NCBI GenBank assembly: GCA_963807635.1 | Contig: CAWEDJ010000040.1 | Location: forward strand, 1 to 64,000 | Direction of reading: 5' to 3' | DNA: 64,000 bases | Source of the DNA: an uncultured cyanobacterium | GTDB taxonomy: Bacteria > Cyanobacteriota > Cyanobacteriia > Cyanobacteriales > Microcystaceae | Part shown: piece by piece, positions 1 to 64,000 of the stretch | Numbering within the stretch: the stretch's first letter is position 1 | Layout of the letters: the number at the start of each line of letters is the position of its first letter | The notes under the pieces: generated by a model | What the model was told of the DNA's origin: nothing | The model's database searches: none | Seen by the model: only the letters and a program-made list of their open reading frames with translations | Made by a program: the position numbers and the translations under genes

Positions 1-180
1 AAGCAGGTTTTTATATTTGGTTCACATTTAGACTACATTTTTCAACGAACTCTAATGCGTGAAAGGCTTGTCTTATAAGAACTTCGATAACTAAAGATGT
101 TATCTCAATCCTTTGATTGTTAAACCAAATTTAAAATATTGATTTTTACCGCTAAGGGGCCGCGCAGTACTGAAAAAAAA

Positions 181-398
181 GTGGATTCCTCCTTGATCGG
201 AGGTGATTTAGTAGCCATAACTGTGGTAAACCCACACCACTTAATGCTGGGTGCAACCTTATTCCCGTCCGAAAACAGCAGCTTCAGGGTGTACAGCTAC
301 TAGGGTCAGAAAGCAAAACTGTCTTCCAACAGTCAAACTAACCCGTTTCTCACCGATCAGAGGTTTACGAAGAAACATGACCGATGGTGCTTTTAATT
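181..398 (-). ncRNA. Type V-K CAST tracrRNA (ends approximate)
   Basis: Minus strand carries blocks typical of V-K tracrRNAs: GGGTTAGTTTGACTGT..ACAGT, GCTTTCTGACCCTAGTAGCTG, CACCCTGAAGCTGCTG, CCCAGCA, GGCTACTAAATCACCTCCGATCAAGGAGGAATCC followed by a T-run. Directly downstream of cas12k. Confidence 0.88.
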
Positions 399-404
399 AA
401 TTCT

Positions 405-433
405 ATTATATTGTCAAGGTTCAGTGTTGTAAC
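405..433 (-). promoter_or_regulatory. Putative tracrRNA promoter
   Basis: CACTGAACCTTGACAA-TATAAT on the minus strand between the cas12k stop and the tracrRNA; perfect -10 TATAAT at 410-405. Confidence 0.55.
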
Positions 434-437
434 ATTT

Positions 438-2339
438 TCATGAATGAATTCGGGCATGGTAGGCCGCGATCGCCATTACCTTTGCCTCTTCTTGGGGACT
501 ACCGCGAATCACTTGCTTTTCCTCTTCAATGACGATGCCGAATTTAGTAGCTTGGGCAGTAATATTTTGGATTAATCTGCCATAGCTCCATTTGTGGATA
601 TTCATTCGATATTCTTTGGCATAAGCTTTTTGAGCTTCGATGGAACCAGCAATTTTTTCTTCTGCTCTGACTTGGATTTCTGATTGAACAATTTCTCGAA
701 TATTAGTTAATTTGGGTACAACAATGCTTCCCGCATGATAAACCTGAGCTAACTGAACAATAGCTTGGGCTAAAAGGCGATCTATCTGTTGACCTAACTC
801 TGACTCGCCAAACTGAGAAGAGGCTCCTTTCCTTTGAGCTTTATGGCGATCATGCGTATGAGCTTGCTTCTGTTGTCTTTGAAGATTCAGTAAATTATAA
901 TTTTTCCCCAGTAATTGTTTGATACTCCGATAGGCGATCGCTTTCCCTGTGATGCCATCGACTAGGGCAACTGTTGCAGGTTTTTCTAAACCAAAGGCGA
1001 CTCCAAGCAGAATATGGGAATGTCCTTGATACAAAGGCTGACTCGGACGAGGAAAGGGATTCGCCATTCGGGTCAATGTCGAGTTTTTTCGTTGAACAAA
1101 GGATTGTTGTTGTTCGCTTAAATCTCCTTTTTCTTTCATTGTGGTGAGTATTTTAGCCACCTCACCCGCTTTTTCCTGACGCACTAAATCCGTTCCTTCT
1201 GCACTCCAGAAACGGGTATCGAGGGTACAATAAAGGGCTAAATGATGAAGATTCCAAGGATCTCCTTTCCCATTTCCCTCTTGCCATCCAATTCGTCCAG
1301 AACGGAGAGTAAATAAGGCACTGGAATGTTGATTTTTGCCCTCTCTTTTGATTTGCTGATCTTCAAGAAAACGATTAAACCACTTCAGTTGGCGTTGATC
1401 ACAATAGATCTCAAAAAAATGCTCGCTTAATCCATTGAAATGAACACAGAGGCGACCTTTCTCGTTTTTACTCCAAATTAGGTCTTCATTGGTTACAAAA
1501 TCTATGGGATAAGGAAGGACTTGGGAACGAGTCAGCAGTTTATCTTGCCAGGAACGAACTTGATTAGTGTCGGTAGTGGCTGTTTTACAAGCCACAATCA
1601 ATGTTTCTAGCCACTGTTGCCCCGTTAAATCCCTCCCTTGAGGAAGGCTGCCTTCGAGTTGATCGGTAAGACGTTGAGTTTTGATTTCTGCTTTACGACG
1701 ACGTTGCCTGAATTTTTTACTATCCTCTTTCTGGCTAGGTAATTTACAACCATTTTTTAACAAATAGGCGATCGCGGAACGAATTTGTACGTCTTCTGTT
1801 TTACGGTAAGCATCGAACAATAATTGAGATAAAGAGAGGTTTTCTTTACTTTCCCCCTTTTTCTTGGCTTTATTTACCTTCTTAATCGGCAGAGCTTCAG
1901 CTTGCGGTGTTAAGTTCGTCAAGATGTTCGAGGCTTTAGCCTGAATTTCCTCGAAGCTTAAATTACTGAGTTGGATCAATTCTTCATCACTTTTGAGAAT
2001 TTCCAACCATTTTTTTTGCCCATCCACTTGAGATTGCAAGCGTCTCTGAATTTTAAGCCACGATTTGAAGATATATTCAACTAGATTAGTGGCTGAGGTA
2101 TAAAATCTTGCGGGTTGACCGATAAAACGAGGATCTGCCTTTAGAGATTTTCCTAATGTAGTAATAATTCCTGCTTTGGGCTTGCCAACTTGCCGCCACT
2201 GTTCAAAGTCGGGATGTTCTCTCACCTGGGCTAAAAGCTCATTGATAAACGGGGTGTTCAGTTTGGTCATCAAGTCCCAAAGATATTGACGGGAGGCTTC
2301 TTGTGCAATGAGGCGACAGTGGATTGTAACTTGGCTCAT
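438..2339 (-). CDS. cas12k: Type V-K CRISPR effector Cas12k (C2c5)
   Basis: ~633 aa; N-terminus MSQVTIHCRL..LMTKLNTPFINELL; PFPRPSQPLYQG; degenerate RuvC-I (LLGVAFGLEKPATVA, catalytic Asp absent); HKWSYGRLI. Start taken at ATG 2339. Confidence 0.95.
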   Translation of the reverse strand: MSQVTIHCRLIAQEASRQYLWDLMTKLNTPFINELLAQVREHPDFEQWRQVGKPKAGIITTLGKSLKADPRFIGQPARFYTSATNLVEYIFKSWLKIQRRLQSQVDGQKKWLEILKSDEELIQLSNLSFEEIQAKASNILTNLTPQAEALPIKKVNKAKKKGESKENLSLSQLLFDAYRKTEDVQIRSAIAYLLKNGCKLPSQKEDSKKFRQRRRKAEIKTQRLTDQLEGSLPQGRDLTGQQWLETLIVACKTATTDTNQVRSWQDKLLTRSQVLPYPIDFVTNEDLIWSKNEKGRLCVHFNGLSEHFFEIYCDQRQLKWFNRFLEDQQIKREGKNQHSSALFTLRSGRIGWQEGNGKGDPWNLHHLALYCTLDTRFWSAEGTDLVRQEKAGEVAKILTTMKEKGDLSEQQQSFVQRKNSTLTRMANPFPRPSQPLYQGHSHILLGVAFGLEKPATVALVDGITGKAIAYRSIKQLLGKNYNLLNLQRQQKQAHTHDRHKAQRKGASSQFGESELGQQIDRLLAQAIVQLAQVYHAGSIVVPKLTNIREIVQSEIQVRAEEKIAGSIEAQKAYAKEYRMNIHKWSYGRLIQNITAQATKFGIVIEEEKQVIRGSPQEEAKVMAIAAYHARIHS

Positions 2340-2345
2340 TTTTTG

Positions 2346-2398
2346 AACAAAATTGTTTAATACAAACACAAGTGTATTTTAGCATTCTTTTATAAGAT
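2346..2398. promoter_or_regulatory. Divergent cas12k/cvkR promoter region with candidate CvkR operator
   Basis: Palindromes AACAA-AA-TTGTT (2346-2357) and ACAC-AA-GTGT (2366-2375); TAAGAT -10-like hexamer 7 nt before the cvkR ATG. Confidence 0.4.
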
Positions 2399-2405
2399 CG
2401 GCTAT

Positions 2406-2858
2406 ATGGAAAAAAGTTTTTTTAGCAGCAAGGAAGCCGCGATTTTAACGGAATGTACTTTGCGCCAGTTGCAATATTGGCGTGAAAGTGAAGTTATTGT
2501 GCCAGCAGTTGGTGCAACAGGGACGGGAAAGAGTATTTATTACTCCTATCGTGAGTTGGTTGAGTTGGCATTGATGAGATATGTATTATTTCTAGGGTTG
2601 AGCTTTGATGTGGCACGAAATATTTTGCGATCGCTCAAGGAAAAGGTTCCAGAATATGCAAATCCTGACATAAAGGTACGATTAATGTTAATTTGGGACA
2701 GTGGTTCGGGAATATTGGACTTGATAGAATTTGAACGTGAACAGGCGATCGCGTTTCTAGATAACGGTCAGCCGATTATTCCATTGTGGTTGGATCTTAT
2801 CCATCAGAAATTACAGCAGCAATTGATAGAAAAAGATTCGGTTATGTCTAATAAATAG
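2406..2858 (+). CDS. cvkR: MerR-type CAST repressor CvkR
   Basis: FFSSKEAAILTECTLRQLQYWRE MerR HTH; divergent from cas12k, the usual V-K arrangement. Confidence 0.85.
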   Translation: MEKSFFSSKEAAILTECTLRQLQYWRESEVIVPAVGATGTGKSIYYSYRELVELALMRYVLFLGLSFDVARNILRSLKEKVPEYANPDIKVRLMLIWDSGSGILDLIEFEREQAIAFLDNGQPIIPLWLDLIHQKLQQQLIEKDSVMSNK

Positions 2859-2908
2859 TAAATAGTCCAAAAATCCATTGTTTGGAGAATCAAAAGTAGG
2901 TTGGTAGC

Positions 2909-5117
2909 TTGAGTAACGAAACAGATGCCCGAATCATTATTGATGACCAATTGCGTCAAGCAGGGTGGAATCCTGCCGACAAGACTCATGTTCTAACTGA
3001 AGTCAAGACAGACAGGGGTAAACCTGACTATGTTTTGCTGGATCAAAGAGGGCGATCGCTGGCCGTTATTGAAGCAAAAAAAGATGCGATTGATCCCTAT
3101 ACAGCAAAACAGCAAGCTCTACCCTATGCCCAAAGTTTAAAGGCTCCCTTTATTTTCTTGACCAATGGAGAACTGATTTATTTTTGGGATTATCTCAATG
3201 ACGATGCTCGGCTCGTTAACTCTTTCTTTTCGCGGCGAGACCTAGAGCGTTTGGTAGAAATGCGCTCAAATAGTAAGCCCTTAGCCACGATCGCCATTCC
3301 TGAATACTACCTAAGACAAGGGGAAACCCGTGAAGTCCGTCCCTACCAACAGGAAGCAATGCGGGCAATGGATCATGCTCTTGAGTTGGGTAAACGGCGT
3401 TTTTTGATTGAATTGCCAACGGGAACAGGAAAAACTGACCTCATTTGTTTACAGATCAAACGGTTGATTGATGCGGGTATTGCGGAAAAAATTCTGTTTT
3501 TAGTGGATCGGGAACAACTGGCCAAACAGGCGAGGGAATCTATCACAGATATTCTGCTGCAATACGATAGCTATTGGTTAAAGCCAGGAATTGTGCGGCA
3601 AGAAAAACAAATCACGATCGCCCTCTTGCAGACAATGATTGGGCGTTATCCCGAATTTACCAGTGGTTATTTTGACATTGTGATTGCTGATGAATGTCAC
3701 CGTTCTATTTATGGGGTTTGGCAAACGGCCCCTCACCTACTTTGATGCGTTTCATTTGGGCTTGACAGCAACTCCCGCAGGCTACATTGACCGCAATACC
3801 TTTAATTTTTATCAATGTCGCAATGAACAGCCCGATTTTTCCTATCCCATCCAGGATGCCTTTAAAAGTGAGTATTTAGTCCGCTATACCTTTGCCAAGG
3901 GGATCACCGAAATTTTGGCTGACGGGGCAGAGAAAGATGGTGTGCAGTATGATCCAGCGCCTTTGAGCGCAAATGGACGAATGAAGATACCAATCGCTTG
4001 ATGATGGAGGAATTTGATCGGTTGGCTTGGGGCAATTATTTGGAATTAGCTCCTGACCAGAAAATTGGCCCTGGTAAATCCATTGTTTTTGCCATCACGA
4101 AAAGTCATGCGGCCCGATTAACCCGTTATCTGAATGAACTCCATCCCGAATGTAAAGGGAAATATGCCGAGGTGATCACGAGTGATGCTGGCCAATGCCG
4201 ATGACTTAATTCGTCGCTTCAAGTACGAGGATTATCCCCAGGTCGCGGTCAGTGTGGATATGCTCAGTACGGGTTTTGATTGTCGGGAAGTGTTGCATTT
4301 GGTCATGTGTTGTCGCATTCGTAGCCCGATTTTATATCAACAAGTGCGGGGACGGGGAACGAGGGTCGCGCCTCACATCGGTAAACAGCGATTCATGATC
4401 TATGACTTTTTTCGTAATCACCAACATTTCAACGATAGCGATGAGGATTTTTTTGCTGGTACGGGAAGAGGTAGCAGTTCGGGCGGTTCAGGTGGTGGCC
4501 CCCGTTCTCCCAGAGAATTAATCGAATTGGGAATCGGCGATCGCTGGAAGGAGGCTGTGCAGTATGTAGAAATCGGTAATGAGGGGGAACAACTCGATAA
4601 ACGTCGCTATGTCACTATTTGGAAAGAAACCATCAATAATCAGGTATCAGAGGATTTAATTTTACAGAAAATTCGACTAGGTGAGTTCTTAACGGAAGAA
4701 GAAGAAAATCAAATAGAGCAGCAGCTTAACCAACCCAAATATTATTTCAATGAGGAGAATTTGCGCCGAGCTTACAACAATCCGCAGAGTAATCTGATTG
4801 ATTTTATTAAAGCCGCTCTGAAACTGATTAAGATTAAGAGTATTGCTGAACAAAAAGAAGAAAATTTTAGGGCATGGCTGATTATATAATCTTTTACGCC
4901 AGAACAAGCCAAATATCTGTCCTTGCTCAAGAATCGAGGTATCGCTAAAGGAAAACTGAGTCTCGAAGATCTTTTTCAGCCGCCCTTATCCGTTTTGAAT
5001 GCGGCAGGCTTAGGGATAGAATTGTTTGGAGAGCAGGGATTGAAGGATCTGTTCGATGACTTAAATCGTTCCGTTTTTCTCAACGACGCAACGGAAATGG
5101 CTAAGGAAGCAGTATAA
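2909..5117 (+). pseudogene. hsdR: Type I restriction enzyme R subunit, split into ~5 ORFs by frameshifts (possibly sequencing indels); CAST cargo
   Basis: PDYVL..VIEAKK nuclease motif, PTGTGKT Walker A, DECH box, LGLTATP, MLSTGFD, QVRGRGTR across successive frames. Confidence 0.85.
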
Positions 5118-5122
5118 AACTC

Positions 5123-6107
5123 ATGGATCAAGATTTACGGCGCAAACTCGACGGTCTCACGGACACTCTCTGGGCAGGAGGGATTACCAATCCTGTTACC
5201 TACATCGAGCAAATTTCCTATCTAATTTATCTAAAATTGTTGGATGAGGAGGAGTCCCAGCGAGAATTACGCGCTCGTCTCACAGGGAAAGATGATGATA
5301 CAAAATTATTGTTTCCTCAACAAGCAGAACGCTATCGGTGGTCAAAATGGCGATTTAAAAGCGGAATGGATCTGAGGGATTTTCTGCGGGATGAGGTGTT
5401 TCCCTACATGGCTAATTCCCTGATTAAAGATGCGCCCAAGGTAGCGGATTATTTTCGGGATGCGGTACTAGAGATTAATGATCCGAATGTACTAAAAACG
5501 GTGATTGATAAGTTGGATGCCCTCGAACTCAGTAAGTTGGGGCAAGACATTAAGGGGGAAATTTTTGAGTATTTACTGACTCATTTAGGACAATCGGCAT
5601 TAAATGGTCAATTTCGCACTCCTCGTCAGATTCTCTCTTTCATGGTGGAGATGGTTGATCCAGAGTTTGGGGATAGCATCTGTGACCCTGCGATGGGGAC
5701 AGGGGGCTTTTTAATTGATTCCTTGGATTATATTTTGGCAAAATATAGTGAAAATCCCGTTGAGATTCCCATTTATGGAGAGGATTGGCTGGATAAGCGG
5801 GGTCAAAGTCTGGCAGAGGCGAAAAAAGAATTACCGAATTTACAAACCTATCGCAAAGGGATTAGGGACAAGTTACCAGATTGGAAGCTGTTGGAATCTT
5901 CTATTTATGGCTTTGATGTATCGCGGCAAATGTTACGCATTGCGATGATGAATTTGGTTCTCCATGAGGCGAAGAATGCCAAAATCAAGCTGGCCAATGT
6001 TTTATCTGATCTGGGGGGATTGAGTGAGGATGATTTGCGTCGTCGCTATAAGGTGATGTTGGCAAATCCACCGTTTGCGGGAACATTGCCCAAGGATTCG
6101 ATTCGAG
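5123..6107 (+). pseudogene. hsdM: Type I R-M N6-adenine methyltransferase M subunit, 3'-truncated by a mobile element
   Basis: GQFRTP, DPAMGTGGF (SAM motif I), NPPF (motif IV). The ORF runs into an inverted-repeat element at 6108. No C-terminus and no hsdS follow. Confidence 0.85.
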
Positions 6108-6457
6108 CCCACGTTCCGCAGGTGCAAAAGAACTTTTAAACAATTTTAAAATCCTTACAGAACAAGGGTTGTGCGAATTACTGTCTTATTCATGGGCTTA
6201 TACTAAACCGAAAAATAGGCTTATCGTGATAGTGAATCCAGCAAGTATCTTTTTTCTGATGACGAATGCTCTCATTTTGTTTGATGAAAAAATTAACAGT
6301 AGAGAGAAATATTTCTAGCCGAAAAGTCTTCAAAGCTTTATCACATAGGAAACGCAGCTTTTTCAGAAGTATTCCTGACCCAACAAACTAATCTACGGAA
6401 AGAAAAAGTAGTACAAATGTATTATCTTGTTCCTTGAGTCAACCTGCGGAATGTGGG
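6108..6457. mobile_element. 350-bp non-autonomous element (MITE or internally deleted IS1634-like)
   Basis: 16-bp TIRs CCCACGTTCCGCAGGT (6108-6123) and ACCTGCGGAATGTGGG (6442-6457), one mismatch; no transposase; no matching TSD. Confidence 0.7.
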
Positions 6458-6460
6458 TTA

Positions 6461-7409
6461 TAGTCATTTTAGATAAGGATGAGACAATAAAAAAATGATG
6501 TATACTGGTTAAAAAACATAAAAGGATTGAAAAATATGCCTTACAGTCTAGACTTAAGAAAAAGAGTGATAGATTTTGTGGAAAAAGGAGGAAGTGCAAC
6601 CCATGCAGCAAAAATCTATCAGGTAGGCAGGGCAACAATATATCGGTGGTTGGGAAGAGAAAATCTAGCACCAACAATAGTAGAACATCGTAATCGAAAA
6701 TTAGATTGGAAAGCGTTAGAAAAAGATGTAAAAGAAAATCCCAATGACAGATTAGTAACGAGAGCAAAAAAGTTCGGAGTGCATTTAAGTGCAATATCCT
6801 ATGCATTAAAAAAGATGGAAATCACCAGAAAAAAAAAGAATTACGTTACCAAGAAAGAAATAGAGAAGAGCGTATCAAGTATTATAGAATGCTGAGAGAA
6901 CTGATTAAGATATACGGAAGTGGAAGTCTAGTATTTATAGATGAATCAGGATTTGAAGAATTTCAAGCTATTTTGTACGCTTGGTCAAAAAAAGGCAAGA
7001 AAATCTATGGAGAAAAGCAAGGAAAGAGAGGAAAGAGAGAAAATTTAGTAGCGGGAAGAAGAAAAGGGAAAAAAGATTTTATTGCACCAATGATATTTGA
7101 AGGAAGTTTAGATGCGTCGGGTTTTGAAGGTTGGTTAAGTCTATTTCTGCTACCTTCACTAGCTATACCATCAATACTAATTATGGATAATGCCCCGATT
7201 CATCGAAAGACGGTGATCAGACAGTTAGTAGAAGAAGCAGGGCATAACATCATATTTCTTCCCAAATATTCTCCTGATTTAAACGATATTGAACATGATT
7301 TTGGTGCGCTAAAACGAGCGAGGATGTATGCTGACCCTGGCACATCTCTCGACGAAATTATCCGTCAATACTGTACCGCATAGTGTCTCATTCTTATTTA
7401 AAATGACTA
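6461..7409 (+). mobile_element. IS630-family element
   Basis: 26-bp TIRs TAGTCATTTTAgATAAGgATGAGACA / TGTCTCATTCTTATTTAAAATGACTA with TA on both sides. Confidence 0.9.
6527..7383 (+). CDS. IS630 transposase, two ORFs joined by a frameshift at an A-run (~6830)
   Basis: YSLDLRKRV HTH N-terminus; FIDESG, MDNAPIH, LPKYSPDLNDIE DDE motifs. Confidence 0.9.
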
Positions 7410-7551
7410 TATATGCTATTTAAATGACTAATAGCTTAGGAGAATTTCAAATATTGAAACATTTACAAGAGAAAAAAGAAGAAATTGAGGAGATTAAGTT
7501 TGTTAATTGTACTCATTAATCTTTCTGCCCTGCTTCAGCATATTTTAGATT

Positions 7552-8219
7552 TTAAGCCATTTTATTTAAAATATCCTGAGCAGTTTGGGCAACTTGTTCA
7601 AAGGGATCTTGGGCTAATTCTGTTAACACCTTTTCTACCTTGTCTTTCTCAAATTGTCCTAACGCGATCGCCAATCGAAAACGAACTTGCCAATCTTCAT
7701 CTTTCGCTAAAGGTAATAACAAAGGAATCGCCTCAGAAATTTGTAAATCCCCTAAAGCACTAATGGCCGCCGTCCGAATTAAACTATTTTCTGAATTTAA
7801 AGCAATTTTGAGTAAATCAAAACCCCTGGCATCGCCCATTTTCCCAAAGTTGCGATAATACTCATCTGCAACAGCCACTCTGGAGTCGTTTCATAAACTT
7901 TTTGTAAATCTTCATAGGCTTCCGTGAGCTTTAGCCCCCCAATCACATCGGCGGCAACGGATTTGACATCAACTTCTGGATCATTAAAAAGGCGATCGCG
8001 CAGTAAAACCAAGGCTTCCGAGGGATTTTCCTGACCTAAAGGATCGAGTTGACCAACGGCGGCGTAGCGAATTCGGGGATTAGAATCATTAATGAGGGGT
8101 TTCACCATCTCAAACGCCAATTTAGGCTCGATTTGTCTGAGTTGATTGAGACCACGCACGCGATCGCTGAAGGAATCAGAACTGAGTAATTGTTGAACGG
8201 ATTCAGGGGTAACACTCAT
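7552..8219 (-). CDS. nblB: NblB-like HEAT-repeat phycobilisome degradation protein (apparent frameshift ~7845)
   Basis: MSVTPESVQQLLSS..DRVRGLNQLRQ; HEAT repeats; the two ORFs join by one base. Confidence 0.75.
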
Positions 8220-8434
8220 TTTTGATAAAATCTTAAAAATAAATATTGCCTATTGTCCCATTCAGACAGCCCAGAAAAACGCTTCGTAACTGAATATTAA
8301 GATTTAAGCCCGAAGTCGCATTTTTATTAATGACACCAATAATCAGTATTTTGCAATTTAATACATCACAAGAAAACCAAGCCTCGACGCTCAATTAAAA
8401 GTGCTTAACAAGTGCTTGACCGAAAAAATTGAGA

Positions 8435-9514
8435 TTAATCATCCATCTGCCAGGGTTCTAACAGATTATTCTCATCAAAAATCCGTTTAGGTCGCAATAC
8501 CACGATCGCCTGACCGATAATTTCGACCGTCGGAGCGGACTCAAACCAATCGACCTTGACGTTTTCTCCTTCCTCTACCAAGAAAAATCCATCTTCATCC
8601 CATTCCTTGGCCGCCCGATCAATGACGACGAGAACAGTTTCATTTTTGTTGGTTAATGCGTCCGATAATTCGCCACTTTGACAGAAAAATGCGATGGGAT
8701 CAACCGCTTTTAGGACAATTTGCCAGCCAGGAAGCGGCACGACCGCTCCAGAGCCTGAATATTCCACCATGCCAAAGGGTTCAATAATATTTACTGCTTG
8801 AACCGCATTAATTTTCTCACGGGTTAGGGGCCAAGTTCCCGCGACAGGAACCAATCGCGACAGCTCCTCATCATTTTCGACACGATGGAGGGGAATCAAT
8901 GGAGCCTTACGGGTTGGAGTGACGGACAAATCGCTCAATAATTGTTCGATCGCCGTTCTAGCAGAGGGAGAATGGGCAAATTTTAAACCCTTCGCAATCA
9001 AACGAGTTCGGGTTTGCAGGTTTTTAGTTTGTCGGGCAGATTTCCAACATTGATAGGCGATCGCATCTCCAGGATGGTCGGTAAATCCAGAGGGTAACTG
9101 GGAAAAACGAGTAAATTCCTGAATGGCTTTGGCTAATTCCTTGGCGACCTCATTATCTAGGTTTTTCTCATAGGCCGTTTCGGCGGCGGCGGCACGTCTT
9201 TTGTGATTGAGGACGCGAAATTCATACAGTACATCACTTTTCGGGCCAAGAAAATAGTTTAAAATCGTTTCTGACACATTAGAATTCACTAAACTTTCAT
9301 AGACCTGGGAAGCAACAATAATTAAATTTTGCTGTACCTTCTGGAATCCTGTTTTTTCAAAGATTATTTCGGCAGAATAACCCGCTTTTTGGAGTTTTTG
9401 GCAACCTTTTCCCCATTCTACCCAGTTTCCTTCTTTGTGCAGTAGCGATCGCATTAATTCAGTAGCGACTTCTTCGGAGAGGACTTGCTGGGATTCGGGG
9501 AGATGCTCGTTCAT
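8435..9514 (-). CDS. raf1: RuBisCO accumulation factor 1
   Basis: LLHKEGNWVEWG..QNLIIVASQVY; C-terminus LRPKRIFDE..WQMDD. Confidence 0.92.
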   Translation of the reverse strand: MNEHLPESQQVLSEEVATELMRSLLHKEGNWVEWGKGCQKLQKAGYSAEIIFEKTGFQKVQQNLIIVASQVYESLVNSNVSETILNYFLGPKSDVLYEFRVLNHKRRAAAAETAYEKNLDNEVAKELAKAIQEFTRFSQLPSGFTDHPGDAIAYQCWKSARQTKNLQTRTRLIAKGLKFAHSPSARTAIEQLLSDLSVTPTRKAPLIPLHRVENDEELSRLVPVAGTWPLTREKINAVQAVNIIEPFGMVEYSGSGAVVPLPGWQIVLKAVDPIAFFCQSGELSDALTNKNETVLVVIDRAAKEWDEDGFFLVEEGENVKVDWFESAPTVEIIGQAIVVLRPKRIFDENNLLEPWQMDD

Positions 9515-9707
9515 GGAAAGAAATAACGGGGGGATTTCAGAAAAAAGCTTAACTAGCTCAACTTCAATTGTGCCATGATTCAGTAGCTCTCTTTCTGCAA
9601 TTTCTACCTCAAAAGCAAGTGTTAATAAAAGTTTGTAGAAATCTTACCCAAAATAGATACAACTCTTTACGAATTCAGGAGTTTCGTAAAACTTTGCAAA
9701 CACGTTC

Positions 9708-10631
9708 TTAATTCGCTGAAAGAATCTTAGTTAATGAAGACTTTAAATTAGGATACTGAAACTCAAAACCCGTTGATTGGGTTGCCTTGGGTAAAACTTC
9801 TTGTCCTTCTAAAACTACCTGGGCCGCTTCACCCAGCAGAAGTTCGATCGCAAAATCGGGAACGGGTAGCCAAGAAGGACGATTTAGAACACTGCCTAAG
9901 GTTTGACAAAGTTCGTTCATGCGGACGGGATTTGGAGAAGTCGCATTAAAAGTTCCCTCCATATTCGATTGTTTCAAAGCAAAAATAATCAAATTAACCA
10001 AATCATCCCGATCAATCCAGGAAAACCACTGACGACCATTGCCAATGGGGCCACCTGCAAACAGTTGAAAAGGCGGGATCATTTTGGCTAACGCTCCACC
10101 GTTACCAAGAACAATCCCGAAACGCAAAATGACGGAACGCACATTCAAGGCTTTAACCTTTTTTGCTTCTGCTTCCCATTCTTGGCAAACCTGAGCTAAA
10201 AAATCTTTGCCTGAAGGACTACTCTCTGTAAAAGTTTCCGTTTCACTAGAGCCGTAATAACCGATCGCCGACGCATTAATTAATACTGTCGGTTTAGATT
10301 CTGCTTGACTAATGGCTTCTACAATTTTTTGAGTGCCTAACTTACGACTTTCTAAAATCGCTTTTTTATATTCGGGTGTCCATCTTTCGGCGATCGCTTC
10401 TCCTGCTAAATTGATAACAGCATCACAACCAGAAATCGCTTTTTGCCACTCCCCCGATTGGGTCGCGTCATAGGCAACGACTTGGAGATTAGGATAGGCA
10501 GACATCGGGAAGAGACGTTGTGCTTTTTGAGGATTACGAGCCAAAATCACTAGGGAATGATTTTCACTGTTTAATTCTGCTACTAATTCTGTTCCGACGA
10601 ACCCCGTCGCACCTGCAATTGCAATTTTCAT
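9708..10631 (-). CDS. thyD: TIGR01777-family epimerase (SulA-like/ThyD)
   Basis: [34 protein letters not shown]. Confidence 0.85.
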
Positions 10632-10734
10632 GAAAGATATTACCCGATTGTTTGATTGATTTTATGATAAAAAATAGCTGAAAATACTGATTTTAGTTAG
10701 GGATAAAGTTATCTAAAATCAGCTTGAAAAAAGA

Positions 10735-11166
10735 TTAAGCCTTATCTTGATAACCCATGCCATTGGCTTCTGCGTAACGATTCATGAAACGCATAAACCG
10801 TTCCCAATGGTCATCTTCATAGATTTCAAAGCCGCATTTAACCCCCTTTAGATCATCTCCATCATCTCCTCCGAAAATAAACTTTAAAGAAGAGGGTTCC
10901 GCACTGATTTCACCCTCAGAATCCTTAAGACGGATTGAGCCATGAAATTCGTTAGTAAAACTCTGGAATTTTTTGATCGCTTTCAGATTTTGGAAGGTAA
11001 ATAAAACCGTGCGATCACCTGTTTGTTTATTTTTCCGTAAACTCACATTACTTAAGGTTTCGGGTAATCCCGCAAAAAATTCGATAGTCGGTTCAATGCT
11101 TGGTTCAATGATTGTTTCAATGGCTGGTTCAATGGTTTCTTCAACGGAAGGAGTTGTATCTGACAT
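10735..11166 (-). CDS. psb28-2: Photosystem II assembly protein Psb28-2
   Basis: IEFFAGLPETLSNVSLR...WERFMRFMNRYAEANGM. Confidence 0.85.
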   Translation of the reverse strand: MSDTTPSVEETIEPAIETIIEPSIEPTIEFFAGLPETLSNVSLRKNKQTGDRTVLFTFQNLKAIKKFQSFTNEFHGSIRLKDSEGEISAEPSSLKFIFGGDDGDDLKGVKCGFEIYEDDHWERFMRFMNRYAEANGMGYQDKA

Positions 11167-11244
11167 GATAAAAACCTCAATTTATACAAGTTGATTAAAA
11201 GTTTTAAGAAAAAATTATAAAAAAAAGTGATTACATTACCAAAA

Positions 11245-11356
11245 TGTAGGGGCGTATTGCGTACACCCTTGGATTAATCTATCGATTAATTAACGTTTTT
11301 TGGGTACAATCCCCCCGATCAACTAAAGATTTTGGGCGCAAGCCTTGCGCCCCTAC
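11245..11356. repeat. Inverted pair of GTAG-type REP palindromes (REPIN-like)
   Basis: TGTAGGGGCGTATTGCGTACACCC facing GGGCGCAAGCCTTGCGCCCCTAC, intergenic. Confidence 0.65.
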
Positions 11357-11491
11357 GGTTGAATAAATATATATTTGTTTGACAATTTTTAAAAGCTAAT
11401 TAGAAAGAAATAATTTAAAAATTATTCTGATAATTTGAGATGAAGAATGAAGAAAAATTTCTCTCTCCATTCTGTCTCAATTAGGGAAAAA

Positions 11492-11602
11492 TTACTCTTC
11501 GCCGCCTTGTAATTTGAGGATCAACAATCCCCAGGCTAAACCCACCAAAGTGAGAACGATAAGAAGGATTGCACCGTTAAATAACATACTTTCTGCGGTC
11601 AT
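11492..11602 (-). CDS. petM: Cytochrome b6f subunit PetM (36 aa, not in the ORF track)
   Basis: Manual translation [44 protein letters not shown] upstream. Confidence 0.9.
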
Positions 11603-11741
11603 GTTTATGTCTCCTGGAATAAGAAATTAAGGTTTTTAGGTAAAAAATTGAAGAAGGATTATTTTTCGATGGTGAGTTTATTAACGGTTGAGGATAACCA
11701 TTATTGCTATTGTAGAACAACTAGGCTCTCCAAATCTGACT

Positions 11742-12779
11742 ATGGCTCCATCCCTTCCTCGTCTTGCTCTCACCCTGGGCGATCCCTCTGGCATCGGTAC
11801 AGAAGTTATTCTCAAAGCGTTGGCGGATTCCGCGATCGCCCAATTGGCTCACCTTACCCTCGTCGGTACACGATCGCTGTTAAACCGTTCCTATCTCAGG
11901 CTCAAACAACAGGGGCTAGAGGTTGCTGATCCTGAAAAATTCTCCCTTTTGGAAGTTAGTTTAGACAAAAATACGGAAGCTCAACTCCAATTAGGCCAGG
12001 GGAATGGGGCCAGTGGTGCGGCTAGTTTTGCCTATCTAGAGACCGCGATCGCCCAAACCTTGGCGGGAAATTTTCAGGGAATTGTCACGGCTCCGATCGC
12101 TAAATCAGCTTGGAAAATGGCGGGTTATGATTTCCCTGGACAGACAGAAGTTTTAGCAGAACGTTCTCAGATCAAAAAATTCGGGATGCTTTTTGTGGCG
12201 CGATCACCTTATACAGGTTGGACAATGCGTACCCTGTTAGCAACCACCCATATTCCCCTAAATCAAGTTTCGGCAACCCTTACGCCTGAGTTGATGAGTC
12301 TTAAACTAGAGTTATTGGTGCAAACTTTGCAAGATGATTTTGGTCTTGCCTATCCGACCATTGCGATCGCGGGTTTAAATCCCCACAGTGGCGAACAGGG
12401 ACAAATTGGCACAGAAGAACAGGATTGGTTAATGCCTTGGTTAGAGCAAGCCCGTCAACACTTTCCCAAGGTGAAATTGATTGGCCCCGTTCCCCCTGAT
12501 ACGCTCTGGGTTAAGCCTGGGCAAGCTTGGTTTAAGGATGGTAATATTCAATCAGCAGATGGTTATTTAGCTCTTTATCATGACCAGGGTTTGATTCCCG
12601 TAAAATTAATGGCTTTTGATCAAGCGATTAATACAACCATTGGTTTACCGTTTATTCGCACCTCTCCTGATCATGGCACTGCTTTTGATATTGCCGCTCA
12701 AGGAATTGCTAGGGCTGATAGTATGAAAGCCGCGATCGCATTGGCCGCAGAATTAGCCCAATCCCGATTTTGCAATTAA
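11742..12779 (+). CDS. pdxA: 4-hydroxythreonine-4-phosphate dehydrogenase
   Basis: [33 protein letters not shown]. Confidence 0.95.
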
Positions 12780-12828
12780 ATGAAAAAATATTAAAATACG
12801 TTTAAATCCATGACATGGAGATTGAAAT

Positions 12829-14390
12829 ATGCCCGTCAAAATTGCGATCGCTCAAATTCAAGTAGCCCCTGGTCAACGGCTGATATTGGAGAATATTAGC
12901 TGGCAAGAGTTTGAAGAGATTTTAGACGATTTAGGAGAACATCGTCATTCCCATATTGCCTATTACCGAGGAATTTTCGAATTTCGGATGCCATTACCAG
13001 GACATGAACGAGCTAAAGTCTTGATTGGAGACTTATTGAAAATCATCCTAGATGAACTAGGGCGTGTCATCAATTAGGGGGGTTGACATTAGTGGCAAAT
13101 AATGCGCAGAGTATGAAATGACACAATATACGTTGAAGAGAGGTGTGAATATGACGAGGCGTTATGCGTTGCGGGATGACCAATGGGAAAGAATCAAAGA
13201 GCTATTACCTGGAAAAGAGGGAGATGTGGGAGTAACAGCCAAAGATAATCGTTTGTTTGTTGAAGCCGTATTATATCGATATAGAGCGGGCATTCCTTGG
13301 AGAGACTTACCCGAAAGGTTTGGAGATTTTCGAGTGATTCACACGCGTTTTACGCGATGGACGAAATCAGGGGTGTGGGAAAAGGTATTCAAGCACTTAG
13401 CGCAGGACGCTGATAATGAATACGCAATGATAGATGCAACGATTGTGAGAGCGCATCAACACAGTGCAGGAGCAAAAAACAGTAGCGCAGAGGAAGAAGA
13501 TATAGGAAGGAGTACAGGAGGATTAAGTACGAAAATCCATGCCGTAGTAGACGCATTAGGGAATCCAGTCTCTTTTTTCCTAACGCCAGGTCAAGCGTGT
13601 GATTTAGACGGAGCCGATGTGCTATTGCCTGATGTAGAAGCAGAAGCGGTGCTAGGGGACAAAGCCTATGACGCAGACGATAGAGTCATTAAGGTTCTAG
13701 AAAAAAGAGGGATAGTGCCTGTGATACCCTCGAAAAGTAATCGAAAAGAACCTCGCCCTTATGATACATTTTTGTATAAAGCGCGTCATTTAGTCGAAAA
13801 CTTCTTTGCGAAACTCAAACAATATCGTGCGCTTGCGACTCGTTACGAGAAGCGCTCAGCCAATTTTCTAGGCGGCATCTATCTGGCCGCATCAGTTATA
13901 TGGTTAGCGTAGCCCAGTTTGAACAGCATAATTATTCACTAATGTCAAGTGTGTTAATTGATGACACGCTCTAGGTCTAGAATGGGAATCTTTGGGTTCA
14001 ACGACTTTTAAAAATCAAGCAATGCAAGCAGGAATTGAACCTGATGATTGTTTTTACATTCAGAATTATCAAACAATGATAGGGAAACAACGTCTCGATC
14101 TGACAGTTGATCCTGTTCCTGATTTAGCGATCGAAGTAGATTTTACATCCCTTGCTCAGGTTAGTGCTTATCAAGCGTTAGGGGTCTCTGAAATCTGGTG
14201 TTATAAAAAAGGAAAGTTAGAAATTAGTGTCCTAGAAAATGGTCAATATGTGAATGCCTTAACGAGTAAAGTGTTTCCTGATTTACCTGTGCTTGAAGGA
14301 ATTTCTCTCTTTCTGGAAAAAAGTGGAGAAGTGCCGATGAGTGCATTGCGACGAGAATTTCGTCAATGGTTAAGGGATTATCTGGTATAA
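12829..14390 (+). pseudogene. Uma2-family endonuclease interrupted by IS5
   Basis: Removing 13060-13971 plus one TA restores ILDEL-GLEWESLGSTTFK..GIEPDDCFYIQ..PDLAIEVD. Confidence 0.9.
13060..13971 (+). mobile_element. IS5-family element (IS427-like), copy 1; transposase 13118-13912
   Basis: TIRs GGGCGTGTCATCAATTA / TAATTGATGACACGCTC; TA duplication in CTAG; WRDLPERFG, IDAT..RAHQH, GDKAYD, ENFFAKLKQYR. Confidence 0.92.
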
Positions 14391-14490
14391 AACAGGATTA
14401 CATCGCATTTTATATACTTGAGAAACGCGTAAAGAAGAATTTTTTGTATTTATCGACAGTTTAAAATTAAAATAACTAAAAGTTTAACGT

Positions 14491-14790
14491 TTAACCGACG
14501 GGATTAGTCCTAGCTTGTCGAACCATCGCAATAAGGGTTTGATGGGCATCTTCGGAATCCGTTAGAGTATGATCAAATTCAATTCGCAATGTATCTTTTT
14601 TTTCCTGAATTTGAATCGATAAATTCATTCCCTGGGCATCAATAGATAACATTTGAGCCGTTTCTGTTTCAGGTTGATTGCCATAGACCTTGGCGTAAAG
14701 CGCGATCGCTTCGGCGTGGTCTTCGTTCATGTGTTTACAAATGCGATCGCTGATAGCGGGAGTGAGGAGGTCAGCCATAGATTTTGACAA
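14491..14790 (-). CDS. DUF2470 domain protein (heme/GluTR-binding-like)
   Basis: SDRICKHMNEDH..AHQTLIAM. Confidence 0.8.
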   Translation of the reverse strand: MSKSMADLLTPAISDRICKHMNEDHAEAIALYAKVYGNQPETETAQMLSIDAQGMNLSIQIQEKKDTLRIEFDHTLTDSEDAHQTLIAMVRQARTNPVG

Positions 14791-14996
14791 TATAAATTTT
14801 TACACTATAAAAAATTGCGATACCCATTAATATAACAGCCCTGGGGGAGAAAATTCGGCAATACAGAAGAAAGCGTGCAAGGAAACTCAGATTAGATTAG
14901 GATAGACTTAGGGCAATTTGTGGATTGGATAGTTAAACTTCCATTTAAAAATCATCCCAAAAACCTATAAAAATAATCGCGATTGGCAGAACATCA

Positions 14997-15224
14997 ATGC
15001 AGAAACGACCTTCTTTTGATTCTTCTCAAGTTATGTACCGTTCCGAAGACCTCCTAAGAGCGGCTTCTAATCGTTACCACATAACGGTTTTGGTGGCTAA
15101 TCGAGCTAAACGTCGTCGTTATGAAGATCTGGACAGCATTGATGATCCGATGATGAAACCCACGATCCGCGCCATTATCGAAATGTCCGATGAACTCACC
15201 CAGCCCGAAATTATTAGTGATTAA
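14997..15224 (+). CDS. rpoZ: RNA polymerase omega subunit
   Basis: [33 protein letters not shown]. Confidence 0.92.
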
Positions 15225-15269
15225 AAGTGGGCGTTAGCATAGGACAAATCTAAGCAAAAACTAGCAATC

Positions 15270-15929
15270 ATGACCTTTCAATCTAAAACTCAAAAAATTA
15301 TAGAGGTTCTGCTTGGTCAAAAGCAAAATTTAACGAGCAGGATTCTATCGTTTTTTTTGTTAGCCCTGCTTGGTCTAAGTTTAGTTTTGGGGTTAGGAAC
15401 CCATCATAATTCCTCCGCGATCGCCCAAAATCCGCCCACCGTTCCTAATACCTCTTCAATTCGGGCAGAAGGAGCCGCCGCGATTGTTTATCAACAACTG
15501 CCGTACTTGCCCAAGGAAAACGAGTATCGTCGCAAGGAAACAGGAGAAATCGACCCCGAACATACCCTAATTAGTCGATTTATTCGTTATAATCAGGATT
15601 TAAAAAAGCGGACAAATCGCTATCGTTTTGACTGGAAACTCACCCTAGCGGATTATTTAGGGGTGAATGAAACGATTGATCCCCAAACCTATCCTGGGAG
15701 TGTCACCCTCGCCACCAATCCCTTTGAAACTGACGCTAAGGCCATTCAGGCATTAAATCGTCGTCAACGTCAAGAATTAGTGGATTTATTAGCTTTTATT
15801 TATAAACCTCAAGCCACAGAAAAACCTGCTAAAACCAAGATTTCCCCGACACCCCAATCCACTCCCAAGGATGAGTCAGGCAAGCCTTCTCTCGCTAAGC
15901 CTGGGGATGCTCAACTATTAATGCCTTAG
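15270..15929 (+). CDS. Conserved cyanobacterial exported hypothetical protein
   Basis: Hydrophobic N-terminal segment; YQQLPYLPKEN, RFDWKLTLADYLG; in the rpoZ-DUF1818 gene cluster. Confidence 0.7.
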   Translation: MTFQSKTQKIIEVLLGQKQNLTSRILSFFLLALLGLSLVLGLGTHHNSSAIAQNPPTVPNTSSIRAEGAAAIVYQQLPYLPKENEYRRKETGEIDPEHTLISRFIRYNQDLKKRTNRYRFDWKLTLADYLGVNETIDPQTYPGSVTLATNPFETDAKAIQALNRRQRQELVDLLAFIYKPQATEKPAKTKISPTPQSTPKDESGKPSLAKPGDAQLLMP

Positions 15930-16046
15930 TGTCTTTATTTATTCGCGCAGGTAGAAAATGGTATGAAAAGGTGTAAAACAAGAGAATGAAAAAGATTGGA
16001 AAGGATTCTAGTGATGAGTATAGCCGAGCGAGAAAAACAAATCCTG
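15926..16046 (+). mobile_element. Truncated extra left end of the IS256-family element
   Basis: ~121 bp nearly identical to 16048-16167 (one SNP, GAATG vs GAATA). Confidence 0.85.
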
Positions 16047-17429
16047 GTTAGTGTCTTTATTTATTCGCGCAGGTAGAAAATGGTATGAAAAGGTGTAAAA
16101 CAAGAGAATAAAAAAGATTGGAAAGGATTCTAGTGATGAGTATAGCCGAGCGAGAAAAACAAATCCTGCGTGTGAGACAGCAAGGTTTTCATCCTCAACT
16201 AAACGAAGCTTTAACCTCAAAGTTAAAGACAGAAGTGGTGGATACGGTCAAAACGGTTTTAGAAAGTGCCTTGAAGGAAGAAGTGACAGAATTTATCAAG
16301 GCAAGAGAGAAAAAAACGTATCGCTCTGGGTACTATTATCGTGGAGTAAACACTCAATATGGACAGATAAGTGATTTAGCCGTCCCCAAATTAAGAGAGG
16401 GGAATAAAGAAAGAGAATGGCAGATTTTAGAAAGATATCAGCGAAGTCTGGGAAATTTATTGGATTGGATGTGTGTTCTCTATGTGATGGGGCTATCCTT
16501 ACGAGATTTGCAGGAGGCTTTATATTTGATATTAGGAAAAGTACTATCGGTAAGTGCGGTGAACCAGATTACTCTTAATGTTCAGAAACAACTAGAAAGT
16601 AAAAGACAGGTTCCTCTGGTCAGAATCCCCAAGATGATTTTAGTGGATGGAGTCTGGGTAGAGATTCAGTACACAATGGCTGGGGAGTTCAAAGAAGACG
16701 AATCGGGACATTTAAGGCAATGTCGGCAAGTAGAAAAGCGTGTGGTGTTGGCAGTAATGGCAATCTGGGAAGATGGTTCGCAGGAATTAATCCACTACGA
16801 AGTAGCTGAAACGGAGAGTGAAGCCGCTTGGACAAAGGTATTTGAGAGCTTGATAAGACGGGGACTAAACCCGAATCATCTCGAATTACTAGGCAGTGAC
16901 GGTAGTTTGGGATTACCCTCCGCCATGAAGAAATGTTTCCCTTTGGCTCAACAACAACTCTGTATTACTCACAAAATTAGAGGAATTGAGCGTCACCTTA
17001 ACTATTACCATCTACCTTCGGTAACTGCTGCTGGCTGCTCTCTGAAACAGAAAGAGGCACGAAAACAACGTTCCTTCGAGAGCACTTCTGATGCTTACAA
17101 GATTTATCAAGCCCCTCAAGTCTCCGATGCTCAATCACTTTTAAAAGCCTTTGAGGAGAAATGGCAACCGATTGAACCAGATGCAGTTCGTACCTTTCTC
17201 AAAGATATTGAGTTGACCTTCACCTTCTACCAATTTGATGACTCTTTGCACCGGCATCTTCGCACGACTAACCATCTCGAACGCCTATTTCGAGAGTTTC
17301 GCACTAAGTCTGATGAAATTGGGGCTTTTCCTAACGAAACTAGTTGTCTAGCTCTCTTTTGGCTTGTTGTCGAGCGTGACCATGCTAAACATGACCGTAG
17401 AAACTACGCGAATAATTCATGACACTAAC
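16047..17429 (+). mobile_element. IS256 (Mutator)-family element, copy 1; transposase 16118-17422
   Basis: TIRs GTTAGTGTC..TTATTCGCG / CGCGAATAA..GACACTAAC; ATTAATGC(C) repeated outside the composite element; VPKLR, LVDGVW, SDG, RTTNHLER motifs. Confidence 0.88.
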
Positions 17430-17443
17430 ATTAATGCCTTAGT

Positions 17444-17812
17444 ATGGAAAATCGGGTATTCAAAGAAGCAGACGGTTGGCGCATCGGGTTTAATCCTAAT
17501 CCTGCAACTTACCAAGGATTGATCGGGGGTCAGGATTGGGCGATCGAATTGACCTTGGCGGAATGGCAAGATTTTTGTCGATTGGTCAGTCAATTAAGCG
17601 AAACAATGCAAGCGATCGCCGCTGAATTGATGGACGAAGAAAAAATCACCTGTGAAGCGGAAAGTGAGCTAATGTGGCTAGAAGTGACGGGTTATCCCCA
17701 ATCCTATTCTCTACGGTTTATTTTGAATCAGGGACGTTGTTGTGAAGGGCAATGGCCGCATGGAGTTGTGCAAGATTTCATTCAATCTTTACAAACCCTG
17801 ACTTTTTTTTAG
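17444..17812 (+). CDS. DUF1818 family protein
   Basis: GWRIGF..GLIGGQDWAIELT..ELMDEE..LWLEV-like motifs. Confidence 0.85.
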   Translation: MENRVFKEADGWRIGFNPNPATYQGLIGGQDWAIELTLAEWQDFCRLVSQLSETMQAIAAELMDEEKITCEAESELMWLEVTGYPQSYSLRFILNQGRCCEGQWPHGVVQDFIQSLQTLTFF

Positions 17813-17834
17813 TTTTAGAAGAGTGTTGAAAACC

Positions 17835-17903
17835 TGTACAGTAACTAATTATTTGTCATTGTAACGAACTCGTGTCATCGAAACAACAAAGCTCTAAAAC
17901 TTT
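17835..17903 (+). mobile_element. Orphan Tn7-like/V-K CAST terminal end, truncated by ISNCY
   Basis: TGTACAG terminus followed by two TnsB-site-like repeats, TAACTAATTATTTGTCA and TAACGAACTCGTGTCA. Confidence 0.75.
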
Positions 17904-20707
17904 CAGCAATTCCAAATTCAAATGGTATAAACAAAAACAGAATGGTATTCGCATTTAGGGGTCTATGAACAAGAAGAGAAACTTTTGCTGGTTTTGTAGA
18001 GTGTGAAATGAAAGTAACCGACCTAAGTTTTGATGGAATCATGGAGTGTTTAAACGAGGTTATCGCAAAAATAGATGACCCGCGCTCAGCGAGTAACGCA
18101 ACGAAATATAGTCTAAGAGAGGCGATACTGGGTGCATTTGCCGCCTTTTTTACGCAAAATGAGTCATTTTTAGAGTACCAACGTCAAATCAACAGTCGTT
18201 GTGGGCGAGATAATGCTCAAAGTTTGTTTGGACTAAACAAAATACCGACAGTAGAGCAGATTCGTAATATTGTGGATGGGATAACTGAGGTGGCCCCAAT
18301 AGGCTGAACAAAAATAGCGGGGAGTGAAGCTCTGAAGTTAACGGACTCCCTAACTAAAAACGTTCTCTCAAGTCAAATTCAAACTTTGACCGTAGACTTG
18401 CTCTGGCGTTTGATATTCTAAGGCTTGATGGAAACGTTCCTTATTATAGAAATTAAACCATTTCTTTACCTCTTCTGTCAAGTGTTTTCCATCCTCAAAG
18501 GAATAAATATAAATTAATTCGTATTTCAGAGAACGCCACAATCTTTCAATAAAAATATTGTCGTAGCAACGTCCTCTTCCATCCATACTAATTTTGATGT
18601 TTTCTTGCTTTAAACATCCTGTAAATTCCTTTGAAGTAAATTGGCTTCCTTGATCACTATTAAAGATGTCTGGTTTGCCATAAATTAATAATGCTTCCTC
18701 CAAAGCTGACTTACAAAAATAAACATCCATCGTGTTACTCATCCTCCATGATAAGACTTTACGGCTAAACCAATCCATAATGGCGACTAGATAAAAGTGT
18801 CCTTTTCCTATTGGCAAATAGGTGATGTCGGTACACCACACTTGATTGGCTTTTTCAATGCTTAACTCTCGTAATAAGTAAGGATAAATTTGATGCTCAG
18901 GGTTTCGTATTGTTGTTCGTTTCTTTGGGTAAATTGCTTGTATCCCCAATTGATTCATCAATCGTATCACTCTTTTTCGATTTACCTCATAACCCAACGT
19001 ATTGAGGTATACTGTCATTTTTCTACTCCCATAAAATGGTGTTTTCATATATTGCTCATCCAACAGTCTCAATAGCGTTAATTCTTCGGAACTTATTTCC
19101 TTCGGTTCGTAATAATAACTCGAACGACTTATTCCTAATAATTCACATTGACGTTGGATACACAATTCAGGATGCTTGGGGTCTACCAAGGTTTTTCGGT
19201 CGGCAGCCCCAATTGTACCGACCTGTCTACTAAAAAATCTCGCTCGACTTTTAGCTTTCCTATTTGTCGATATAGTTCATCTATCTGGGTTTCAGCTTTT
19301 TCTTTGATTTCTTTTCCTTGTTTTTCTGTCTCAAAGATTTGACTAGCTTCTTCCAATATTTTTCTTTTCCATCCATTAATCATTGTTGGATGAATTTCAT
19401 ATTGACTGGCTAATTCAGATACCGTTTTTTCTCCTCGAATTGCTTCTAAGGCGACTTTGGCTTTGAACTGGGCACCGTACTGTTTTTTCTTGTTGCTCAT
19501 AGATCTCCTGGGTTTCGATTTAGAGCTTACACTACTGTCCAGTTTTGGGGGGCCACTTCAAACAGCGAGCAGTCTATTCCCATTGTTTGGGTTGATTTAC
19601 CAAGCATTGAGAAACATGGGATTCCTAAAATCTTATGAGATATTGGGGGGAAATCTATTAGTGGCGATGGATGGAACAAATTATCACAGTTCAGGGAAAG
19701 TCAATTGTCCATGCTGTTCAACCAAAACGTCAAAACAGGGAAAAGTCACCTACTTTCATCAAGCATTATTACCAGTGATTGTTTCCCCAGACCATGAATC
19801 AGTTTTCTCCTTAGCTCCTGAATTTATCACTCCTCAAGACGGGTCGGAAAAACAGGATTGCGAGCAAAATGCGGCAAAACGCTGGATAAGTAATCATGCC
19901 AGTTTGTTTGCATGGCAGAAGATAACGCTACTAGGGGATGACTTGTTCAGTCGTCAGCCGACTTGTCAGCATAGTCTAGACCACGACTTCAACTTTATCT
20001 TCGTCTGTTTGCCGACTTCTCATCCCACACTTTATGAGTGGTTAGCCTATTTAGAAGCCAACGGGGAACTCAAAACTACTCAACACCGACGCTGGAATGG
20101 GAAGTATTTTGAGATTTGGCAATGTCGTTATCTCAATCAAATCCCCCTGCGAGAGCAACAGCCTGCTTTGTTGGTTAACTGGTGTGAACTAAAAGTCTAC
20201 CGCGAATCCGATGCTCAACTCCTCCATCACAATAGTTGGATTACCAACCATTTTCTCACCCCTCAAGTCGTTCTTGATGTCTGTCGTGCTGGACGGACTC
20301 GTTGGCGCACGGAGAATGAGAATCACAATATTCTCAAAAATCGGGGCTATCATTTAGAACATAATTTTGGGCATGGAAAACAACACCTTGCCTCCGTTTT
20401 GCTCACTCTCAATCTACTGGCTTTTCTCTTCCACACGGTTTTGGGTTTGGTTGATGAACGTTACCAGAGGATTCGCGTCCAACGCTGTACTCGTAAGGGA
20501 TTCTTCCAAGACTTTCTTTCTTTAACCAAATATCTACTCTTTGAAAGCTGGCATCATCTTTTAGATTTTATGCTTGATGACCCCCTTTCTCCTGCTGCTT
20601 CCAATTCTTCTTAATTTCTTACTTGGAAATCTTCAAGGTAAAACCCTTGCCAGTAAAAAGCTTGAGTTTTTTTTGTCTTTAGCTACATTCTGAATTTGGA
20701 ATTGCTG
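17904..20707 (+). mobile_element. ISNCY-type element whose transposase (18008-20614) is interrupted by IS3
   Basis: TIRs CAGCAATTCCAAATTCA / TGAATTTGGAATTGCTG; removing IS3 restores VDGIT-ASSLFP; AMDGT, LGDDL, RWRTENE motifs. Confidence 0.8.
18286..19560 (-). mobile_element. IS3-family element; orfA 19183-19500, orfB 18368-19189
   Basis: TG...CA ends with TGAgGTGGCCCC inverted repeats; 3-bp TSD AAC; FKAKVALEA HTH; WCTDITY, NSDQGSQF, DNIFIERLWRSLKYE. Confidence 0.93.
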
Positions 20708-21605
20708 GTCATCAATTAATACACTTGACATTAGTGGATAATTATGCTGTTCAAGCTGGGCTACGCTAACGATATAACTAAAAATGATGCCGCCTAGAAA
20801 ATTGGCTGAGCGCTTGTCGTAACGAGTCGCAAGCGCACGATATTGTTTGAGTTTCGCAAAGAAGTTTTCGACTAAATGACGCGCTTTATACAAAAATGTA
20901 TCATAAGGGCGAGGTTCTTTTCGATTACTTTTCGAGGGTATCACAGGCACTATCCCTCTTTTTTCTAGAACCTTAATGACTCTATCGTCTGCGTCATAGG
21001 CTTTGTCCCCTAGCACCGCTTCTGCTTCTACATCAGGCAATAGCACATCGGCTCCGTCTAAATCACACGCTTGACCTGGCGTTAGGAAAAAAGAGACTGG
21101 ATTCCCTAATGCGTCCACTACGGCATGGATTTTCGTACTTAATCCTCCTGTACTCCTTCCTATATCTTCTTCCTCTGCGCTACTGTTTTTTGCTCCTGCG
21201 CTGTGTTGATGCGCTCTCACAATCGTTGCATCTATCATTGCGTATTCATTATCAGCATCCTGCGCTAAGTGCTTGAATACCTTTTCCCACACCCCTGATT
21301 TCGTCCATCGCGTAAAACGCGTGTGAATCACTCGAAAATCTCCAAACCTTTCGGGTAAGTCTCTCCAAGGAATGCCCGCTCTATATCGATATAATACGGC
21401 TTCAACAAACAAACGATTATCTTTGGCTGTTACTCCCACATCTCCCTCTTTTCCAGGTAATAGCTCTTTGATTCTTTCCCATTGGTCATCCCGCAACGCA
21501 TAACGCCTCGTCATATTCACACCTCTCTTCAACGTATATTGTGTCATTTCATACTCTGCGCATTATTTGCCACTAATGTCAACCCCCCTAATTGATGACA
21601 CGCCC
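20708..21605 (-). mobile_element. IS5-family element, copy 2 (outer 6 bp of one TIR lost; transposase 3' end altered)
   Basis: Near-identical to 13060-13971; TIR begins GTCATCAATTA directly after the ISNCY end; a 3' indel extends the ORF to 20633. Confidence 0.9.
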
Positions 21606-21607
21606 TA

Positions 21608-22440
21608 AAATATTCTTAATAATTTATTAGCTACATTTTCTACAAGTGAGAATCTGGGCATTGGTTTAAAAGCTCATTGTATTAAAATATGGTCAAACAC
21701 TCTTACTATTCTCTCTTATGTTGAACTTAATGACGATTCTACAAATAAACTTTATAAGTGTCTAATTAACTCTTTGGATACTCCACAGTGGTTTAACTTA
21801 TCTGAGTCTATAAACAGATTTATCGTTTATCAAGTAAATAGGTATAGAAACAGCCCATCTGTTGAACATTTAGTAATTTTATGTGAACGACAGATTGAAA
21901 AATTAAATCAAAGTAATAATATTTCAATCAAAGAAGATGGAAGTCTATTTGCAAATCTTATACATTTAATTAAAGAGTCAAATACAGAAGGATCTAAAAA
22001 TTTACAATTATTTGCAAGTAAAAATGGTAAAGAGATAGAAATTTTTATTTTGAAAGTTTCAGAAATGCAACTTAATCAGAGACTTCGTGTAATTAATAAT
22101 TTTGTTTTTGTCATATATATGCTAATTGACGATGTAAATCTAAAAGAAAAGATTAAAAAATTGTTGATAGATACATATAACGAAATAAAAAGAGATGATG
22201 GATTTGAGAAGATATATATTTACGGTTTAGTTTTTTATGATTTGAAATTATTAGAGAAAGATGAGCTAACTTCTCTTTTAGAGAGACTAGAAAAAAGGTA
22301 TTCTATCCAGGACTTATATGTCCATTAAAGAACAACTGTTAAGACTTCCAGAAGATATTCTTAACGACTATAAAGAACTAATTGAAAATGTCATAAAGCT
22401 AAGTGATAGGACAGAAAAATTTTTTAACCTAAAAGAATAA
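21608..22440 (+). pseudogene. AT-rich C-terminal gene fragment, 5'-truncated by IS5 and frameshifted ~22325
   Basis: Open frame from the IS5 junction through 22328; an alternative frame continues IKEQLLRLPED..FFNLKE* to 22440; no recognisable motif. Confidence 0.5.
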
Positions 22441-22556
22441 ATTAGTATGGCATAGTAAGAGTTTTGTAACTTGATCAAATGCGATCGACTTTTTAGCTAA
22501 AAGATTATAATCTCAAAATAAGCTATTCAGTATTTTAGTTTACCCAAGGAAATATT

Positions 22557-22757
22557 ATGACAACATCAACCAAAAACCCAGAAATCATTATACTTGATGG
22601 AAAACCTATCGCGGTAATTCTAGATATTGATATTTATGAAGAAATGCTAGAACAAATTGGAAGTATAGAAGACCTTGAATATTTAGAGAAAGTTCGTCAA
22701 CAGCCTCTTGAATTTCGTTCTCTTGATGATTTTTTAAAACGAGAAAGCTATTGTTAA
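22557..22757 (+). CDS. Phd/YefM-like antitoxin (orphan)
   Basis: IIILDGKPIAVILDIDIYEEMLE pattern, 66 aa; RBS AAGGA. Confidence 0.6.
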   Translation: MTTSTKNPEIIILDGKPIAVILDIDIYEEMLEQIGSIEDLEYLEKVRQQPLEFRSLDDFLKRESYC

Positions 22758-22833
22758 GTTATTCTCAGCGATCGCTAGATTCAAAGATGAAAATGATCTG
22801 AGTTAATTTTCGACAAAATATAATTTTTCAGTT

Positions 22834-24568
22834 ATGTTAAAATCAGTTACTACCGAAGTTGGAGCAATAACTGCAATGCTAACAAAACAAAGAAGCGATC
22901 GCGTTGTTTTAAATCATTTGAGTTGGCAACAATTCCAAAATTTATTAGACGATTTAGGCGACAATCGTTCAGCGAGGATTGCCTATGATAATGGCTCCCT
23001 GGAAATTATGACACCATTACCCGAACACGAATATTACAAACAAGCCATTAGTATTGTAATCGAAGATATGGCTGAGGTATTAGAACAAGACTATGAGTGT
23101 CTAGGATTTAGTGCCTGGGAGCGAGAAGTCAAAAAAGCAGGTATCGAACCAGATAATTGTTTTTATTTCCAAAATGAATCATTAATTCGAGGTAAATTAG
23201 TCTTTGATTTAGATCATGATCCTCCTCCTGATCTGGCATTAGAAATTGGCTTGACTAGTAAATCTTTAGATCGTTTTCCGATCTATTCTCGTTTAGGTGT
23301 ACCAGAAATTTGGTGTTATGATTCGGGCCTATTACAGCAATTTCCGATCAAACGCACCACGAAAAAGCTATCTCAAAGGCTCAAAGTAGAGACCACAATG
23401 TTGGAACCAATCAAGAGCATTTTCATCAGTAATGGTATTGATCGCATTAGTAATAGCTTCGTCAAGAGCCTCGATTGTTCGAGCTTTAGCAGAGCGAATA
23501 ATTTCTTTTAATTTAGACCAACACAACTCAATTGGTGATAAATCTGGCGAATAGGAAGGTAAAAATTTAACCTTGGCTCCAACAGATTCAATCAGATTTG
23601 TAGTGACGGTAGCGTAATGTACAGACAAATTATCCATCACGACAATTGCCCCTGCCCATAACTGAGGTAATAATACTTGCTCAATAAAGACTAAAAAACT
23701 ATCGGTATTTAGACTGCCAGGAAAGGTCATTGAGGCAATCAAACCTTCATCACTCATCGCCCCAATTAAAGTGATGTTTTGTCCTTTATTTCCTGGACGC
23801 TCATCATAAACCCTTTCTCCTCCCAGACAACGCGCATAGAGTCTTACCATCGCTAGATTAAGACCCGTCTCATCAATGAATATCAGGTTTCTTATATCTA
23901 TCGTCTCTAGCCAACGTCTAAATTCATAACGCGATTCTTTAACCTTTTCTGTGCCTTGCTCACTTGCTACTAATGTTTTTTTTTTACGCCCTAATTCTAA
24001 ACGTGTAAGAGTTCGACTTACCCCCGATATACTTACTTCTATTCCTTTCTCTTGTTGCAATTTTTCTTGGATTTCTCGTAAATATATATCATTTTGTTCT
24101 GCAACTATTTTTTTTAATAATTCTTCGTCTTCACCCTTTATCTTTGAACGGCGATCTCCCCCTTGGGGTTTGGGTGCTATTTCATTTGTTTGTCGATACC
24201 GACGTAAAAAATCGCGAACGAAAGATAAGCTAACCTTAAATCGTTTTGCTAAACCTCTTTGAGTATTTTCTTGGTTTTGCCATGCCGTTAGTATTCTTTG
24301 GCGTAAATCTAGCGAATATGCTGCCATATCTCATTAATTTTTTTAAGTTTTTTTCATGTTACCATACTTGTAGCGGGTTTGAACGAAATTTGCTGTAAAG
24401 ATTTATCAACTTGAACAAGGAACATATTTAGAACATTCCCAAAGTCTAATTTTTCCTACCCTTAAAATTCAAGAAATACCTGATTTAATTGAAGCTTATC
24501 GTTATCTAGGGCGTAGAAAGTTTCGTCAAGCTGTTCGGAAATGGGTAAAAGAACAGAATCCAGATTAA
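22834..24568 (+). pseudogene. Uma2-family endonuclease interrupted by IS630
   Basis: Removing 23335-24395 plus TA restores YDSGLL-KIYQLEQGTY..VRKWVKEQNPD*; GIEPDNCFY and PPPDLALEI motifs. Confidence 0.9.
23335..24395 (-). mobile_element. IS630-family element; single-ORF transposase 23368-24327
   Basis: Imperfect TIRs CAGCAATTTC..TCAAAC / GTTTGA..GAAATTTGCTG; TA TSD; YSLDLRQR, FIDETG, MDNLSVH, YSPDLSPIE. Confidence 0.92.
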
Positions 24569-24638
24569 AAAAAGCTAGAAACAAAAAAAGAGACAAGGAA
24601 AAATCCCTGCCTCAATGACATCAGCAAACTCAAAAAAA

Positions 24639-25446
24639 TTAGAGCAATGATTGGGGTTGGCAAAATTGATAAACATCTGCGATCGCTTGTACCCAACCCT
24701 GGGCTAGAGACTCTAACAAACGATCGCCTTTTTCTTTCGTCGCAACAGTTGCATCGCCGATCACCCCACTTTTACTGAGTTCTCTGGTTAACCAGGCAAA
24801 GGGAAGCTGACCTTCTAGACTTAATAAACTGTTTTGGGGCAAATTTTGGGGATATTCTTTCAAGGCGCGGTCTAATTTGACCTGTTCGGGCAATAAACTC
24901 AGCATTAAACTGGTTTCCGCGTCCCCTGCATGAATCCCGTATTCCAATTCTTCTGGAGTTAGCAATTCAGCCGCAATGTGGGGAACTCGCCAGGTAAATA
25001 AGGGAAAAATTGAAAAATCAGGATATTTTTCGTGAATATCTCTCGCGGCAATTTCTAAAACCTGCGGCTGGCCACCATGAGAATTCATCCAAATTAATTT
25101 ACGAAATCCTGAGCGATAAAGACTATCGGCAACTTCCGTTAATAAATTGAGCAGGGTGGTTGCAGTGAGGGAAATTGTTCCTGGAAAGCCAGAATGCTCG
25201 TTAGATTTTCCGTAATATAAACAGGGCAGAGCGTAGGCAGGAATCTCAGGCTCTAGTCTTTCTAAAGCTTTTGCTAAAACCCCCAGACTAATGGCCGAAT
25301 CCACTGCGATCGGTAAATGGGGGCCATGTTGTTCGATCGCACCGATGGGCCTGAATAATAACGATATTTTGCTTATCGGGTAGATCCTGAATATCTGTCC
25401 AGGTCAGATAGGGAAAAAAACGATGGGGCGGAATAAAACCGTGCAT
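24639..25446 (-). CDS. Creatininase-family amidohydrolase (apparent frameshift ~25350)
   Basis: MHGFIPPHRFFPYLTW N-terminus in another frame; GAIEQHGPHLP, NSHGGQ, HAGDAETS. Confidence 0.85.
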
Positions 25447-26354
25447 CATTCTGGCGTTTTCCCATCCTTTTTCTTAGGGTCTGGATCAACGGGTAAGCTA
25501 CTGAGAAAGGACTTCATAGAGGGATTGCTAAATAAAACCTGGGTATCTTGCAAAAGTTTCTCTCCCCAAAGATTTTCCTTCAAGAATTTTAAATCCTTGT
25601 AGCGACTATCTATTTTTAAAGCACTTTCTCCTAATTTTAAAGCCTGTTCCTGTTTACCCTGGGAATAGAGCGCGACGGCGATCGCGAGTTGGGGTTCAGC
25701 TTGTTCTTTGTCGATACTGGTGGCCGCTTGCCATTTTTTTAAGGCTCCTTCCACGTCTCCCTGTTCATATTTCACTAAACCCATATTATTAATCGCGGGC
25801 CAAAAAGTTTTGTCTCGTCCCGCCGCCTCTTCATAGGAATTAATCGCCTCTCCCCATTTTTGTAATTTTAGAAAAGAGTTTCCTAAATCAAATAAAGCGG
25901 CTGGAATTCCTGGCTTGATCTTTAATCCTGCCTCTAGGGACGCGATCGCGGCGTTGTAATCCCCTTTTTGGAAATACGCATTACCGAGGGTAAATTTAAT
26001 GCCCGCTTCATCAGGAGCCATACCCTGGGCTTTAAGTAGAGATTGAAGTCCCTGATTTAGGTCGTCCTGTTGCAAAAATAATGTACCAAGAATAAACCAG
26101 GTTTGATATTTTTGGGGGGCTAACTGCGTCGCTAACTTGGCACGGGAGAGGGCCAAATCATACTGCTGAAAACGGACGAGCTGAATGACATCTTCCGTCA
26201 GAGCTAATCCCTGTTGTTCTAGCTGTTCATTATCCAAATTAGGGCTGTAGGGAAGCAAAGCCTGGGTTCGACCTGGTAAGGAAATATTCCAAACTCCCAA
26301 ACCAACCAAAAGAAAAAGTAACCAATTACGTTTAGGCACTGTGTTGTCTCTCAT
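25446..26354 (-). CDS. Tetratricopeptide-repeat protein, signal peptide-like N-terminus
   Basis: Multiple TPR units (LGNAYFQKGDY..A, WPAINNMGLV). Confidence 0.85.
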   Translation of the reverse strand: MRDNTVPKRNWLLFLLVGLGVWNISLPGRTQALLPYSPNLDNEQLEQQGLALTEDVIQLVRFQQYDLALSRAKLATQLAPQKYQTWFILGTLFLQQDDLNQGLQSLLKAQGMAPDEAGIKFTLGNAYFQKGDYNAAIASLEAGLKIKPGIPAALFDLGNSFLKLQKWGEAINSYEEAAGRDKTFWPAINNMGLVKYEQGDVEGALKKWQAATSIDKEQAEPQLAIAVALYSQGKQEQALKLGESALKIDSRYKDLKFLKENLWGEKLLQDTQVLFSNPSMKSFLSSLPVDPDPKKKDGKTPE

Positions 26355-26536
26355 CCATTGTCCACCGATCTAGTTTATCCTATCTCGGAATTTATCTGGA
26401 TTACGAGAGCGATTCTCTCAAGAGCCGCCTAGACAAATCCTTACGAACTTTCTCTTGCGATCGTCATCTAGCTAAAGTATGAAGTCGTCTGCAAATTAAC
26501 GAAAACCAATGCTATGATAAAAAGCGATTTGTTTTT

Positions 26537-26611
26537 GGGGTTGTAGCTCAGTCGGATAGAGCGAGTGCCTCCTAAGCGCTAGGCCGCCGGTTCGACCCCT
26601 GGCCAATCCCG
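26537..26611 (+). tRNA. tRNA-Arg(CCT)
   Basis: Acceptor GGGGTTG/CAATCCC; D-arm GCTC..GAGC; anticodon arm AGTGC-CT-CCT-AA-GCGCT; T-arm GCCGG-TTCGA (loop one C long). Confidence 0.9.
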
Positions 26612-26633
26612 TTTTTAGTGTTTAATCAGCTTT

Positions 26634-28033
26634 TTAACTAAACTTTTCAGGCAGTTTTGACCAGGCAGGCATCATTGTCTCTAGTTGGGCCGCTAAGGTG
26701 ATTAGAGTGGCTTCATCCGCAGGTTTTCCAATTAACTGTACACCGATGGGTAACCCCAATTGATCCTGGCCAACGGGTAAGGCGATCGCGGGTAAACCTG
26801 ACGCATTACAGGGGGGACAGTTTGCCACCCAGTCAATAATTTTTTGCACCGTCTCAGCAGGGGATAAATCAGCCCACTGCCCAATTTTGATCGGTTGATG
26901 ACGATAAACGGGTAAAACTAACACATCAAATTGCTCAAAAAAGCCGACGATTTGCCGAGAAATAATTTGCATTTGTCGAACAGCTTGCAGATAATCCCCC
27001 GCCGAGAGGTTTTGTTCGCCTAACCAACGATTAACGGGACTGAGAATTTCTAAGGGAATCCCCGCCGCCATTACGCCCGATTGCCAAATTTTCGTAAAGG
27101 GTTCAATTAAATCCTGGGCATCAAAACAAGCAGGTTCCACCCGATGACCCAAAGATTCTAGGTGTTTAACTGTCGTGTTTACCCCTTCTTGGCAGACCAA
27201 ATCTGCATCACTAAAAGGCGGCACGCTATAGGCAAAGGCAATGCGTAAACTGGGCAAAGACTGATTAACGGCTTCTGAAAAAGGAGATCTCTGGGTCAGG
27301 CAACCAATAGGGATCGCCCGTTGTATAACCTGACAGCACATCTAACAACGCCGCCGCATCCCTCACGGTTCTCGCTAGGGGGCCAATCACTGCGATCCCA
27401 CTCTGATAATCTCCTACTGGTGCAAAGGAAATGCGGCCCCGACTGGGCTTAATGCCGACTAAACCGCAACAACTGGCTGCCGCGCACGGAACCACCGCCG
27501 TCTGACCCCTGGGCGACTGGACAAAATCCCGCCGCGATCGCTGCCGCCGTGCCACCACTAGAGCCTCCTGCGGTATAGTCTAAATTCCAAGGGTTTCGGG
27601 TGGGAGCAAACCCTGGGGTTTCGGTGTAGGGAAAGGAACCTAATTCAGAAGTGGCTGTTTTTCCGAGTAAAATAAAGCCCGCTTGTTTCATACGAGTGAC
27701 GGCGGCCTCATCGTAGGTGCAAGGATTGTCTTTTAAGGCCGCAACACCATAGCTAATGGGCATTCCTGCAACGGCATTGAGATCCTTAATGGCAGTGGGA
27801 ACCCCAAAGAAAGGCGGTAATTGATGGGGGTCTGAGGTTTTGACTAATTGTTCAGTTTTCGCTTTGGCATCGGCGATCGCGCTTTCTACAGCAACATGAA
27901 AAAAACTTCCGACCTGGGCATCGAAACGTTCAATACGTAAGAGAAAAAATTGGGTCAATTCTAGGGGCGAAATTTCACGTTTTTGGATTAGTCGAGCTAG
28001 TTCTAGGGCAGAGGTCAGAGCTAAATTAGTCAT
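26634..28033 (-). CDS. Amidase-signature family protein (two apparent frameshifts)
   Basis: GVPTAIKD, GGSSGG, GSDGGGSVR, CGLVGIKPSRGR, GLPIGVQL across three ORFs. Confidence 0.85.
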
Positions 28034-28139
28034 GGTAAACCAATAGGATTAAAGTGACGATTGTAAAGATTTTACAAGCATTTGATGACCACTATTCGAT
28101 AAGAGGTGATCGCATTTCGCATTTTAGAGAAAAATTGGG

Positions 28140-31016
28140 TTATTGGTGTTTAAAGAATTTGGGAAGACGGAGGGTAAAAGTACTTCCTTCATTGAGGATA
28201 CTATGGACTTCAATTTCTCCTTGATGCAAATCGACACATTTTTTGACGATCGCCAGGCCCAAACCTGTGCCTTGAATATTGCCCGTATTGGTTGCACGAT
28301 GAAAAGTCGTAAAGAGTTTATTTAAGTCATCAACGGGAATGCCAATCCCCTTATCTTTGATTTCAAAAATTAGCTTCAATTCTTCAATTTTAAGATTAAG
28401 GTTGATATTCGATCCTGGAGGAGAATATTTGATAGCATTCGTCAGCAGATTGGTTAAAATTTGTCGCAGAAGTTTAGGATCAAATTCTACGATCAAGGGC
28501 TGATGGGAGTTGAGGTTTTCTGGAATGGTAAAAATAATAGGGTGTTCACTACTACTAAGTTGTAATTCGGCGATTAAATCTTGACAAAAATTCAAGAGAT
28601 CCAAGGATTGGGGATTAAAGGCGATTTTTTCGGCTTCAGCCTTACTCATAGTCAGGACATCATCAAGCAATTCGGTCATGTGTTTGATACTGGACTGAAT
28701 GCGTTTGAAGTGTTGTTGTTTTTTTTCTTCACTCAGGCGTTGGTAATAGCTTTCCATAATGCCTGTGGAGGAAGAAATAATCGCCAAGGGAGTACGAAAT
28801 TCGTGGGAAGCCATTGAGACAAACCGCGATCGCAGATCACCGAGTTCTTTTTCTTTTTCGAGGGCATGGAGGATGTCCTGTTCTGCCTGTTTAATATGGG
28901 TAATATCTCGAATAACACTGGCAATATGGGACGGTTCACCCGTTTTAGGATTTCTAATGAGAAAGGCATTGCAAAGCACGGGAATTAATTGTTGGGTCTC
29001 AAAATGCCACAGGTTAACTTCTCCTTCCCACTGATCTTCTTGAAAGACAAGGCGTAACACCTCATTTTGAATAAAGGGGCGATCTTCTAATCGAAAAAAA
29101 TCTAGAATCGTAAGTTGTTGAATATTTGTGCTGGATTCTATACCGACTAATTTTTGGCCTGCACGATTGATAAAAGTTATTTGTCCTGATAAATCCGCTA
29201 TTCCTATGAATTCTGAACTATTTTCCACGACTAAATCTAGTTTTTGTCGCTCTGCTTCGATTTTTTTCCGTTGCTTAAGTTCAGATTGCAATTGTTCATA
29301 CAGTTCCGATTGTTGAATTGCGATCGCCAGTTGAATAGCAATTTGTCGAAAAATATTAATTTCCTGTTCTTGCCATTGCCGAGGACTAGAACATTGATGG
29401 GCAATGATTAAACCCCAGAGTTTATTGTTTTGGATAATGGGAACGACTAATTTGGCTTGTACCTGAATGGTTTCCAGAAATTCTGCCAGACAGTCCAAAA
29501 TAGGGCCATCCTTTCGGTCATTGAGGGCAAAAATTCTTCCTTGAGCATAACGCTCATAATTTTCTTCGGGGAAAACTTCGGCGGGAAACACAATATCCAA
29601 TACTTTGATCCAATCTCCCGCTACGGATTCTGCGATCGCGGCTCCCGTTCCCCCCGGAAAAACCTGATAAATCAAAACGCGATCGGCTTGCAAAAATCGT
29701 CGCATTTCTTCTACGGTGGTATTCAGGACTTCTTTTAAATCCAAAGATTCCCGAATCCGTTGGGTAATTTTTTTAATTAAATCTTCCTGATTGGCCTTTT
29801 GCTGTAATAAAACTTCTGTTTGCTTTAAATCCTCAATATCTGTACAGGAACCGAGCCACATGGTAGATTCTCTGAGTTCATCCCAAATATCACAAATAGG
29901 AAGTACCTGAGCCAAATGCCAACGATAAACGCCATCTAAACGTTTTAGTCGATATTCCAAAGAATAGGATTCATACAGTAAGTCGGCAGTAAAGATGCTT
30001 TCTTGGACAATGGCACGGTCATCGGGATGGATGAACTCTAACCAACCATCCGTTTGAATCTCTGTTAAGGATTTTCCAAAATATTGCTGGGTACGTTGAT
30101 TAACCTCCGTAATGGTGCCATTGCTATCCGTCAACCAAATAAGATTAGGAACGGCTTCGGCTAAAATTCGGTAACGTTGTTGACTCTGCCAAAGTTGGTT
30201 GTCTGCTCTTTTTCGCGCCGTAATATCTCTGAGAGAAACAAAATAACAGGATTGACAATCCCATAGAAATTGGGAGACCTGTACTTCCCCTACTCCGACT
30301 TCTCCATTGCGTCGAATAATTTCCATCTCAAATATGTCATTCAAGGAAATCGGAATGCCCAAGCTCACCCCAATTAATTGCTCGGCAGGAAGGTTAAACA
30401 TTTGCCCTGCGGCAACATTGGCAAAAATAATTTCTCCCGATTTGCTCAAAATGACAATCCCCTCTGATACATTTGTCATGATGGTATCGAGAGAAAGCCC
30501 GCAAAATAGAAATTCTGATTCTTCTAGCTCTAAGGCTCCGCGATCGCTGGGAGTGATTAAATCGGTGATCATGGGGAATTGAGGCGATAGTTCTGGGATT
30601 AAATTCCTGGAATTGAAGCCTAAATCAAGACTTTCCCTAGCAATAATGCCAAAGAATTGATTCTCATGATCCAGAACAGGTAAATAACGGATTTGATATT
30701 TTTGAAAAAATTGAATCAGTTGGGACGAATTTTTCAGTAAATTTTCAGCTTGGGATAGGGGGAGCGCGATCTCTGGAAATTTTAAGACCTCATTGACGGT
30801 TGCAGTGTCCAAATCAATGCCGTCAGCGATCGCCTGCACCACATCCCGTTCCGTTAAAATTCCTGCTAGACGACCTTCCTCCAAAACAACGACATAGTGA
30901 CTCTGACTAGCACTGTTGGCTATTAGCGCGATCGCTTCCCGCAAACTCGTCTCTCTCGCAATTTGGAGAGGAACTTTATCGATGATGGATTCTACTTGCG
31001 TGGAAAGCAGGTTCAT
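28140..31016 (-). CDS. CBS-PAS-PAS-GAF(cyanobacteriochrome)-PAS histidine kinase
   Basis: CBS (GILTERDVV); PAS/PAC (IHPDDR..YRLKRLDGVYRW); GAF with EVFP..CL..KLVVPI..LWGLIIAHQC; H-box SHEFRTPL; NAIKYS, DKGIGI, GTGLGL. Confidence 0.9.
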   Translation of the reverse strand: MNLLSTQVESIIDKVPLQIARETSLREAIALIANSASQSHYVVVLEEGRLAGILTERDVVQAIADGIDLDTATVNEVLKFPEIALPLSQAENLLKNSSQLIQFFQKYQIRYLPVLDHENQFFGIIARESLDLGFNSRNLIPELSPQFPMITDLITPSDRGALELEESEFLFCGLSLDTIMTNVSEGIVILSKSGEIIFANVAAGQMFNLPAEQLIGVSLGIPISLNDIFEMEIIRRNGEVGVGEVQVSQFLWDCQSCYFVSLRDITARKRADNQLWQSQQRYRILAEAVPNLIWLTDSNGTITEVNQRTQQYFGKSLTEIQTDGWLEFIHPDDRAIVQESIFTADLLYESYSLEYRLKRLDGVYRWHLAQVLPICDIWDELRESTMWLGSCTDIEDLKQTEVLLQQKANQEDLIKKITQRIRESLDLKEVLNTTVEEMRRFLQADRVLIYQVFPGGTGAAIAESVAGDWIKVLDIVFPAEVFPEENYERYAQGRIFALNDRKDGPILDCLAEFLETIQVQAKLVVPIIQNNKLWGLIIAHQCSSPRQWQEQEINIFRQIAIQLAIAIQQSELYEQLQSELKQRKKIEAERQKLDLVVENSSEFIGIADLSGQITFINRAGQKLVGIESSTNIQQLTILDFFRLEDRPFIQNEVLRLVFQEDQWEGEVNLWHFETQQLIPVLCNAFLIRNPKTGEPSHIASVIRDITHIKQAEQDILHALEKEKELGDLRSRFVSMASHEFRTPLAIISSSTGIMESYYQRLSEEKKQQHFKRIQSSIKHMTELLDDVLTMSKAEAEKIAFNPQSLDLLNFCQDLIAELQLSSSEHPIIFTIPENLNSHQPLIVEFDPKLLRQILTNLLTNAIKYSPPGSNINLNLKIEELKLIFEIKDKGIGIPVDDLNKLFTTFHRATNTGNIQGTGLGLAIVKKCVDLHQGEIEVHSILNEGSTFTLRLPKFFKHQ

Positions 31017-31165
31017 TGTTGTTAATCTTTTTGTAGTTCATCTATTCCCAGTTTACGTTATCCCTTTACAAATTTAATAAAACGAAACTAAAGACGACTG
31101 TAACCGTCCTGGTAGCGTTAAAAACGATTCAGAATATCCTTAAAATGCTTATTCTAATAGGGGGC

Positions 31166-33327
31166 TTAATTGGGGATTTGGGAATTTCGTAGTTCATTGA
31201 TCATTGCTTCAACGGCTTTTGCATCGCTTAGATTCCCCTCTTTTTCTAAAAATAAATAGGCTTGTTCAAAGTTTTTAATGGCTTCTGAATAGATGCCTAA
31301 ATTTTTATAATAAGTGCCTCTTTGTAAAAAAGAAGATGCTAACCTTGAGTTTAATCCTAAAGATTTTTTAGAATTTTTAGCTATTAATTCATCGGAATAA
31401 CTTTGATTATTTTTTAAGGTTTGGTCAGCATTAAAAATATCAGGAGTCTCCAAGGAAGTTTTATTCGCTAATGAATTATGATAATCTTCTAGGGTCTGTA
31501 AAGAATCTAAATAATCTTCTTGTAATAGCGATTTTTGAGTCGTCTTAGGTTTGGAAAATAGTTCTTTTTTAGCATTAGCGGCCTTAGATTGATTCTTGAG
31601 TAATATTTTTTGTTCGATAGATTTACTGATCAGATTATCTTTGTTTTCGGGCAGTTTTAATAGCTCGGTTTCTAAGGTTGTTTTAATATTAGCATTAATA
31701 TCTTTGAGTAAATCTTTATTAGCTCTATAAAAAGATGAGACACGAGGGTTATCAAGTTCGAGCGCGATCGCCTTTAATAAATCTCGCTCCGATAGTTGCT
31801 CGTTGCCTAATACCTTATTCACCAATCTGCGATTAAGATAGGCATCCCCTAAATTAGGGTTAATCTGGATCGCTTTATTAAAATCCGTCAGCGCACCAAA
31901 ATATTCTCCCTTCTTATAGCGTCGATAACCCCGCTCATTATAGGCCATAGCATCATCAGGATTATTAGAAATCGGAATACTGCTAACATTCGGTTGAAAA
32001 TTTTCACGAGGTTTAGACTGGGGAAACTCTTGAACCAGAAAAATCAGGATCAAAACCCCCGCAAACCAAGGAAGACTTTTAAGAACAGGAGAAGCATATC
32101 GATTAAAGTTCATGAAAACTTGATAGCTCATATTTCTCTTAAATGAATAAGGATAGGGCATCATGGAGGGCGATTGCAGAGGATACTTTTTCAGATGGGG
32201 ATATCTACGATTGGTCAGGTTTCTTCTGGGATAGGGAGAAACACCCGCCGAAGAGGCAGATTGACGAAACATATCCTTTCTAATCGGATTCGCCGCAACT
32301 TTAACTGGCGTTTTATCTCCAAAAATATCAAAATTTAATTCTTCTTGACGTTTACACCAATAACAAGAAGGATTACCCACATAATGAAAATGTCGGCTTT
32401 CTTGATCGCATTGTTTAAGCTCCTGAAGCGCAACTTGTAAGGATTGTTGCCACTCTTCCGCAGTCGGTCTTTGTCGAGTATTCTGATAACCTTCGGTAAA
32501 GCACCTGATAAAACAGTCTTTGAGACTAGGATGTAGGACACTCAAAGAAATGGTTAAGGGTGAGGGTCGAATAAATCCTTTAGTATCAAAGGCCCAGGAA
32601 CCCTTACGAATTAATTCCGTTAATTCTGGTGAGTCCCCTAGCCCGATCCATTTCCCCTGAAAAGGATGGGAACCAAATAAAAGATAATAAATGACGACTC
32701 CTAAGCGAAAACGGTCATGAACTTCTGTTTGATTAATCTTGGAAAAATCTTGATTCAGTAATTCAGGGGGAGTGAACCCCTCTGAGCCGACTAGACATCG
32801 ATAAATATGACCATTTTTAGGATTTGTTACTTGAAAGGAATCCGTATCAATAATCGATGGAACCGCTTGACTGTTAACTAAAATATTCTGGGGTTTAATA
32901 TCTCCTAAAACATATCCTGCTTCATGGATGGAATGAATAATAGAAGCAATATTATGGGAAACCACATGGAGAAAATGCCAATCTATTTTAAGTCCAACCT
33001 TATTGCGTCTTCGAGGATTATAAACATCAATTAACTCCCTCCCTTCCTCTATTTTGGGCATCAAAAAACCCCTAATAACCCCATCTTTACTGATTAAGAG
33101 AGATTGGGGCAGGCAAAGGAAATATGATTTTTTCCTTGATTGGGGTCTTCGGGGGGATGTTGAAACATCACTTTTAATTTTTCTTGTCGTTGTGGCGTGG
33201 AAGCGTGATAAATTTTAGCTAAAATTTGAGAATCTTCTGTTGTCCAGATATGTCCTTCCCCGCTAGAAGCAATTTGTTGATGTAGAACAATTTTTTTGTC
33301 TGTTTTACTACAATACAAAAGAGTCAT
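31166..33327 (-). CDS. TerY-associated-type Ser/Thr kinase with TM segment and TPRs (apparent frameshift ~33100)
   Basis: SSGEG..AKIYH; GDIKPQNILV, IDTDSFQ, FTPPEL, HPFQG, CYWC; then a TM helix and TPRs. Confidence 0.75.
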
Positions 33328-33587
33328 AGTTTATTAATTGTATAAGGATTTTATTATTTAAAAATGAATCCGAAAAATCATTAAATTCTGTTTTTTAAGA
33401 GATTTATAAATAGTCTTTTTGATTATTTTTTAACTAGTTGATGAATGGCAAGATTGAGATAAATATCTAGTTTATAAAAAAATGCGATCGCAAGATTCCT
33501 GTAGTATATCGAATTTTTTTTAGTAGAACACAGGAAAACTGATAAAACGTAGAGATGATCTAAGTTTTTGGCTCAAACCCAGGGCGA

Positions 33588-36053
33588 TTAGAAGGGCATA
33601 TCCTCATCATCAATTAGGGGGGGACGACCTTGAATCAGGGGTTTAGGCGGTTCAGAGATAGGCATGGTCGAGGGAGATACCATCATTTTCGTTTCAGGCT
33701 TAATCTTATCATTTTCGGCATTAAAGGACTGATCCAGGGAAATAATTTCCCCTTCAAAGGCTTTGGCGAGGCTTTCGGCTGCTTTTTTGAGGTCATTATT
33801 TGAGTAGGCTTCGGCGGAAACGGTCGGGCTTTCGACAATGGCAACAGCAGGAGTGGTCTTGGTTGTAACACCGTTTTTGGGGCTAGAAATGGGGCTAGAA
33901 AAAGTTTGAACTGTTTTCTGAGAAGCGGTAGAAGTTAAGCCAGGTTTAGGAGAAATCGTTGAATGATTACCGTTAGTAGGGGTTGGATTAATCGGAGGAG
34001 AAATGGGTTGGGAAACGGTCGGGCGTGGGGGGATGTTTTCGATTTGGGGCGATCGCGGAGGAGCCTGATTAACTGGGACATTTTGACTGACATTTTGAGA
34101 CGTGGTTTGACTCGTCCCATTGCTTCCTGCATTGACGATTAACTTAACCCGAATGGTTTTCCCACACACTTGAGCAAAGGCCGTTTCTAATTCGGGGATT
34201 TTTCCGTGGGCAATTCTCAACAACGGTTCGGTTTTAATGCCGACCTGAGCCGAATTTTCCTCTAAACTCACCAAATGCCCATGCGATCGCACTAAGGATT
34301 GGGTCAAGTTACTGAGTTGAGCTAACATGGCTTGCCAAATATCGACAAGAGAAGCCGAGGGATCGAGGGAAACTGACTGAATGGGTTCTGGAGTGGGCGT
34401 TTCTGGACTCGGTGAGCTTTCATTCGGCTGGGGCTGAGAAATCGAGGGAGGGACGGGTTGAACAGAATGGGATACGACTTGACTAACAGGCGTAACAACA
34501 GGTGCGATCGTTTGACGGGGTTGAGCTTGGACAGATTGGACGGGAGACGATTGAACAACGGTTTGAACGGTACGACAGGCAGACGGCAAAAGGTTGAGTA
34601 AAGTAACTTCTAACCAAAGACGGGGTTGGGTGGTATTGCGTAATTGGGATTCGCTTTCCTTGAGTTGTTGTTGTCCCTGTAAAATAGTGCCTAATTCCCA
34701 GCTTGGAGCGATCGCCGTCAATTTTTGCCAGGTGGGAGCCGTCACTGCAACTAAATCAGAACGATTCGGGGCAGTTCTCGCAATCAATAAATTGAGATAA
34801 AATCCTGCTAAATTTTGTAAAACCACCAGGGGTTCCCGTCCCCGATTCATCAAGTGCCGACAGCAATCTAAAACGGTTTCTGCATTATCCGACGCGATCG
34901 CGTTGAGAAGTGACAATAAATCCTGTTCTGGAACTGCTCCTACCAAATCCCAAACCTTTTCAGGATCAACCGTTCCCGCTAACAAACTTAATTGGTCTAA
35001 TAAACTTTCTGCATCCCGTAATCCCCCATTAGAAATTTGAGCAACTAGGGTAACAGCTTCATCATTAATATTAATACTTTCATTATCAGCAATCACCCGC
35101 AGATGGGACACCATTGAATGCAACGGAATCCGACGATAATCAAAGCGTTGACAGCGAGAAATAATGGTCGGTAAAACTCGTTGAGGATCGGTTGTCGCTA
35201 ACACAAAAATAACGCGATCAGGTGGTTCTTCTAGCGTTTTTAAAAGTGCATTAAATGCTGCCGTACTTAACATATGGCAGTTATGAACTAATAACCCATT
35301 AGCGACAAAATTATGATTATCTTCAACTTCAATATCATAAACATTTTCAACTCCAGCGAGGGTTACAGATTCTAACACATCCGCATTCGCAGGGGATAAA
35401 ATCTGCATTCCTGGTTTTAGGTGCTTGGCTTTGATCCATCCTTGTTTTGTCCTAATTAAATGATTGTCTGTACATTGAATTTCAGTTTGATTAGTTTTAA
35501 TGGTTAAAGTTTGCTTTTGACCCTGATCTAACCAACGGACAACTGCTTTATATTCCCAAATATTCTTGTTTTCGTTATAACTAAGAACTTCTTGACCTTT
35601 TAAACTAGGATCATCAATCCTGACCAGTCCTTTACGGGTAAGCACTAAGCTATCCCCTGTTAAACATTCATCGATCACATAAACTTTGTAACGGCATTGA
35701 ACAGGCGAAAATTGCGATCGCTCAATAATTTCTCGAATATTATCGACCCCTGTATTACTAGCCGCATCAATTTCGATCACGTCTAGGGCATTTCCCTTCG
35801 TGATCGCCTGACAAATTTCACATTTTCCGCAAGGAGTCGGAGTGGGTTTATCTCCCGCAATGCAATTGAGCGATTTTGCTAAAATTCGGGCAGAAGAGGT
35901 TTTTCCCGTTCCCCTTGGCCCTGTAAATAGGTAGGCAGGCGCAATGCGCTCACTCAGTAAGGCATTGGTTAAGGTGGTTGCGATCGCCTCTTGTCCGACT
36001 AAATCTGCAAAGGTTTGGGGACGATATTTATGATGGAGTGGTTCGTAAGGCAT
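33588..36053 (-). CDS. dnaX: DNA polymerase III gamma/tau subunit, intein-containing
   Basis: HKYRPQTF, GPRGTGKTS, EIDAAS, VIDE|intein|CHML, SRCQRF. Confidence 0.97.
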   Translation of the reverse strand: MPYEPLHHKYRPQTFADLVGQEAIATTLTNALLSERIAPAYLFTGPRGTGKTSSARILAKSLNCIAGDKPTPTPCGKCEICQAITKGNALDVIEIDAASNTGVDNIREIIERSQFSPVQCRYKVYVIDECLTGDSLVLTRKGLVRIDDPSLKGQEVLSYNENKNIWEYKAVVRWLDQGQKQTLTIKTNQTEIQCTDNHLIRTKQGWIKAKHLKPGMQILSPANADVLESVTLAGVENVYDIEVEDNHNFVANGLLVHNCHMLSTAAFNALLKTLEEPPDRVIFVLATTDPQRVLPTIISRCQRFDYRRIPLHSMVSHLRVIADNESININDEAVTLVAQISNGGLRDAESLLDQLSLLAGTVDPEKVWDLVGAVPEQDLLSLLNAIASDNAETVLDCCRHLMNRGREPLVVLQNLAGFYLNLLIARTAPNRSDLVAVTAPTWQKLTAIAPSWELGTILQGQQQLKESESQLRNTTQPRLWLEVTLLNLLPSACRTVQTVVQSSPVQSVQAQPRQTIAPVVTPVSQVVSHSVQPVPPSISQPQPNESSPSPETPTPEPIQSVSLDPSASLVDIWQAMLAQLSNLTQSLVRSHGHLVSLEENSAQVGIKTEPLLRIAHGKIPELETAFAQVCGKTIRVKLIVNAGSNGTSQTTSQNVSQNVPVNQAPPRSPQIENIPPRPTVSQPISPPINPTPTNGNHSTISPKPGLTSTASQKTVQTFSSPISSPKNGVTTKTTPAVAIVESPTVSAEAYSNNDLKKAAESLAKAFEGEIISLDQSFNAENDKIKPETKMMVSPSTMPISEPPKPLIQGRPPLIDDEDMPF
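35280..35666 (-). other. 129-aa DnaX mini-intein (no homing endonuclease)
   Basis: Starts CLTGDS after VIDE; block B CTDNH; block F VYDIEVEDNHNF; ends VHN followed by +1 Cys. Confidence 0.95.
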
Positions 36054-36306
36054 AGTAAAAGAACGTTAAATCCATCAATTTCAAAATTATCGAGAATTTA
36101 TAATATTTTTTAAGATAAATCGGACTAATTTGGAGTAATAAAGAGAAAAATATCATTAAAGCTTAGTCGCCTTCCTATTTTATCGCATCCGAATCAAGGA
36201 AGGAGAATTAAATTCAACGGAGCGATCTGGCAAGACATTCTCTATCAGGGGGAACAGTCTGCTATAAAATTCGGCGACACGGTTGAGTGGATAATGCAGT
36301 CACTTC

Positions 36307-36622
36307 TTATTCCTTAAACTATGTTATGAAAAGAAGCGATCGCGCTATACTTCCCATAGGTTAAAATGGAGATAATGATGAAAATTGATTATGATCAAGA
36401 TGTGGATATTCTTAGAATATTACTGACTGATGCTGTTATTGAAGAAAGTGACGAAGTAGAAACGGGTGTCATTTTTGATTATGATAATCAGGGGAATATT
36501 GTTGGAATTGAAATTTTGGATGCTTCTAAACGCAATACTCAAACTCGTCAATTAGAATACTCAATTTTGAATTCTAATTGGAGTTTTATTCTTTAAACTA
36601 CGTTATGAGAAGAAGCGATCGC
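36307..36622 (+). repeat. 37-bp direct repeats (36307-36343 and 36586-36622) ending in HIP1
   Basis: TTATTCyTTAAACTAyGTTATGArAAGAAGCGATCGC, three mismatches. Confidence 0.85.
36366..36596 (+). CDS. DUF2283 domain protein
   Basis: MKIDYDQDVDILRI..DYDNQGNIVGIEILDAS. Confidence 0.85.
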   Translation: MEIMMKIDYDQDVDILRILLTDAVIEESDEVETGVIFDYDNQGNIVGIEILDASKRNTQTRQLEYSILNSNWSFIL

Positions 36623-36666
36623 TTTGCTATCAGATATTAATATTTGTTGACTTGAGGAAATCAATT

Positions 36667-38004
36667 ATGCGTATTGAACAATTAGAGATTAAAAATTTTC
36701 GCTGTTTAGAAAACATCACGATAAAATTTCCTTCTAATAATTTAGCCGTGATTGTAGGTGTAAATGGAGCGGGGAAATCATCATTGCTTGATGTGATAGC
36801 CAAATCATTGAACTCTATTGTCATGAAAATAAAAGAAATAGATAAAAGTCTAAATAAAATCCAAAAATCTAGAATGACAGGACTATCATTAAATATAGAT
36901 TCTGATGATATTCAAACTCCTTACTACTCTTGTCTTATTAATTCAAGATTTAAAATACAAACAGGATTTTTTGAAGTTAGCTTAATCAAAGATTTTAATT
37001 CTGGAAAAAAGAAAATAGATCGGATATCATTGGATAATTTTATTTTTAATCTCTTCGATAAAACCGAGGTTACGCCATGGACTAGTTATCCCTGTTTTGC
37101 TTACTATAAGGCTTATCAAAAAAGTGAATTAGCAACAAAATTAGCGAATAAAAAAATCCCAAGAATAACCCAAATGCTTTCTTATTATTCTTGTTTTAGT
37201 ATTGATATTAATGATTTTTCTGATTTTAAAACATGGTACGAATTCGAGGAAAATATTGAAAATGAAAAGCGAGTAAGAGAAAATAATTCCTACAGAAATC
37301 CTAATATAATTCTTGTCAAAAAAAGCATTGAAAGATTTTTTGAATATTTATTTTTCTCTAACTTTTCAAATCTAAGAGTTGAACGAATAGAGATTCGACC
37401 AGATACTTACTTTACTAAATCAAGTCAAGATTCAATCAAATCTGAAATTTTTATTGATAAAAAAAATCAATCTTTCAAACTTGAAAAGTTATCAGATGGA
37501 GAGAAAAGGTTATTAATGTTAGTGACTGATCTTGCTCGACGCTTGGCGATCGCCAATCCAGGACTAGGAGAAAATGCCTTAGAAGGAGAAGGTATTATCT
37601 TAATTGATGAAATTGACTTACATCTCCACCCTCAGTGGCAACGACGAGTATTGCCTGCCCTTACAAAAACTTTTCCTAATTGCCAATTTATTGTCACGAC
37701 TCACTCTCCTCAAGTATTAAGCGAAGTCCCTGGAGAAAGTGTTTTCATTTTAGAGAATGGAAAATTATTAGAATATTCTCCCCATACTCTTGGCCGCGAT
37801 AGCAACTCAATTCTTTATGAAATATTTAATGTTAAAGAAAGACCTGAATGGTCTCAACAAGAAATTGACCATTGTTTAGATTTAATAGATAATGAAAAAT
37901 GGGATGAAGCAAGAGAAAATCTCAAAGATTTATCTAATCGTTTGGGAGAAAATGATACAGCCGTTGTCCAAGCGCAAAGCGTACTTCATTTTATGGAGGA
38001 TTAA
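36667..38004 (+). CDS. AAA/ABC-type ATPase, PtuA-like (Septu)
   Basis: IKNFR, GVNGAGKS, LSDGEK, LIDEIDLHLHPQWQ, QFIVTTHSPQ, GRDSNSIL. Confidence 0.85.
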   Translation: MRIEQLEIKNFRCLENITIKFPSNNLAVIVGVNGAGKSSLLDVIAKSLNSIVMKIKEIDKSLNKIQKSRMTGLSLNIDSDDIQTPYYSCLINSRFKIQTGFFEVSLIKDFNSGKKKIDRISLDNFIFNLFDKTEVTPWTSYPCFAYYKAYQKSELATKLANKKIPRITQMLSYYSCFSIDINDFSDFKTWYEFEENIENEKRVRENNSYRNPNIILVKKSIERFFEYLFFSNFSNLRVERIEIRPDTYFTKSSQDSIKSEIFIDKKNQSFKLEKLSDGEKRLLMLVTDLARRLAIANPGLGENALEGEGIILIDEIDLHLHPQWQRRVLPALTKTFPNCQFIVTTHSPQVLSEVPGESVFILENGKLLEYSPHTLGRDSNSILYEIFNVKERPEWSQQEIDHCLDLIDNEKWDEARENLKDLSNRLGENDTAVVQAQSVLHFMED

Positions 38005-38007
38005 TAA

Positions 38008-38706
38008 ATGAAAAGAATTATTAAAAAACCTGACCCTTTAGTTATTCAGGAACTTCTTAGCTTTATTCAATTGGAAAAGCAAGCTAGTATCATTCCCATC
38101 TATGAAAATTTTCGCAAGAGGAATGAATTACGACAATCATTATTAAAAGAGCAGGGATATATCTGCTGTTTTTGTATGAAAAGCATAGAAGATAATAACG
38201 AAACAACTAAAATTGCCCATATTTTCCCTCAGAATCCACTCTCAGATGAAGATAAAGAAAAAGTAAAACAAGAAAACTTAGATTTAGATTACAATAATAT
38301 GCTTGCTGCTTGCGATGGAGGTAAAGGTCAATCGCCTCATTTACAACACTGTGATACTAAACAAGGAAACACAATTTTAAAGATTAATCCAGCCGATGCC
38401 ATTAGGGATTGTGAAAAATTAATTGATTACAAGCCTAGTGGCACAATTTATTCAAAGAATCCTGATGTTGAGTATGATCTAAACCAAACTTTAAATCTAA
38501 ATGAAGAGAATTTGAAAAATAGAAGAAAAGACGCTTACGATGCCGTTCTTAAGAGACTAGAAAGAAAATATCCTAAAAAGTCTTTCTCTAAAAAAAGTAT
38601 AGAAAAGGAAATTGAAAATTATTCGCAACTTAAAAATGGTAGATATGCACCCTATTGCCAATATGTTATCTACTTTTTACGAAAGAAACTTGCAAAACTT
38701 CCGTGA
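38008..38706 (+). CDS. HNH endonuclease, TIGR02646/PtuB-like
   Basis: LLKEQGYICCFC..IAHIFPQ..LDYNNMLAAC..HCD..LNLN; coupled to the ATPase. Confidence 0.85.
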   Translation: MKRIIKKPDPLVIQELLSFIQLEKQASIIPIYENFRKRNELRQSLLKEQGYICCFCMKSIEDNNETTKIAHIFPQNPLSDEDKEKVKQENLDLDYNNMLAACDGGKGQSPHLQHCDTKQGNTILKINPADAIRDCEKLIDYKPSGTIYSKNPDVEYDLNQTLNLNEENLKNRRKDAYDAVLKRLERKYPKKSFSKKSIEKEIENYSQLKNGRYAPYCQYVIYFLRKKLAKLP

Positions 38707-38725
38707 ACAGTGCGATCGCACCAAG

Positions 38726-39889
38726 TCACTCTACAATGAAAATCTGACTAGCCGCTTGAGTCGCTTTTTTACGAGCCAAATCAGTCGTTTCAGCCTTAGC
38801 CAGGGCAACCCCCATCCGACGATAGGGACGGGAATTGGGCTTACCAAAAAGACGGATATCCACATCAGCAACACTCAACGCTTCAGCAACACCCGTAAAA
38901 CTAATGGAATCAGAATTTTGACTTGCTAAAATGACCGCACTGGCCGCAGGAGCAAACTGGGTGATTTGGGGAATAGGTAGTCCTAAAACTGCTCGTAAAT
39001 GCAATTCAAATTCATTCAAATTTTGCGAAATCAATGTCACCATTCCTGTATCGTGGGGACGGGGTGAAAGTTCCGAAAAAATGACTTCATCAGCAGTAAT
39101 AAAAAATTCGACTCCAAAAATTCCCGCACCACCCAGGGCATCGGTGACGGTTTTAGCAATTTCTTGAGCCGCTAAAATTTGCTCTGGTTTAATTTGGGCG
39201 GGTTGCCAGGATTCTTGATAATCGCCCCGTTCTTGACGATGCCCGATGGGAGGACAAAAAATCGTGGGCGCATTCCACTGTTTGACGGTAAGAAGAGTAA
39301 TTTCAATTTCAAAATCAATAAATTCTTCGATAATGACTTTTTGGCTATCTCCCCTGGAGCCTGCGATCGCGTAGTTCCAAGCGGTTTCTACTTCCGAGGC
39401 ATTATTTACCACCGATTGACCTTTGCCCGAAGAGGACATGACGGGTTTAACCACATTGGGAAAGCCGATGTTTTCAGAGACGGCCTGCATTTCAGTCAAA
39501 TTAGTCGCATATTCATATTTCGCCGTCCTTACGCCCAATTCCTGATCGGCCAATTCCCGAATGCGATCGCGATTCATGGTGTAATGGGTGGCTTTGGCGG
39601 TGGGAATCACGGTAATGCCGCGTTGTTCAAATTCTGCCAATTTTTCGGTTCTAATGGCTTCGATTTCGGGAATGATGAAATCAGGCTGATGTTTGCTGAC
39701 GACTCGCTCCAAATCTTCGGCACTGAGCATGGAAATCACTTCCCTCGCATCAGCAACTTGCATGGCAGGTGCATTGTCGTAGCGATCCACTGCGATAACG
39801 TAATTGCCTAACCGTTGGGCCGCGATCGCGAACTCTTTTCCTAATTCACCCGCCCCTAAGAGCATTAATTTTTTGGGTAGCTTAATCAT
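38726..39889 (-). CDS. purT: Formate-dependent phosphoribosylglycinamide formyltransferase
   Basis: LGAGELGKE, KPVMSSSGKGQS, SPRPHDTG, RRMGVALA. Confidence 0.96.
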   Translation of the reverse strand: MIKLPKKLMLLGAGELGKEFAIAAQRLGNYVIAVDRYDNAPAMQVADAREVISMLSAEDLERVVSKHQPDFIIPEIEAIRTEKLAEFEQRGITVIPTAKATHYTMNRDRIRELADQELGVRTAKYEYATNLTEMQAVSENIGFPNVVKPVMSSSGKGQSVVNNASEVETAWNYAIAGSRGDSQKVIIEEFIDFEIEITLLTVKQWNAPTIFCPPIGHRQERGDYQESWQPAQIKPEQILAAQEIAKTVTDALGGAGIFGVEFFITADEVIFSELSPRPHDTGMVTLISQNLNEFELHLRAVLGLPIPQITQFAPAASAVILASQNSDSISFTGVAEALSVADVDIRLFGKPNSRPYRRMGVALAKAETTDLARKKATQAASQIFIVE

Positions 39890-39911
39890 TGATTTTTAGA
39901 ATAGGAAAAAT

Positions 39912-40412
39912 TTAAAAGGGAATTTCATCGAGATCACTATCGCTAATGCTTGGCGCAGGCGTAGAGGGATATGACCATTCATCCTGGGGTTCGGGGGGGG
40001 CTGGTTTCGTGCTGGATTTATAATTCTCCAAATTAACGACATTTTTCGGTTCGGGAGTCGTCATTGGGATAACTTTTGCGGTAGGGACAGTTCCACTCAC
40101 ACTGGCTGAACCTTCTAAACGATGAATGCGTCCTGCGACTAATTCAGCACGTTTTTCCTTAAAGCCTTCGGGCCGATCAATCGTATCCATTTTTAAACGA
40201 CCTTCAATCACAATGCGATCGCCGATGGTATAGGATTGTTGAATTTCTGTTGCTAGATTTCCCCAACCAATCACTTTCAAAGTTGATGGAGGATCTTCAG
40301 GTTTACCGCCCTGGAACTCGACTAACATTTGGGCGATCGCCGTTTGATTTTCCTGGGTATAGCGCAACTCAGGGTTGCCGATGACCGTAGCCATTAAAAT
40401 ACAACTATTCAT
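39912..40412 (-). CDS. ssb: Single-stranded DNA-binding protein (cyanobacterial SSB-like)
   Basis: MNSCILMA..PELRYT..IEGRL; acidic C-terminus DEIPF. Confidence 0.85.
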   Translation of the reverse strand: MNSCILMATVIGNPELRYTQENQTAIAQMLVEFQGGKPEDPPSTLKVIGWGNLATEIQQSYTIGDRIVIEGRLKMDTIDRPEGFKEKRAELVAGRIHRLEGSASVSGTVPTAKVIPMTTPEPKNVVNLENYKSSTKPAPPEPQDEWSYPSTPAPSISDSDLDEIPF

Positions 40413-40482
40413 AATCAGTAGAAACTCCTCATATTTAAGAAATGAATCTGTAGAACTATTTAAACAAAAAACAAGCCATCTT

Positions 40483-43011
40483 TTAAAAAAAACTCGTGGA
40501 ATCGCTCCGAGAATCATCAATAAATCGTTGGACTTGGAGGCGATAATCCTTTAAATTTTGATCGACCCAATCTCGATCTTCACTATTGGCATAGATGTGA
40601 ACCAACGGCTCCCCCGCATCAGGCAGAATCAGCACCCAATTATCATTACTCGGATTAATAATCTTCACGCCGTCAATTAATTCTAAATGATGATTGCGAT
40701 GAATTTCGACGAGATAACGCATCAAAGAGCCTTTCATTTTCCAGGGACAACGGACGGTGCAGGAACGATGATAAACCCTAGGTAATTCAGCCCTGACTTG
40801 TGCCAGCGATCGCCCCTGGAGAGTCAACATTTCCACGACCTTGGCGATACTAAACATGGCATCAAAGCCTGGATGAAGCTTGGGAAAAATAAAGCCCGTT
40901 TCCCCACTGCCCCCTAAAACCACATTGCCATGACTTTGGGCCGCTTCCATCAAAGCCGTTGGGTTAGCTTTGGTGCGAATGACCCTGCCATTGTATTGAC
41001 GCGCTAATTTTTCGACCGCACTGGAAGCCTGAACGGGAACGACGACCGTACCGTTGGTGTACATGGAAAGAATCATATTCACCATCAAGGCCGTTAATAA
41101 TTCGCCCCGAATAGGTAGCCCCGATTCATCCACTAAAATTAATTGTTCTCCATTAGCCGAAACCTGAACTCCTAAGTTAGCTTTTAAGGCTTCGACGACT
41201 TGCCCTAATTGGTGGAGCATGGTTTCTCGTTCTTCATTGGTAACCGCCGTTTGACGTAGACTAGCATTCAACACCACCGCATCACAGCCAAATTTACTCA
41301 ATAGTTGGGGTAAAATCGCGCCTGATACGCCATAAACGTAATCAATAACGATTTTTCCCCCACCTTGGCTTAAAACTTCGGATTCTAATTGGGCTTCAAA
41401 GGTAGTGCTATAGGTTTCTAAGACCTGGGCGGGGTAGGACATATCGCCAATATCGGGGATAGAGACTCTCCTTAAATCTTCTTTGAAATAGGCTCCTTCG
41501 ATTTTCTTTTCGGTTGTTTTGGAAATATTAATGCCCTGGCTATCTAAAAATTCGATCAGGATAAATTCAGGGCGATCGGGATGAATCCGTACATGAATTC
41601 CCCCGACAACGTTTAATTTGGGGATAATCGTGCGAGAAATGGGAATGGCAGTGGCATCCAAATTTTTAATATTGATTCCCACAGACATCAAACCCGCAAT
41701 CAAGGAACGAGTTACCATGCGAGAAACATTGCGCTGATCACGGGAAACCACGATTTCCGCCCCCATTTTCAGGGTTGAACCGTAGGCGGCCCCCAACTTC
41801 ACGGCAAATTCTGGGGTCATATCAATATTGACAATGCCCGACACTCCCCGTTGTCCAAAAAGATTGCGATGGGCTATATTTCCCCAAATCAAATTAATAT
41901 TTAAAATCGCGCCCGATTCTACCCGTTTACTCGGCCAAACTTTGACATTCGAGCTAATTTGAGCTTCTTCTCCGATAATCGACAGCGCACCAATAACGGC
42001 TCCTTCAAACACATGGGTGCGACGCTCCATCCGTACTCCTCTCCCCACAACACAGGCCGCTAAAAAACATTCGTCTCCTATCATGGCCCCATTCCAAACG
42101 ATCGCCCGTTTTAGATCGGCTCCTGCGCCAATGGTGACATTATCCCCAATGACCGTTCCCGCTTCGAGGGAAGAACCAGTCCCAATGCGACAATCATTGC
42201 CAATGATCAGAGGCGGTTGGAGGGTGACGGTGGGATCAATGACGGTATTTCTGCCGATCCAGATGCCAGGCGCGGTTTCTTCTTCCACAAAATCAAGGTT
42301 AACTTTACGGTCTAGGGCATCGTATTGGGCTTCTCGGTAGGCATCCAAATTTCCCACATCACACCAATAACCTTCGGCAATGTAACCATACATGGGTTCA
42401 TTTTTTTCGAGGAGCAGGGGAAAGAGATCTTTGGAAAAATCGCTTTCCTCTTTAGCGGGCAAATAATTTAAAATTTCGGGTTCGAGGATGTAGGTTCCCG
42501 TATTCACCGTATCGGAAAAAATTTCGCTAGTGGAAGGTTTTTCGAGAAAACGGCAGATTCGCTGGTCATCATCGGTAATTACGACCCCAAATTCGATGGG
42601 ATTGGGGACACGGGTTAAAATCAGGGTGGCTTTTGATCCTTTTTCTTTGTGAAAGGCGATCGCAGCTTGGAGATCAAAATCTGTAATACTGTCGCCACTA
42701 ATCACTAAAAAGGTGTCATTGAGGAGTTCTTCGATATTTTTAACACAGCCTGCGGTTCCGAGGGGTTGCTCATCTTCCACCGAATAGGTCATTTGTACCC
42801 CAAAACCATCGCCATTTTGGAAATAATCCCGCATCATGTCGGGCAAATAATGGAGGGTTACGATCACCTCGGTAATATTGTGTCGTTTGAGGAGATTAAT
42901 AATATGTTCAGCAATCGGCCGATTGAGAATAGGAACCATTGGCTTGGGCAGATCACAGGTCAATGGGCGTAATCGAGTTCCCGATCCTCCCGCCATCAGC
43001 ACTGCACGCAT
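40483..43011 (-). CDS. Mannose-1-phosphate guanylyltransferase/phosphomannomutase fusion
   Basis: MAGGSGTRLRPLT..PKPMVP NTP-transferase, hexapeptide repeats, PGM/PMM-like C-terminal half. Confidence 0.9.
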   Translation of the reverse strand: MRAVLMAGGSGTRLRPLTCDLPKPMVPILNRPIAEHIINLLKRHNITEVIVTLHYLPDMMRDYFQNGDGFGVQMTYSVEDEQPLGTAGCVKNIEELLNDTFLVISGDSITDFDLQAAIAFHKEKGSKATLILTRVPNPIEFGVVITDDDQRICRFLEKPSTSEIFSDTVNTGTYILEPEILNYLPAKEESDFSKDLFPLLLEKNEPMYGYIAEGYWCDVGNLDAYREAQYDALDRKVNLDFVEEETAPGIWIGRNTVIDPTVTLQPPLIIGNDCRIGTGSSLEAGTVIGDNVTIGAGADLKRAIVWNGAMIGDECFLAACVVGRGVRMERRTHVFEGAVIGALSIIGEEAQISSNVKVWPSKRVESGAILNINLIWGNIAHRNLFGQRGVSGIVNIDMTPEFAVKLGAAYGSTLKMGAEIVVSRDQRNVSRMVTRSLIAGLMSVGINIKNLDATAIPISRTIIPKLNVVGGIHVRIHPDRPEFILIEFLDSQGINISKTTEKKIEGAYFKEDLRRVSIPDIGDMSYPAQVLETYSTTFEAQLESEVLSQGGGKIVIDYVYGVSGAILPQLLSKFGCDAVVLNASLRQTAVTNEERETMLHQLGQVVEALKANLGVQVSANGEQLILVDESGLPIRGELLTALMVNMILSMYTNGTVVVPVQASSAVEKLARQYNGRVIRTKANPTALMEAAQSHGNVVLGGSGETGFIFPKLHPGFDAMFSIAKVVEMLTLQGRSLAQVRAELPRVYHRSCTVRCPWKMKGSLMRYLVEIHRNHHLELIDGVKIINPSNDNWVLILPDAGEPLVHIYANSEDRDWVDQNLKDYRLQVQRFIDDSRSDSTSFF

Positions 43012-43262
43012 AATTTTCTCCTTATCTACCGAATCATTACCTATCTATCTTAGGTCAAACTTTCTTTCTAAACTGTCACCCAGAACAATTCTTGAAAAAT
43101 ACTTAAAACATAAAAGTGCGATCGCAGTTTTGTTGGCCGCGATCGCCTATTTTTTCACAGACTCTTAACGATCGCCTATTTTGGGAGAATCTAAACGCGA
43201 TCACCACATTAGAGTTAATTGCCAAGCATCAACAATCACTCTTAGAAAAATATGGAAAAAGT

Positions 43263-43466
43263 TCATTTTGCTTGATGTAGAGACTTATTTAGGATAGGAT
43301 AGTCGGGATTTTTTGAAATAGGTCGGTTGGGATAAGAAGTTGGGAAAGGAACGGTCGCTTTGGTAAAAAATTCGTCTCCCAATTCTGGAATATCTGAGTA
43401 ATCAATATCCTCATCTGTCATTAGATCAATTTTAGCCAAGTCGCTTTTGATAGATTTTTTGTTCAC
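43263..43466 (-). CDS. BrnA-like antitoxin (C-terminal DNA-binding part not recognisable)
   Basis: DLAKIDLMTDEDIDYSDIPEL motif; overlaps the brnT 3' end. Confidence 0.65.
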   Translation of the reverse strand: MNKKSIKSDLAKIDLMTDEDIDYSDIPELGDEFFTKATVPFPTSYPNRPISKNPDYPILNKSLHQAK

Positions 43467-43704
43467 GATGGTTTGCCTTTCTCATAGAAATAATACGAGT
43501 TTTATTTTGGCGAGGAGTATGGACAATCACGACCACTCGACTTTCTAATTTGCCTCATGTGATTAGTCTGGATTCATTATAGGCAAAGCGATCATCTACA
43601 AAGGTTACACACTCTCCTTCAAAGACTAAGCAAGCATCCTCAAAGCTAAGTTCGTGTTTTTGTTGATTGATCTCATTTTTCATTTTATCCCATTCATATT
43701 GCAT
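43432..43704 (-). pseudogene. BrnT-family toxin with an internal TGA at codon 50
   Basis: Manual translation MQYEWDKMKNEINQQKHELSFEDA..YNESRLIT*GKL..TRIISMRKANHRE; stop at 43555-43557. Confidence 0.85.
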
Positions 43705-43840
43705 TGTGGCGATTTTGTAATTTGAGTTCTTTTTTCTCTATGTTGCAATTTCCATCGAGCAAGTTCCCGTTATTTGCCAGATGTCCCCCCATCCTCTCAA
43801 ATACCATCTATAATAGCGATAAGAATTTTGAGGTAAGCAA

Positions 43841-43987
43841 ATGGTACGGCTGGACGCATTGCGATTAGTTGAGTGGGGCAAAACAGAAAATTCGATAGAA
43901 TTAGACCTTAACCGCAAAGATTTAACAGAAATACCTAATGCGATCGCATCCCCCTGTATGACAAGCGGTAAAATTAGAACTCAGTAA
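43841..43987 (+). pseudogene. N-terminal stub of an LRR protein
   Basis: RBS GAGGT; MVRLDALRLVEWGKTENSIELDLNRKDLTEIPNAIA; LRR pattern ends at HIP1 (43940-43947). Confidence 0.5.
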
Positions 43988-44080
43988 TTTGGCCACGTTT
44001 ATAAATTGTAAATCACTACTTATTTTTTTTGCTAGAATGAAAGCTATTCGATTATTGTTCCTCATTAACTTCTCATAATT

Positions 44081-46183
44081 ATGCAAGCAGAGCCATTATC
44101 TATTTCCAAAGTTTTTAGAAGCGGTGGAGATATCCATTATGTACTTCCTCCATTTCAAAGAGAATATAGTTGGGAAAAAAAGCAATGGGAAGTACTTCTT
44201 AAAGATGCCTTTGCGATTTATGAGGAATATAATAGAGAATATGATGACGAAGAAGACAGTAATCCACCTGAGCATTTTTTAGGTTCTTTAGTGGTTATTA
44301 ACGATGGCAATCATAACAATGTAATAGATACATATAAGTTAGTTGATGGACAACAAAGATTGACAACGATTTCTCTTTTGTGTTGTGCGTTACGCAATAT
44401 TGTTAAACTTAATAATCCTAAGTTATCTAACAGATGTCATAAAATGTTAGTCAATTCTGGTGAAGAATCGGAAGATGATACCTACTATAAGGTACTTCCT
44501 ACAAATAAATATGGTGATCGTGAAGCTTATCAAGCCATTATCAATGACAACGAAGTACCAACTTCAGTTAAATCTTCTATTCCTAGTGCATATCAATATA
44601 TTTTTGATGAAGTTAAGAAAAAAATAAATTCGGAAGGAATTCACCCGAACACATTTTATCAAGTTATAGCTAACTTCTTTCAAGTTGTTTATATTGAATT
44701 GGGAAAAAATGAAAGTCCTTATAAAATTTTTGAAAGTCTAAATGCAAAAGGGAAAGCCTTGTCTCAAGCTGACTTAGTTCGCAACTACATTGCAATGAGA
44801 TTACCTATCCAAGATCAAGAAAAAGTTTTTGATCGTTATTGGTCAAAAATTGAAACTCTACTCCAAGAAAAAGAAACTGTCGGCAAGTCGGGAATTGGAG
44901 AATTAACTGCATTTATTCGGCATTATTTAGCAACATATTCCCGAATTTTATGCACGGAAGGTCATATTTATGCTCGTTTTAGGGATCGTTGTGAAAAATA
45001 TTTCACTAAAGATAAGGATTTTATTGACGAAATTATTAAACTTAGTAAATTTGCCAAGTATTATAATTGCTTGATTCGTCCTGAACAGGAGAAAGAGCAA
45101 GAAATAAGAGAATATTTAAAACGCATTAATAAATTTGAGATTTCAACGACTTATCCCTTTTTGCTAGAACTTTATAATGCCTATGATTCTCAAGAAATCA
45201 GTAAAAAAGACTGTGTATATATTTTAAGAACTTTGGAAAACTATTTGGTAAGACGCTATCTTGCAAGTAAAAATACTAGTTATCTAAATCGAGTTTTTTC
45301 TGTATTATGGAGTGATCTTATTAAAGAAAAGAGCAATCAAAATATTAGAGAAGCTACTGAAACGTTGCTTGCAAGTAAGCAATATCCTTCAGATCAAGAG
45401 ATACGAGAATCTATTAAAAAAGCTAAACTATATAATGATAATGCGATAGTAAAAGAAAAGCTATGCTTTGTTTTAGAAGAAATTAATCGTTATTTATCTA
45501 CAGGTTCGGATGGCTACACTATCTTAAAAGATCAACCTACAATTGAACATATAATGCCACAAACTCTCAGTAATGAATGGAAAAAATCATTAGGTGATGA
45601 TTTTGAAATGGTTTATCAGACTTATCTCAACACATTAGGAAATCTGACTTTGGCAACTTCTGAGTGGAATAGCAGTTTGTCTAATCGTCCCTTTGAAGAA
45701 AAAAAGCCAAAACTAGCTTCCCACGCTCTAAAAATAAATAGCGATTACTTCTCTCAAGATATTTCCTGTTGGGATGAAAATGAAATTCTTAAAAGAACAG
45801 ATTTTATTGCCGATAATTGTCTCGAAGTCTGGCCATCTTTTGCTAAAAAAGAATCTTTAAATAAAAATCAGACCAAATTACCTAAATCAGTCACAATCCG
45901 TCAACACATAATAGAAATTCCTGATCAAACTTGGTTACAATTTAGAGTTTTAGTCGTTGAATGGGGAATCACAAATTATCCGAATTCGTTTGAATTAATT
46001 AGAGAATCATTTCCAACTCATTTTTGTGATGATCCTCAAACATCGAAAAATTGGCATAAACTCAGTAACGGTATCTGGTTATCAAAAAGATATGCAGGAA
46101 AAACTCACCTTAGTTTTTGTTCACGTTTTTTAGAGATTTTAGGTATTTCTGAATCTGAGTGGAGTTATCAGGAAATTGATTAA
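44081..46183 (+). CDS. DUF262/DUF1524 (GmrSD-like) nuclease, putative modification-dependent restriction
   Basis: PPFQREYSW, DGQQRLTT, FESLNAKG (DUF262); IEHIMPQ..LGNLTL..N (DUF1524 HNH). Confidence 0.88.
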   Translation: MQAEPLSISKVFRSGGDIHYVLPPFQREYSWEKKQWEVLLKDAFAIYEEYNREYDDEEDSNPPEHFLGSLVVINDGNHNNVIDTYKLVDGQQRLTTISLLCCALRNIVKLNNPKLSNRCHKMLVNSGEESEDDTYYKVLPTNKYGDREAYQAIINDNEVPTSVKSSIPSAYQYIFDEVKKKINSEGIHPNTFYQVIANFFQVVYIELGKNESPYKIFESLNAKGKALSQADLVRNYIAMRLPIQDQEKVFDRYWSKIETLLQEKETVGKSGIGELTAFIRHYLATYSRILCTEGHIYARFRDRCEKYFTKDKDFIDEIIKLSKFAKYYNCLIRPEQEKEQEIREYLKRINKFEISTTYPFLLELYNAYDSQEISKKDCVYILRTLENYLVRRYLASKNTSYLNRVFSVLWSDLIKEKSNQNIREATETLLASKQYPSDQEIRESIKKAKLYNDNAIVKEKLCFVLEEINRYLSTGSDGYTILKDQPTIEHIMPQTLSNEWKKSLGDDFEMVYQTYLNTLGNLTLATSEWNSSLSNRPFEEKKPKLASHALKINSDYFSQDISCWDENEILKRTDFIADNCLEVWPSFAKKESLNKNQTKLPKSVTIRQHIIEIPDQTWLQFRVLVVEWGITNYPNSFELIRESFPTHFCDDPQTSKNWHKLSNGIWLSKRYAGKTHLSFCSRFLEILGISESEWSYQEID

Positions 46184-46225
46184 AAAAAGTTAGTAAACAC
46201 TGTATTTCTCTTTTATAAAAATTTA

Positions 46226-46624
46226 ATGGATATTAATTTTGACCTAAATACCTATCGTAATCTATTGTTTGAAACTGCCCCTAAAGTCATTGAATCTGAC
46301 GAAGAATGTGAACAAGCTTTAATGCAGTCTGAACAATTAAGACATAAAAAAAATCGTCTTCCCGAAGAAACCGCACTCTATCTATTATTAATCACTTTAA
46401 TTGAAGCCTATGAAACCGAGAATTATCCGATGGAACCCTCAACTCCCCACGAAATTCTGTTACATTTAATGGAATCTAGTGGAACTCGTCAGGCTGATCT
46501 CGTCGGAATTATTGGTTCCAGTGGGGTCGTTTCTGAAGTCGTCAATGGTAAACGAGCAATTAGTAAAGCCCAAGCAAAAGCATTAGGAAAATATTTCAAT
46601 CTTTCCCCTAGTTTATTCATTTAA
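46226..46624 (+). CDS. HigA-like HTH antitoxin/regulator (orphan)
   Basis: PKVIESDEE..LITLIEAYE..QADLVGIIGSSGVVSEVVNGKRAISK. Confidence 0.8.
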   Translation: MDINFDLNTYRNLLFETAPKVIESDEECEQALMQSEQLRHKKNRLPEETALYLLLITLIEAYETENYPMEPSTPHEILLHLMESSGTRQADLVGIIGSSGVVSEVVNGKRAISKAQAKALGKYFNLSPSLFI

Positions 46625-46695
46625 ACTCAGTCGAACAAGAAAAAAGATGAGACGAGATCGCCAACCCTCAGACATTAAATATTGAAGAATTTACA

Positions 46696-47034
46696 TTAAC
46701 TGATCAGTTGATTGATCAGTAATTTTACTTCTTCTAATTTGTTAACTGTTATTTTTGCTTGAATTTTTAATGCTTTAGTTTGCAGGACTGAAAAGGGTTT
46801 ATCAACTCTAATCGCACTTTCAACGGGCAAACTACCATTTTCTAAGTCTTGCATTTCAATTAGAATTTTATAGGAGTGAGGCGATAAATTAGAGGTGATT
46901 GCTAACACAACAATATCTAAATTTGTTCGGTTATAGGGGTTATTAGAAATGACTAATGCTGGTCTAACTTTCGCCCCTGTCAAATCTGAAAAAGGAAAAT
47001 AAATCAGAATAATCTCTCGTTGTTTAACCTTCAA
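46696..47034 (-). CDS. PemK/MazF-family toxin (start uncertain)
   Basis: IILIYFPFSDLTGAKVRPALVISN..AITS. Confidence 0.85.
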   Translation of the reverse strand: MKVKQREIILIYFPFSDLTGAKVRPALVISNNPYNRTNLDIVVLAITSNLSPHSYKILIEMQDLENGSLPVESAIRVDKPFSVLQTKALKIQAKITVNKLEEVKLLINQLIS

Positions 47035-47227
47035 GACATTTCTCCCATAATCCATCAGGTTCATTGTCGTAAACGTCTTTTAATCCTTCTTCTGCTAAAA
47101 TTTCGTATTCATTTAGTCTGGTTAATTTTAAAGTTTCATCGGATTCCACTGTATAAATAAAAAGCTCCTCATCCTTAATTTCAAATTTTTCTTTAATTTC
47201 ATGAAATCTGGCTACTTTCATATTCAT
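47024..47227 (-). CDS. Putative antitoxin upstream of the MazF-like toxin
   Basis: 67-aa acidic ORF overlapping the toxin start; LAEEGLKDVYDNE. Confidence 0.6.
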   Translation of the reverse strand: MNMKVARFHEIKEKFEIKDEELFIYTVESDETLKLTRLNEYEILAEEGLKDVYDNEPDGLWEKCLEG

Positions 47228-47356
47228 TACCTTAAAAATTTTCCGAAAATTCCATAAGAGAAATTATAGCCTGAGTTCGTTGATATCGATGAAAACGCGA
47301 TCGCCGATTTTTAGGCCGCGATCGCTGACTTACTAAATTGCTCAATAATCAAAAAA

Positions 47357-47695
47357 TTATTTTGGCCAACCCTTTTCTGCTTGGTCTAGAACATAGGCGG
47401 CAATGTCTTCTCTTTGTTCTGGATTTAAACGAGTTTCAAAGGCGGGCATTGCATTTTTACCTTTGGTAATTTGAGCAACAATAGCCTCTACTGTATCTTT
47501 ACCATTGGCCTTTAAAGCTTCTTTTTTCAATGTCATTGCGGCGGCGATCGCATTTCCCCCTCCCATATGACAAGCGGCACAATTAGAACTAAATAGCTTG
47601 GCTCCATTGCCGATATCTGCGGCGATCGCGGCAGGACTAAAGGCTAAATTTGCAATGGTTAAAAGCATTACAAGAACGGCAAAAATTCTTTTCAT
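47357..47695 (-). CDS. petJ: Cytochrome c6
   Basis: Signal peptide ending AIA, CAACH heme motif, GKNAMPAF, AAYVLDQAEKGW; RBS GGGAG. Confidence 0.9.
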   Translation of the reverse strand: MKRIFAVLVMLLTIANLAFSPAAIAADIGNGAKLFSSNCAACHMGGGNAIAAAMTLKKEALKANGKDTVEAIVAQITKGKNAMPAFETRLNPEQREDIAAYVLDQAEKGWPK

Positions 47696-47865
47696 GAGTA
47701 TCTCCCTTTTTTCTAGATGGTCTGATTTTGTATTGATCATCAAGAAAATTAGGTGATTTGTCAAAAGACAGCCTGTAAAAGATATGCAAATGAGTTGATA
47801 AAACCGTATTTGCATCAGTAAGGAATATTTCAACCCTATCTGATACAGTAAGCCTTTTAATGTTC

Positions 47866-48507
47866 TTATTCCAGAGCATCCTTAAGAGCCGTTCTCGCCG
47901 CCAGATGATTACGAGTAGAAATTAAAATTTCAGCTTCTTTTTGTAATCGTTCCGAGGTACTTTGTAATTCCAAAAGAGCCTGTTGTTCTGAGGCCACTCC
48001 GTACAGATTGCCTGCTACCCAATAGGAAAGCTCAACGGGTAAAACAGGTATATCGTCGGGTAATTCCAACGGCTGATCGGTTAATTTTGCCGAAAGTTTC
48101 ACCACGTCATGGAGTAGGCGATCGACTTCTTTCGCGAGGGGACGTAAATCTTGATTAGTGGCTTCATCCTCAATCCATTCCACCAAACCCACGCGGTAAG
48201 GCTTTTCTCGCACATATTCCAACACCCGAAAACGTTGTTGCCCCAGGGCCAGCATCTTCATTCGATCATCGGGTAAACGCTGAAACCGTAATACTTCTGC
48301 ACAACAACCGACATTCGCAATCTCTCCCGTCGCAGGATCAATCATTAACACCCCAAAGCGGCGGTCATCTTCCAAAATCGTATTCATCATGATGCGATAA
48401 CGAAATTCAAAAATATGAAGCGGTAGAGGGCGGCCTGGAAAGAGAACCACTTCGGGCAGGGGAAATAGAGGAAGTTCTCTAATGGCGAGGGAGGATGATG
48501 ATCGCAT
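47866..48507 (-). CDS. LON peptidase substrate-binding domain protein
   Basis: ELPLFPLPEVVLFPG..LPLHIFE.RY. Confidence 0.9.
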   Translation of the reverse strand: MRSSSSLAIRELPLFPLPEVVLFPGRPLPLHIFEFRYRIMMNTILEDDRRFGVLMIDPATGEIANVGCCAEVLRFQRLPDDRMKMLALGQQRFRVLEYVREKPYRVGLVEWIEDEATNQDLRPLAKEVDRLLHDVVKLSAKLTDQPLELPDDIPVLPVELSYWVAGNLYGVASEQQALLELQSTSERLQKEAEILISTRNHLAARTALKDALE

Positions 48508-48629
48508 GATCGCTTCTATAAAAGGGGGTAAAGGGGTTAATGATTCTTTAGTTTAATATAGCGGAGATAGGTCAGATATGGGGGTAGGTGATCGCGTTTT
48601 ATAATCACTTCAAATAGTCTTTTTAAGGC

Positions 48630-49415
48630 TTATTTTCCCGTTAATTTGACCAGACCAATTCCCCCAAAATATAACCCTAAAACTGCCCCTGCTAACAGAG
48701 ATTGAGTCAGGGGATCGGTAGAGGGAGTTAGCACTGCGCCGAGAATCACCGAGCCTAAAACGACATAACGCCAGCCGCCGATCATTTTTTGGGAAGAAAC
48801 AATGCCTAAATAGCCCAAAATTAATTGGATAACGGGAATTTGAAAGGTTAAACCCGTACTTAGCATTAAGAGTAAAACAAACTCAAAATAACGATCAATT
48901 GACCAGAGTTGCTCGACCACATCCTCACCGTAGCTGATAAAAAAGTTGAGGGCGGCGGGAATCAGGGCGAAATAGGCAAAGGCTAATCCGACAAAAAAGA
49001 GGACACTGGAACCGAGGACAACAGGGCCTAGAAGGCGACGTTCTCGGCGGGTGAGACCAGGCAAGACAAATTGAATAATCTGGTAAAGAATAAAGGGACT
49101 GGCGACGAGAACCCCACTGTAACCCGCAACTTTGATCGAAACAAAAAAGAATTCTCCAGGAGCTAATTGGAGGAATTTAACATCCTGGGCGGGCAATTCT
49201 AAGGCTCTGACCAGGGGTTTAACCACAATAAAACAGCCCACCATCCCCACTGCGATCGCGCCGAGAGAATAAAAAATGCGTAATCGAAATTCTTCCAGGT
49301 GATCGAAGAGGGACATTTCTACTTCGTCAGGAAGTTCATCCAGAAAGGTTTCAGGATTTGGCTCTTGATTGCTGAGGGTTTTGGTTTCGAGTTCTGTGGG
49401 GGGCATAGTTTCCAA
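48630..49415 (-). CDS. tatC: Twin-arginine translocase TatC
   Basis: [30 protein letters not shown]. Confidence 0.95.
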
Positions 49416-49536
49416 GGTTAAATCCGAGGTCGGTTAACTTATTCTAGCTAAATGTCGCTCGTAGAACTGATTTTATCCCTGGGTTTAACCTTGAGATAAG
49501 TAGCTTAAAATTAAACTAACAATAGGTTTTGCGCTC

Positions 49537-49587
49537 GATCCCCCCTGCCCCCCTTGATAAGGGGGGTGTCTGTAAGACGGGGGGATC
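49537..49587. repeat. GC-rich nested palindrome (cyanobacterial REP-like element)
   Basis: GATCCCCCC..CCCCCCTT-GAT-AAGGGGGG..GTCT-GTA-AGAC..GGGGGGATC. Confidence 0.7.
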
Positions 49588-49637
49588 TCATAAAATTTAA
49601 GACCCAGCTATTTTGTCAATCGGTCGCCTAAAAAAGT

Positions 49638-50791
49638 TTATTGACTGACGGAAGGCTGACGGACAAAACTCGGTAAATCAACGCAACGACGGCTTTTGGG
49701 TTCCGAGGGATGGATCGCAAAACTGAGAAAGGAGCGATCGCGTTTAGACGGAATTTTTTCTATGGGTTTAGAGGGAGACGGTTCAGGTTCCGCCAGGGCA
49801 ACAGGACTGGGTTCAGTAATAGCCGTTGGTGGGGGGGCAATCATTTCTGGACTTTCGTTGGATTCCCAAATTTCATCGACGGGGGCCACTTTGAACTTTC
49901 TGCGGTAACTACGGGGATTTGGGTGATCGCAGCGTTTAACTCTTGAGGGGTATTTTTATCGGGAAATTTAAACGGTGTTGTCTCGTTAGTTAGGGTTTGG
50001 GCTGACCAGGGTTGAATGGGGGTAACTTGTCCCGTCAGAGACGCGATCGCGTGAGCAATATCAGAAGACGGATTGAGATTGGGCGTGGCCAAACACTGTT
50101 CTAGGGCCGTTTTGTACTGAATTGCGTACCGTTGCTGACGTTGGAGACGGGCGCGGACTTCTTCTAATTGTTGTTCTAATACCTTAATTTGATGACCCTT
50201 TTCCTCACAAAATTCCTGCAATAGGGAACATTCTCGCTCCAGTTCGGCCGTCCGTGCTTGGCTAGTGACAGTTTTTTCCGTTAGGCTTTCCACTTGGAAT
50301 TGTTGACGTTGGGCTTCTTCTCGGTAAACCTGAAATTCTGCGACGGTATAGGCCAAATGTTCCTGGACTTTGCTTAATTCTTCCGCTTGTTGGGCGATTA
50401 ATTGATCGGCACTTTGCGATCGCCTAGCTTGACCCTCAAGTTGTCTCTCTGCTTCACTTAAAGCCTCTTTATAAACTGAAAGTTCCTGGAGTAAATCCTG
50501 ATGTTCTACTAAAAAAGGCGGCATTAACACGGAAACCGCAGAAACTTCCTGCGATCGCGCAACTTCTTCTGAGATCACCCCCCAGGAATTTTCCGAATCA
50601 TCGAATAAAGGAGCCGATTCATCAGGAGTAAAGGTTAAATGACTGAAAATATCCTCCAAAGATTCCAAGCTTTGCTGAACTTCACCCTCCGCCAAACTAG
50701 ACGGAACTCGCTCAATGTCAAAAAGAGAAGTCAATGACTCCGAGGGTGGTTCGTCTTCAGAAAACAAGGAAAAAAAGTCAGAATTACTCAT
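49638..50791 (-). CDS. Coiled-coil hypothetical protein (apparent frameshift ~49885)
   Basis: Long Q/E-rich coiled coil, RQQRYAIQYKTALEQCL, IQPWS; C-terminus VDLPSF in the next frame. Confidence 0.65.
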
Positions 50792-50922
50792 AGGGGATTA
50801 GGCGACTTGGCGTTGGCTTGATTAACAAATAGATGACATTTACCCCGATTTGGTTTCCTGTAAAGACAAATGACCTTAGAATAAATCTTTGGTTAAGAAA
50901 TATTAAGCTATCGAGAAAACTC

Positions 50923-51411
50923 ATGGGAGAAAAACTCAGTCAATTATTAGAACCGATCGCCGCCTGGTTTAGTAGTTTCGATTTACCAGAGGTGATCACC
51001 CATTGGGGCCATCCCGTCATGATGGGAACAGTGATTTTTGTGATGGGAGGTTATGTCGCCTACGCAGGTTGGCAAAGCCGTTTAAATCCCGATGCTGAAA
51101 TTGCCGCCAAAAATCGTACCGATCACCGTAAATTAGCCCCCTGGATGTTTTTATTCCTCGCCTTGGGCTATACGGGCGGTATTTTATCCCTGGTCATGCA
51201 GAAACATTCCCTCCTAGAAAGTCCTCACTTTCTGACGGGTTCCATTGCCCTATTACTTTTAGCGACCAATGGAATGATTTCCCTCTTTGGCTTTGGCGGT
51301 TCCCAAAAGGAAACCCTCCGCTCTGTCCATGCCTATTTAGGGGCGGGAATTATGGTGTTGCTCATTGTTCATACCGCTTTTGGTTTAAGTCTCGGTTTTT
51401 CCCTTTCGTAA
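50923..51411 (+). CDS. DUF4079 membrane protein
   Basis: HWGHPVMM, HRKL, GYTGG, SPHF.TG, HAYLG. Confidence 0.85.
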   Translation: MGEKLSQLLEPIAAWFSSFDLPEVITHWGHPVMMGTVIFVMGGYVAYAGWQSRLNPDAEIAAKNRTDHRKLAPWMFLFLALGYTGGILSLVMQKHSLLESPHFLTGSIALLLLATNGMISLFGFGGSQKETLRSVHAYLGAGIMVLLIVHTAFGLSLGFSLS

Positions 51412-51777
51412 ATCCTTAGCCGTTAAATTCCCTAGAATCTTGATTTTTCAGGGTTTTAGGGATTTAGTCTTTCAATATAAAAAATATATGCTCAAAAAGG
51501 CGATCGCGCTTCAAACTCAATTTAAATAGGAATAATAACTTGCTCCAAGTCTGAATAATTGCCGATATTTATCAACCAAGAGTTTAATTGCTTTAGCTCA
51601 TCTCTCATACAATTCTATAGGTTACAAATTCAGATAAAGATAACAAAACTGACTTAGAATGCCTATTAAAGTTATCAGACAGTAAGCTCAAAAATTGTTT
51701 AATCTCGGTAGCCGTGAGCCTCTGGAGATTTAAAGCACGATTTTTCAATCCCTTTATACCCTTAATTAATCATTCCA

Positions 51778-52843
51778 ATGTTTTCTTCTCATTTACTTAT
51801 TACAGGCGGTGCGGGTTTCATCGGTTCTAATTTTGTCCATCATTGGTGTCATCAATATCCCCAACATCGCGTAATCGTTCTAGATGCGTTGACCTACGCC
51901 GGTAATCGTCAAACTCTCGCTGATTTAGAAGGAAAAGACAATTTTCGTTTTGTTCAGGGGGATATATGCGATCGCGAATTAATCGACTCTTTGCTCAGGG
52001 AAGAACAAATTGGCATGGTAGCTCATTTTGCGGCAGAATCCCATGTTGACCGCTCAATTTTAGGGGCCTGGGGCTTTTGTACAAACCAATGTGGTGGGAA
52101 CGTTTACCTTATTAGAAAGTTTTCGACAGTATTGGAATGAAAAAAGACAACCTCAAGGCGATCGCTTCCTCCATGTTTCCACCGATGAAGTCTATGGCAG
52201 TCTAGAACCCGATGATCCCGCTTTTACCGAAAAAAAACCCTATTCCCCCAACAGTCCCTATTCGGCATCAAAAGCAGGGAGTGATCATCTCGCAAGAGCC
52301 TATTTTCATACCTACGGAATGCCGACGATAATTACCAATTGTTCTAATAATTATGGGCCTTATCATTTTCCTGAAAAATTAATTCCCTTGATGTGTATTA
52401 ATATTCTTTTGGGAAAACCTCTGCCCGTTTATGGCGATGGACAGAATGTTCGGGATTGGCTCTACGTCGGGGATCATTGTCAAGCGTTAGAGACGGTTTT
52501 ACACAAAGGAAAAGCGGGAGAAACCTACAATATTGGGGGCAATAATGAGGTTAAAAATCTGGAGTTAGTAACGCTTTTATGCCAACTCATGGATGAATTG
52601 GCTCCTGATTTACCCATCAAACCTTCCAGTCAATTAATTACCTTCGTTAAAGACCGTGCAGGCCATGACCGCCGTTATGCGATCGATGCCACTAAAATTC
52701 GTACTGAGTTGGGTTGGACACCCCAGGAAACCGTTGAGCAGGGATTACGCAAAACCATCCAATGGTATTTAGAAAATCCCGACTGGTGGCAACCGTTGTT
52801 ATCAGAAGATTATAAAAATTATTATCAAAAAGTTTACGGTTAA
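51778..52843 (+). CDS. rfbB: dTDP-glucose 4,6-dehydratase (apparent frameshift in a G-run ~52065)
   Basis: [47 protein letters not shown]. Confidence 0.92.
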
Positions 52844-53532
52844 TCGGGTCGATAACTGCCCATCACTCGTCCGCAACTCCACCATTTTTGGTAATAACTT
52901 TGGCTAATTTCATCGCCTTCGGTGGAAAGAATATCAATACCAATGCCATTTCGTCCCATAGCTTTTCCTGAACTGTGGATATAGTAGCGATCGCCTAAAT
53001 GGAGGGCGACATGATCAACCCGTTTACTCCCAAAAAAGATCAGATCTCCAGGCAGTAAATCCGCGATCGCCACTCGTTCCGTAAATGCTTCTTGCTGATA
53101 GGAATCCCTGGGTAACCAAATGCCTGATGCTGCAAAGGCCGCTTGCATTAATCCCGAACAATCATAGTTAGGGCCGAGGGTTCCTCCCCAGAGATAATAA
53201 TTGGGTTGTTCCTTGGCCGCTTGGGCGTAGGCAATAATTTCAGGAAGACGGGCTTCAATCTCTACACGGGGCAGGGCGATCGGCTGATATTTTTCTGAGA
53301 TGGGTTGGAGAGTGCTTAATTTTTCTAGGGGAAGCCAAGCCTGATAGCCATCTTCTACTAAATTCACCTTGACGGAGATCGGGTTAGATTCATTTTCGAC
53401 TACGGTGAGGTATCTGCCTTCTTTGGCTTGGGTTGCCAGGGTTTTACAATCCGTTTCGTCATACAGATCGAGAGAAACTGAGCATTGATATTCGAGAGTC
53501 ATCAGAAAATTTTCGGAAAAAGACTGATTCAC
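52840..53532 (-). CDS. NlpC/P60 (C40) peptidase
   Basis: YLWGG..DCSG..PRDSYQQ..GDLIFF..HVA. Confidence 0.9.
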
Positions 53533-53596
53533 TTTAGCAAAAAATTGTCGAGTGTGAATGGCGATGCCTCATTAAAATACCAACCCTTTTGCTTTA

Positions 53597-54022
53597 GTGA
53601 CAGCCGCTCATTTATTGACTCAAAGAACTCGCAAAGATGTAGAGGCGCGTTACACTGCAAAATGGCGATTGGCTAAGTTATTATACGAAAAAGACTGGGG
53701 AAAACAGCAAATTATTGACTTGTTTGCGATAATTGATTGGTTAATGACCTTACCCTCTGAATTAGAAAAACAACTCTGGACTTCAATTAGTGAATTAGAG
53801 AGGAATGTCAAAATGCGCTATGTTACATCGGTAGAACGAATTGGTATCGAACAAGGTATCGAACAAGGTGAAATGATTCTACTGCGTCGAATGTTGACGA
53901 AACGTTTTGGCGAGTTGCCTCAAGAGATAGAGATTCGTTTGAGCCAGGCTTCGATCGCCGATTTAGAGTTATGGGGCGATCGCATTTTAGAGGCACAAAC
54001 TTTAACGGACGTATTTGATTAA
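53597..54022 (+). pseudogene. C-terminal part of an Rpn/DUF4351-family protein
   Basis: NPFALVTAAHL..IDWLMTLP..MRYVTSVERIG(IEQG)2..KRFGEL; N-terminal nuclease domain absent. Confidence 0.75.
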
Positions 54023-54131
54023 TCGATGGGTTTACGATTTGTCAGTTTAATCGCGTTTTTCTTGATCGGGAAGAGGCGATCGCTGATGGAGTCGGTAGTT
54101 TCCCATGTTTTGTAGGGCTGATGATGGAAGA

Positions 54132-55804
54132 ATGATTCAGCCCTTACCTACTGGACTTGTAAACCTGATCGCGGCGGGAGAAGTGATTGATCCTTGGCTC
54201 AGTGGTACGGGAATTGGTCGAAAACGCGATCGATGCAGGGGCGACCCATCTCAGGATTCGGCTGAATGCGGAAGAAGGTTCCATTCAAGTGACGGATAAT
54301 GGGCGGGGCATGACCCTAGAAGAACTGCAAACCTGCGCGTTACCCCATACGACAAGTAAAATTCGTGAATTAGCCGATCTTTGGCACATTAAAACCCTCG
54401 GATTTCGGGGGGAAGCATTGCATAGCCTGAGTCAGGTGGCAGAATTAGAAATTAAAAGTCGCTCTGCCCAGGATTTGAATCACACAGGTTGGCAAGTCCG
54501 CTACCATGACAACGGAAAAGCTCAGGAACCGCTCAATGTCGCGATCGCGGTGGGAACCATTATTACCGTTACTGATTTATTTAAAAAAATTCCCCATCGT
54601 CTGTTGGGATTGCCGCCCGTTGCTCAACAATTAAAAACTGTGCAGACCTATCTTCAAAAATACGGCCCTTTGTCATCCCCAGATCACTTGGCAAGTCTGG
54701 CAAAAAGAACAATTGTGGATCAGCATTAGCCCCAGCCAAAACGCCCAAAAGATTTTGCCTCAATTCCTCAAAACTGTTAAATTTAGCGATTTACAGTCCC
54801 TTTCTCTGAAGATTGAAACCCCGACCGATCCCGTTTCCGTTGCAACCTTGGATTTACTGATAGGCTTGCCCGATCGCTGCCATCGTCGTCGCCCCGATTG
54901 GATCAAAGTTGCCATTAATCATCGACCGCTTAAAATCCCAGAGCTAGAACAGACCATTATTTCAACCTTTCATCGCACTCTTCCCCGCGATCGCTTTCCT
55001 GTGTGTTTCGTCCATCTTCAGGTGTGTCCAAGCCAAATCGATTGGAATCGCCACCCCGCTAAAACGGAAATTTATTTGCAATCTCTTCCTTTTTGGCAAA
55101 CTCAAATTACCCAAGCAATTACTCAAGCATTACACCTTAATCTGGATATTTTGCCCGAAAATAGTCACCAACAACGGGTTAATCACCTTCTAAAAGCCGC
55201 AGAAGCCCAAGGAACCTATCAAGTCGATTCTGTGACGACGGAACCCCTGTCCACTCTGGGATTAATGCCCCTAAAGGTGATCGCCCAGGTGAATAAAACC
55301 TATATCATTGCAGAACATGAATCAGGACTTTGGTTAATCGAACAACACATTGCCCAGGAGCGAGTTTTATACGAAAAATTGCAAGATCAATGGCAATTAG
55401 TTAACTTAGAAAAGCCTATTATTCTGAATTATTTAAGTCAAAATCAAGTCGAAAATTTACAACATTTAGGCATAGAAATTGACCCTTTTGGAGAACAAGC
55501 CTGGGCCATTCGTAATGCCCCCGAATTATTAGCTCATCGAGAAGACTGCGCCGAAGCCCTGATAGAACTCAGTTTAGGCGGAGACCTATCCACTGCTCAA
55601 GCCGCGATCGCCTGTCGAACCGCTATTCGCAATGGCATGAATTTAAACCTAGCGGAAATGCAAATGCTTTTAGACCAATGGAAAACAAGTCGTCATCCCC
55701 AAACCTGTCCCCACGGCCGCCCGATTTATTTATCTCTAGAAGAATCCTCCTTAGCCCGTTTCTTTCGCCGTCACTGGATGATCGGAAAAAGTCATGGTAT
55801 TTAG
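54132..55804 (+). CDS. mutL: DNA mismatch repair protein MutL (two apparent frameshifts, ~54195 and ~54660)
   Basis: IAAGEVI, ELVENAIDAGA, DNGRGM, TLGFRGEAL, NRHPAKTE, EQHIAQER, CPHGRP. Confidence 0.93.
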
Positions 55805-55837
55805 GTTAAAATGATTCATTTAATTTTTTTCAAGAAT

Positions 55838-56988
55838 TGTAGGGACATAATATATTATGTCCTCATAGCCATCTGATACCTTTTAATTCCAAATTCGCTT
55901 ATCAAAAACCTATAAACATTATTCTAAAATTATGTCTGTTGTTTTAGTCGAACATTTAAGTAAATTCTATCCCGTCGCTGTCAAATCCCCTGGAATTAAA
56001 GGAACCCTAACCCATTTTTTTAAACGTACCTATCGAGAAGTAAAAGCCGTTCAAGACATTTCTTTTTCCATAGAAGCAGGAGAAATTGTCGGTTTCTTAG
56101 GCCCCAATGGAGCAGGGAAAACGACTACCCTAAAAATGTTAACAGGACTCATTCACCCCTCTCAGGGACAGGTTAGGGTCGCAGGTTATGTTCCTTTTCG
56201 TCGTCAACCCCAATTTTTACAAAAAGCCAGTCTCGTGATGGGACAAAAACAACAATTACTTTGGGATCTTCCCGCTCTCGATTCCCTGAGAATTAATGCG
56301 GCAATTTATAAAATTCCTGACGATATTTTTGAAAAAAGACTTCAAGAATTAGCAGAAATGTTGACCCTACAAAAACAGTTAACCCAACCTGTTCGGAAAC
56401 TCTCTTTAGGAGAGCGGATGAAAGCCGAATTATTAGCAGCCTTATTACACCATCCCCAGGTGTTGTTTCTAGATGAACCGACCCTCGGTTTAGATGTGAA
56501 TGCCCAGGTTGCCGTGCGAAATTTTTTGCAGGAATATAATGAACGTTATCAAGCAACGATTCTGTTAACCAGTCATTATATGGCAGATATTACGGCTCTC
56601 TGTAAACGGGTTTTGTTGATTCACCAAGGACAGTTATTTTATGACGGAGATTTAGAACAGCTTTTAGAACGTTTTGCACCCTATCGAGAAGTTCGGATAG
56701 AATTAGCTAATCTTGTCGCTAAGGAAAAATTAGAAGATTTTGCAGAAATTGAATCAATTGAAGGTCAAGAAGTCCGTTTTTTAGTCAAGCGAGAAAAATT
56801 AACCAGCACCGTTTCTCGAATTTTAGCCCAATTAGAGGTAATTGATTTAAGTGTGACCGATCCTCCCATCGAAGAAGTGATTGGTCGTCTTTTTGAAAAA
56901 GGAAATACTAATTGATCTAAAAATAATTGTTAATAAGTTACATTTTTAAAACAGAAAAATCTTGTAGGGACATAATATATTATGTCCT
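55838..56988 (+). repeat. Two identical GTAG-type REP palindromes at ~55838-55863 and ~56963-56988
   Basis: TGTAGGGACATAATATATTATGTCCT on both sides of the ABC ATPase gene. Confidence 0.75.
55932..56915 (+). CDS. ABC transporter ATP-binding protein
   Basis: GPNGAGKT, LSLGERMK, LFLDEPT, TSH. Confidence 0.92.
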   Translation: MSVVLVEHLSKFYPVAVKSPGIKGTLTHFFKRTYREVKAVQDISFSIEAGEIVGFLGPNGAGKTTTLKMLTGLIHPSQGQVRVAGYVPFRRQPQFLQKASLVMGQKQQLLWDLPALDSLRINAAIYKIPDDIFEKRLQELAEMLTLQKQLTQPVRKLSLGERMKAELLAALLHHPQVLFLDEPTLGLDVNAQVAVRNFLQEYNERYQATILLTSHYMADITALCKRVLLIHQGQLFYDGDLEQLLERFAPYREVRIELANLVAKEKLEDFAEIESIEGQEVRFLVKREKLTSTVSRILAQLEVIDLSVTDPPIEEVIGRLFEKGNTN

Positions 56989-57110
56989 TATTCCATATAA
57001 AATTAAATTACAAAATACTCTCTCAAAAAAACTTTTTTTAAGGTTTATCCTTGACCAATTTAAGAATCGAGATAAAATAAAACCACGCGAATCACCCGAT
57101 ATTACTGTTT

Positions 57111-58007
57111 ATGACCCTTGGACAATCTTTCAAAAATAAAACCCTCATTCAAATTACACCCTATTTATTTCTTCTACCCGCCTTAGCTGTTTTAGGAATA
57201 GCTGTATTTTATCCCGCATTTCAAGCATTTTCTCTCAGCTTCACCCAGTACGACCTCGATTTAACCCAAGCTCCCCAATGGGTCGGTTTAAAGAATTTTC
57301 AGAAATTATTCAACGATAAGGTTTTTTGGCAAACCCTTCGTAATACTTTTTTATACTTAATCGGTGTTGTTCCTATTTTGGTGATTGTTCCCTTGGGTTT
57401 GGCAATTTTAGTGAATCAAAAATTACGAGGAATTCGTTGGTTTCGCATTGCCTATTACACGCCCGTTATTATTTCGATGGTGGTTGCGGGAATTGCCTGG
57501 AAAGCTCTTTATGCCTCCGATGGAATTCTGAATCAATTACTGAAAATAGGGGGATTTACTGAGGGAATTCCTTGGTTAACCAGTCCCGATTTGGCCCTTT
57601 GGAGTGTGATGTTGGTGACGATTTGGAAAGGTTTGGGTTATTATATGGTGATTTATTTGGCGGGATTACAGGGAATTCCCGTTGATTTATACGAAGCCGC
57701 CGCGATCGATGGTTCCGATGGTTGGCAGAAACATTGGGATATTACGATTCCGTTGATGCGTCCCTATTTGTCTTTAGTTGCGGTAATCTCTTCTATTTCT
57801 GCTATGAAAGTGTTTGAAGAGGTTTATATTATGACCCAGGGTGGCCCTTTAAATCATTCCAAAACCGTTGTTTATTATGTCTATGAAAAGGCATTTCAAG
57901 ATCTAGAAATTAACTATGCTTCAGCGATCGGTTTAGTCTTATTTCTATTTATTCTAATTTTATCGATTATTAATCTCAAGATTTCGCGCAATACATCCAC
58001 TTTTTAA
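57111..58007 (+). CDS. Carbohydrate ABC transporter permease (LacF-like)
   Basis: PYLFLLPAL, EAA loop LYEAAAIDG, GGP, YASAIG. Confidence 0.9.
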   Translation: MTLGQSFKNKTLIQITPYLFLLPALAVLGIAVFYPAFQAFSLSFTQYDLDLTQAPQWVGLKNFQKLFNDKVFWQTLRNTFLYLIGVVPILVIVPLGLAILVNQKLRGIRWFRIAYYTPVIISMVVAGIAWKALYASDGILNQLLKIGGFTEGIPWLTSPDLALWSVMLVTIWKGLGYYMVIYLAGLQGIPVDLYEAAAIDGSDGWQKHWDITIPLMRPYLSLVAVISSISAMKVFEEVYIMTQGGPLNHSKTVVYYVYEKAFQDLEINYASAIGLVLFLFILILSIINLKISRNTSTF

Positions 58008-58022
58008 GCCTGAAAATTAGAC

Positions 58023-60018
<1,996 letters not shown>

Positions 60019-60034
60019 GTTTTATTTTATTTTA

Positions 60035-62969
60035 TTATAACAGAGAAAGTTGTTGAGTTTGAATAGGTTTGGGTGGTTTTTCTAAGGTTTTAAGGCAGGG
60101 TAAGCGCAAGAAAAATGTTAACGTAATATGATATACAAAAAAAGATGAAAAAAGATGAAAAAAGTAGAAATAAATCAAGACTCCCAATCAAACCTAGAAA
60201 TTCAAGAAAAATCAACCCGAAAAGCCCAAGAAAGATGGTTATCCTATTTTCAGAGTCTGGAAGACCCCAGAGGCAAACAGGGAAGAGAGCATAATTTTCT
60301 GAGTATCGTAATAATTTCCGTATTAGCCGTAATAGGAGGTGCAGTAGGCTGGGAAGATATAGAATTATATGGAGTGAGTCATGAACAATGGTTGAGAACA
60401 TTTCTAAATCTAGAAAAAGGGATACCAAGTGCAGATACCTATCGACGAGTATTAGCTAGGTTAAAGCCAGAAGCGTTACAGGGATGTTTTCAAGGGTGGA
60501 TAAAGCAAGTGGTAGAGGAGACAGGGGAACAAATTATTCCGATAGATGGTAAAGAGATGAGAGGTTCTTATGACAGAAATTATCAACAAGGGGCATTAAG
60601 AATAGTAAGTGCTTGGGCGATGGAAAATCATTTGATGCTAGGGCAAGTAAAAGTAGATAACAAAAGCAATGAAATAACAGCAATACCGATACTATTAGAG
60701 TCATTAGAGGTTAAGGGCTGCACAATTACAATAGATGCAATGGGAACTCAGAAAGCAATAGCGGAAAAAATTGTAGAAAAGCAAGCAGATTACGTTCTGA
60801 GTTTAAAAAGAAATCACCCCACGTTGCATGATGAGGTAGAGTCATGGTTTGAAAAAGCAGAAGAGCAAAAGTTTCAGGGAGTAAATTTGAGCCATGACTT
60901 GGGCATAGAAGCAGGACATAACCGCCGAGAGAAGCGTGAAATCTGGGCAATTCCTCTAAGCGAAATGGGAGGACTTTATCAAGAAGAAGAATGGGCAGGC
61001 TTGCAAACCATTGTCAGGGTGGAGAGATACCGACATCTCTGGAATAAAACCACTCACGAGATCCAATTCTATCTCACATCGTTACCCTGTTCTGCTCAGG
61101 TTATTGGTCGGGCAATTCGTCAGCATTGGAGTATCGAAAATCAATTACACTGGGTTTTAGATGTCACTTTTAGCGAAGATTCCTCTCGCATTCGTCGTGG
61201 ACATGGAGCGGAAAACTTTACTTTTTTGCGGCGTATGGCTATCGGAATTCTTAATCAAGAAAATAGCAAAAAAAGGAGTCTCAGGCAAAAATCTCGATTG
61301 GCTTCTATGAACTCTCGATATATGCTTCAAGTCCTTACTCAAGCTTTCTTTTCTTAACATTTTTTGTTTCCTTTTTTCTTGCGCTTACCCTGTTAAGGTT
61401 GGCAACATTAAGGCTATAGTCATCATGTCCCCATTCGCATTGATGAAGGACTGATTGGGGGATTTTTGTGATGGTAACTTGAGCAAATTCATCGGGATTA
61501 AGATGATAGGCTTTGCAACAAATGAGCAAGCTCTGGTCTTCTCTTAATTCTTCGTTAATAGCTTTTAGTTGATCATGAGTTAGGGTATTTGTGGTGACAT
61601 AAATATGATCAGATTCGGAAGAGTAGCCTTGATTCCAGTAGTTAGTTTGGCTAGGGGCGTAGGTGAATCCCATCAGTTTACACATGGCTTCCGCTAACAT
61701 TGCAGGATTATATTTGGGTGAAATAATCCAGTTATCATACTTGTCTTTTTCGAGGAGGGAAGGAGCTAATTTAAAGTAACGAAAGCCTCCGCCACCTTCC
61801 CAATTAACAGTTTTGGTAATGCCACCAGGGTCTTCATTATTAATAACTTTTTGTAATCGTGGAATGATGTGAGTATGGCAATGTTCACCGAGTTCAATCA
61901 TGATCCAACGGCGACCCATTTTCTGGGCTACGGCTCCTGTTGTTCCTGAACCTGCAAAGGAGTCTAAAACTAAATCGCCTGGATTTGTAGCAATTTCTAA
62001 AATCCTTTTAATTAATCTTTCTGGTTTAGGAGTATCAAATACATTTTGATTTCCATATAAACGGATCACTTCTTTTTTTGCTTCATCTGTGTGACCAACT
62101 TCATCATGGGGCCACCAATTATGAGGAGTCATACCATCACGAACTTCTGAAAGGAAAAGCTTTAATGCTGGAACTGTGTTATTACCATCTTTCCCCCACC
62201 AAATTCTATTTTCATCAACGTGTTTTTTGTGTGTTTGTGGATCGTATTTCCATGCTTTTTTTGTATTTTTAACAGTGCTTCCAGTATTAGGGTTAATAAT
62301 GTCATAACATAAATTTGGTCGCTTTTCTGGTGTCGCTTGATTAAGATAATCAACGGCCTTCCAAGGCCCTCGCGAGTCATTATCAGGATTTGAATATCTT
62401 GCGCTTGATTCCTCTGTTCTAGGCAATAAATTATTTTTAAACTTATCATTTTTTGCATAGACTAAAATAAAATCACAAATTGTTGCAATTCCTTGAAAAT
62501 TATTACTAACACTATACTTTCTCTGCCAAGTTATTGTTGATTTGTAGTTACTTCTGCCAAAAATCTCATCACACATCACCTTTAAATAATGTGCCTCATT
62601 ATCATCAATCGTGATCCAAATCGAACCATCTTCCGCCAATAAATTCCGCAAAATCTCTAAGCGATCCCTCATCAAACCTAACCAAATAGAATGCTCAACG
62701 CCATCATCATAATGTTCAAAAGCTGATCCCGTATTGTAGGGCGGATCAATAAAAATACATTTCACTTTTCCCGTAAATTCCTGCTCCAACGCCTTCAACA
62801 CCAACAAATTATCGCCAAAAATTAACCGATTATCAAAAATATCCTGATCCGTAACCCGATGCTTGGCATGATAGAATTTTTCCTTATCCTCCAACAAAAT
62901 ACGAGGCTCCAATCTTGGCCGCTCATCCTTGCCAATCCAAGTTAACTCCAAACGCTGCTTTCGACTCAT
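60035..62969 (-). CDS. mod: Type III R-M modification methyltransferase, ISAs1 inserted in the last ~20 codons (current ORF 61335-62969)
   Basis: LELTWIGK, GDNL, IDPPY, TPKPE, DSFAGSGTT, WEGGGGF; original tail NL-KTLEKPPKPIQTQQLSLL* lies at 60035-60095. Confidence 0.88.
60096..61392 (+). mobile_element. ISAs1-family element; transposase 60155-61357
   Basis: 20-bp TIRs CAGGGTAAGCGCAAGAAAAA; TTAAGG duplicated on both flanks; EDPR, IDGK, KSNEITA, IDAMG.Q, HWSIEN.LHW.LD. Confidence 0.93.
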
Positions 62970-63064
62970 TTATACCCAAATTTCGTTCATAGCCAACTTT
63001 TACAGTTTAACAGATTAGTCCAAATTATATTCAACAGCCTCAAAATGAACCCTAGCCAATTCGA

Positions 63065-63397
63065 CTAAGCGAGTAAAATGTTCTGCAATTTTTCTATCCA
63101 ATCTGTTATCCCCCGATAGGAAAATTCCCAGTCTGATAAATCAATTTCCCAAAGTTTTTCTACTTTCTCTTCGAGATAATTAATAAAGTCTTCATCCTGT
63201 TGAATTTTTTGAAAAAAAGTAGGATAATCAAGTTAATATTTTATTTCATAATCACAATTTTTTTGCTTTAATTCAACAATTTTAGCGGTTATTTTTTCAA
63301 TGGTATAACGTTGAACTGCTAAATTAATTGCGGATGGTAGATCACCAAAGTTACCGAGTATTTCAGCATAATCTTCTTTAATTGCAATATTTATCAT
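63065..63397 (-). pseudogene. Small hypothetical (antitoxin-like) ORF with an internal TAA at codon 55
   Basis: Manual translation MINIAIKEDYAEIL..YEIKY*LDYPTFFQKI..WIEKLQNILLA*. Confidence 0.45.
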
Positions 63398-63742
63398 GAC
63401 TGCTATCTTCCCCTATGCAAAGTTTTTTCTAGTTGGTTGTGGAGATCACTGATCATTTTTCTCATCATAGCGAGTAATCTTCAGATCCGCATAAACTTCT
63501 GACACGATCGCCAACCGTTGACAATTCCCCATAAAACCTGATCGCATTTTTTCCGTCGTATTTTAAAGAATGATCAAAAGGAATCGTTCCTAACAGAAAT
63601 AATTTTAGGCGGAAATTTGTTAATTGATAAGCCTGTTTAACAAGCATTTGTCAGCGATCGCCCTGGTCAGAAAATACAAGGATTTAGCTTGCTAGGCATT
63701 AAAATAAAGATAACGCTTGCCTTCGGCCTATCTCCTTTTTTT

Positions 63743-64000
63743 ATGTCGTCTCAACCTGACTTAGTTAGAAAATTTTCATCTCAACATTCTCATTACCGCA
63801 TACTAGGATTGATAGGTCAGGGGCAATTTGGGCGGGTTTATTGTGCCTTGCATCGTCAATCGGGTCGCATCTACGGACTTAAGGATTTAGAACATAAAGT
63901 TTTTCCGACTAACAAATTTTTACGGGAATTAGCCTATTTAGTCACCCTCCGCCATCCCAATATTGTTACCTGCTATGCGGTGGAATATCATCCCCTCGGT
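63743..64000 (+). CDS. Ser/Thr protein kinase, partial (runs off the window)
   Basis: YRILGLIGQGQFGRVY..LKDL..FLREL..LRHPNIV. Confidence 0.85.
   Translation, partial: MSSQPDLVRKFSSQHSHYRILGLIGQGQFGRVYCALHRQSGRIYGLKDLEHKVFPTNKFLRELAYLVTLRHPNIVTCYAVEYHPLG

What the first reader, a model, noticed from the sequence alone, without database searches (positions are those of the whole stretch)
181..6107. Type V-K CAST targeting module (tracrRNA, cas12k, cvkR, R-M cargo) with no transposase genes in the window
Seen: an intact Cas12k ORF with a degenerate RuvC, a V-K-like tracrRNA, a divergent MerR regulator and type I R-M cargo that stops at an IS junction, followed by housekeeping genes. No tnsB, tnsC or tniQ in the remaining 58 kb. 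Known: Cas12k does not cut; it guides TnsB/TnsC/TniQ, normally encoded at the far end of the same element. Inference: a stranded RNA-guided DNA-binding module that is decaying, served in trans, or kept for another role such as repression.
Basis: partly seen in the sequence, partly recalled or inferred. Interest (0 to 1): 0.8.

Follow-up and report, generated by a model that had tools for sequence, protein, structure and literature searches.

The report
Broken CRISPR-guided transposon remnant
This is the left half of a known kind of RNA-guided jumping gene in a cyanobacterium, torn apart by other mobile elements and cut off from its transposase genes, a common and already described fate.

Summary
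In detail: tracrRNA (about 176-400), full-length cas12k (438-2339), divergent cvkR and type I R-M genes cut at 6107, with no tnsB/tnsC/tniQ in the window. The window begins at a contig end, so the array is unassembled. A congener carries the same module (87% identical) in a complete CAST with tniQ-tnsC-tnsB. The assembly's only tns operon belongs to a second, self-contained V-K CAST on C102. Both breakpoints sit in IS copies with mismatched flanks. So this is a recently IS-shattered V-K CAST whose tns operon is deleted or unassembled (genome 93.7% complete). Hsieh and Peters found a proximal tns operon for only 152 of 282 cas12k genes and read the rest as decay. The hsdR frameshifts are weak evidence of decay, because 48 of 124 control genes in this assembly are also frameshifted. 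Nothing supports a repressor role; service in trans from C102 is not excluded.

The parts
1..175 (-). Probable CRISPR leader; the array would start just beyond the contig end
   Evidence: In the congener (L006) and on C102 the first repeat lies about 250 nt after the tracr end. No V-K repeat outside C102 in the assembly at up to 8 mismatches. Inferred.
176..400 (-). Type V-K tracrRNA, both anti-repeat motifs present
   Evidence: ends approximate
438..2339 (-). cas12k, 633 aa, full length, nuclease-dead RuvC
   Evidence: 89% identical to the congener's protein, 42% to the C102 Cas12k
2406..2858 (+). cvkR (MerR-type regulator), divergent from cas12k
   Evidence: PF13411; position as described in PMC9938897
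2882..5117 (+). hsdR cargo with three 1-nt frameshifts near 3730, 3956 and 4189, possibly assembly errors
5123..6107 (+). hsdM cargo, 5' 328 codons of about 543; the 3' part and hsdS are not found in the assembly
6108..6457 (.). 350-bp non-coding repeated element with terminal inverted repeats (MITE-like); 98-99% identical copy on C64
6458..7411 (+). IS630-family element; its right flank (7412-7436) is the last 25 nt of a different IS630-type element
7437..17812 (.). Host block (HEAT-repeat gene, raf1 ... DUF1818) with two IS inserts, collinear with G004:C210; reversed relative to the expected left-to-right axis of the CAST
17835..17903 (+). V-K CAST right end, outer 69 nt only, reading inward to the right
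   Evidence: First 31 nt identical to the right end of the congener's complete CAST; the inner TnsB-site cluster seen at +135 to +225 in both complete elements is absent
17904..21607 (.). IS cluster that cuts the right end: 1526-bp IS family copy (17904-20707) with nested IS3, then IS5
   Evidence: the window copy lacks the 9-bp duplication that the 6 of 6 other full copies have
21608..22328 (+). 5'-truncated ORF in a 26% GC stretch, possibly leftover cargo
   Evidence: no match in 88 other genomes of the family; no Pfam; assignment to the CAST is a guess

Best explanation
An ordinary type V-K CAST homed to the 3' side of tRNA-Val(CAC), next to the DUF1818 gene: left end, array, tracrRNA, cas12k, cvkR, R-M cargo, tniQ-tnsC-tnsB, right end. 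Insertion sequences then landed in hsdM and inside the right end, and recombination between IS copies reversed the right end together with 10 kb of host DNA and removed the part from mid-hsdM to tnsB. What remains cannot move as a unit. cas12k and its tracrRNA are intact because the break is recent, not because they have a new job; if expressed, the complex would bind DNA through its guides without cutting or inserting. Shown: the parts, the two ends, the IS junctions, the intact relatives. Inferred: that C96 joins C40, the order of events, and the physical loss of tns.
For: Congener G005 holds the same module (86.9% nt over 5971 bp) in a complete element with tniQ-tnsC-tnsB and a right end. 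A contig of run X2 covers 1-6107 with 203 differences and runs on 946 nt past 6107 in sequence unlike the window. The assembly shows two cas12k genes, two left ends and two right ends. C102 accounts for one of each, with a matching 5-bp duplication, leaving C40 cas12k, the C96 left end and the 17835 right end. In G004 (97% identical, no cas12k found) tRNA-Val(CAC) and DUF1818 lie 49 bp apart. A GTT PAM in tRNA-Val lies 59 nt from the C96 end, against 62 and 63 nt for the two elements whose homing spacers are seen. The IS copies at both breakpoints have mismatched flanks. G019 (5 contigs) shows a similar split: left end-cas12k-merR 250 kb from an IS-broken tns operon with its right end. Published: 152 of 282 cas12k genes have a proximal tnsBCQ operon, the rest read as decay (10.1101/2021.02.06.429022).
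Against: No read or contig joins C96 to C40. The 5-bp flanks of the C96 left end and the 17835 right end do not form a duplication; the complete G005 element lacks one too, so the test is weak. The tRNA-Val/DUF1818 adjacency is seen in 1 of 5 congeners, and the short G000 flanks differ from G004's 49-bp spacer. No reciprocal recombination product is in the assembly. The genome is 93.7% complete and IS-flanked pieces are easily lost. A copy of the same IS runs off the end of C22 with the 9-mer that matches the window copy's right flank, which fits a swap of flanks, real or made by the assembler.
Confidence: 0.65

Rival explanations
1. The tns operon of this element still exists in the organism, either detached by the rearrangement or contiguous and mis-joined by the assembler at the IS copies, and lies on DNA missing from the assembly. 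The element would then be an IS-riddled CAST, not a tns-less one.
For: 93.7% completeness, 107 contigs. Both junctions cross IS copies that are 99.9-100% identical to others (1.3 kb and 3.7 kb of repeat). Dead-end IS copies at the ends of C22 and C28 could supply the missing flanks. G019 keeps its detached tns operon. The assembly is error-rich.
Against: No trace of the hsdM 3' part, hsdS, addA/addB or a second tns set. Many full IS copies are assembled inside contigs with correct duplications. Even if tns exists, the MITE in hsdM and the IS at position 69 of the right end abut unique DNA.
Confidence: 0.25
2. The stranded Cas12k-tracrRNA acts as a second targeting module for the C102 transposase: it loads its own or C102's crRNAs and recruits C102's TniQ, TnsC and TnsB, sending the C102 element to extra sites.
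For: A V-K CAST with both ends, array, homing spacer and tns operon is in the same organism; its flanks match G004 at 96-97%. Both anti-repeat motifs are the same in the two tracrRNAs. The outer 25 nt of the C96 and 17835 ends are close to the C102 left end.
Against: The two Cas12k proteins are 42% identical, and C102 TniQ/TnsC/TnsB are 52/52/61% identical to the cognate-type set of G005. C102 has its own Cas12k. No copy of either element at another site is seen. C102 tnsC has a 1-nt frameshift near its 3' end, possibly an error. The one paper I read on orthogonality tested I-F against V-K, not V-K against V-K.
Confidence: 0.07
3. The module has been kept by the host as an RNA-guided repressor, as with domesticated TnpB proteins.
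For: Nuclease-dead, full-length Cas12k with tracrRNA and regulator. Precedent for domesticated TnpB repressors (10.1101/2023.11.30.569447, search listing only).
Against: No guide is assembled. Of the 5 congeners searched, 4 have no cas12k match and the fifth has it inside a complete CAST. dN/dS is no lower than for the truncated hsdM. An intact 1.9-kb ORF is expected after a recent break. Hsieh and Peters report that tns-less Cas12k proteins do not branch apart.
Confidence: 0.03

Closest known systems
Type V-K CAST (ShCAST/Tn7747, AnCAST), CvkR-regulated group with the common tracrRNA
   Same: Order tracrRNA-cas12k-divergent cvkR-cargo; dead RuvC; R-M cargo; left end downstream of a tRNA with a GTN PAM 46-82 nt away (PMC9938897; here 59 nt).
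   Different: No linked tnsB-tnsC-tniQ; right end truncated and reversed; array and homing spacer not assembled.
tns-less cas12k remnants of Hsieh and Peters 2021 (10.1101/2021.02.06.429022)
   Same: Relatively intact cas12k with no proximal tnsBCQ but with a transposon end and a tRNA site; 130 of their 282 cases.
   Different: Here the right end and the IS breakpoints can also be located, and a second complete CAST shares the genome.
Domesticated TnpB-derived RNA-guided repressors (TldR; name recalled)
   Same: Nuclease-dead, RNA-guided DNA binder without a transposase beside it.
   Different: No conserved non-transposon context, no guide to a host promoter seen, transposon ends still present, closest relatives are whole transposons.

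Membership tests
Type V-K CAST | Cas12k effector with inactive RuvC | tested here: met
   NF038191 930.6 bits; Ala448/Pro542 at ShCas12k Ser452/Pro546
Type V-K CAST | tracrRNA just downstream of cas12k | tested here: met
Type V-K CAST | Divergent small regulator (CvkR or Arc) | tested here: met
   PF13411; the published CvkR box was not found at up to 2 mismatches in 2300-2450, nor in the congener
Type V-K CAST | CRISPR array and truncated homing spacer | tested here: inconclusive
   Contig ends 180 nt past the tracrRNA; no repeats outside C102; the congener has both
Type V-K CAST | Left end beside a tRNA with GTN PAM at homing distance | tested here: inconclusive
   Present on C96; link to C40 inferred, not shown
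Type V-K CAST | tnsB-tnsC-tniQ next to the right end | tested here: not met
   Right end at 17835 has no tns genes; only C102 has them
Type V-K CAST | Complete, correctly oriented ends with a 5-bp duplication | tested here: not met
   Right end cut at 69 nt, reversed, flanks do not match; met by the C102 element
Type V-K CAST | RNA-guided transposition activity | not testable with these tools
   Needs an integration assay
Domesticated RNA-guided repressor | Conserved host context without transposon parts, across relatives | tested here: not met
Domesticated RNA-guided repressor | Guide matching a host promoter or gene | tested here: inconclusive
   Own array unassembled; the 4 C102 spacers and the 35 nt after the last repeat have no full-length self match (best 17 of 18 nt, E 0.18)

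The most novel reading that the evidence does not exclude
One cell holds two unlike Cas12k-tracrRNA targeting modules but a single TniQ-TnsC-TnsB set, and the stranded module still works: it shares crRNAs and the transposase with the C102 element, giving natural cross-talk between V-K systems, or it silences host or foreign DNA by guided binding.
Probability: 0.08. Interest if true: 0.6.

Novelty: new member of a known kind. Interest (0 to 1): 0.17.

Why it matters
Mostly as a worked example of how V-K CASTs decay: IS copies break the cargo and the right end and rearrange host DNA, leaving an intact-looking cas12k. It also warns that a lone cas12k at a contig edge in an IS-rich, indel-rich draft should not be read as domestication. 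The pair of Cas12k proteins (42% identical) with one transposase set offers a ready test of whether V-K targeting modules and transposases can be mixed, which bears on engineering orthogonal CASTs.

Tried and rejected
Rfam: no tracrRNA family match. A covariance model of V-K tracrRNAs was not obtained, so the tracr call rests on alignment and consensus folding. Promoter scan of 100-2500: 3 sites against 4.5 expected by chance, uninformative. Sequencing runs: no RNA holder listed, so expression is untested; only assembled contigs of other strains could be laid (4 of 23 runs), none spanning the junctions. Metagenome scan for near-identical loci gave 2 distant hits, 52% and 45%. tRNA-Thr(CGT), the congener's site, was rejected as this element's site: it has no left end in G000. 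hsdR frameshifts as proof of decay were rejected: from 232 G004 ORFs, 124 passed the filters (108 dropped as multi-hit, under 90% identity or under 95% covered) and 48 of the 124 carry a net frameshift in G000, 0.43 per kb; three in hsdR has P = 0.07; 30 of 153 raw indel events touch GGCC against 1.9% of random windows. dN/dS as proof of retained function was rejected. Contamination as the source of C102 was rejected. A simple single inversion was rejected: DNA beyond the IS cluster maps to two other G004 contigs. The C22 link is only suggestive, since this IS also sits in an IS5 end on C90. Earlier scan notes: two look-ups, nothing returned. No folding or complex job was run, as solved Cas12k structures already match.

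Full report
Setting. The window is the first 64 kb of contig C40 of a draft cyanobacterial genome, G000 (4.03 Mb, 107 contigs, N50 58.7 kb, 93.7% complete). Repeats of 0.6-5 kb at 97% identity or more cover 5.6% of it.

Observation. The ORF 438-2369(-), most likely starting at 2339, is a full-length Cas12k (NF038191, 930.6 bits), matching ShCas12k at E 3e-259, with Ala448 and Pro542 opposite Ser452 and Pro546. The stretch 176-400(-) aligns with eight other V-K tracr regions and shares their covarying structure, 29 of 56 pairs with two-sided change. A MerR gene follows divergently, then hsdR in pieces and 328 codons of hsdM. At 6108 a 350-bp MITE-like repeat begins, then IS630 (6458-7411), 25 nt from the end of another IS, and host genes. 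No CAST tns gene lies in the window.

The tns search. TniQ, TnsB and TnsC searches find one operon, on C102. It belongs to a separate element: right end at 13546, tnsB-tnsC-tniQ, cargo, a MerR-HsdR fusion, a 608-aa Cas12k, tracrRNA, five repeats, a 17-nt homing spacer to tRNA-Gly(TCC), left end at 32790 and a matching 5-bp duplication. Its flanks match the closest congener G004 at 96-97% and are adjacent there, so it is in the same organism. Its Cas12k is 42% identical to the window's.

What the intact element looks like. Congener G005 (loci L006 and L033, which overlap) has the same module at 86.9% identity up to exactly 6107, then the rest of hsdM, hsdS, further cargo, tniQ-tnsC-tnsB and a right end, with an array and left end at tRNA-Thr(CGT). 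A contig of run X2 covers 1-6107 with 203 differences, lacks two of the hsdR frameshifts, and continues 946 nt beyond 6107 in other sequence. So the cut is specific to this strain or assembly and recent.

The missing ends. A scan with the C102 left end found four V-K ends in the assembly: the two on C102, one at C96:92 beside tRNA-Val(CAC) at a contig end, and one in the window at 17835. The latter has its first 31 nt identical to G005's right end but keeps only 69 nt, lacks the inner TnsB-site cluster, and faces away from the cas12k module. In G004, where no cas12k was found, tRNA-Val(CAC) and DUF1818 are 49 bp apart, and one contig runs C96, then window 17812 to 7437, then C35. The two orphan ends thus bracket one insertion site, with a GTT PAM 59 nt from the left end (controls 62 and 63 nt). 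Against this: no 5-bp duplication (absent in the complete G005 element too), adjacency in 1 of 5 congeners, and no sequence joining C96 to C40.

Mechanism of breakage. The IS that cuts the right end has a 9-bp duplication in 6 of 6 other full copies but none here, and its right flank matches the left flank of a copy that runs off the end of C22. The IS630 copy likewise has flanks from two places. This is what recombination between IS copies, or an assembler's mis-join, leaves. DNA beyond the IS cluster maps to two further G004 contigs, so several events are needed. No reciprocal product, hsdM tail, hsdS or second tns set is in the assembly. I put real loss at about 0.65 and survival on unassembled DNA at about 0.25 (judgement, not computed).

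Assembly quality. Against open G004 ORFs, 48 of 124 single-copy orthologues carry a net frameshift in G000 (0.43 per kb; 108 of 232 ORFs dropped by filters), and 30 of 153 raw indel events touch GGCC against 1.9% expected. That points to sequencing indels; the reading as long-read error at methylated motifs is from my own knowledge. Three frameshifts in hsdR (P = 0.07) and one in C102 tnsC (P = 0.30) are therefore weak evidence of decay, and a clean cas12k (P = 0.44) is unremarkable. dN/dS against G005 is 0.13 for cas12k, 0.12 for cvkR and 0.05 for the truncated hsdM: it records the intact past.

How common. Of 30 other genomes searched, 10 have a cas12k match over the cut-off. With one TnsB query, 6 of the 10 have tnsB on the same contig nearby (one only as a fragment at a contig start), 1 has them on different contigs, 2 gave no hit, and G019 has them 250 kb apart with tniQ broken by an IS. 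Hsieh and Peters (10.1101/2021.02.06.429022; parts 1-2 of 4 read, supplements not seen) found a proximal tnsBCQ for 152 of 282 cas12k genes and ascribe the rest to degradation rather than another function. Ziemann et al. (PMC9938897; passages and part 1 of 8 of one supplement) describe the same layout, frequent R-M cargo, CvkR-HsdR fusions and degenerate cas12k copies. PMC11406308 (passages) states that V-K elements move replicatively and that cointegrates can rearrange the host. PMC12416283 (part 1 of 5) and 10.1101/2020.07.17.209452 (passages) added no test of V-K to V-K cross-talk. Five searches listed no paper on a domesticated Cas12k; I saw listings only for the rest, and the library lacks most subscription papers.

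Verdict. A recently fragmented type V-K CAST: it works like none now, and fails the membership tests for tns linkage and complete ends. Cross-talk with the C102 transposase (both anti-repeat motifs are shared) is the most novel reading left open. Interest 0.17.

Noticed in passing
G000:C102:13546-32790 (L013, L014): Complete V-K CAST at tRNA-Gly(TCC) with a MerR-HsdR fusion and a XisF-like large serine recombinase (NF041201, 258.8 bits, below the 375 cut-off) between the array and the left end. PMC11406308 says V-K CASTs have no site-specific recombinase; whether this one is cargo, a nested element or a cointegrate resolvase is open.
   Followed up: partly
G000:C102:16240-16320: tnsC ends about 20 codons early through a 1-nt frameshift at a GGCC site; probably an assembly error.
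   Followed up: partly
G019:C1:707587-711200 and 957900-963500 (L096, L098): Left end-cas12k-merR module 250 kb from an IS-interrupted tns operon with its right end, in a 5-contig genome.
   Followed up: partly
G002:C3:35348 (L063:5349): Orphan V-K left end beside tRNA-Gly(CCC), with no cas12k or tns match in the 40 kb fetched.
   Followed up: partly
L006:12425-15237: Array of about 14 repeats, long for V-K, interrupted by an IS; a second, decayed end-like sequence lies between the left end and tRNA-Thr(CGT), suggesting repeated use of the site.
   Followed up: no
window 7797-8219/7552-7878, 51778-52843, 54187-55804: HEAT-repeat gene, dTDP-glucose dehydratase-like gene and mutL-like gene are split by frameshifts; the first is whole in G004. 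Likely assembly errors; the last two names are from sequence recall.
   Followed up: partly
window 33588-36053(-): dnaX-like ORF with what looks like a mini-intein near residues 130-260 (recalled motifs).
   Followed up: no
G000:C102:52000-57787: GC rises to 52-63% and HIP1 sites vanish at the contig end; rRNA or foreign DNA.
   Followed up: no
window 21608-22460: 26% GC stretch with a 239-codon open frame cut at its 5' end by IS5; no Pfam hit and no match in 88 other genomes of the family.
   Followed up: partly

Follow-up and report, generated by a model that had tools for sequence, protein, structure and literature searches.

The window, the 64,000-nucleotide stretch analysed here, forms the start of contig C40 of the genome (G000), with nothing upstream of its position 1 on that contig. 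Positions 1–6107 carry the cas12k half of a type V-K CRISPR-associated transposon (CAST). A presumed leader (1–142) is cut by the contig start. The tracrRNA region (143–430, minus strand, approximate limits) lies downstream of cas12k and was located by homology to two other CASTs, one on contig C102 of the same genome (175–374 matches at 74%) and one intact in a genome of the same genus (G005). An Rfam search of this region returned no match. The cas12k gene (438–2369, minus strand) is an open frame of 643 amino acids that scores 930.6 bits against NF038191 (cut-off 150) and is 89% identical to that of G005; no cas12k was found in G001–G004 with the query used. A MerR-type regulator gene (2406–2858, plus strand; PF13411) occupies the position of cvkR and is followed by the cargo of the CAST (2909–6107, plus strand), which comprises the hsdR gene of a type I restriction system and a 5′ portion of hsdM. 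From the tracrRNA region to hsdM (143–6107), the window is 87% identical to the G005 CAST, and hsdR has three 1-bp frame breaks relative to it. These breaks are not readable as decay, since the same type of error occurs elsewhere in the assembly. Indels of 1–2 bp relative to the closest relative, G004, at window positions 7842, 26600, 27277 and 27480 split nblB and an amidase gene and alter tRNA-Arg(CCT); they are likely sequencing errors.

The cas12k half of the element ends at an insertion sequence (IS) cluster. At 6107, hsdM is broken off by a miniature repeated element of 350 bp (6108–6457) whose terminal repeats are 16 bp long; the break coincides exactly with the point where G005 homology stops. 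Next come a multicopy IS630-family element (6461–7409, plus strand), with identity to its other copies reaching 100%, and the terminal 29 bp (7410–7438) of another IS630-family element, which has four complete copies elsewhere. The 3′ flank of nblB comes after them. The exact left breakpoint is not fixable, as a TA is all that IS630 duplicates and one of six copies of the miniature element has a duplication; IS256, taken as a duplication control, has 8-bp repeats at two of four copies. A block of host genes then extends from 7437 to 17812 (nblB, raf1, psb28, pdxA, rpoZ and DUF1818). It is collinear with G004 at 97% identity and carries extra IS5 and IS256 insertions. Its last gene, DUF1818 (17444–17812, plus strand; PF08848, E 1.8e-49), is 98% identical to the G004 gene.

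Beyond the DUF1818 stop, a 22-bp spacer (17813–17834), whose last 5 bp are AAACC (17830–17834), leads to a 69-bp stub on the plus strand (17835–17903). The stub starts with the terminal TGTACAG and contains two TnsB-type sites, recognised from the sequence and by alignment (17842–17857 and 17862–17876, plus strand). It reads rightwards, away from cas12k, whose start is 15.5 kb off. A sequence-only reading of this DNA had described such an end, with the same distance from DUF1818, about the same length and the same orientation, and these particulars hold on the window coordinates, with the TGT beginning at 17835 and AAACC belonging to the flank. The stub is cut at 17903 by a multicopy 1,526-bp IS with 16-bp terminal repeats, which begins at 17904 and, with an IS3 inside it (about 18285–19561), reaches 20707 (plus strand). 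This IS cuts the terminal repeat of an IS5-family element (20708–21605, minus strand), assigned to its family from a 98% identical copy at 13118–13912. Both junctions of the host block therefore consist of IS sequence. An intact copy of the 1,526-bp IS encodes a 442-amino-acid protein with no NCBIfam match and only a sub-threshold Pfam match to DDE_Tnp_1_assoc (PF13808); the sequence-only reading had labelled the element ISNCY, and a profile search gave no family above cut-off. The 9-bp flanks of the window copy differ, in line with the earlier suggestion of an IS junction that lacks a matching duplication, whereas the six other complete copies all have perfect 9-bp duplications. One 9-bp site in the IS5 terminal repeat has been hit repeatedly, in either orientation, by this IS and by a related element (window 20699–20716; G000:C90:6005, C22:1521 and C49:18421). 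Further right, an AT-rich 184-amino-acid open reading frame (21774–22328) has no Pfam or NCBIfam match and no DNA match in five same-genus genomes.

We compared the stub with known CAST ends. Aligned with the tnsB-side end of the intact G005 CAST, it is identical in 55 of 69 bases, and it shares 37 of its first 45 bases with the tnsB-side end of Scytonema hofmanni UTEX 2349 (L080). The G005 right end matches window 17834–17882 at 90% and has three further sites at positions 135, 165 and 221. Left and right ends also differ in the spacing of their outer sites, as seen in a scan of genome contigs that yielded at least 122 V-K-type ends at no fewer than 119 loci. Among the matches listed (122 ends, 119 loci), a tRNA lies upstream of none of the 41 ends with 20-bp spacing and of 44 of the 58 ends with 21-bp spacing, while 23 of the 122 fit neither spacing. 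The two outer sites of the stub are 20 bp apart and are followed by a gap, as in a right end. Together, the two alignments and the spacing bear out the right-end assignment made from the sequence alone: the stub is the outer part of a type V-K right end and lacks the three inner sites present in G005.

A genome-wide end scan with a score threshold of at least 10 gave four candidates, namely the stub at 17835, C96:92, C102:13546 and C102:32790; a match on C98 (score 8) was discarded as not end-like. A score for TGTACA plus a site, devised after the stub had been seen, has three occurrences in the genome and none in each of 10 mononucleotide shuffles, which argues that the stub is not a chance occurrence. 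The survey of ends yielded further observations. At L081:2501, a 20-bp-spaced, right-type end sits immediately behind tRNA-Thr(CGT). There is no tnsB within 2.5 kb of it, and it may have inserted in reverse orientation. Among the matches listed, TGT directly precedes 7 of 54 tRNA-adjacent ends (L089–L207), above a rough expectation from base composition (p 5e-5), and 2 of 40 right ends (Fisher p 0.29 against the tRNA-adjacent ends). This could reflect a target preference of TnsB or insertion 3 bp into an older end.

The stub lies next to a site that is empty in G004. In this relative, DUF1818 and tRNA-Val(CAC) are convergent and 48 bp apart with no transposon between them, and the 1.4 kb past the tRNA is 97% identical to contig C96 of the present genome. 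C96 carries a three-site V-K left end at C96:92, 41 bp behind tRNA-Val(CAC), and C96:17–95 matches the G005 left end at 82%. Two GTN PAM candidates in the tRNA, GTT and GTC, lie 59 and 66 bases from this left end, in keeping with the distance of about 60–66 bp in V-K CASTs. A terminal TGT and arrayed TnsB sites are thus present at both ends, with two sites left in the stub and three at C96:92. Because G004 has DUF1818 48 bp from tRNA-Val, followed by C96-like DNA, there is a strong case that a single attachment site is marked on one side by the stub beside DUF1818 and on the other by the left end beside tRNA-Val. An uninserted relative with a tRNA next to DUF1818, as the sequence-only reading had anticipated, therefore exists. 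The site is lineage-specific, as tRNA-Val(CAC) neighbours DUF1818 only in G004 among 29 other DUF1818 loci. At 16 of these 29 loci (L012, L014–L017, L020–L027, L030, L031 and L035), the gene that comes after DUF1818, on its strand, is tRNA-Pro(GGG). The G004-type spacer also follows the DUF1818 stop in contigs from three of four sequencing runs examined (X1, X4 and X7, from three studies). The spacers on the DUF1818 side and on the tRNA side were considered as IS ends, and no repeated family was found for them.

The left end on C96 reaches the contig edge after 92 bp on its inner side, and the tracrRNA region of the window likewise reaches the edge of C40. The assembly contains no CRISPR array or 17-nt anchor spacer for the window's element; the array would sit in the gap between these two contig edges, and C96 and the window start would be joined across it. 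The genome holds two cas12k genes and four V-K ends, of which one gene and two ends are accounted for by the element at C102:13546–32790 (L002, L003). Located at tRNA-Gly(TCC), the latter encloses tnsB, tnsC, tniQ, cargo, the second cas12k and a five-repeat array with a matching anchor spacer. Its full gene set, its own tRNA site and a perfect 5-bp duplication show it to be complete and distinct from the window's element. Between its left end and anchor spacer lies an open reading frame that resembles a serine recombinase (labelled by reading the sequence), with long inverted repeats on either side of it. tnsB and tniQ each occur once in the genome, both on C102, with no second copy in the assembly. 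The 3′ part of hsdM, hsdS, tniQ, tnsC, tnsB and the inner right end of the window's element are absent from the assembly, and the G005 hsdM 3′ end and further cargo find only paralogue matches of 64–71% over one gene in this genome. A tnsB-tnsC-tniQ operon is not present directly inside the right end; since the genome is 93.7% complete, these genes may be displaced and unassembled.

The sibling CAST in G005 (C94:1000–22514) shares the start of the type I restriction cargo. In contrast to the window's element, it resides at tRNA-Thr(CGT) and has a matching 17-nt anchor spacer, a full array and tniQ-tnsC-tnsB. It also carries an AddA/AddB-like helicase-nuclease pair beside tniQ (L040:13215–19135; sub-threshold NCBIfam matches) and an IS between array and anchor spacer.

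The order of the pieces in the window differs from that of an intact insertion. In G004, DUF1818 points to the tRNA, and with a CAST inserted there, cas12k would be expected on the same strand as DUF1818, rightwards of the right end. In the assembly, cas12k instead lies to the left of the stub on the opposite strand, and the two ends do not face each other. The host block (7437–17812) is thus inverted relative to cas12k and tRNA-Val, compared with the order in G004. The sequence-only reading had proposed a single inversion of 7.4–17.9 kb. The net inversion stands, but one clean flip does not fit because the IS families at the two junctions differ, the assembly contains no reciprocal of the left junction, and the DNA past the right junction (after 21.6 kb) is not the neighbour of nblB in any of the four relatives with a usable nblB match (G004, G001, G002 and G005). 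Contig C22, which starts with a copy of the 1,526-bp IS, was considered as the reciprocal of the right junction. This is conceivable at most, its 9-mer being an insertion hot spot, and in G004 the DNA beyond the gene on C22 corresponds neither to the 21.6-kb region of the window nor to anything in the assembly. The tns genes may be displaced, and the C22-edge copy is a candidate partner.

From these observations we infer that the simplest history combines an inversion from hsdM to past nblB with a deletion or exchange at the IS in the right end. The stub probably derives from the same CAST as the window's cas12k, which would have been guided between tRNA-Val(CAC) and DUF1818, likely by RNA, and would then have undergone at least two IS-associated rearrangements and lost its tns genes. 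The original order would have been DUF1818, right end, tnsB-tnsC-tniQ, cargo, cvkR, cas12k, tracrRNA, array, left end and tRNA-Val. An inversion with breaks in hsdM (at the miniature element/IS630 cluster, 6108–7438) and just past nblB would have carried the right half of the CAST together with the host block nblB–DUF1818. The 1,526-bp IS may have landed in the right end, 69 bp from its tip, and its junction with the IS5 terminus would stem from a deletion next to it or from exchange with a further IS copy. These rearrangements likely removed tnsB, tnsC and tniQ, and the inversion and the right-end IS event could have occurred in either order. The locus is a descendant of a V-K CAST in which the features of a functional element, tns genes, facing ends and a duplication, are missing. 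If C96 joins the window start, the ends point the same way, and the relic would then no longer be a transposable unit, even with the TnsB of C102.

A single element would be expected to have left a 5-bp target site duplication. The sequence-only reading had predicted GGTTT, the reverse complement of AAACC, before the left end, and regarded any other sequence as refuting one element. C96 has CTTGG at this position, overlapping GGTTT by GG (2 bp), and the duplication of the stub/C96 pair is therefore unmatched. The C96 flank does contain a GGTTT, 23 bp farther from the left end, but this was rejected as the true duplication, having no GTN PAM 60–66 bases before it and no end after it. The GGTTT criterion, which by its own terms refutes a single element, is too strict. 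We collected facing V-K end pairs on single contigs, chosen by eye among the matches listed (15 taken, 1 lost, 4 added; L208–L237, L113/L154, L143/L168 and L181/L199). A perfect 5-bp duplication is present in 5 of the 18 pairs, which may not each enclose one element. Where a tRNA is found at exactly one end, 4 of 13 pairs have the duplication and 9 do not (a rough rate), and the complete G005 element also lacks a matched duplication. With only 4 of 13 tRNA-anchored pairs keeping it, the CTTGG/GGTTT mismatch is weak evidence against one element. The low rate among facing pairs may matter more than the single locus.

The unmatched flanks bear most directly on an alternative that keeps the same site and the rearrangement and invokes two successive insertions. 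The right end would stem from a first sibling CAST, and the left end, perhaps together with cas12k, from a second that inserted 3 bp nearer the tRNA; recombination would then have left a hybrid with unmatched flanks. We consider this unlikely. Read as one empty site joined through the shared GG, the flanks put the GGTTT duplication 62 bases from the GTT PAM (calculated), compared with 62 at C102, 63 in G005 and 59 for the present left end, and leave the left flank 3 bp short. This geometry suggests two insertions 3 bp apart or a small deletion, although a 2-bp overlap is not rare by chance; an overlap of at least 2 bp is estimated to arise by chance about once in 12 cases. None of the 13 other mismatched pairs overlaps by more than 1 bp, which also counts against two insertions, whereas the loss of the duplication in most tRNA-anchored pairs is compatible with them. 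Neither flank resembles the 48-bp spacer of G004, and therefore the site has seen events that are not accounted for; the 3′ flank of tRNA-Val indeed differs between the present genome, G004 and two G003 copies, as successive insertions would allow. Against these points, the assembly contains no leftover inner end, and pattern scans of metagenome and genome contigs found no empty-site allele of the lineage. More tentatively still, the 3-bp offset might be the footprint of repeated RNA-guided homing to one tRNA site and recombination between the copies. If so, given that a matching duplication is also lacking in most of the natural V-K end pairs sampled, repeated homing and recombination would be a routine cyanobacterial way of resolving or replacing V-K insertions in the absence of TnsA or a resolvase, and such replacement could be read from genomes alone.

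The inverted order could also be produced by the assembly, if mis-joins across identical IS copies had occurred at both junctions and the true CAST were normally oriented, with its middle unassembled or unbinned. The repeats at both junctions have copies that are 99–100% identical, C22 opens with a 1,526-bp IS copy whose left-flanking 9-mer is the one on the right of the window copy, and no same-strain reads were found. We nevertheless think this improbable. The perfect 9-bp duplications at 6 of the 7 complete copies of the 1,526-bp IS indicate that the assembly usually crosses 1.5-kb repeats correctly. There are no Ns, and the 1–2-bp indels relative to G004 look like long-read errors, so that the assembly itself appears to be long-read. 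The shared 9-mer is a hot spot, with the C90 copy at the same IS5 site in the other orientation, and the explanation would need two mis-joins and a missing contig. Exact-pattern scans of metagenome and genome contigs gave no same-strain or same-species match to the junctions or the empty site. In a search of sequencing runs for the same strain, at most 0.37 of words matched; runs X19, X21, X22 and X24 cover only the tRNA of C96, and X1, X4, X7 and X9 do not cover 17821–17900, gaps that count neither for nor against the joins.

Intramolecular events of replicative transposons swap flanks, and the CAST's own TnsB could in this way have altered one flank, through an adjacent deletion or inversion, before the IS events. 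The available text of PMC11406308 describes V-K elements as moving by replication without TnsA or a resolvase, with cointegrates formed, and the handling of cointegrates in native hosts as not established. For the present locus this route is very improbable, as both ends still flank the original site, both visible breakpoints are IS sequence rather than CAST ends, and no duplicated element is seen. Least probable of all is the alternative raised in the sequence-only reading, a relic of an independent second CAST, one without relation to the window's cas12k, that inserted after DUF1818 either untargeted or guided by a PAM within that gene: GTN triplets do lie 64 and 67 bases before the end, inside DUF1818, and the duplication is unmatched, but GTN is common, the PAM-proximal end should be a left end (10.1101/2023.07.14.548620, in its accessible part) while the stub is a right end, the stub is closest to the family of the window's own cas12k, a chance landing within 48 bp of another CAST's site would be required, and the empty site of G004 largely refutes it. 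DUF1818 as the guide target was rejected because of the wrong end type and the commonness of the PAM.

We compared the rearranged single CAST, our preferred reading, with characterized systems. ShCAST (S. hofmanni UTEX 2349; L080, ends L222/L223) resembles the stub in its TGTACAG and two TnsB sites 20 bp apart, and the window's element in having cas12k with a tracrRNA and a left end behind a tRNA. ShCAST has tnsB and tnsC after the end, inner sites and a perfect 5-bp duplication, whereas the stub breaks off after 69 bp, points away from cas12k, and lacks both tns genes and a duplication. The CvkR-type V-K CASTs of Ziemann et al. 2023 (PMC9938897), as far as the available text describes them, have the same layout of tRNA, left end, tracrRNA, cas12k, divergent merR and cargo, and the PAM-to-left-end distance here falls within their range of 46–82 nt. 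In that text tnsB, tnsC and tniQ always follow the right end, and they are absent here; the readable supplements contain no mention of tRNA-Val or of the genus name.

Published surveys commonly find such elements without tnsB, tnsC and tniQ. According to the accessible part of Hsieh and Peters 2021 (10.1101/2021.02.06.429022), a tnsBCQ operon lies near 152 of 282 cas12k genes, and the other 130 (about 46%) are read as decay. Their degraded Tn7-CRISPR-Cas12k elements, like the locus described here, have cas12k, a tRNA site and an end but no nearby tnsBCQ. The legend of their Fig. 4 refers right ends elsewhere in the chromosome to other tRNA-targeting Tn7-like elements, and an inversion after which a V-K right end points away from its own cas12k is not described in that part of the paper. 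ISs, the IS3 family in particular, are reported inside about 30% of Tn7-like elements in the available text of PMC8649781. Our literature search brought up no description of this locus, nor of a V-K right end in inverted position. The relic is likely an unremarkable mobile element in decay, another of the decayed V-K CASTs, and it offers a worked case of element death, in which ISs hit the cargo and the right end and pieces leave with host genes. End-finding pipelines that require facing ends would miss or split such a relic. Facing V-K-type ends also occur at much shorter distances: among the matches listed, miniature elements with two such ends about 50–250 bp apart are present in several copies per genome (L114, L115 and L117; G053:C91; G055:C9, C20 and C82).
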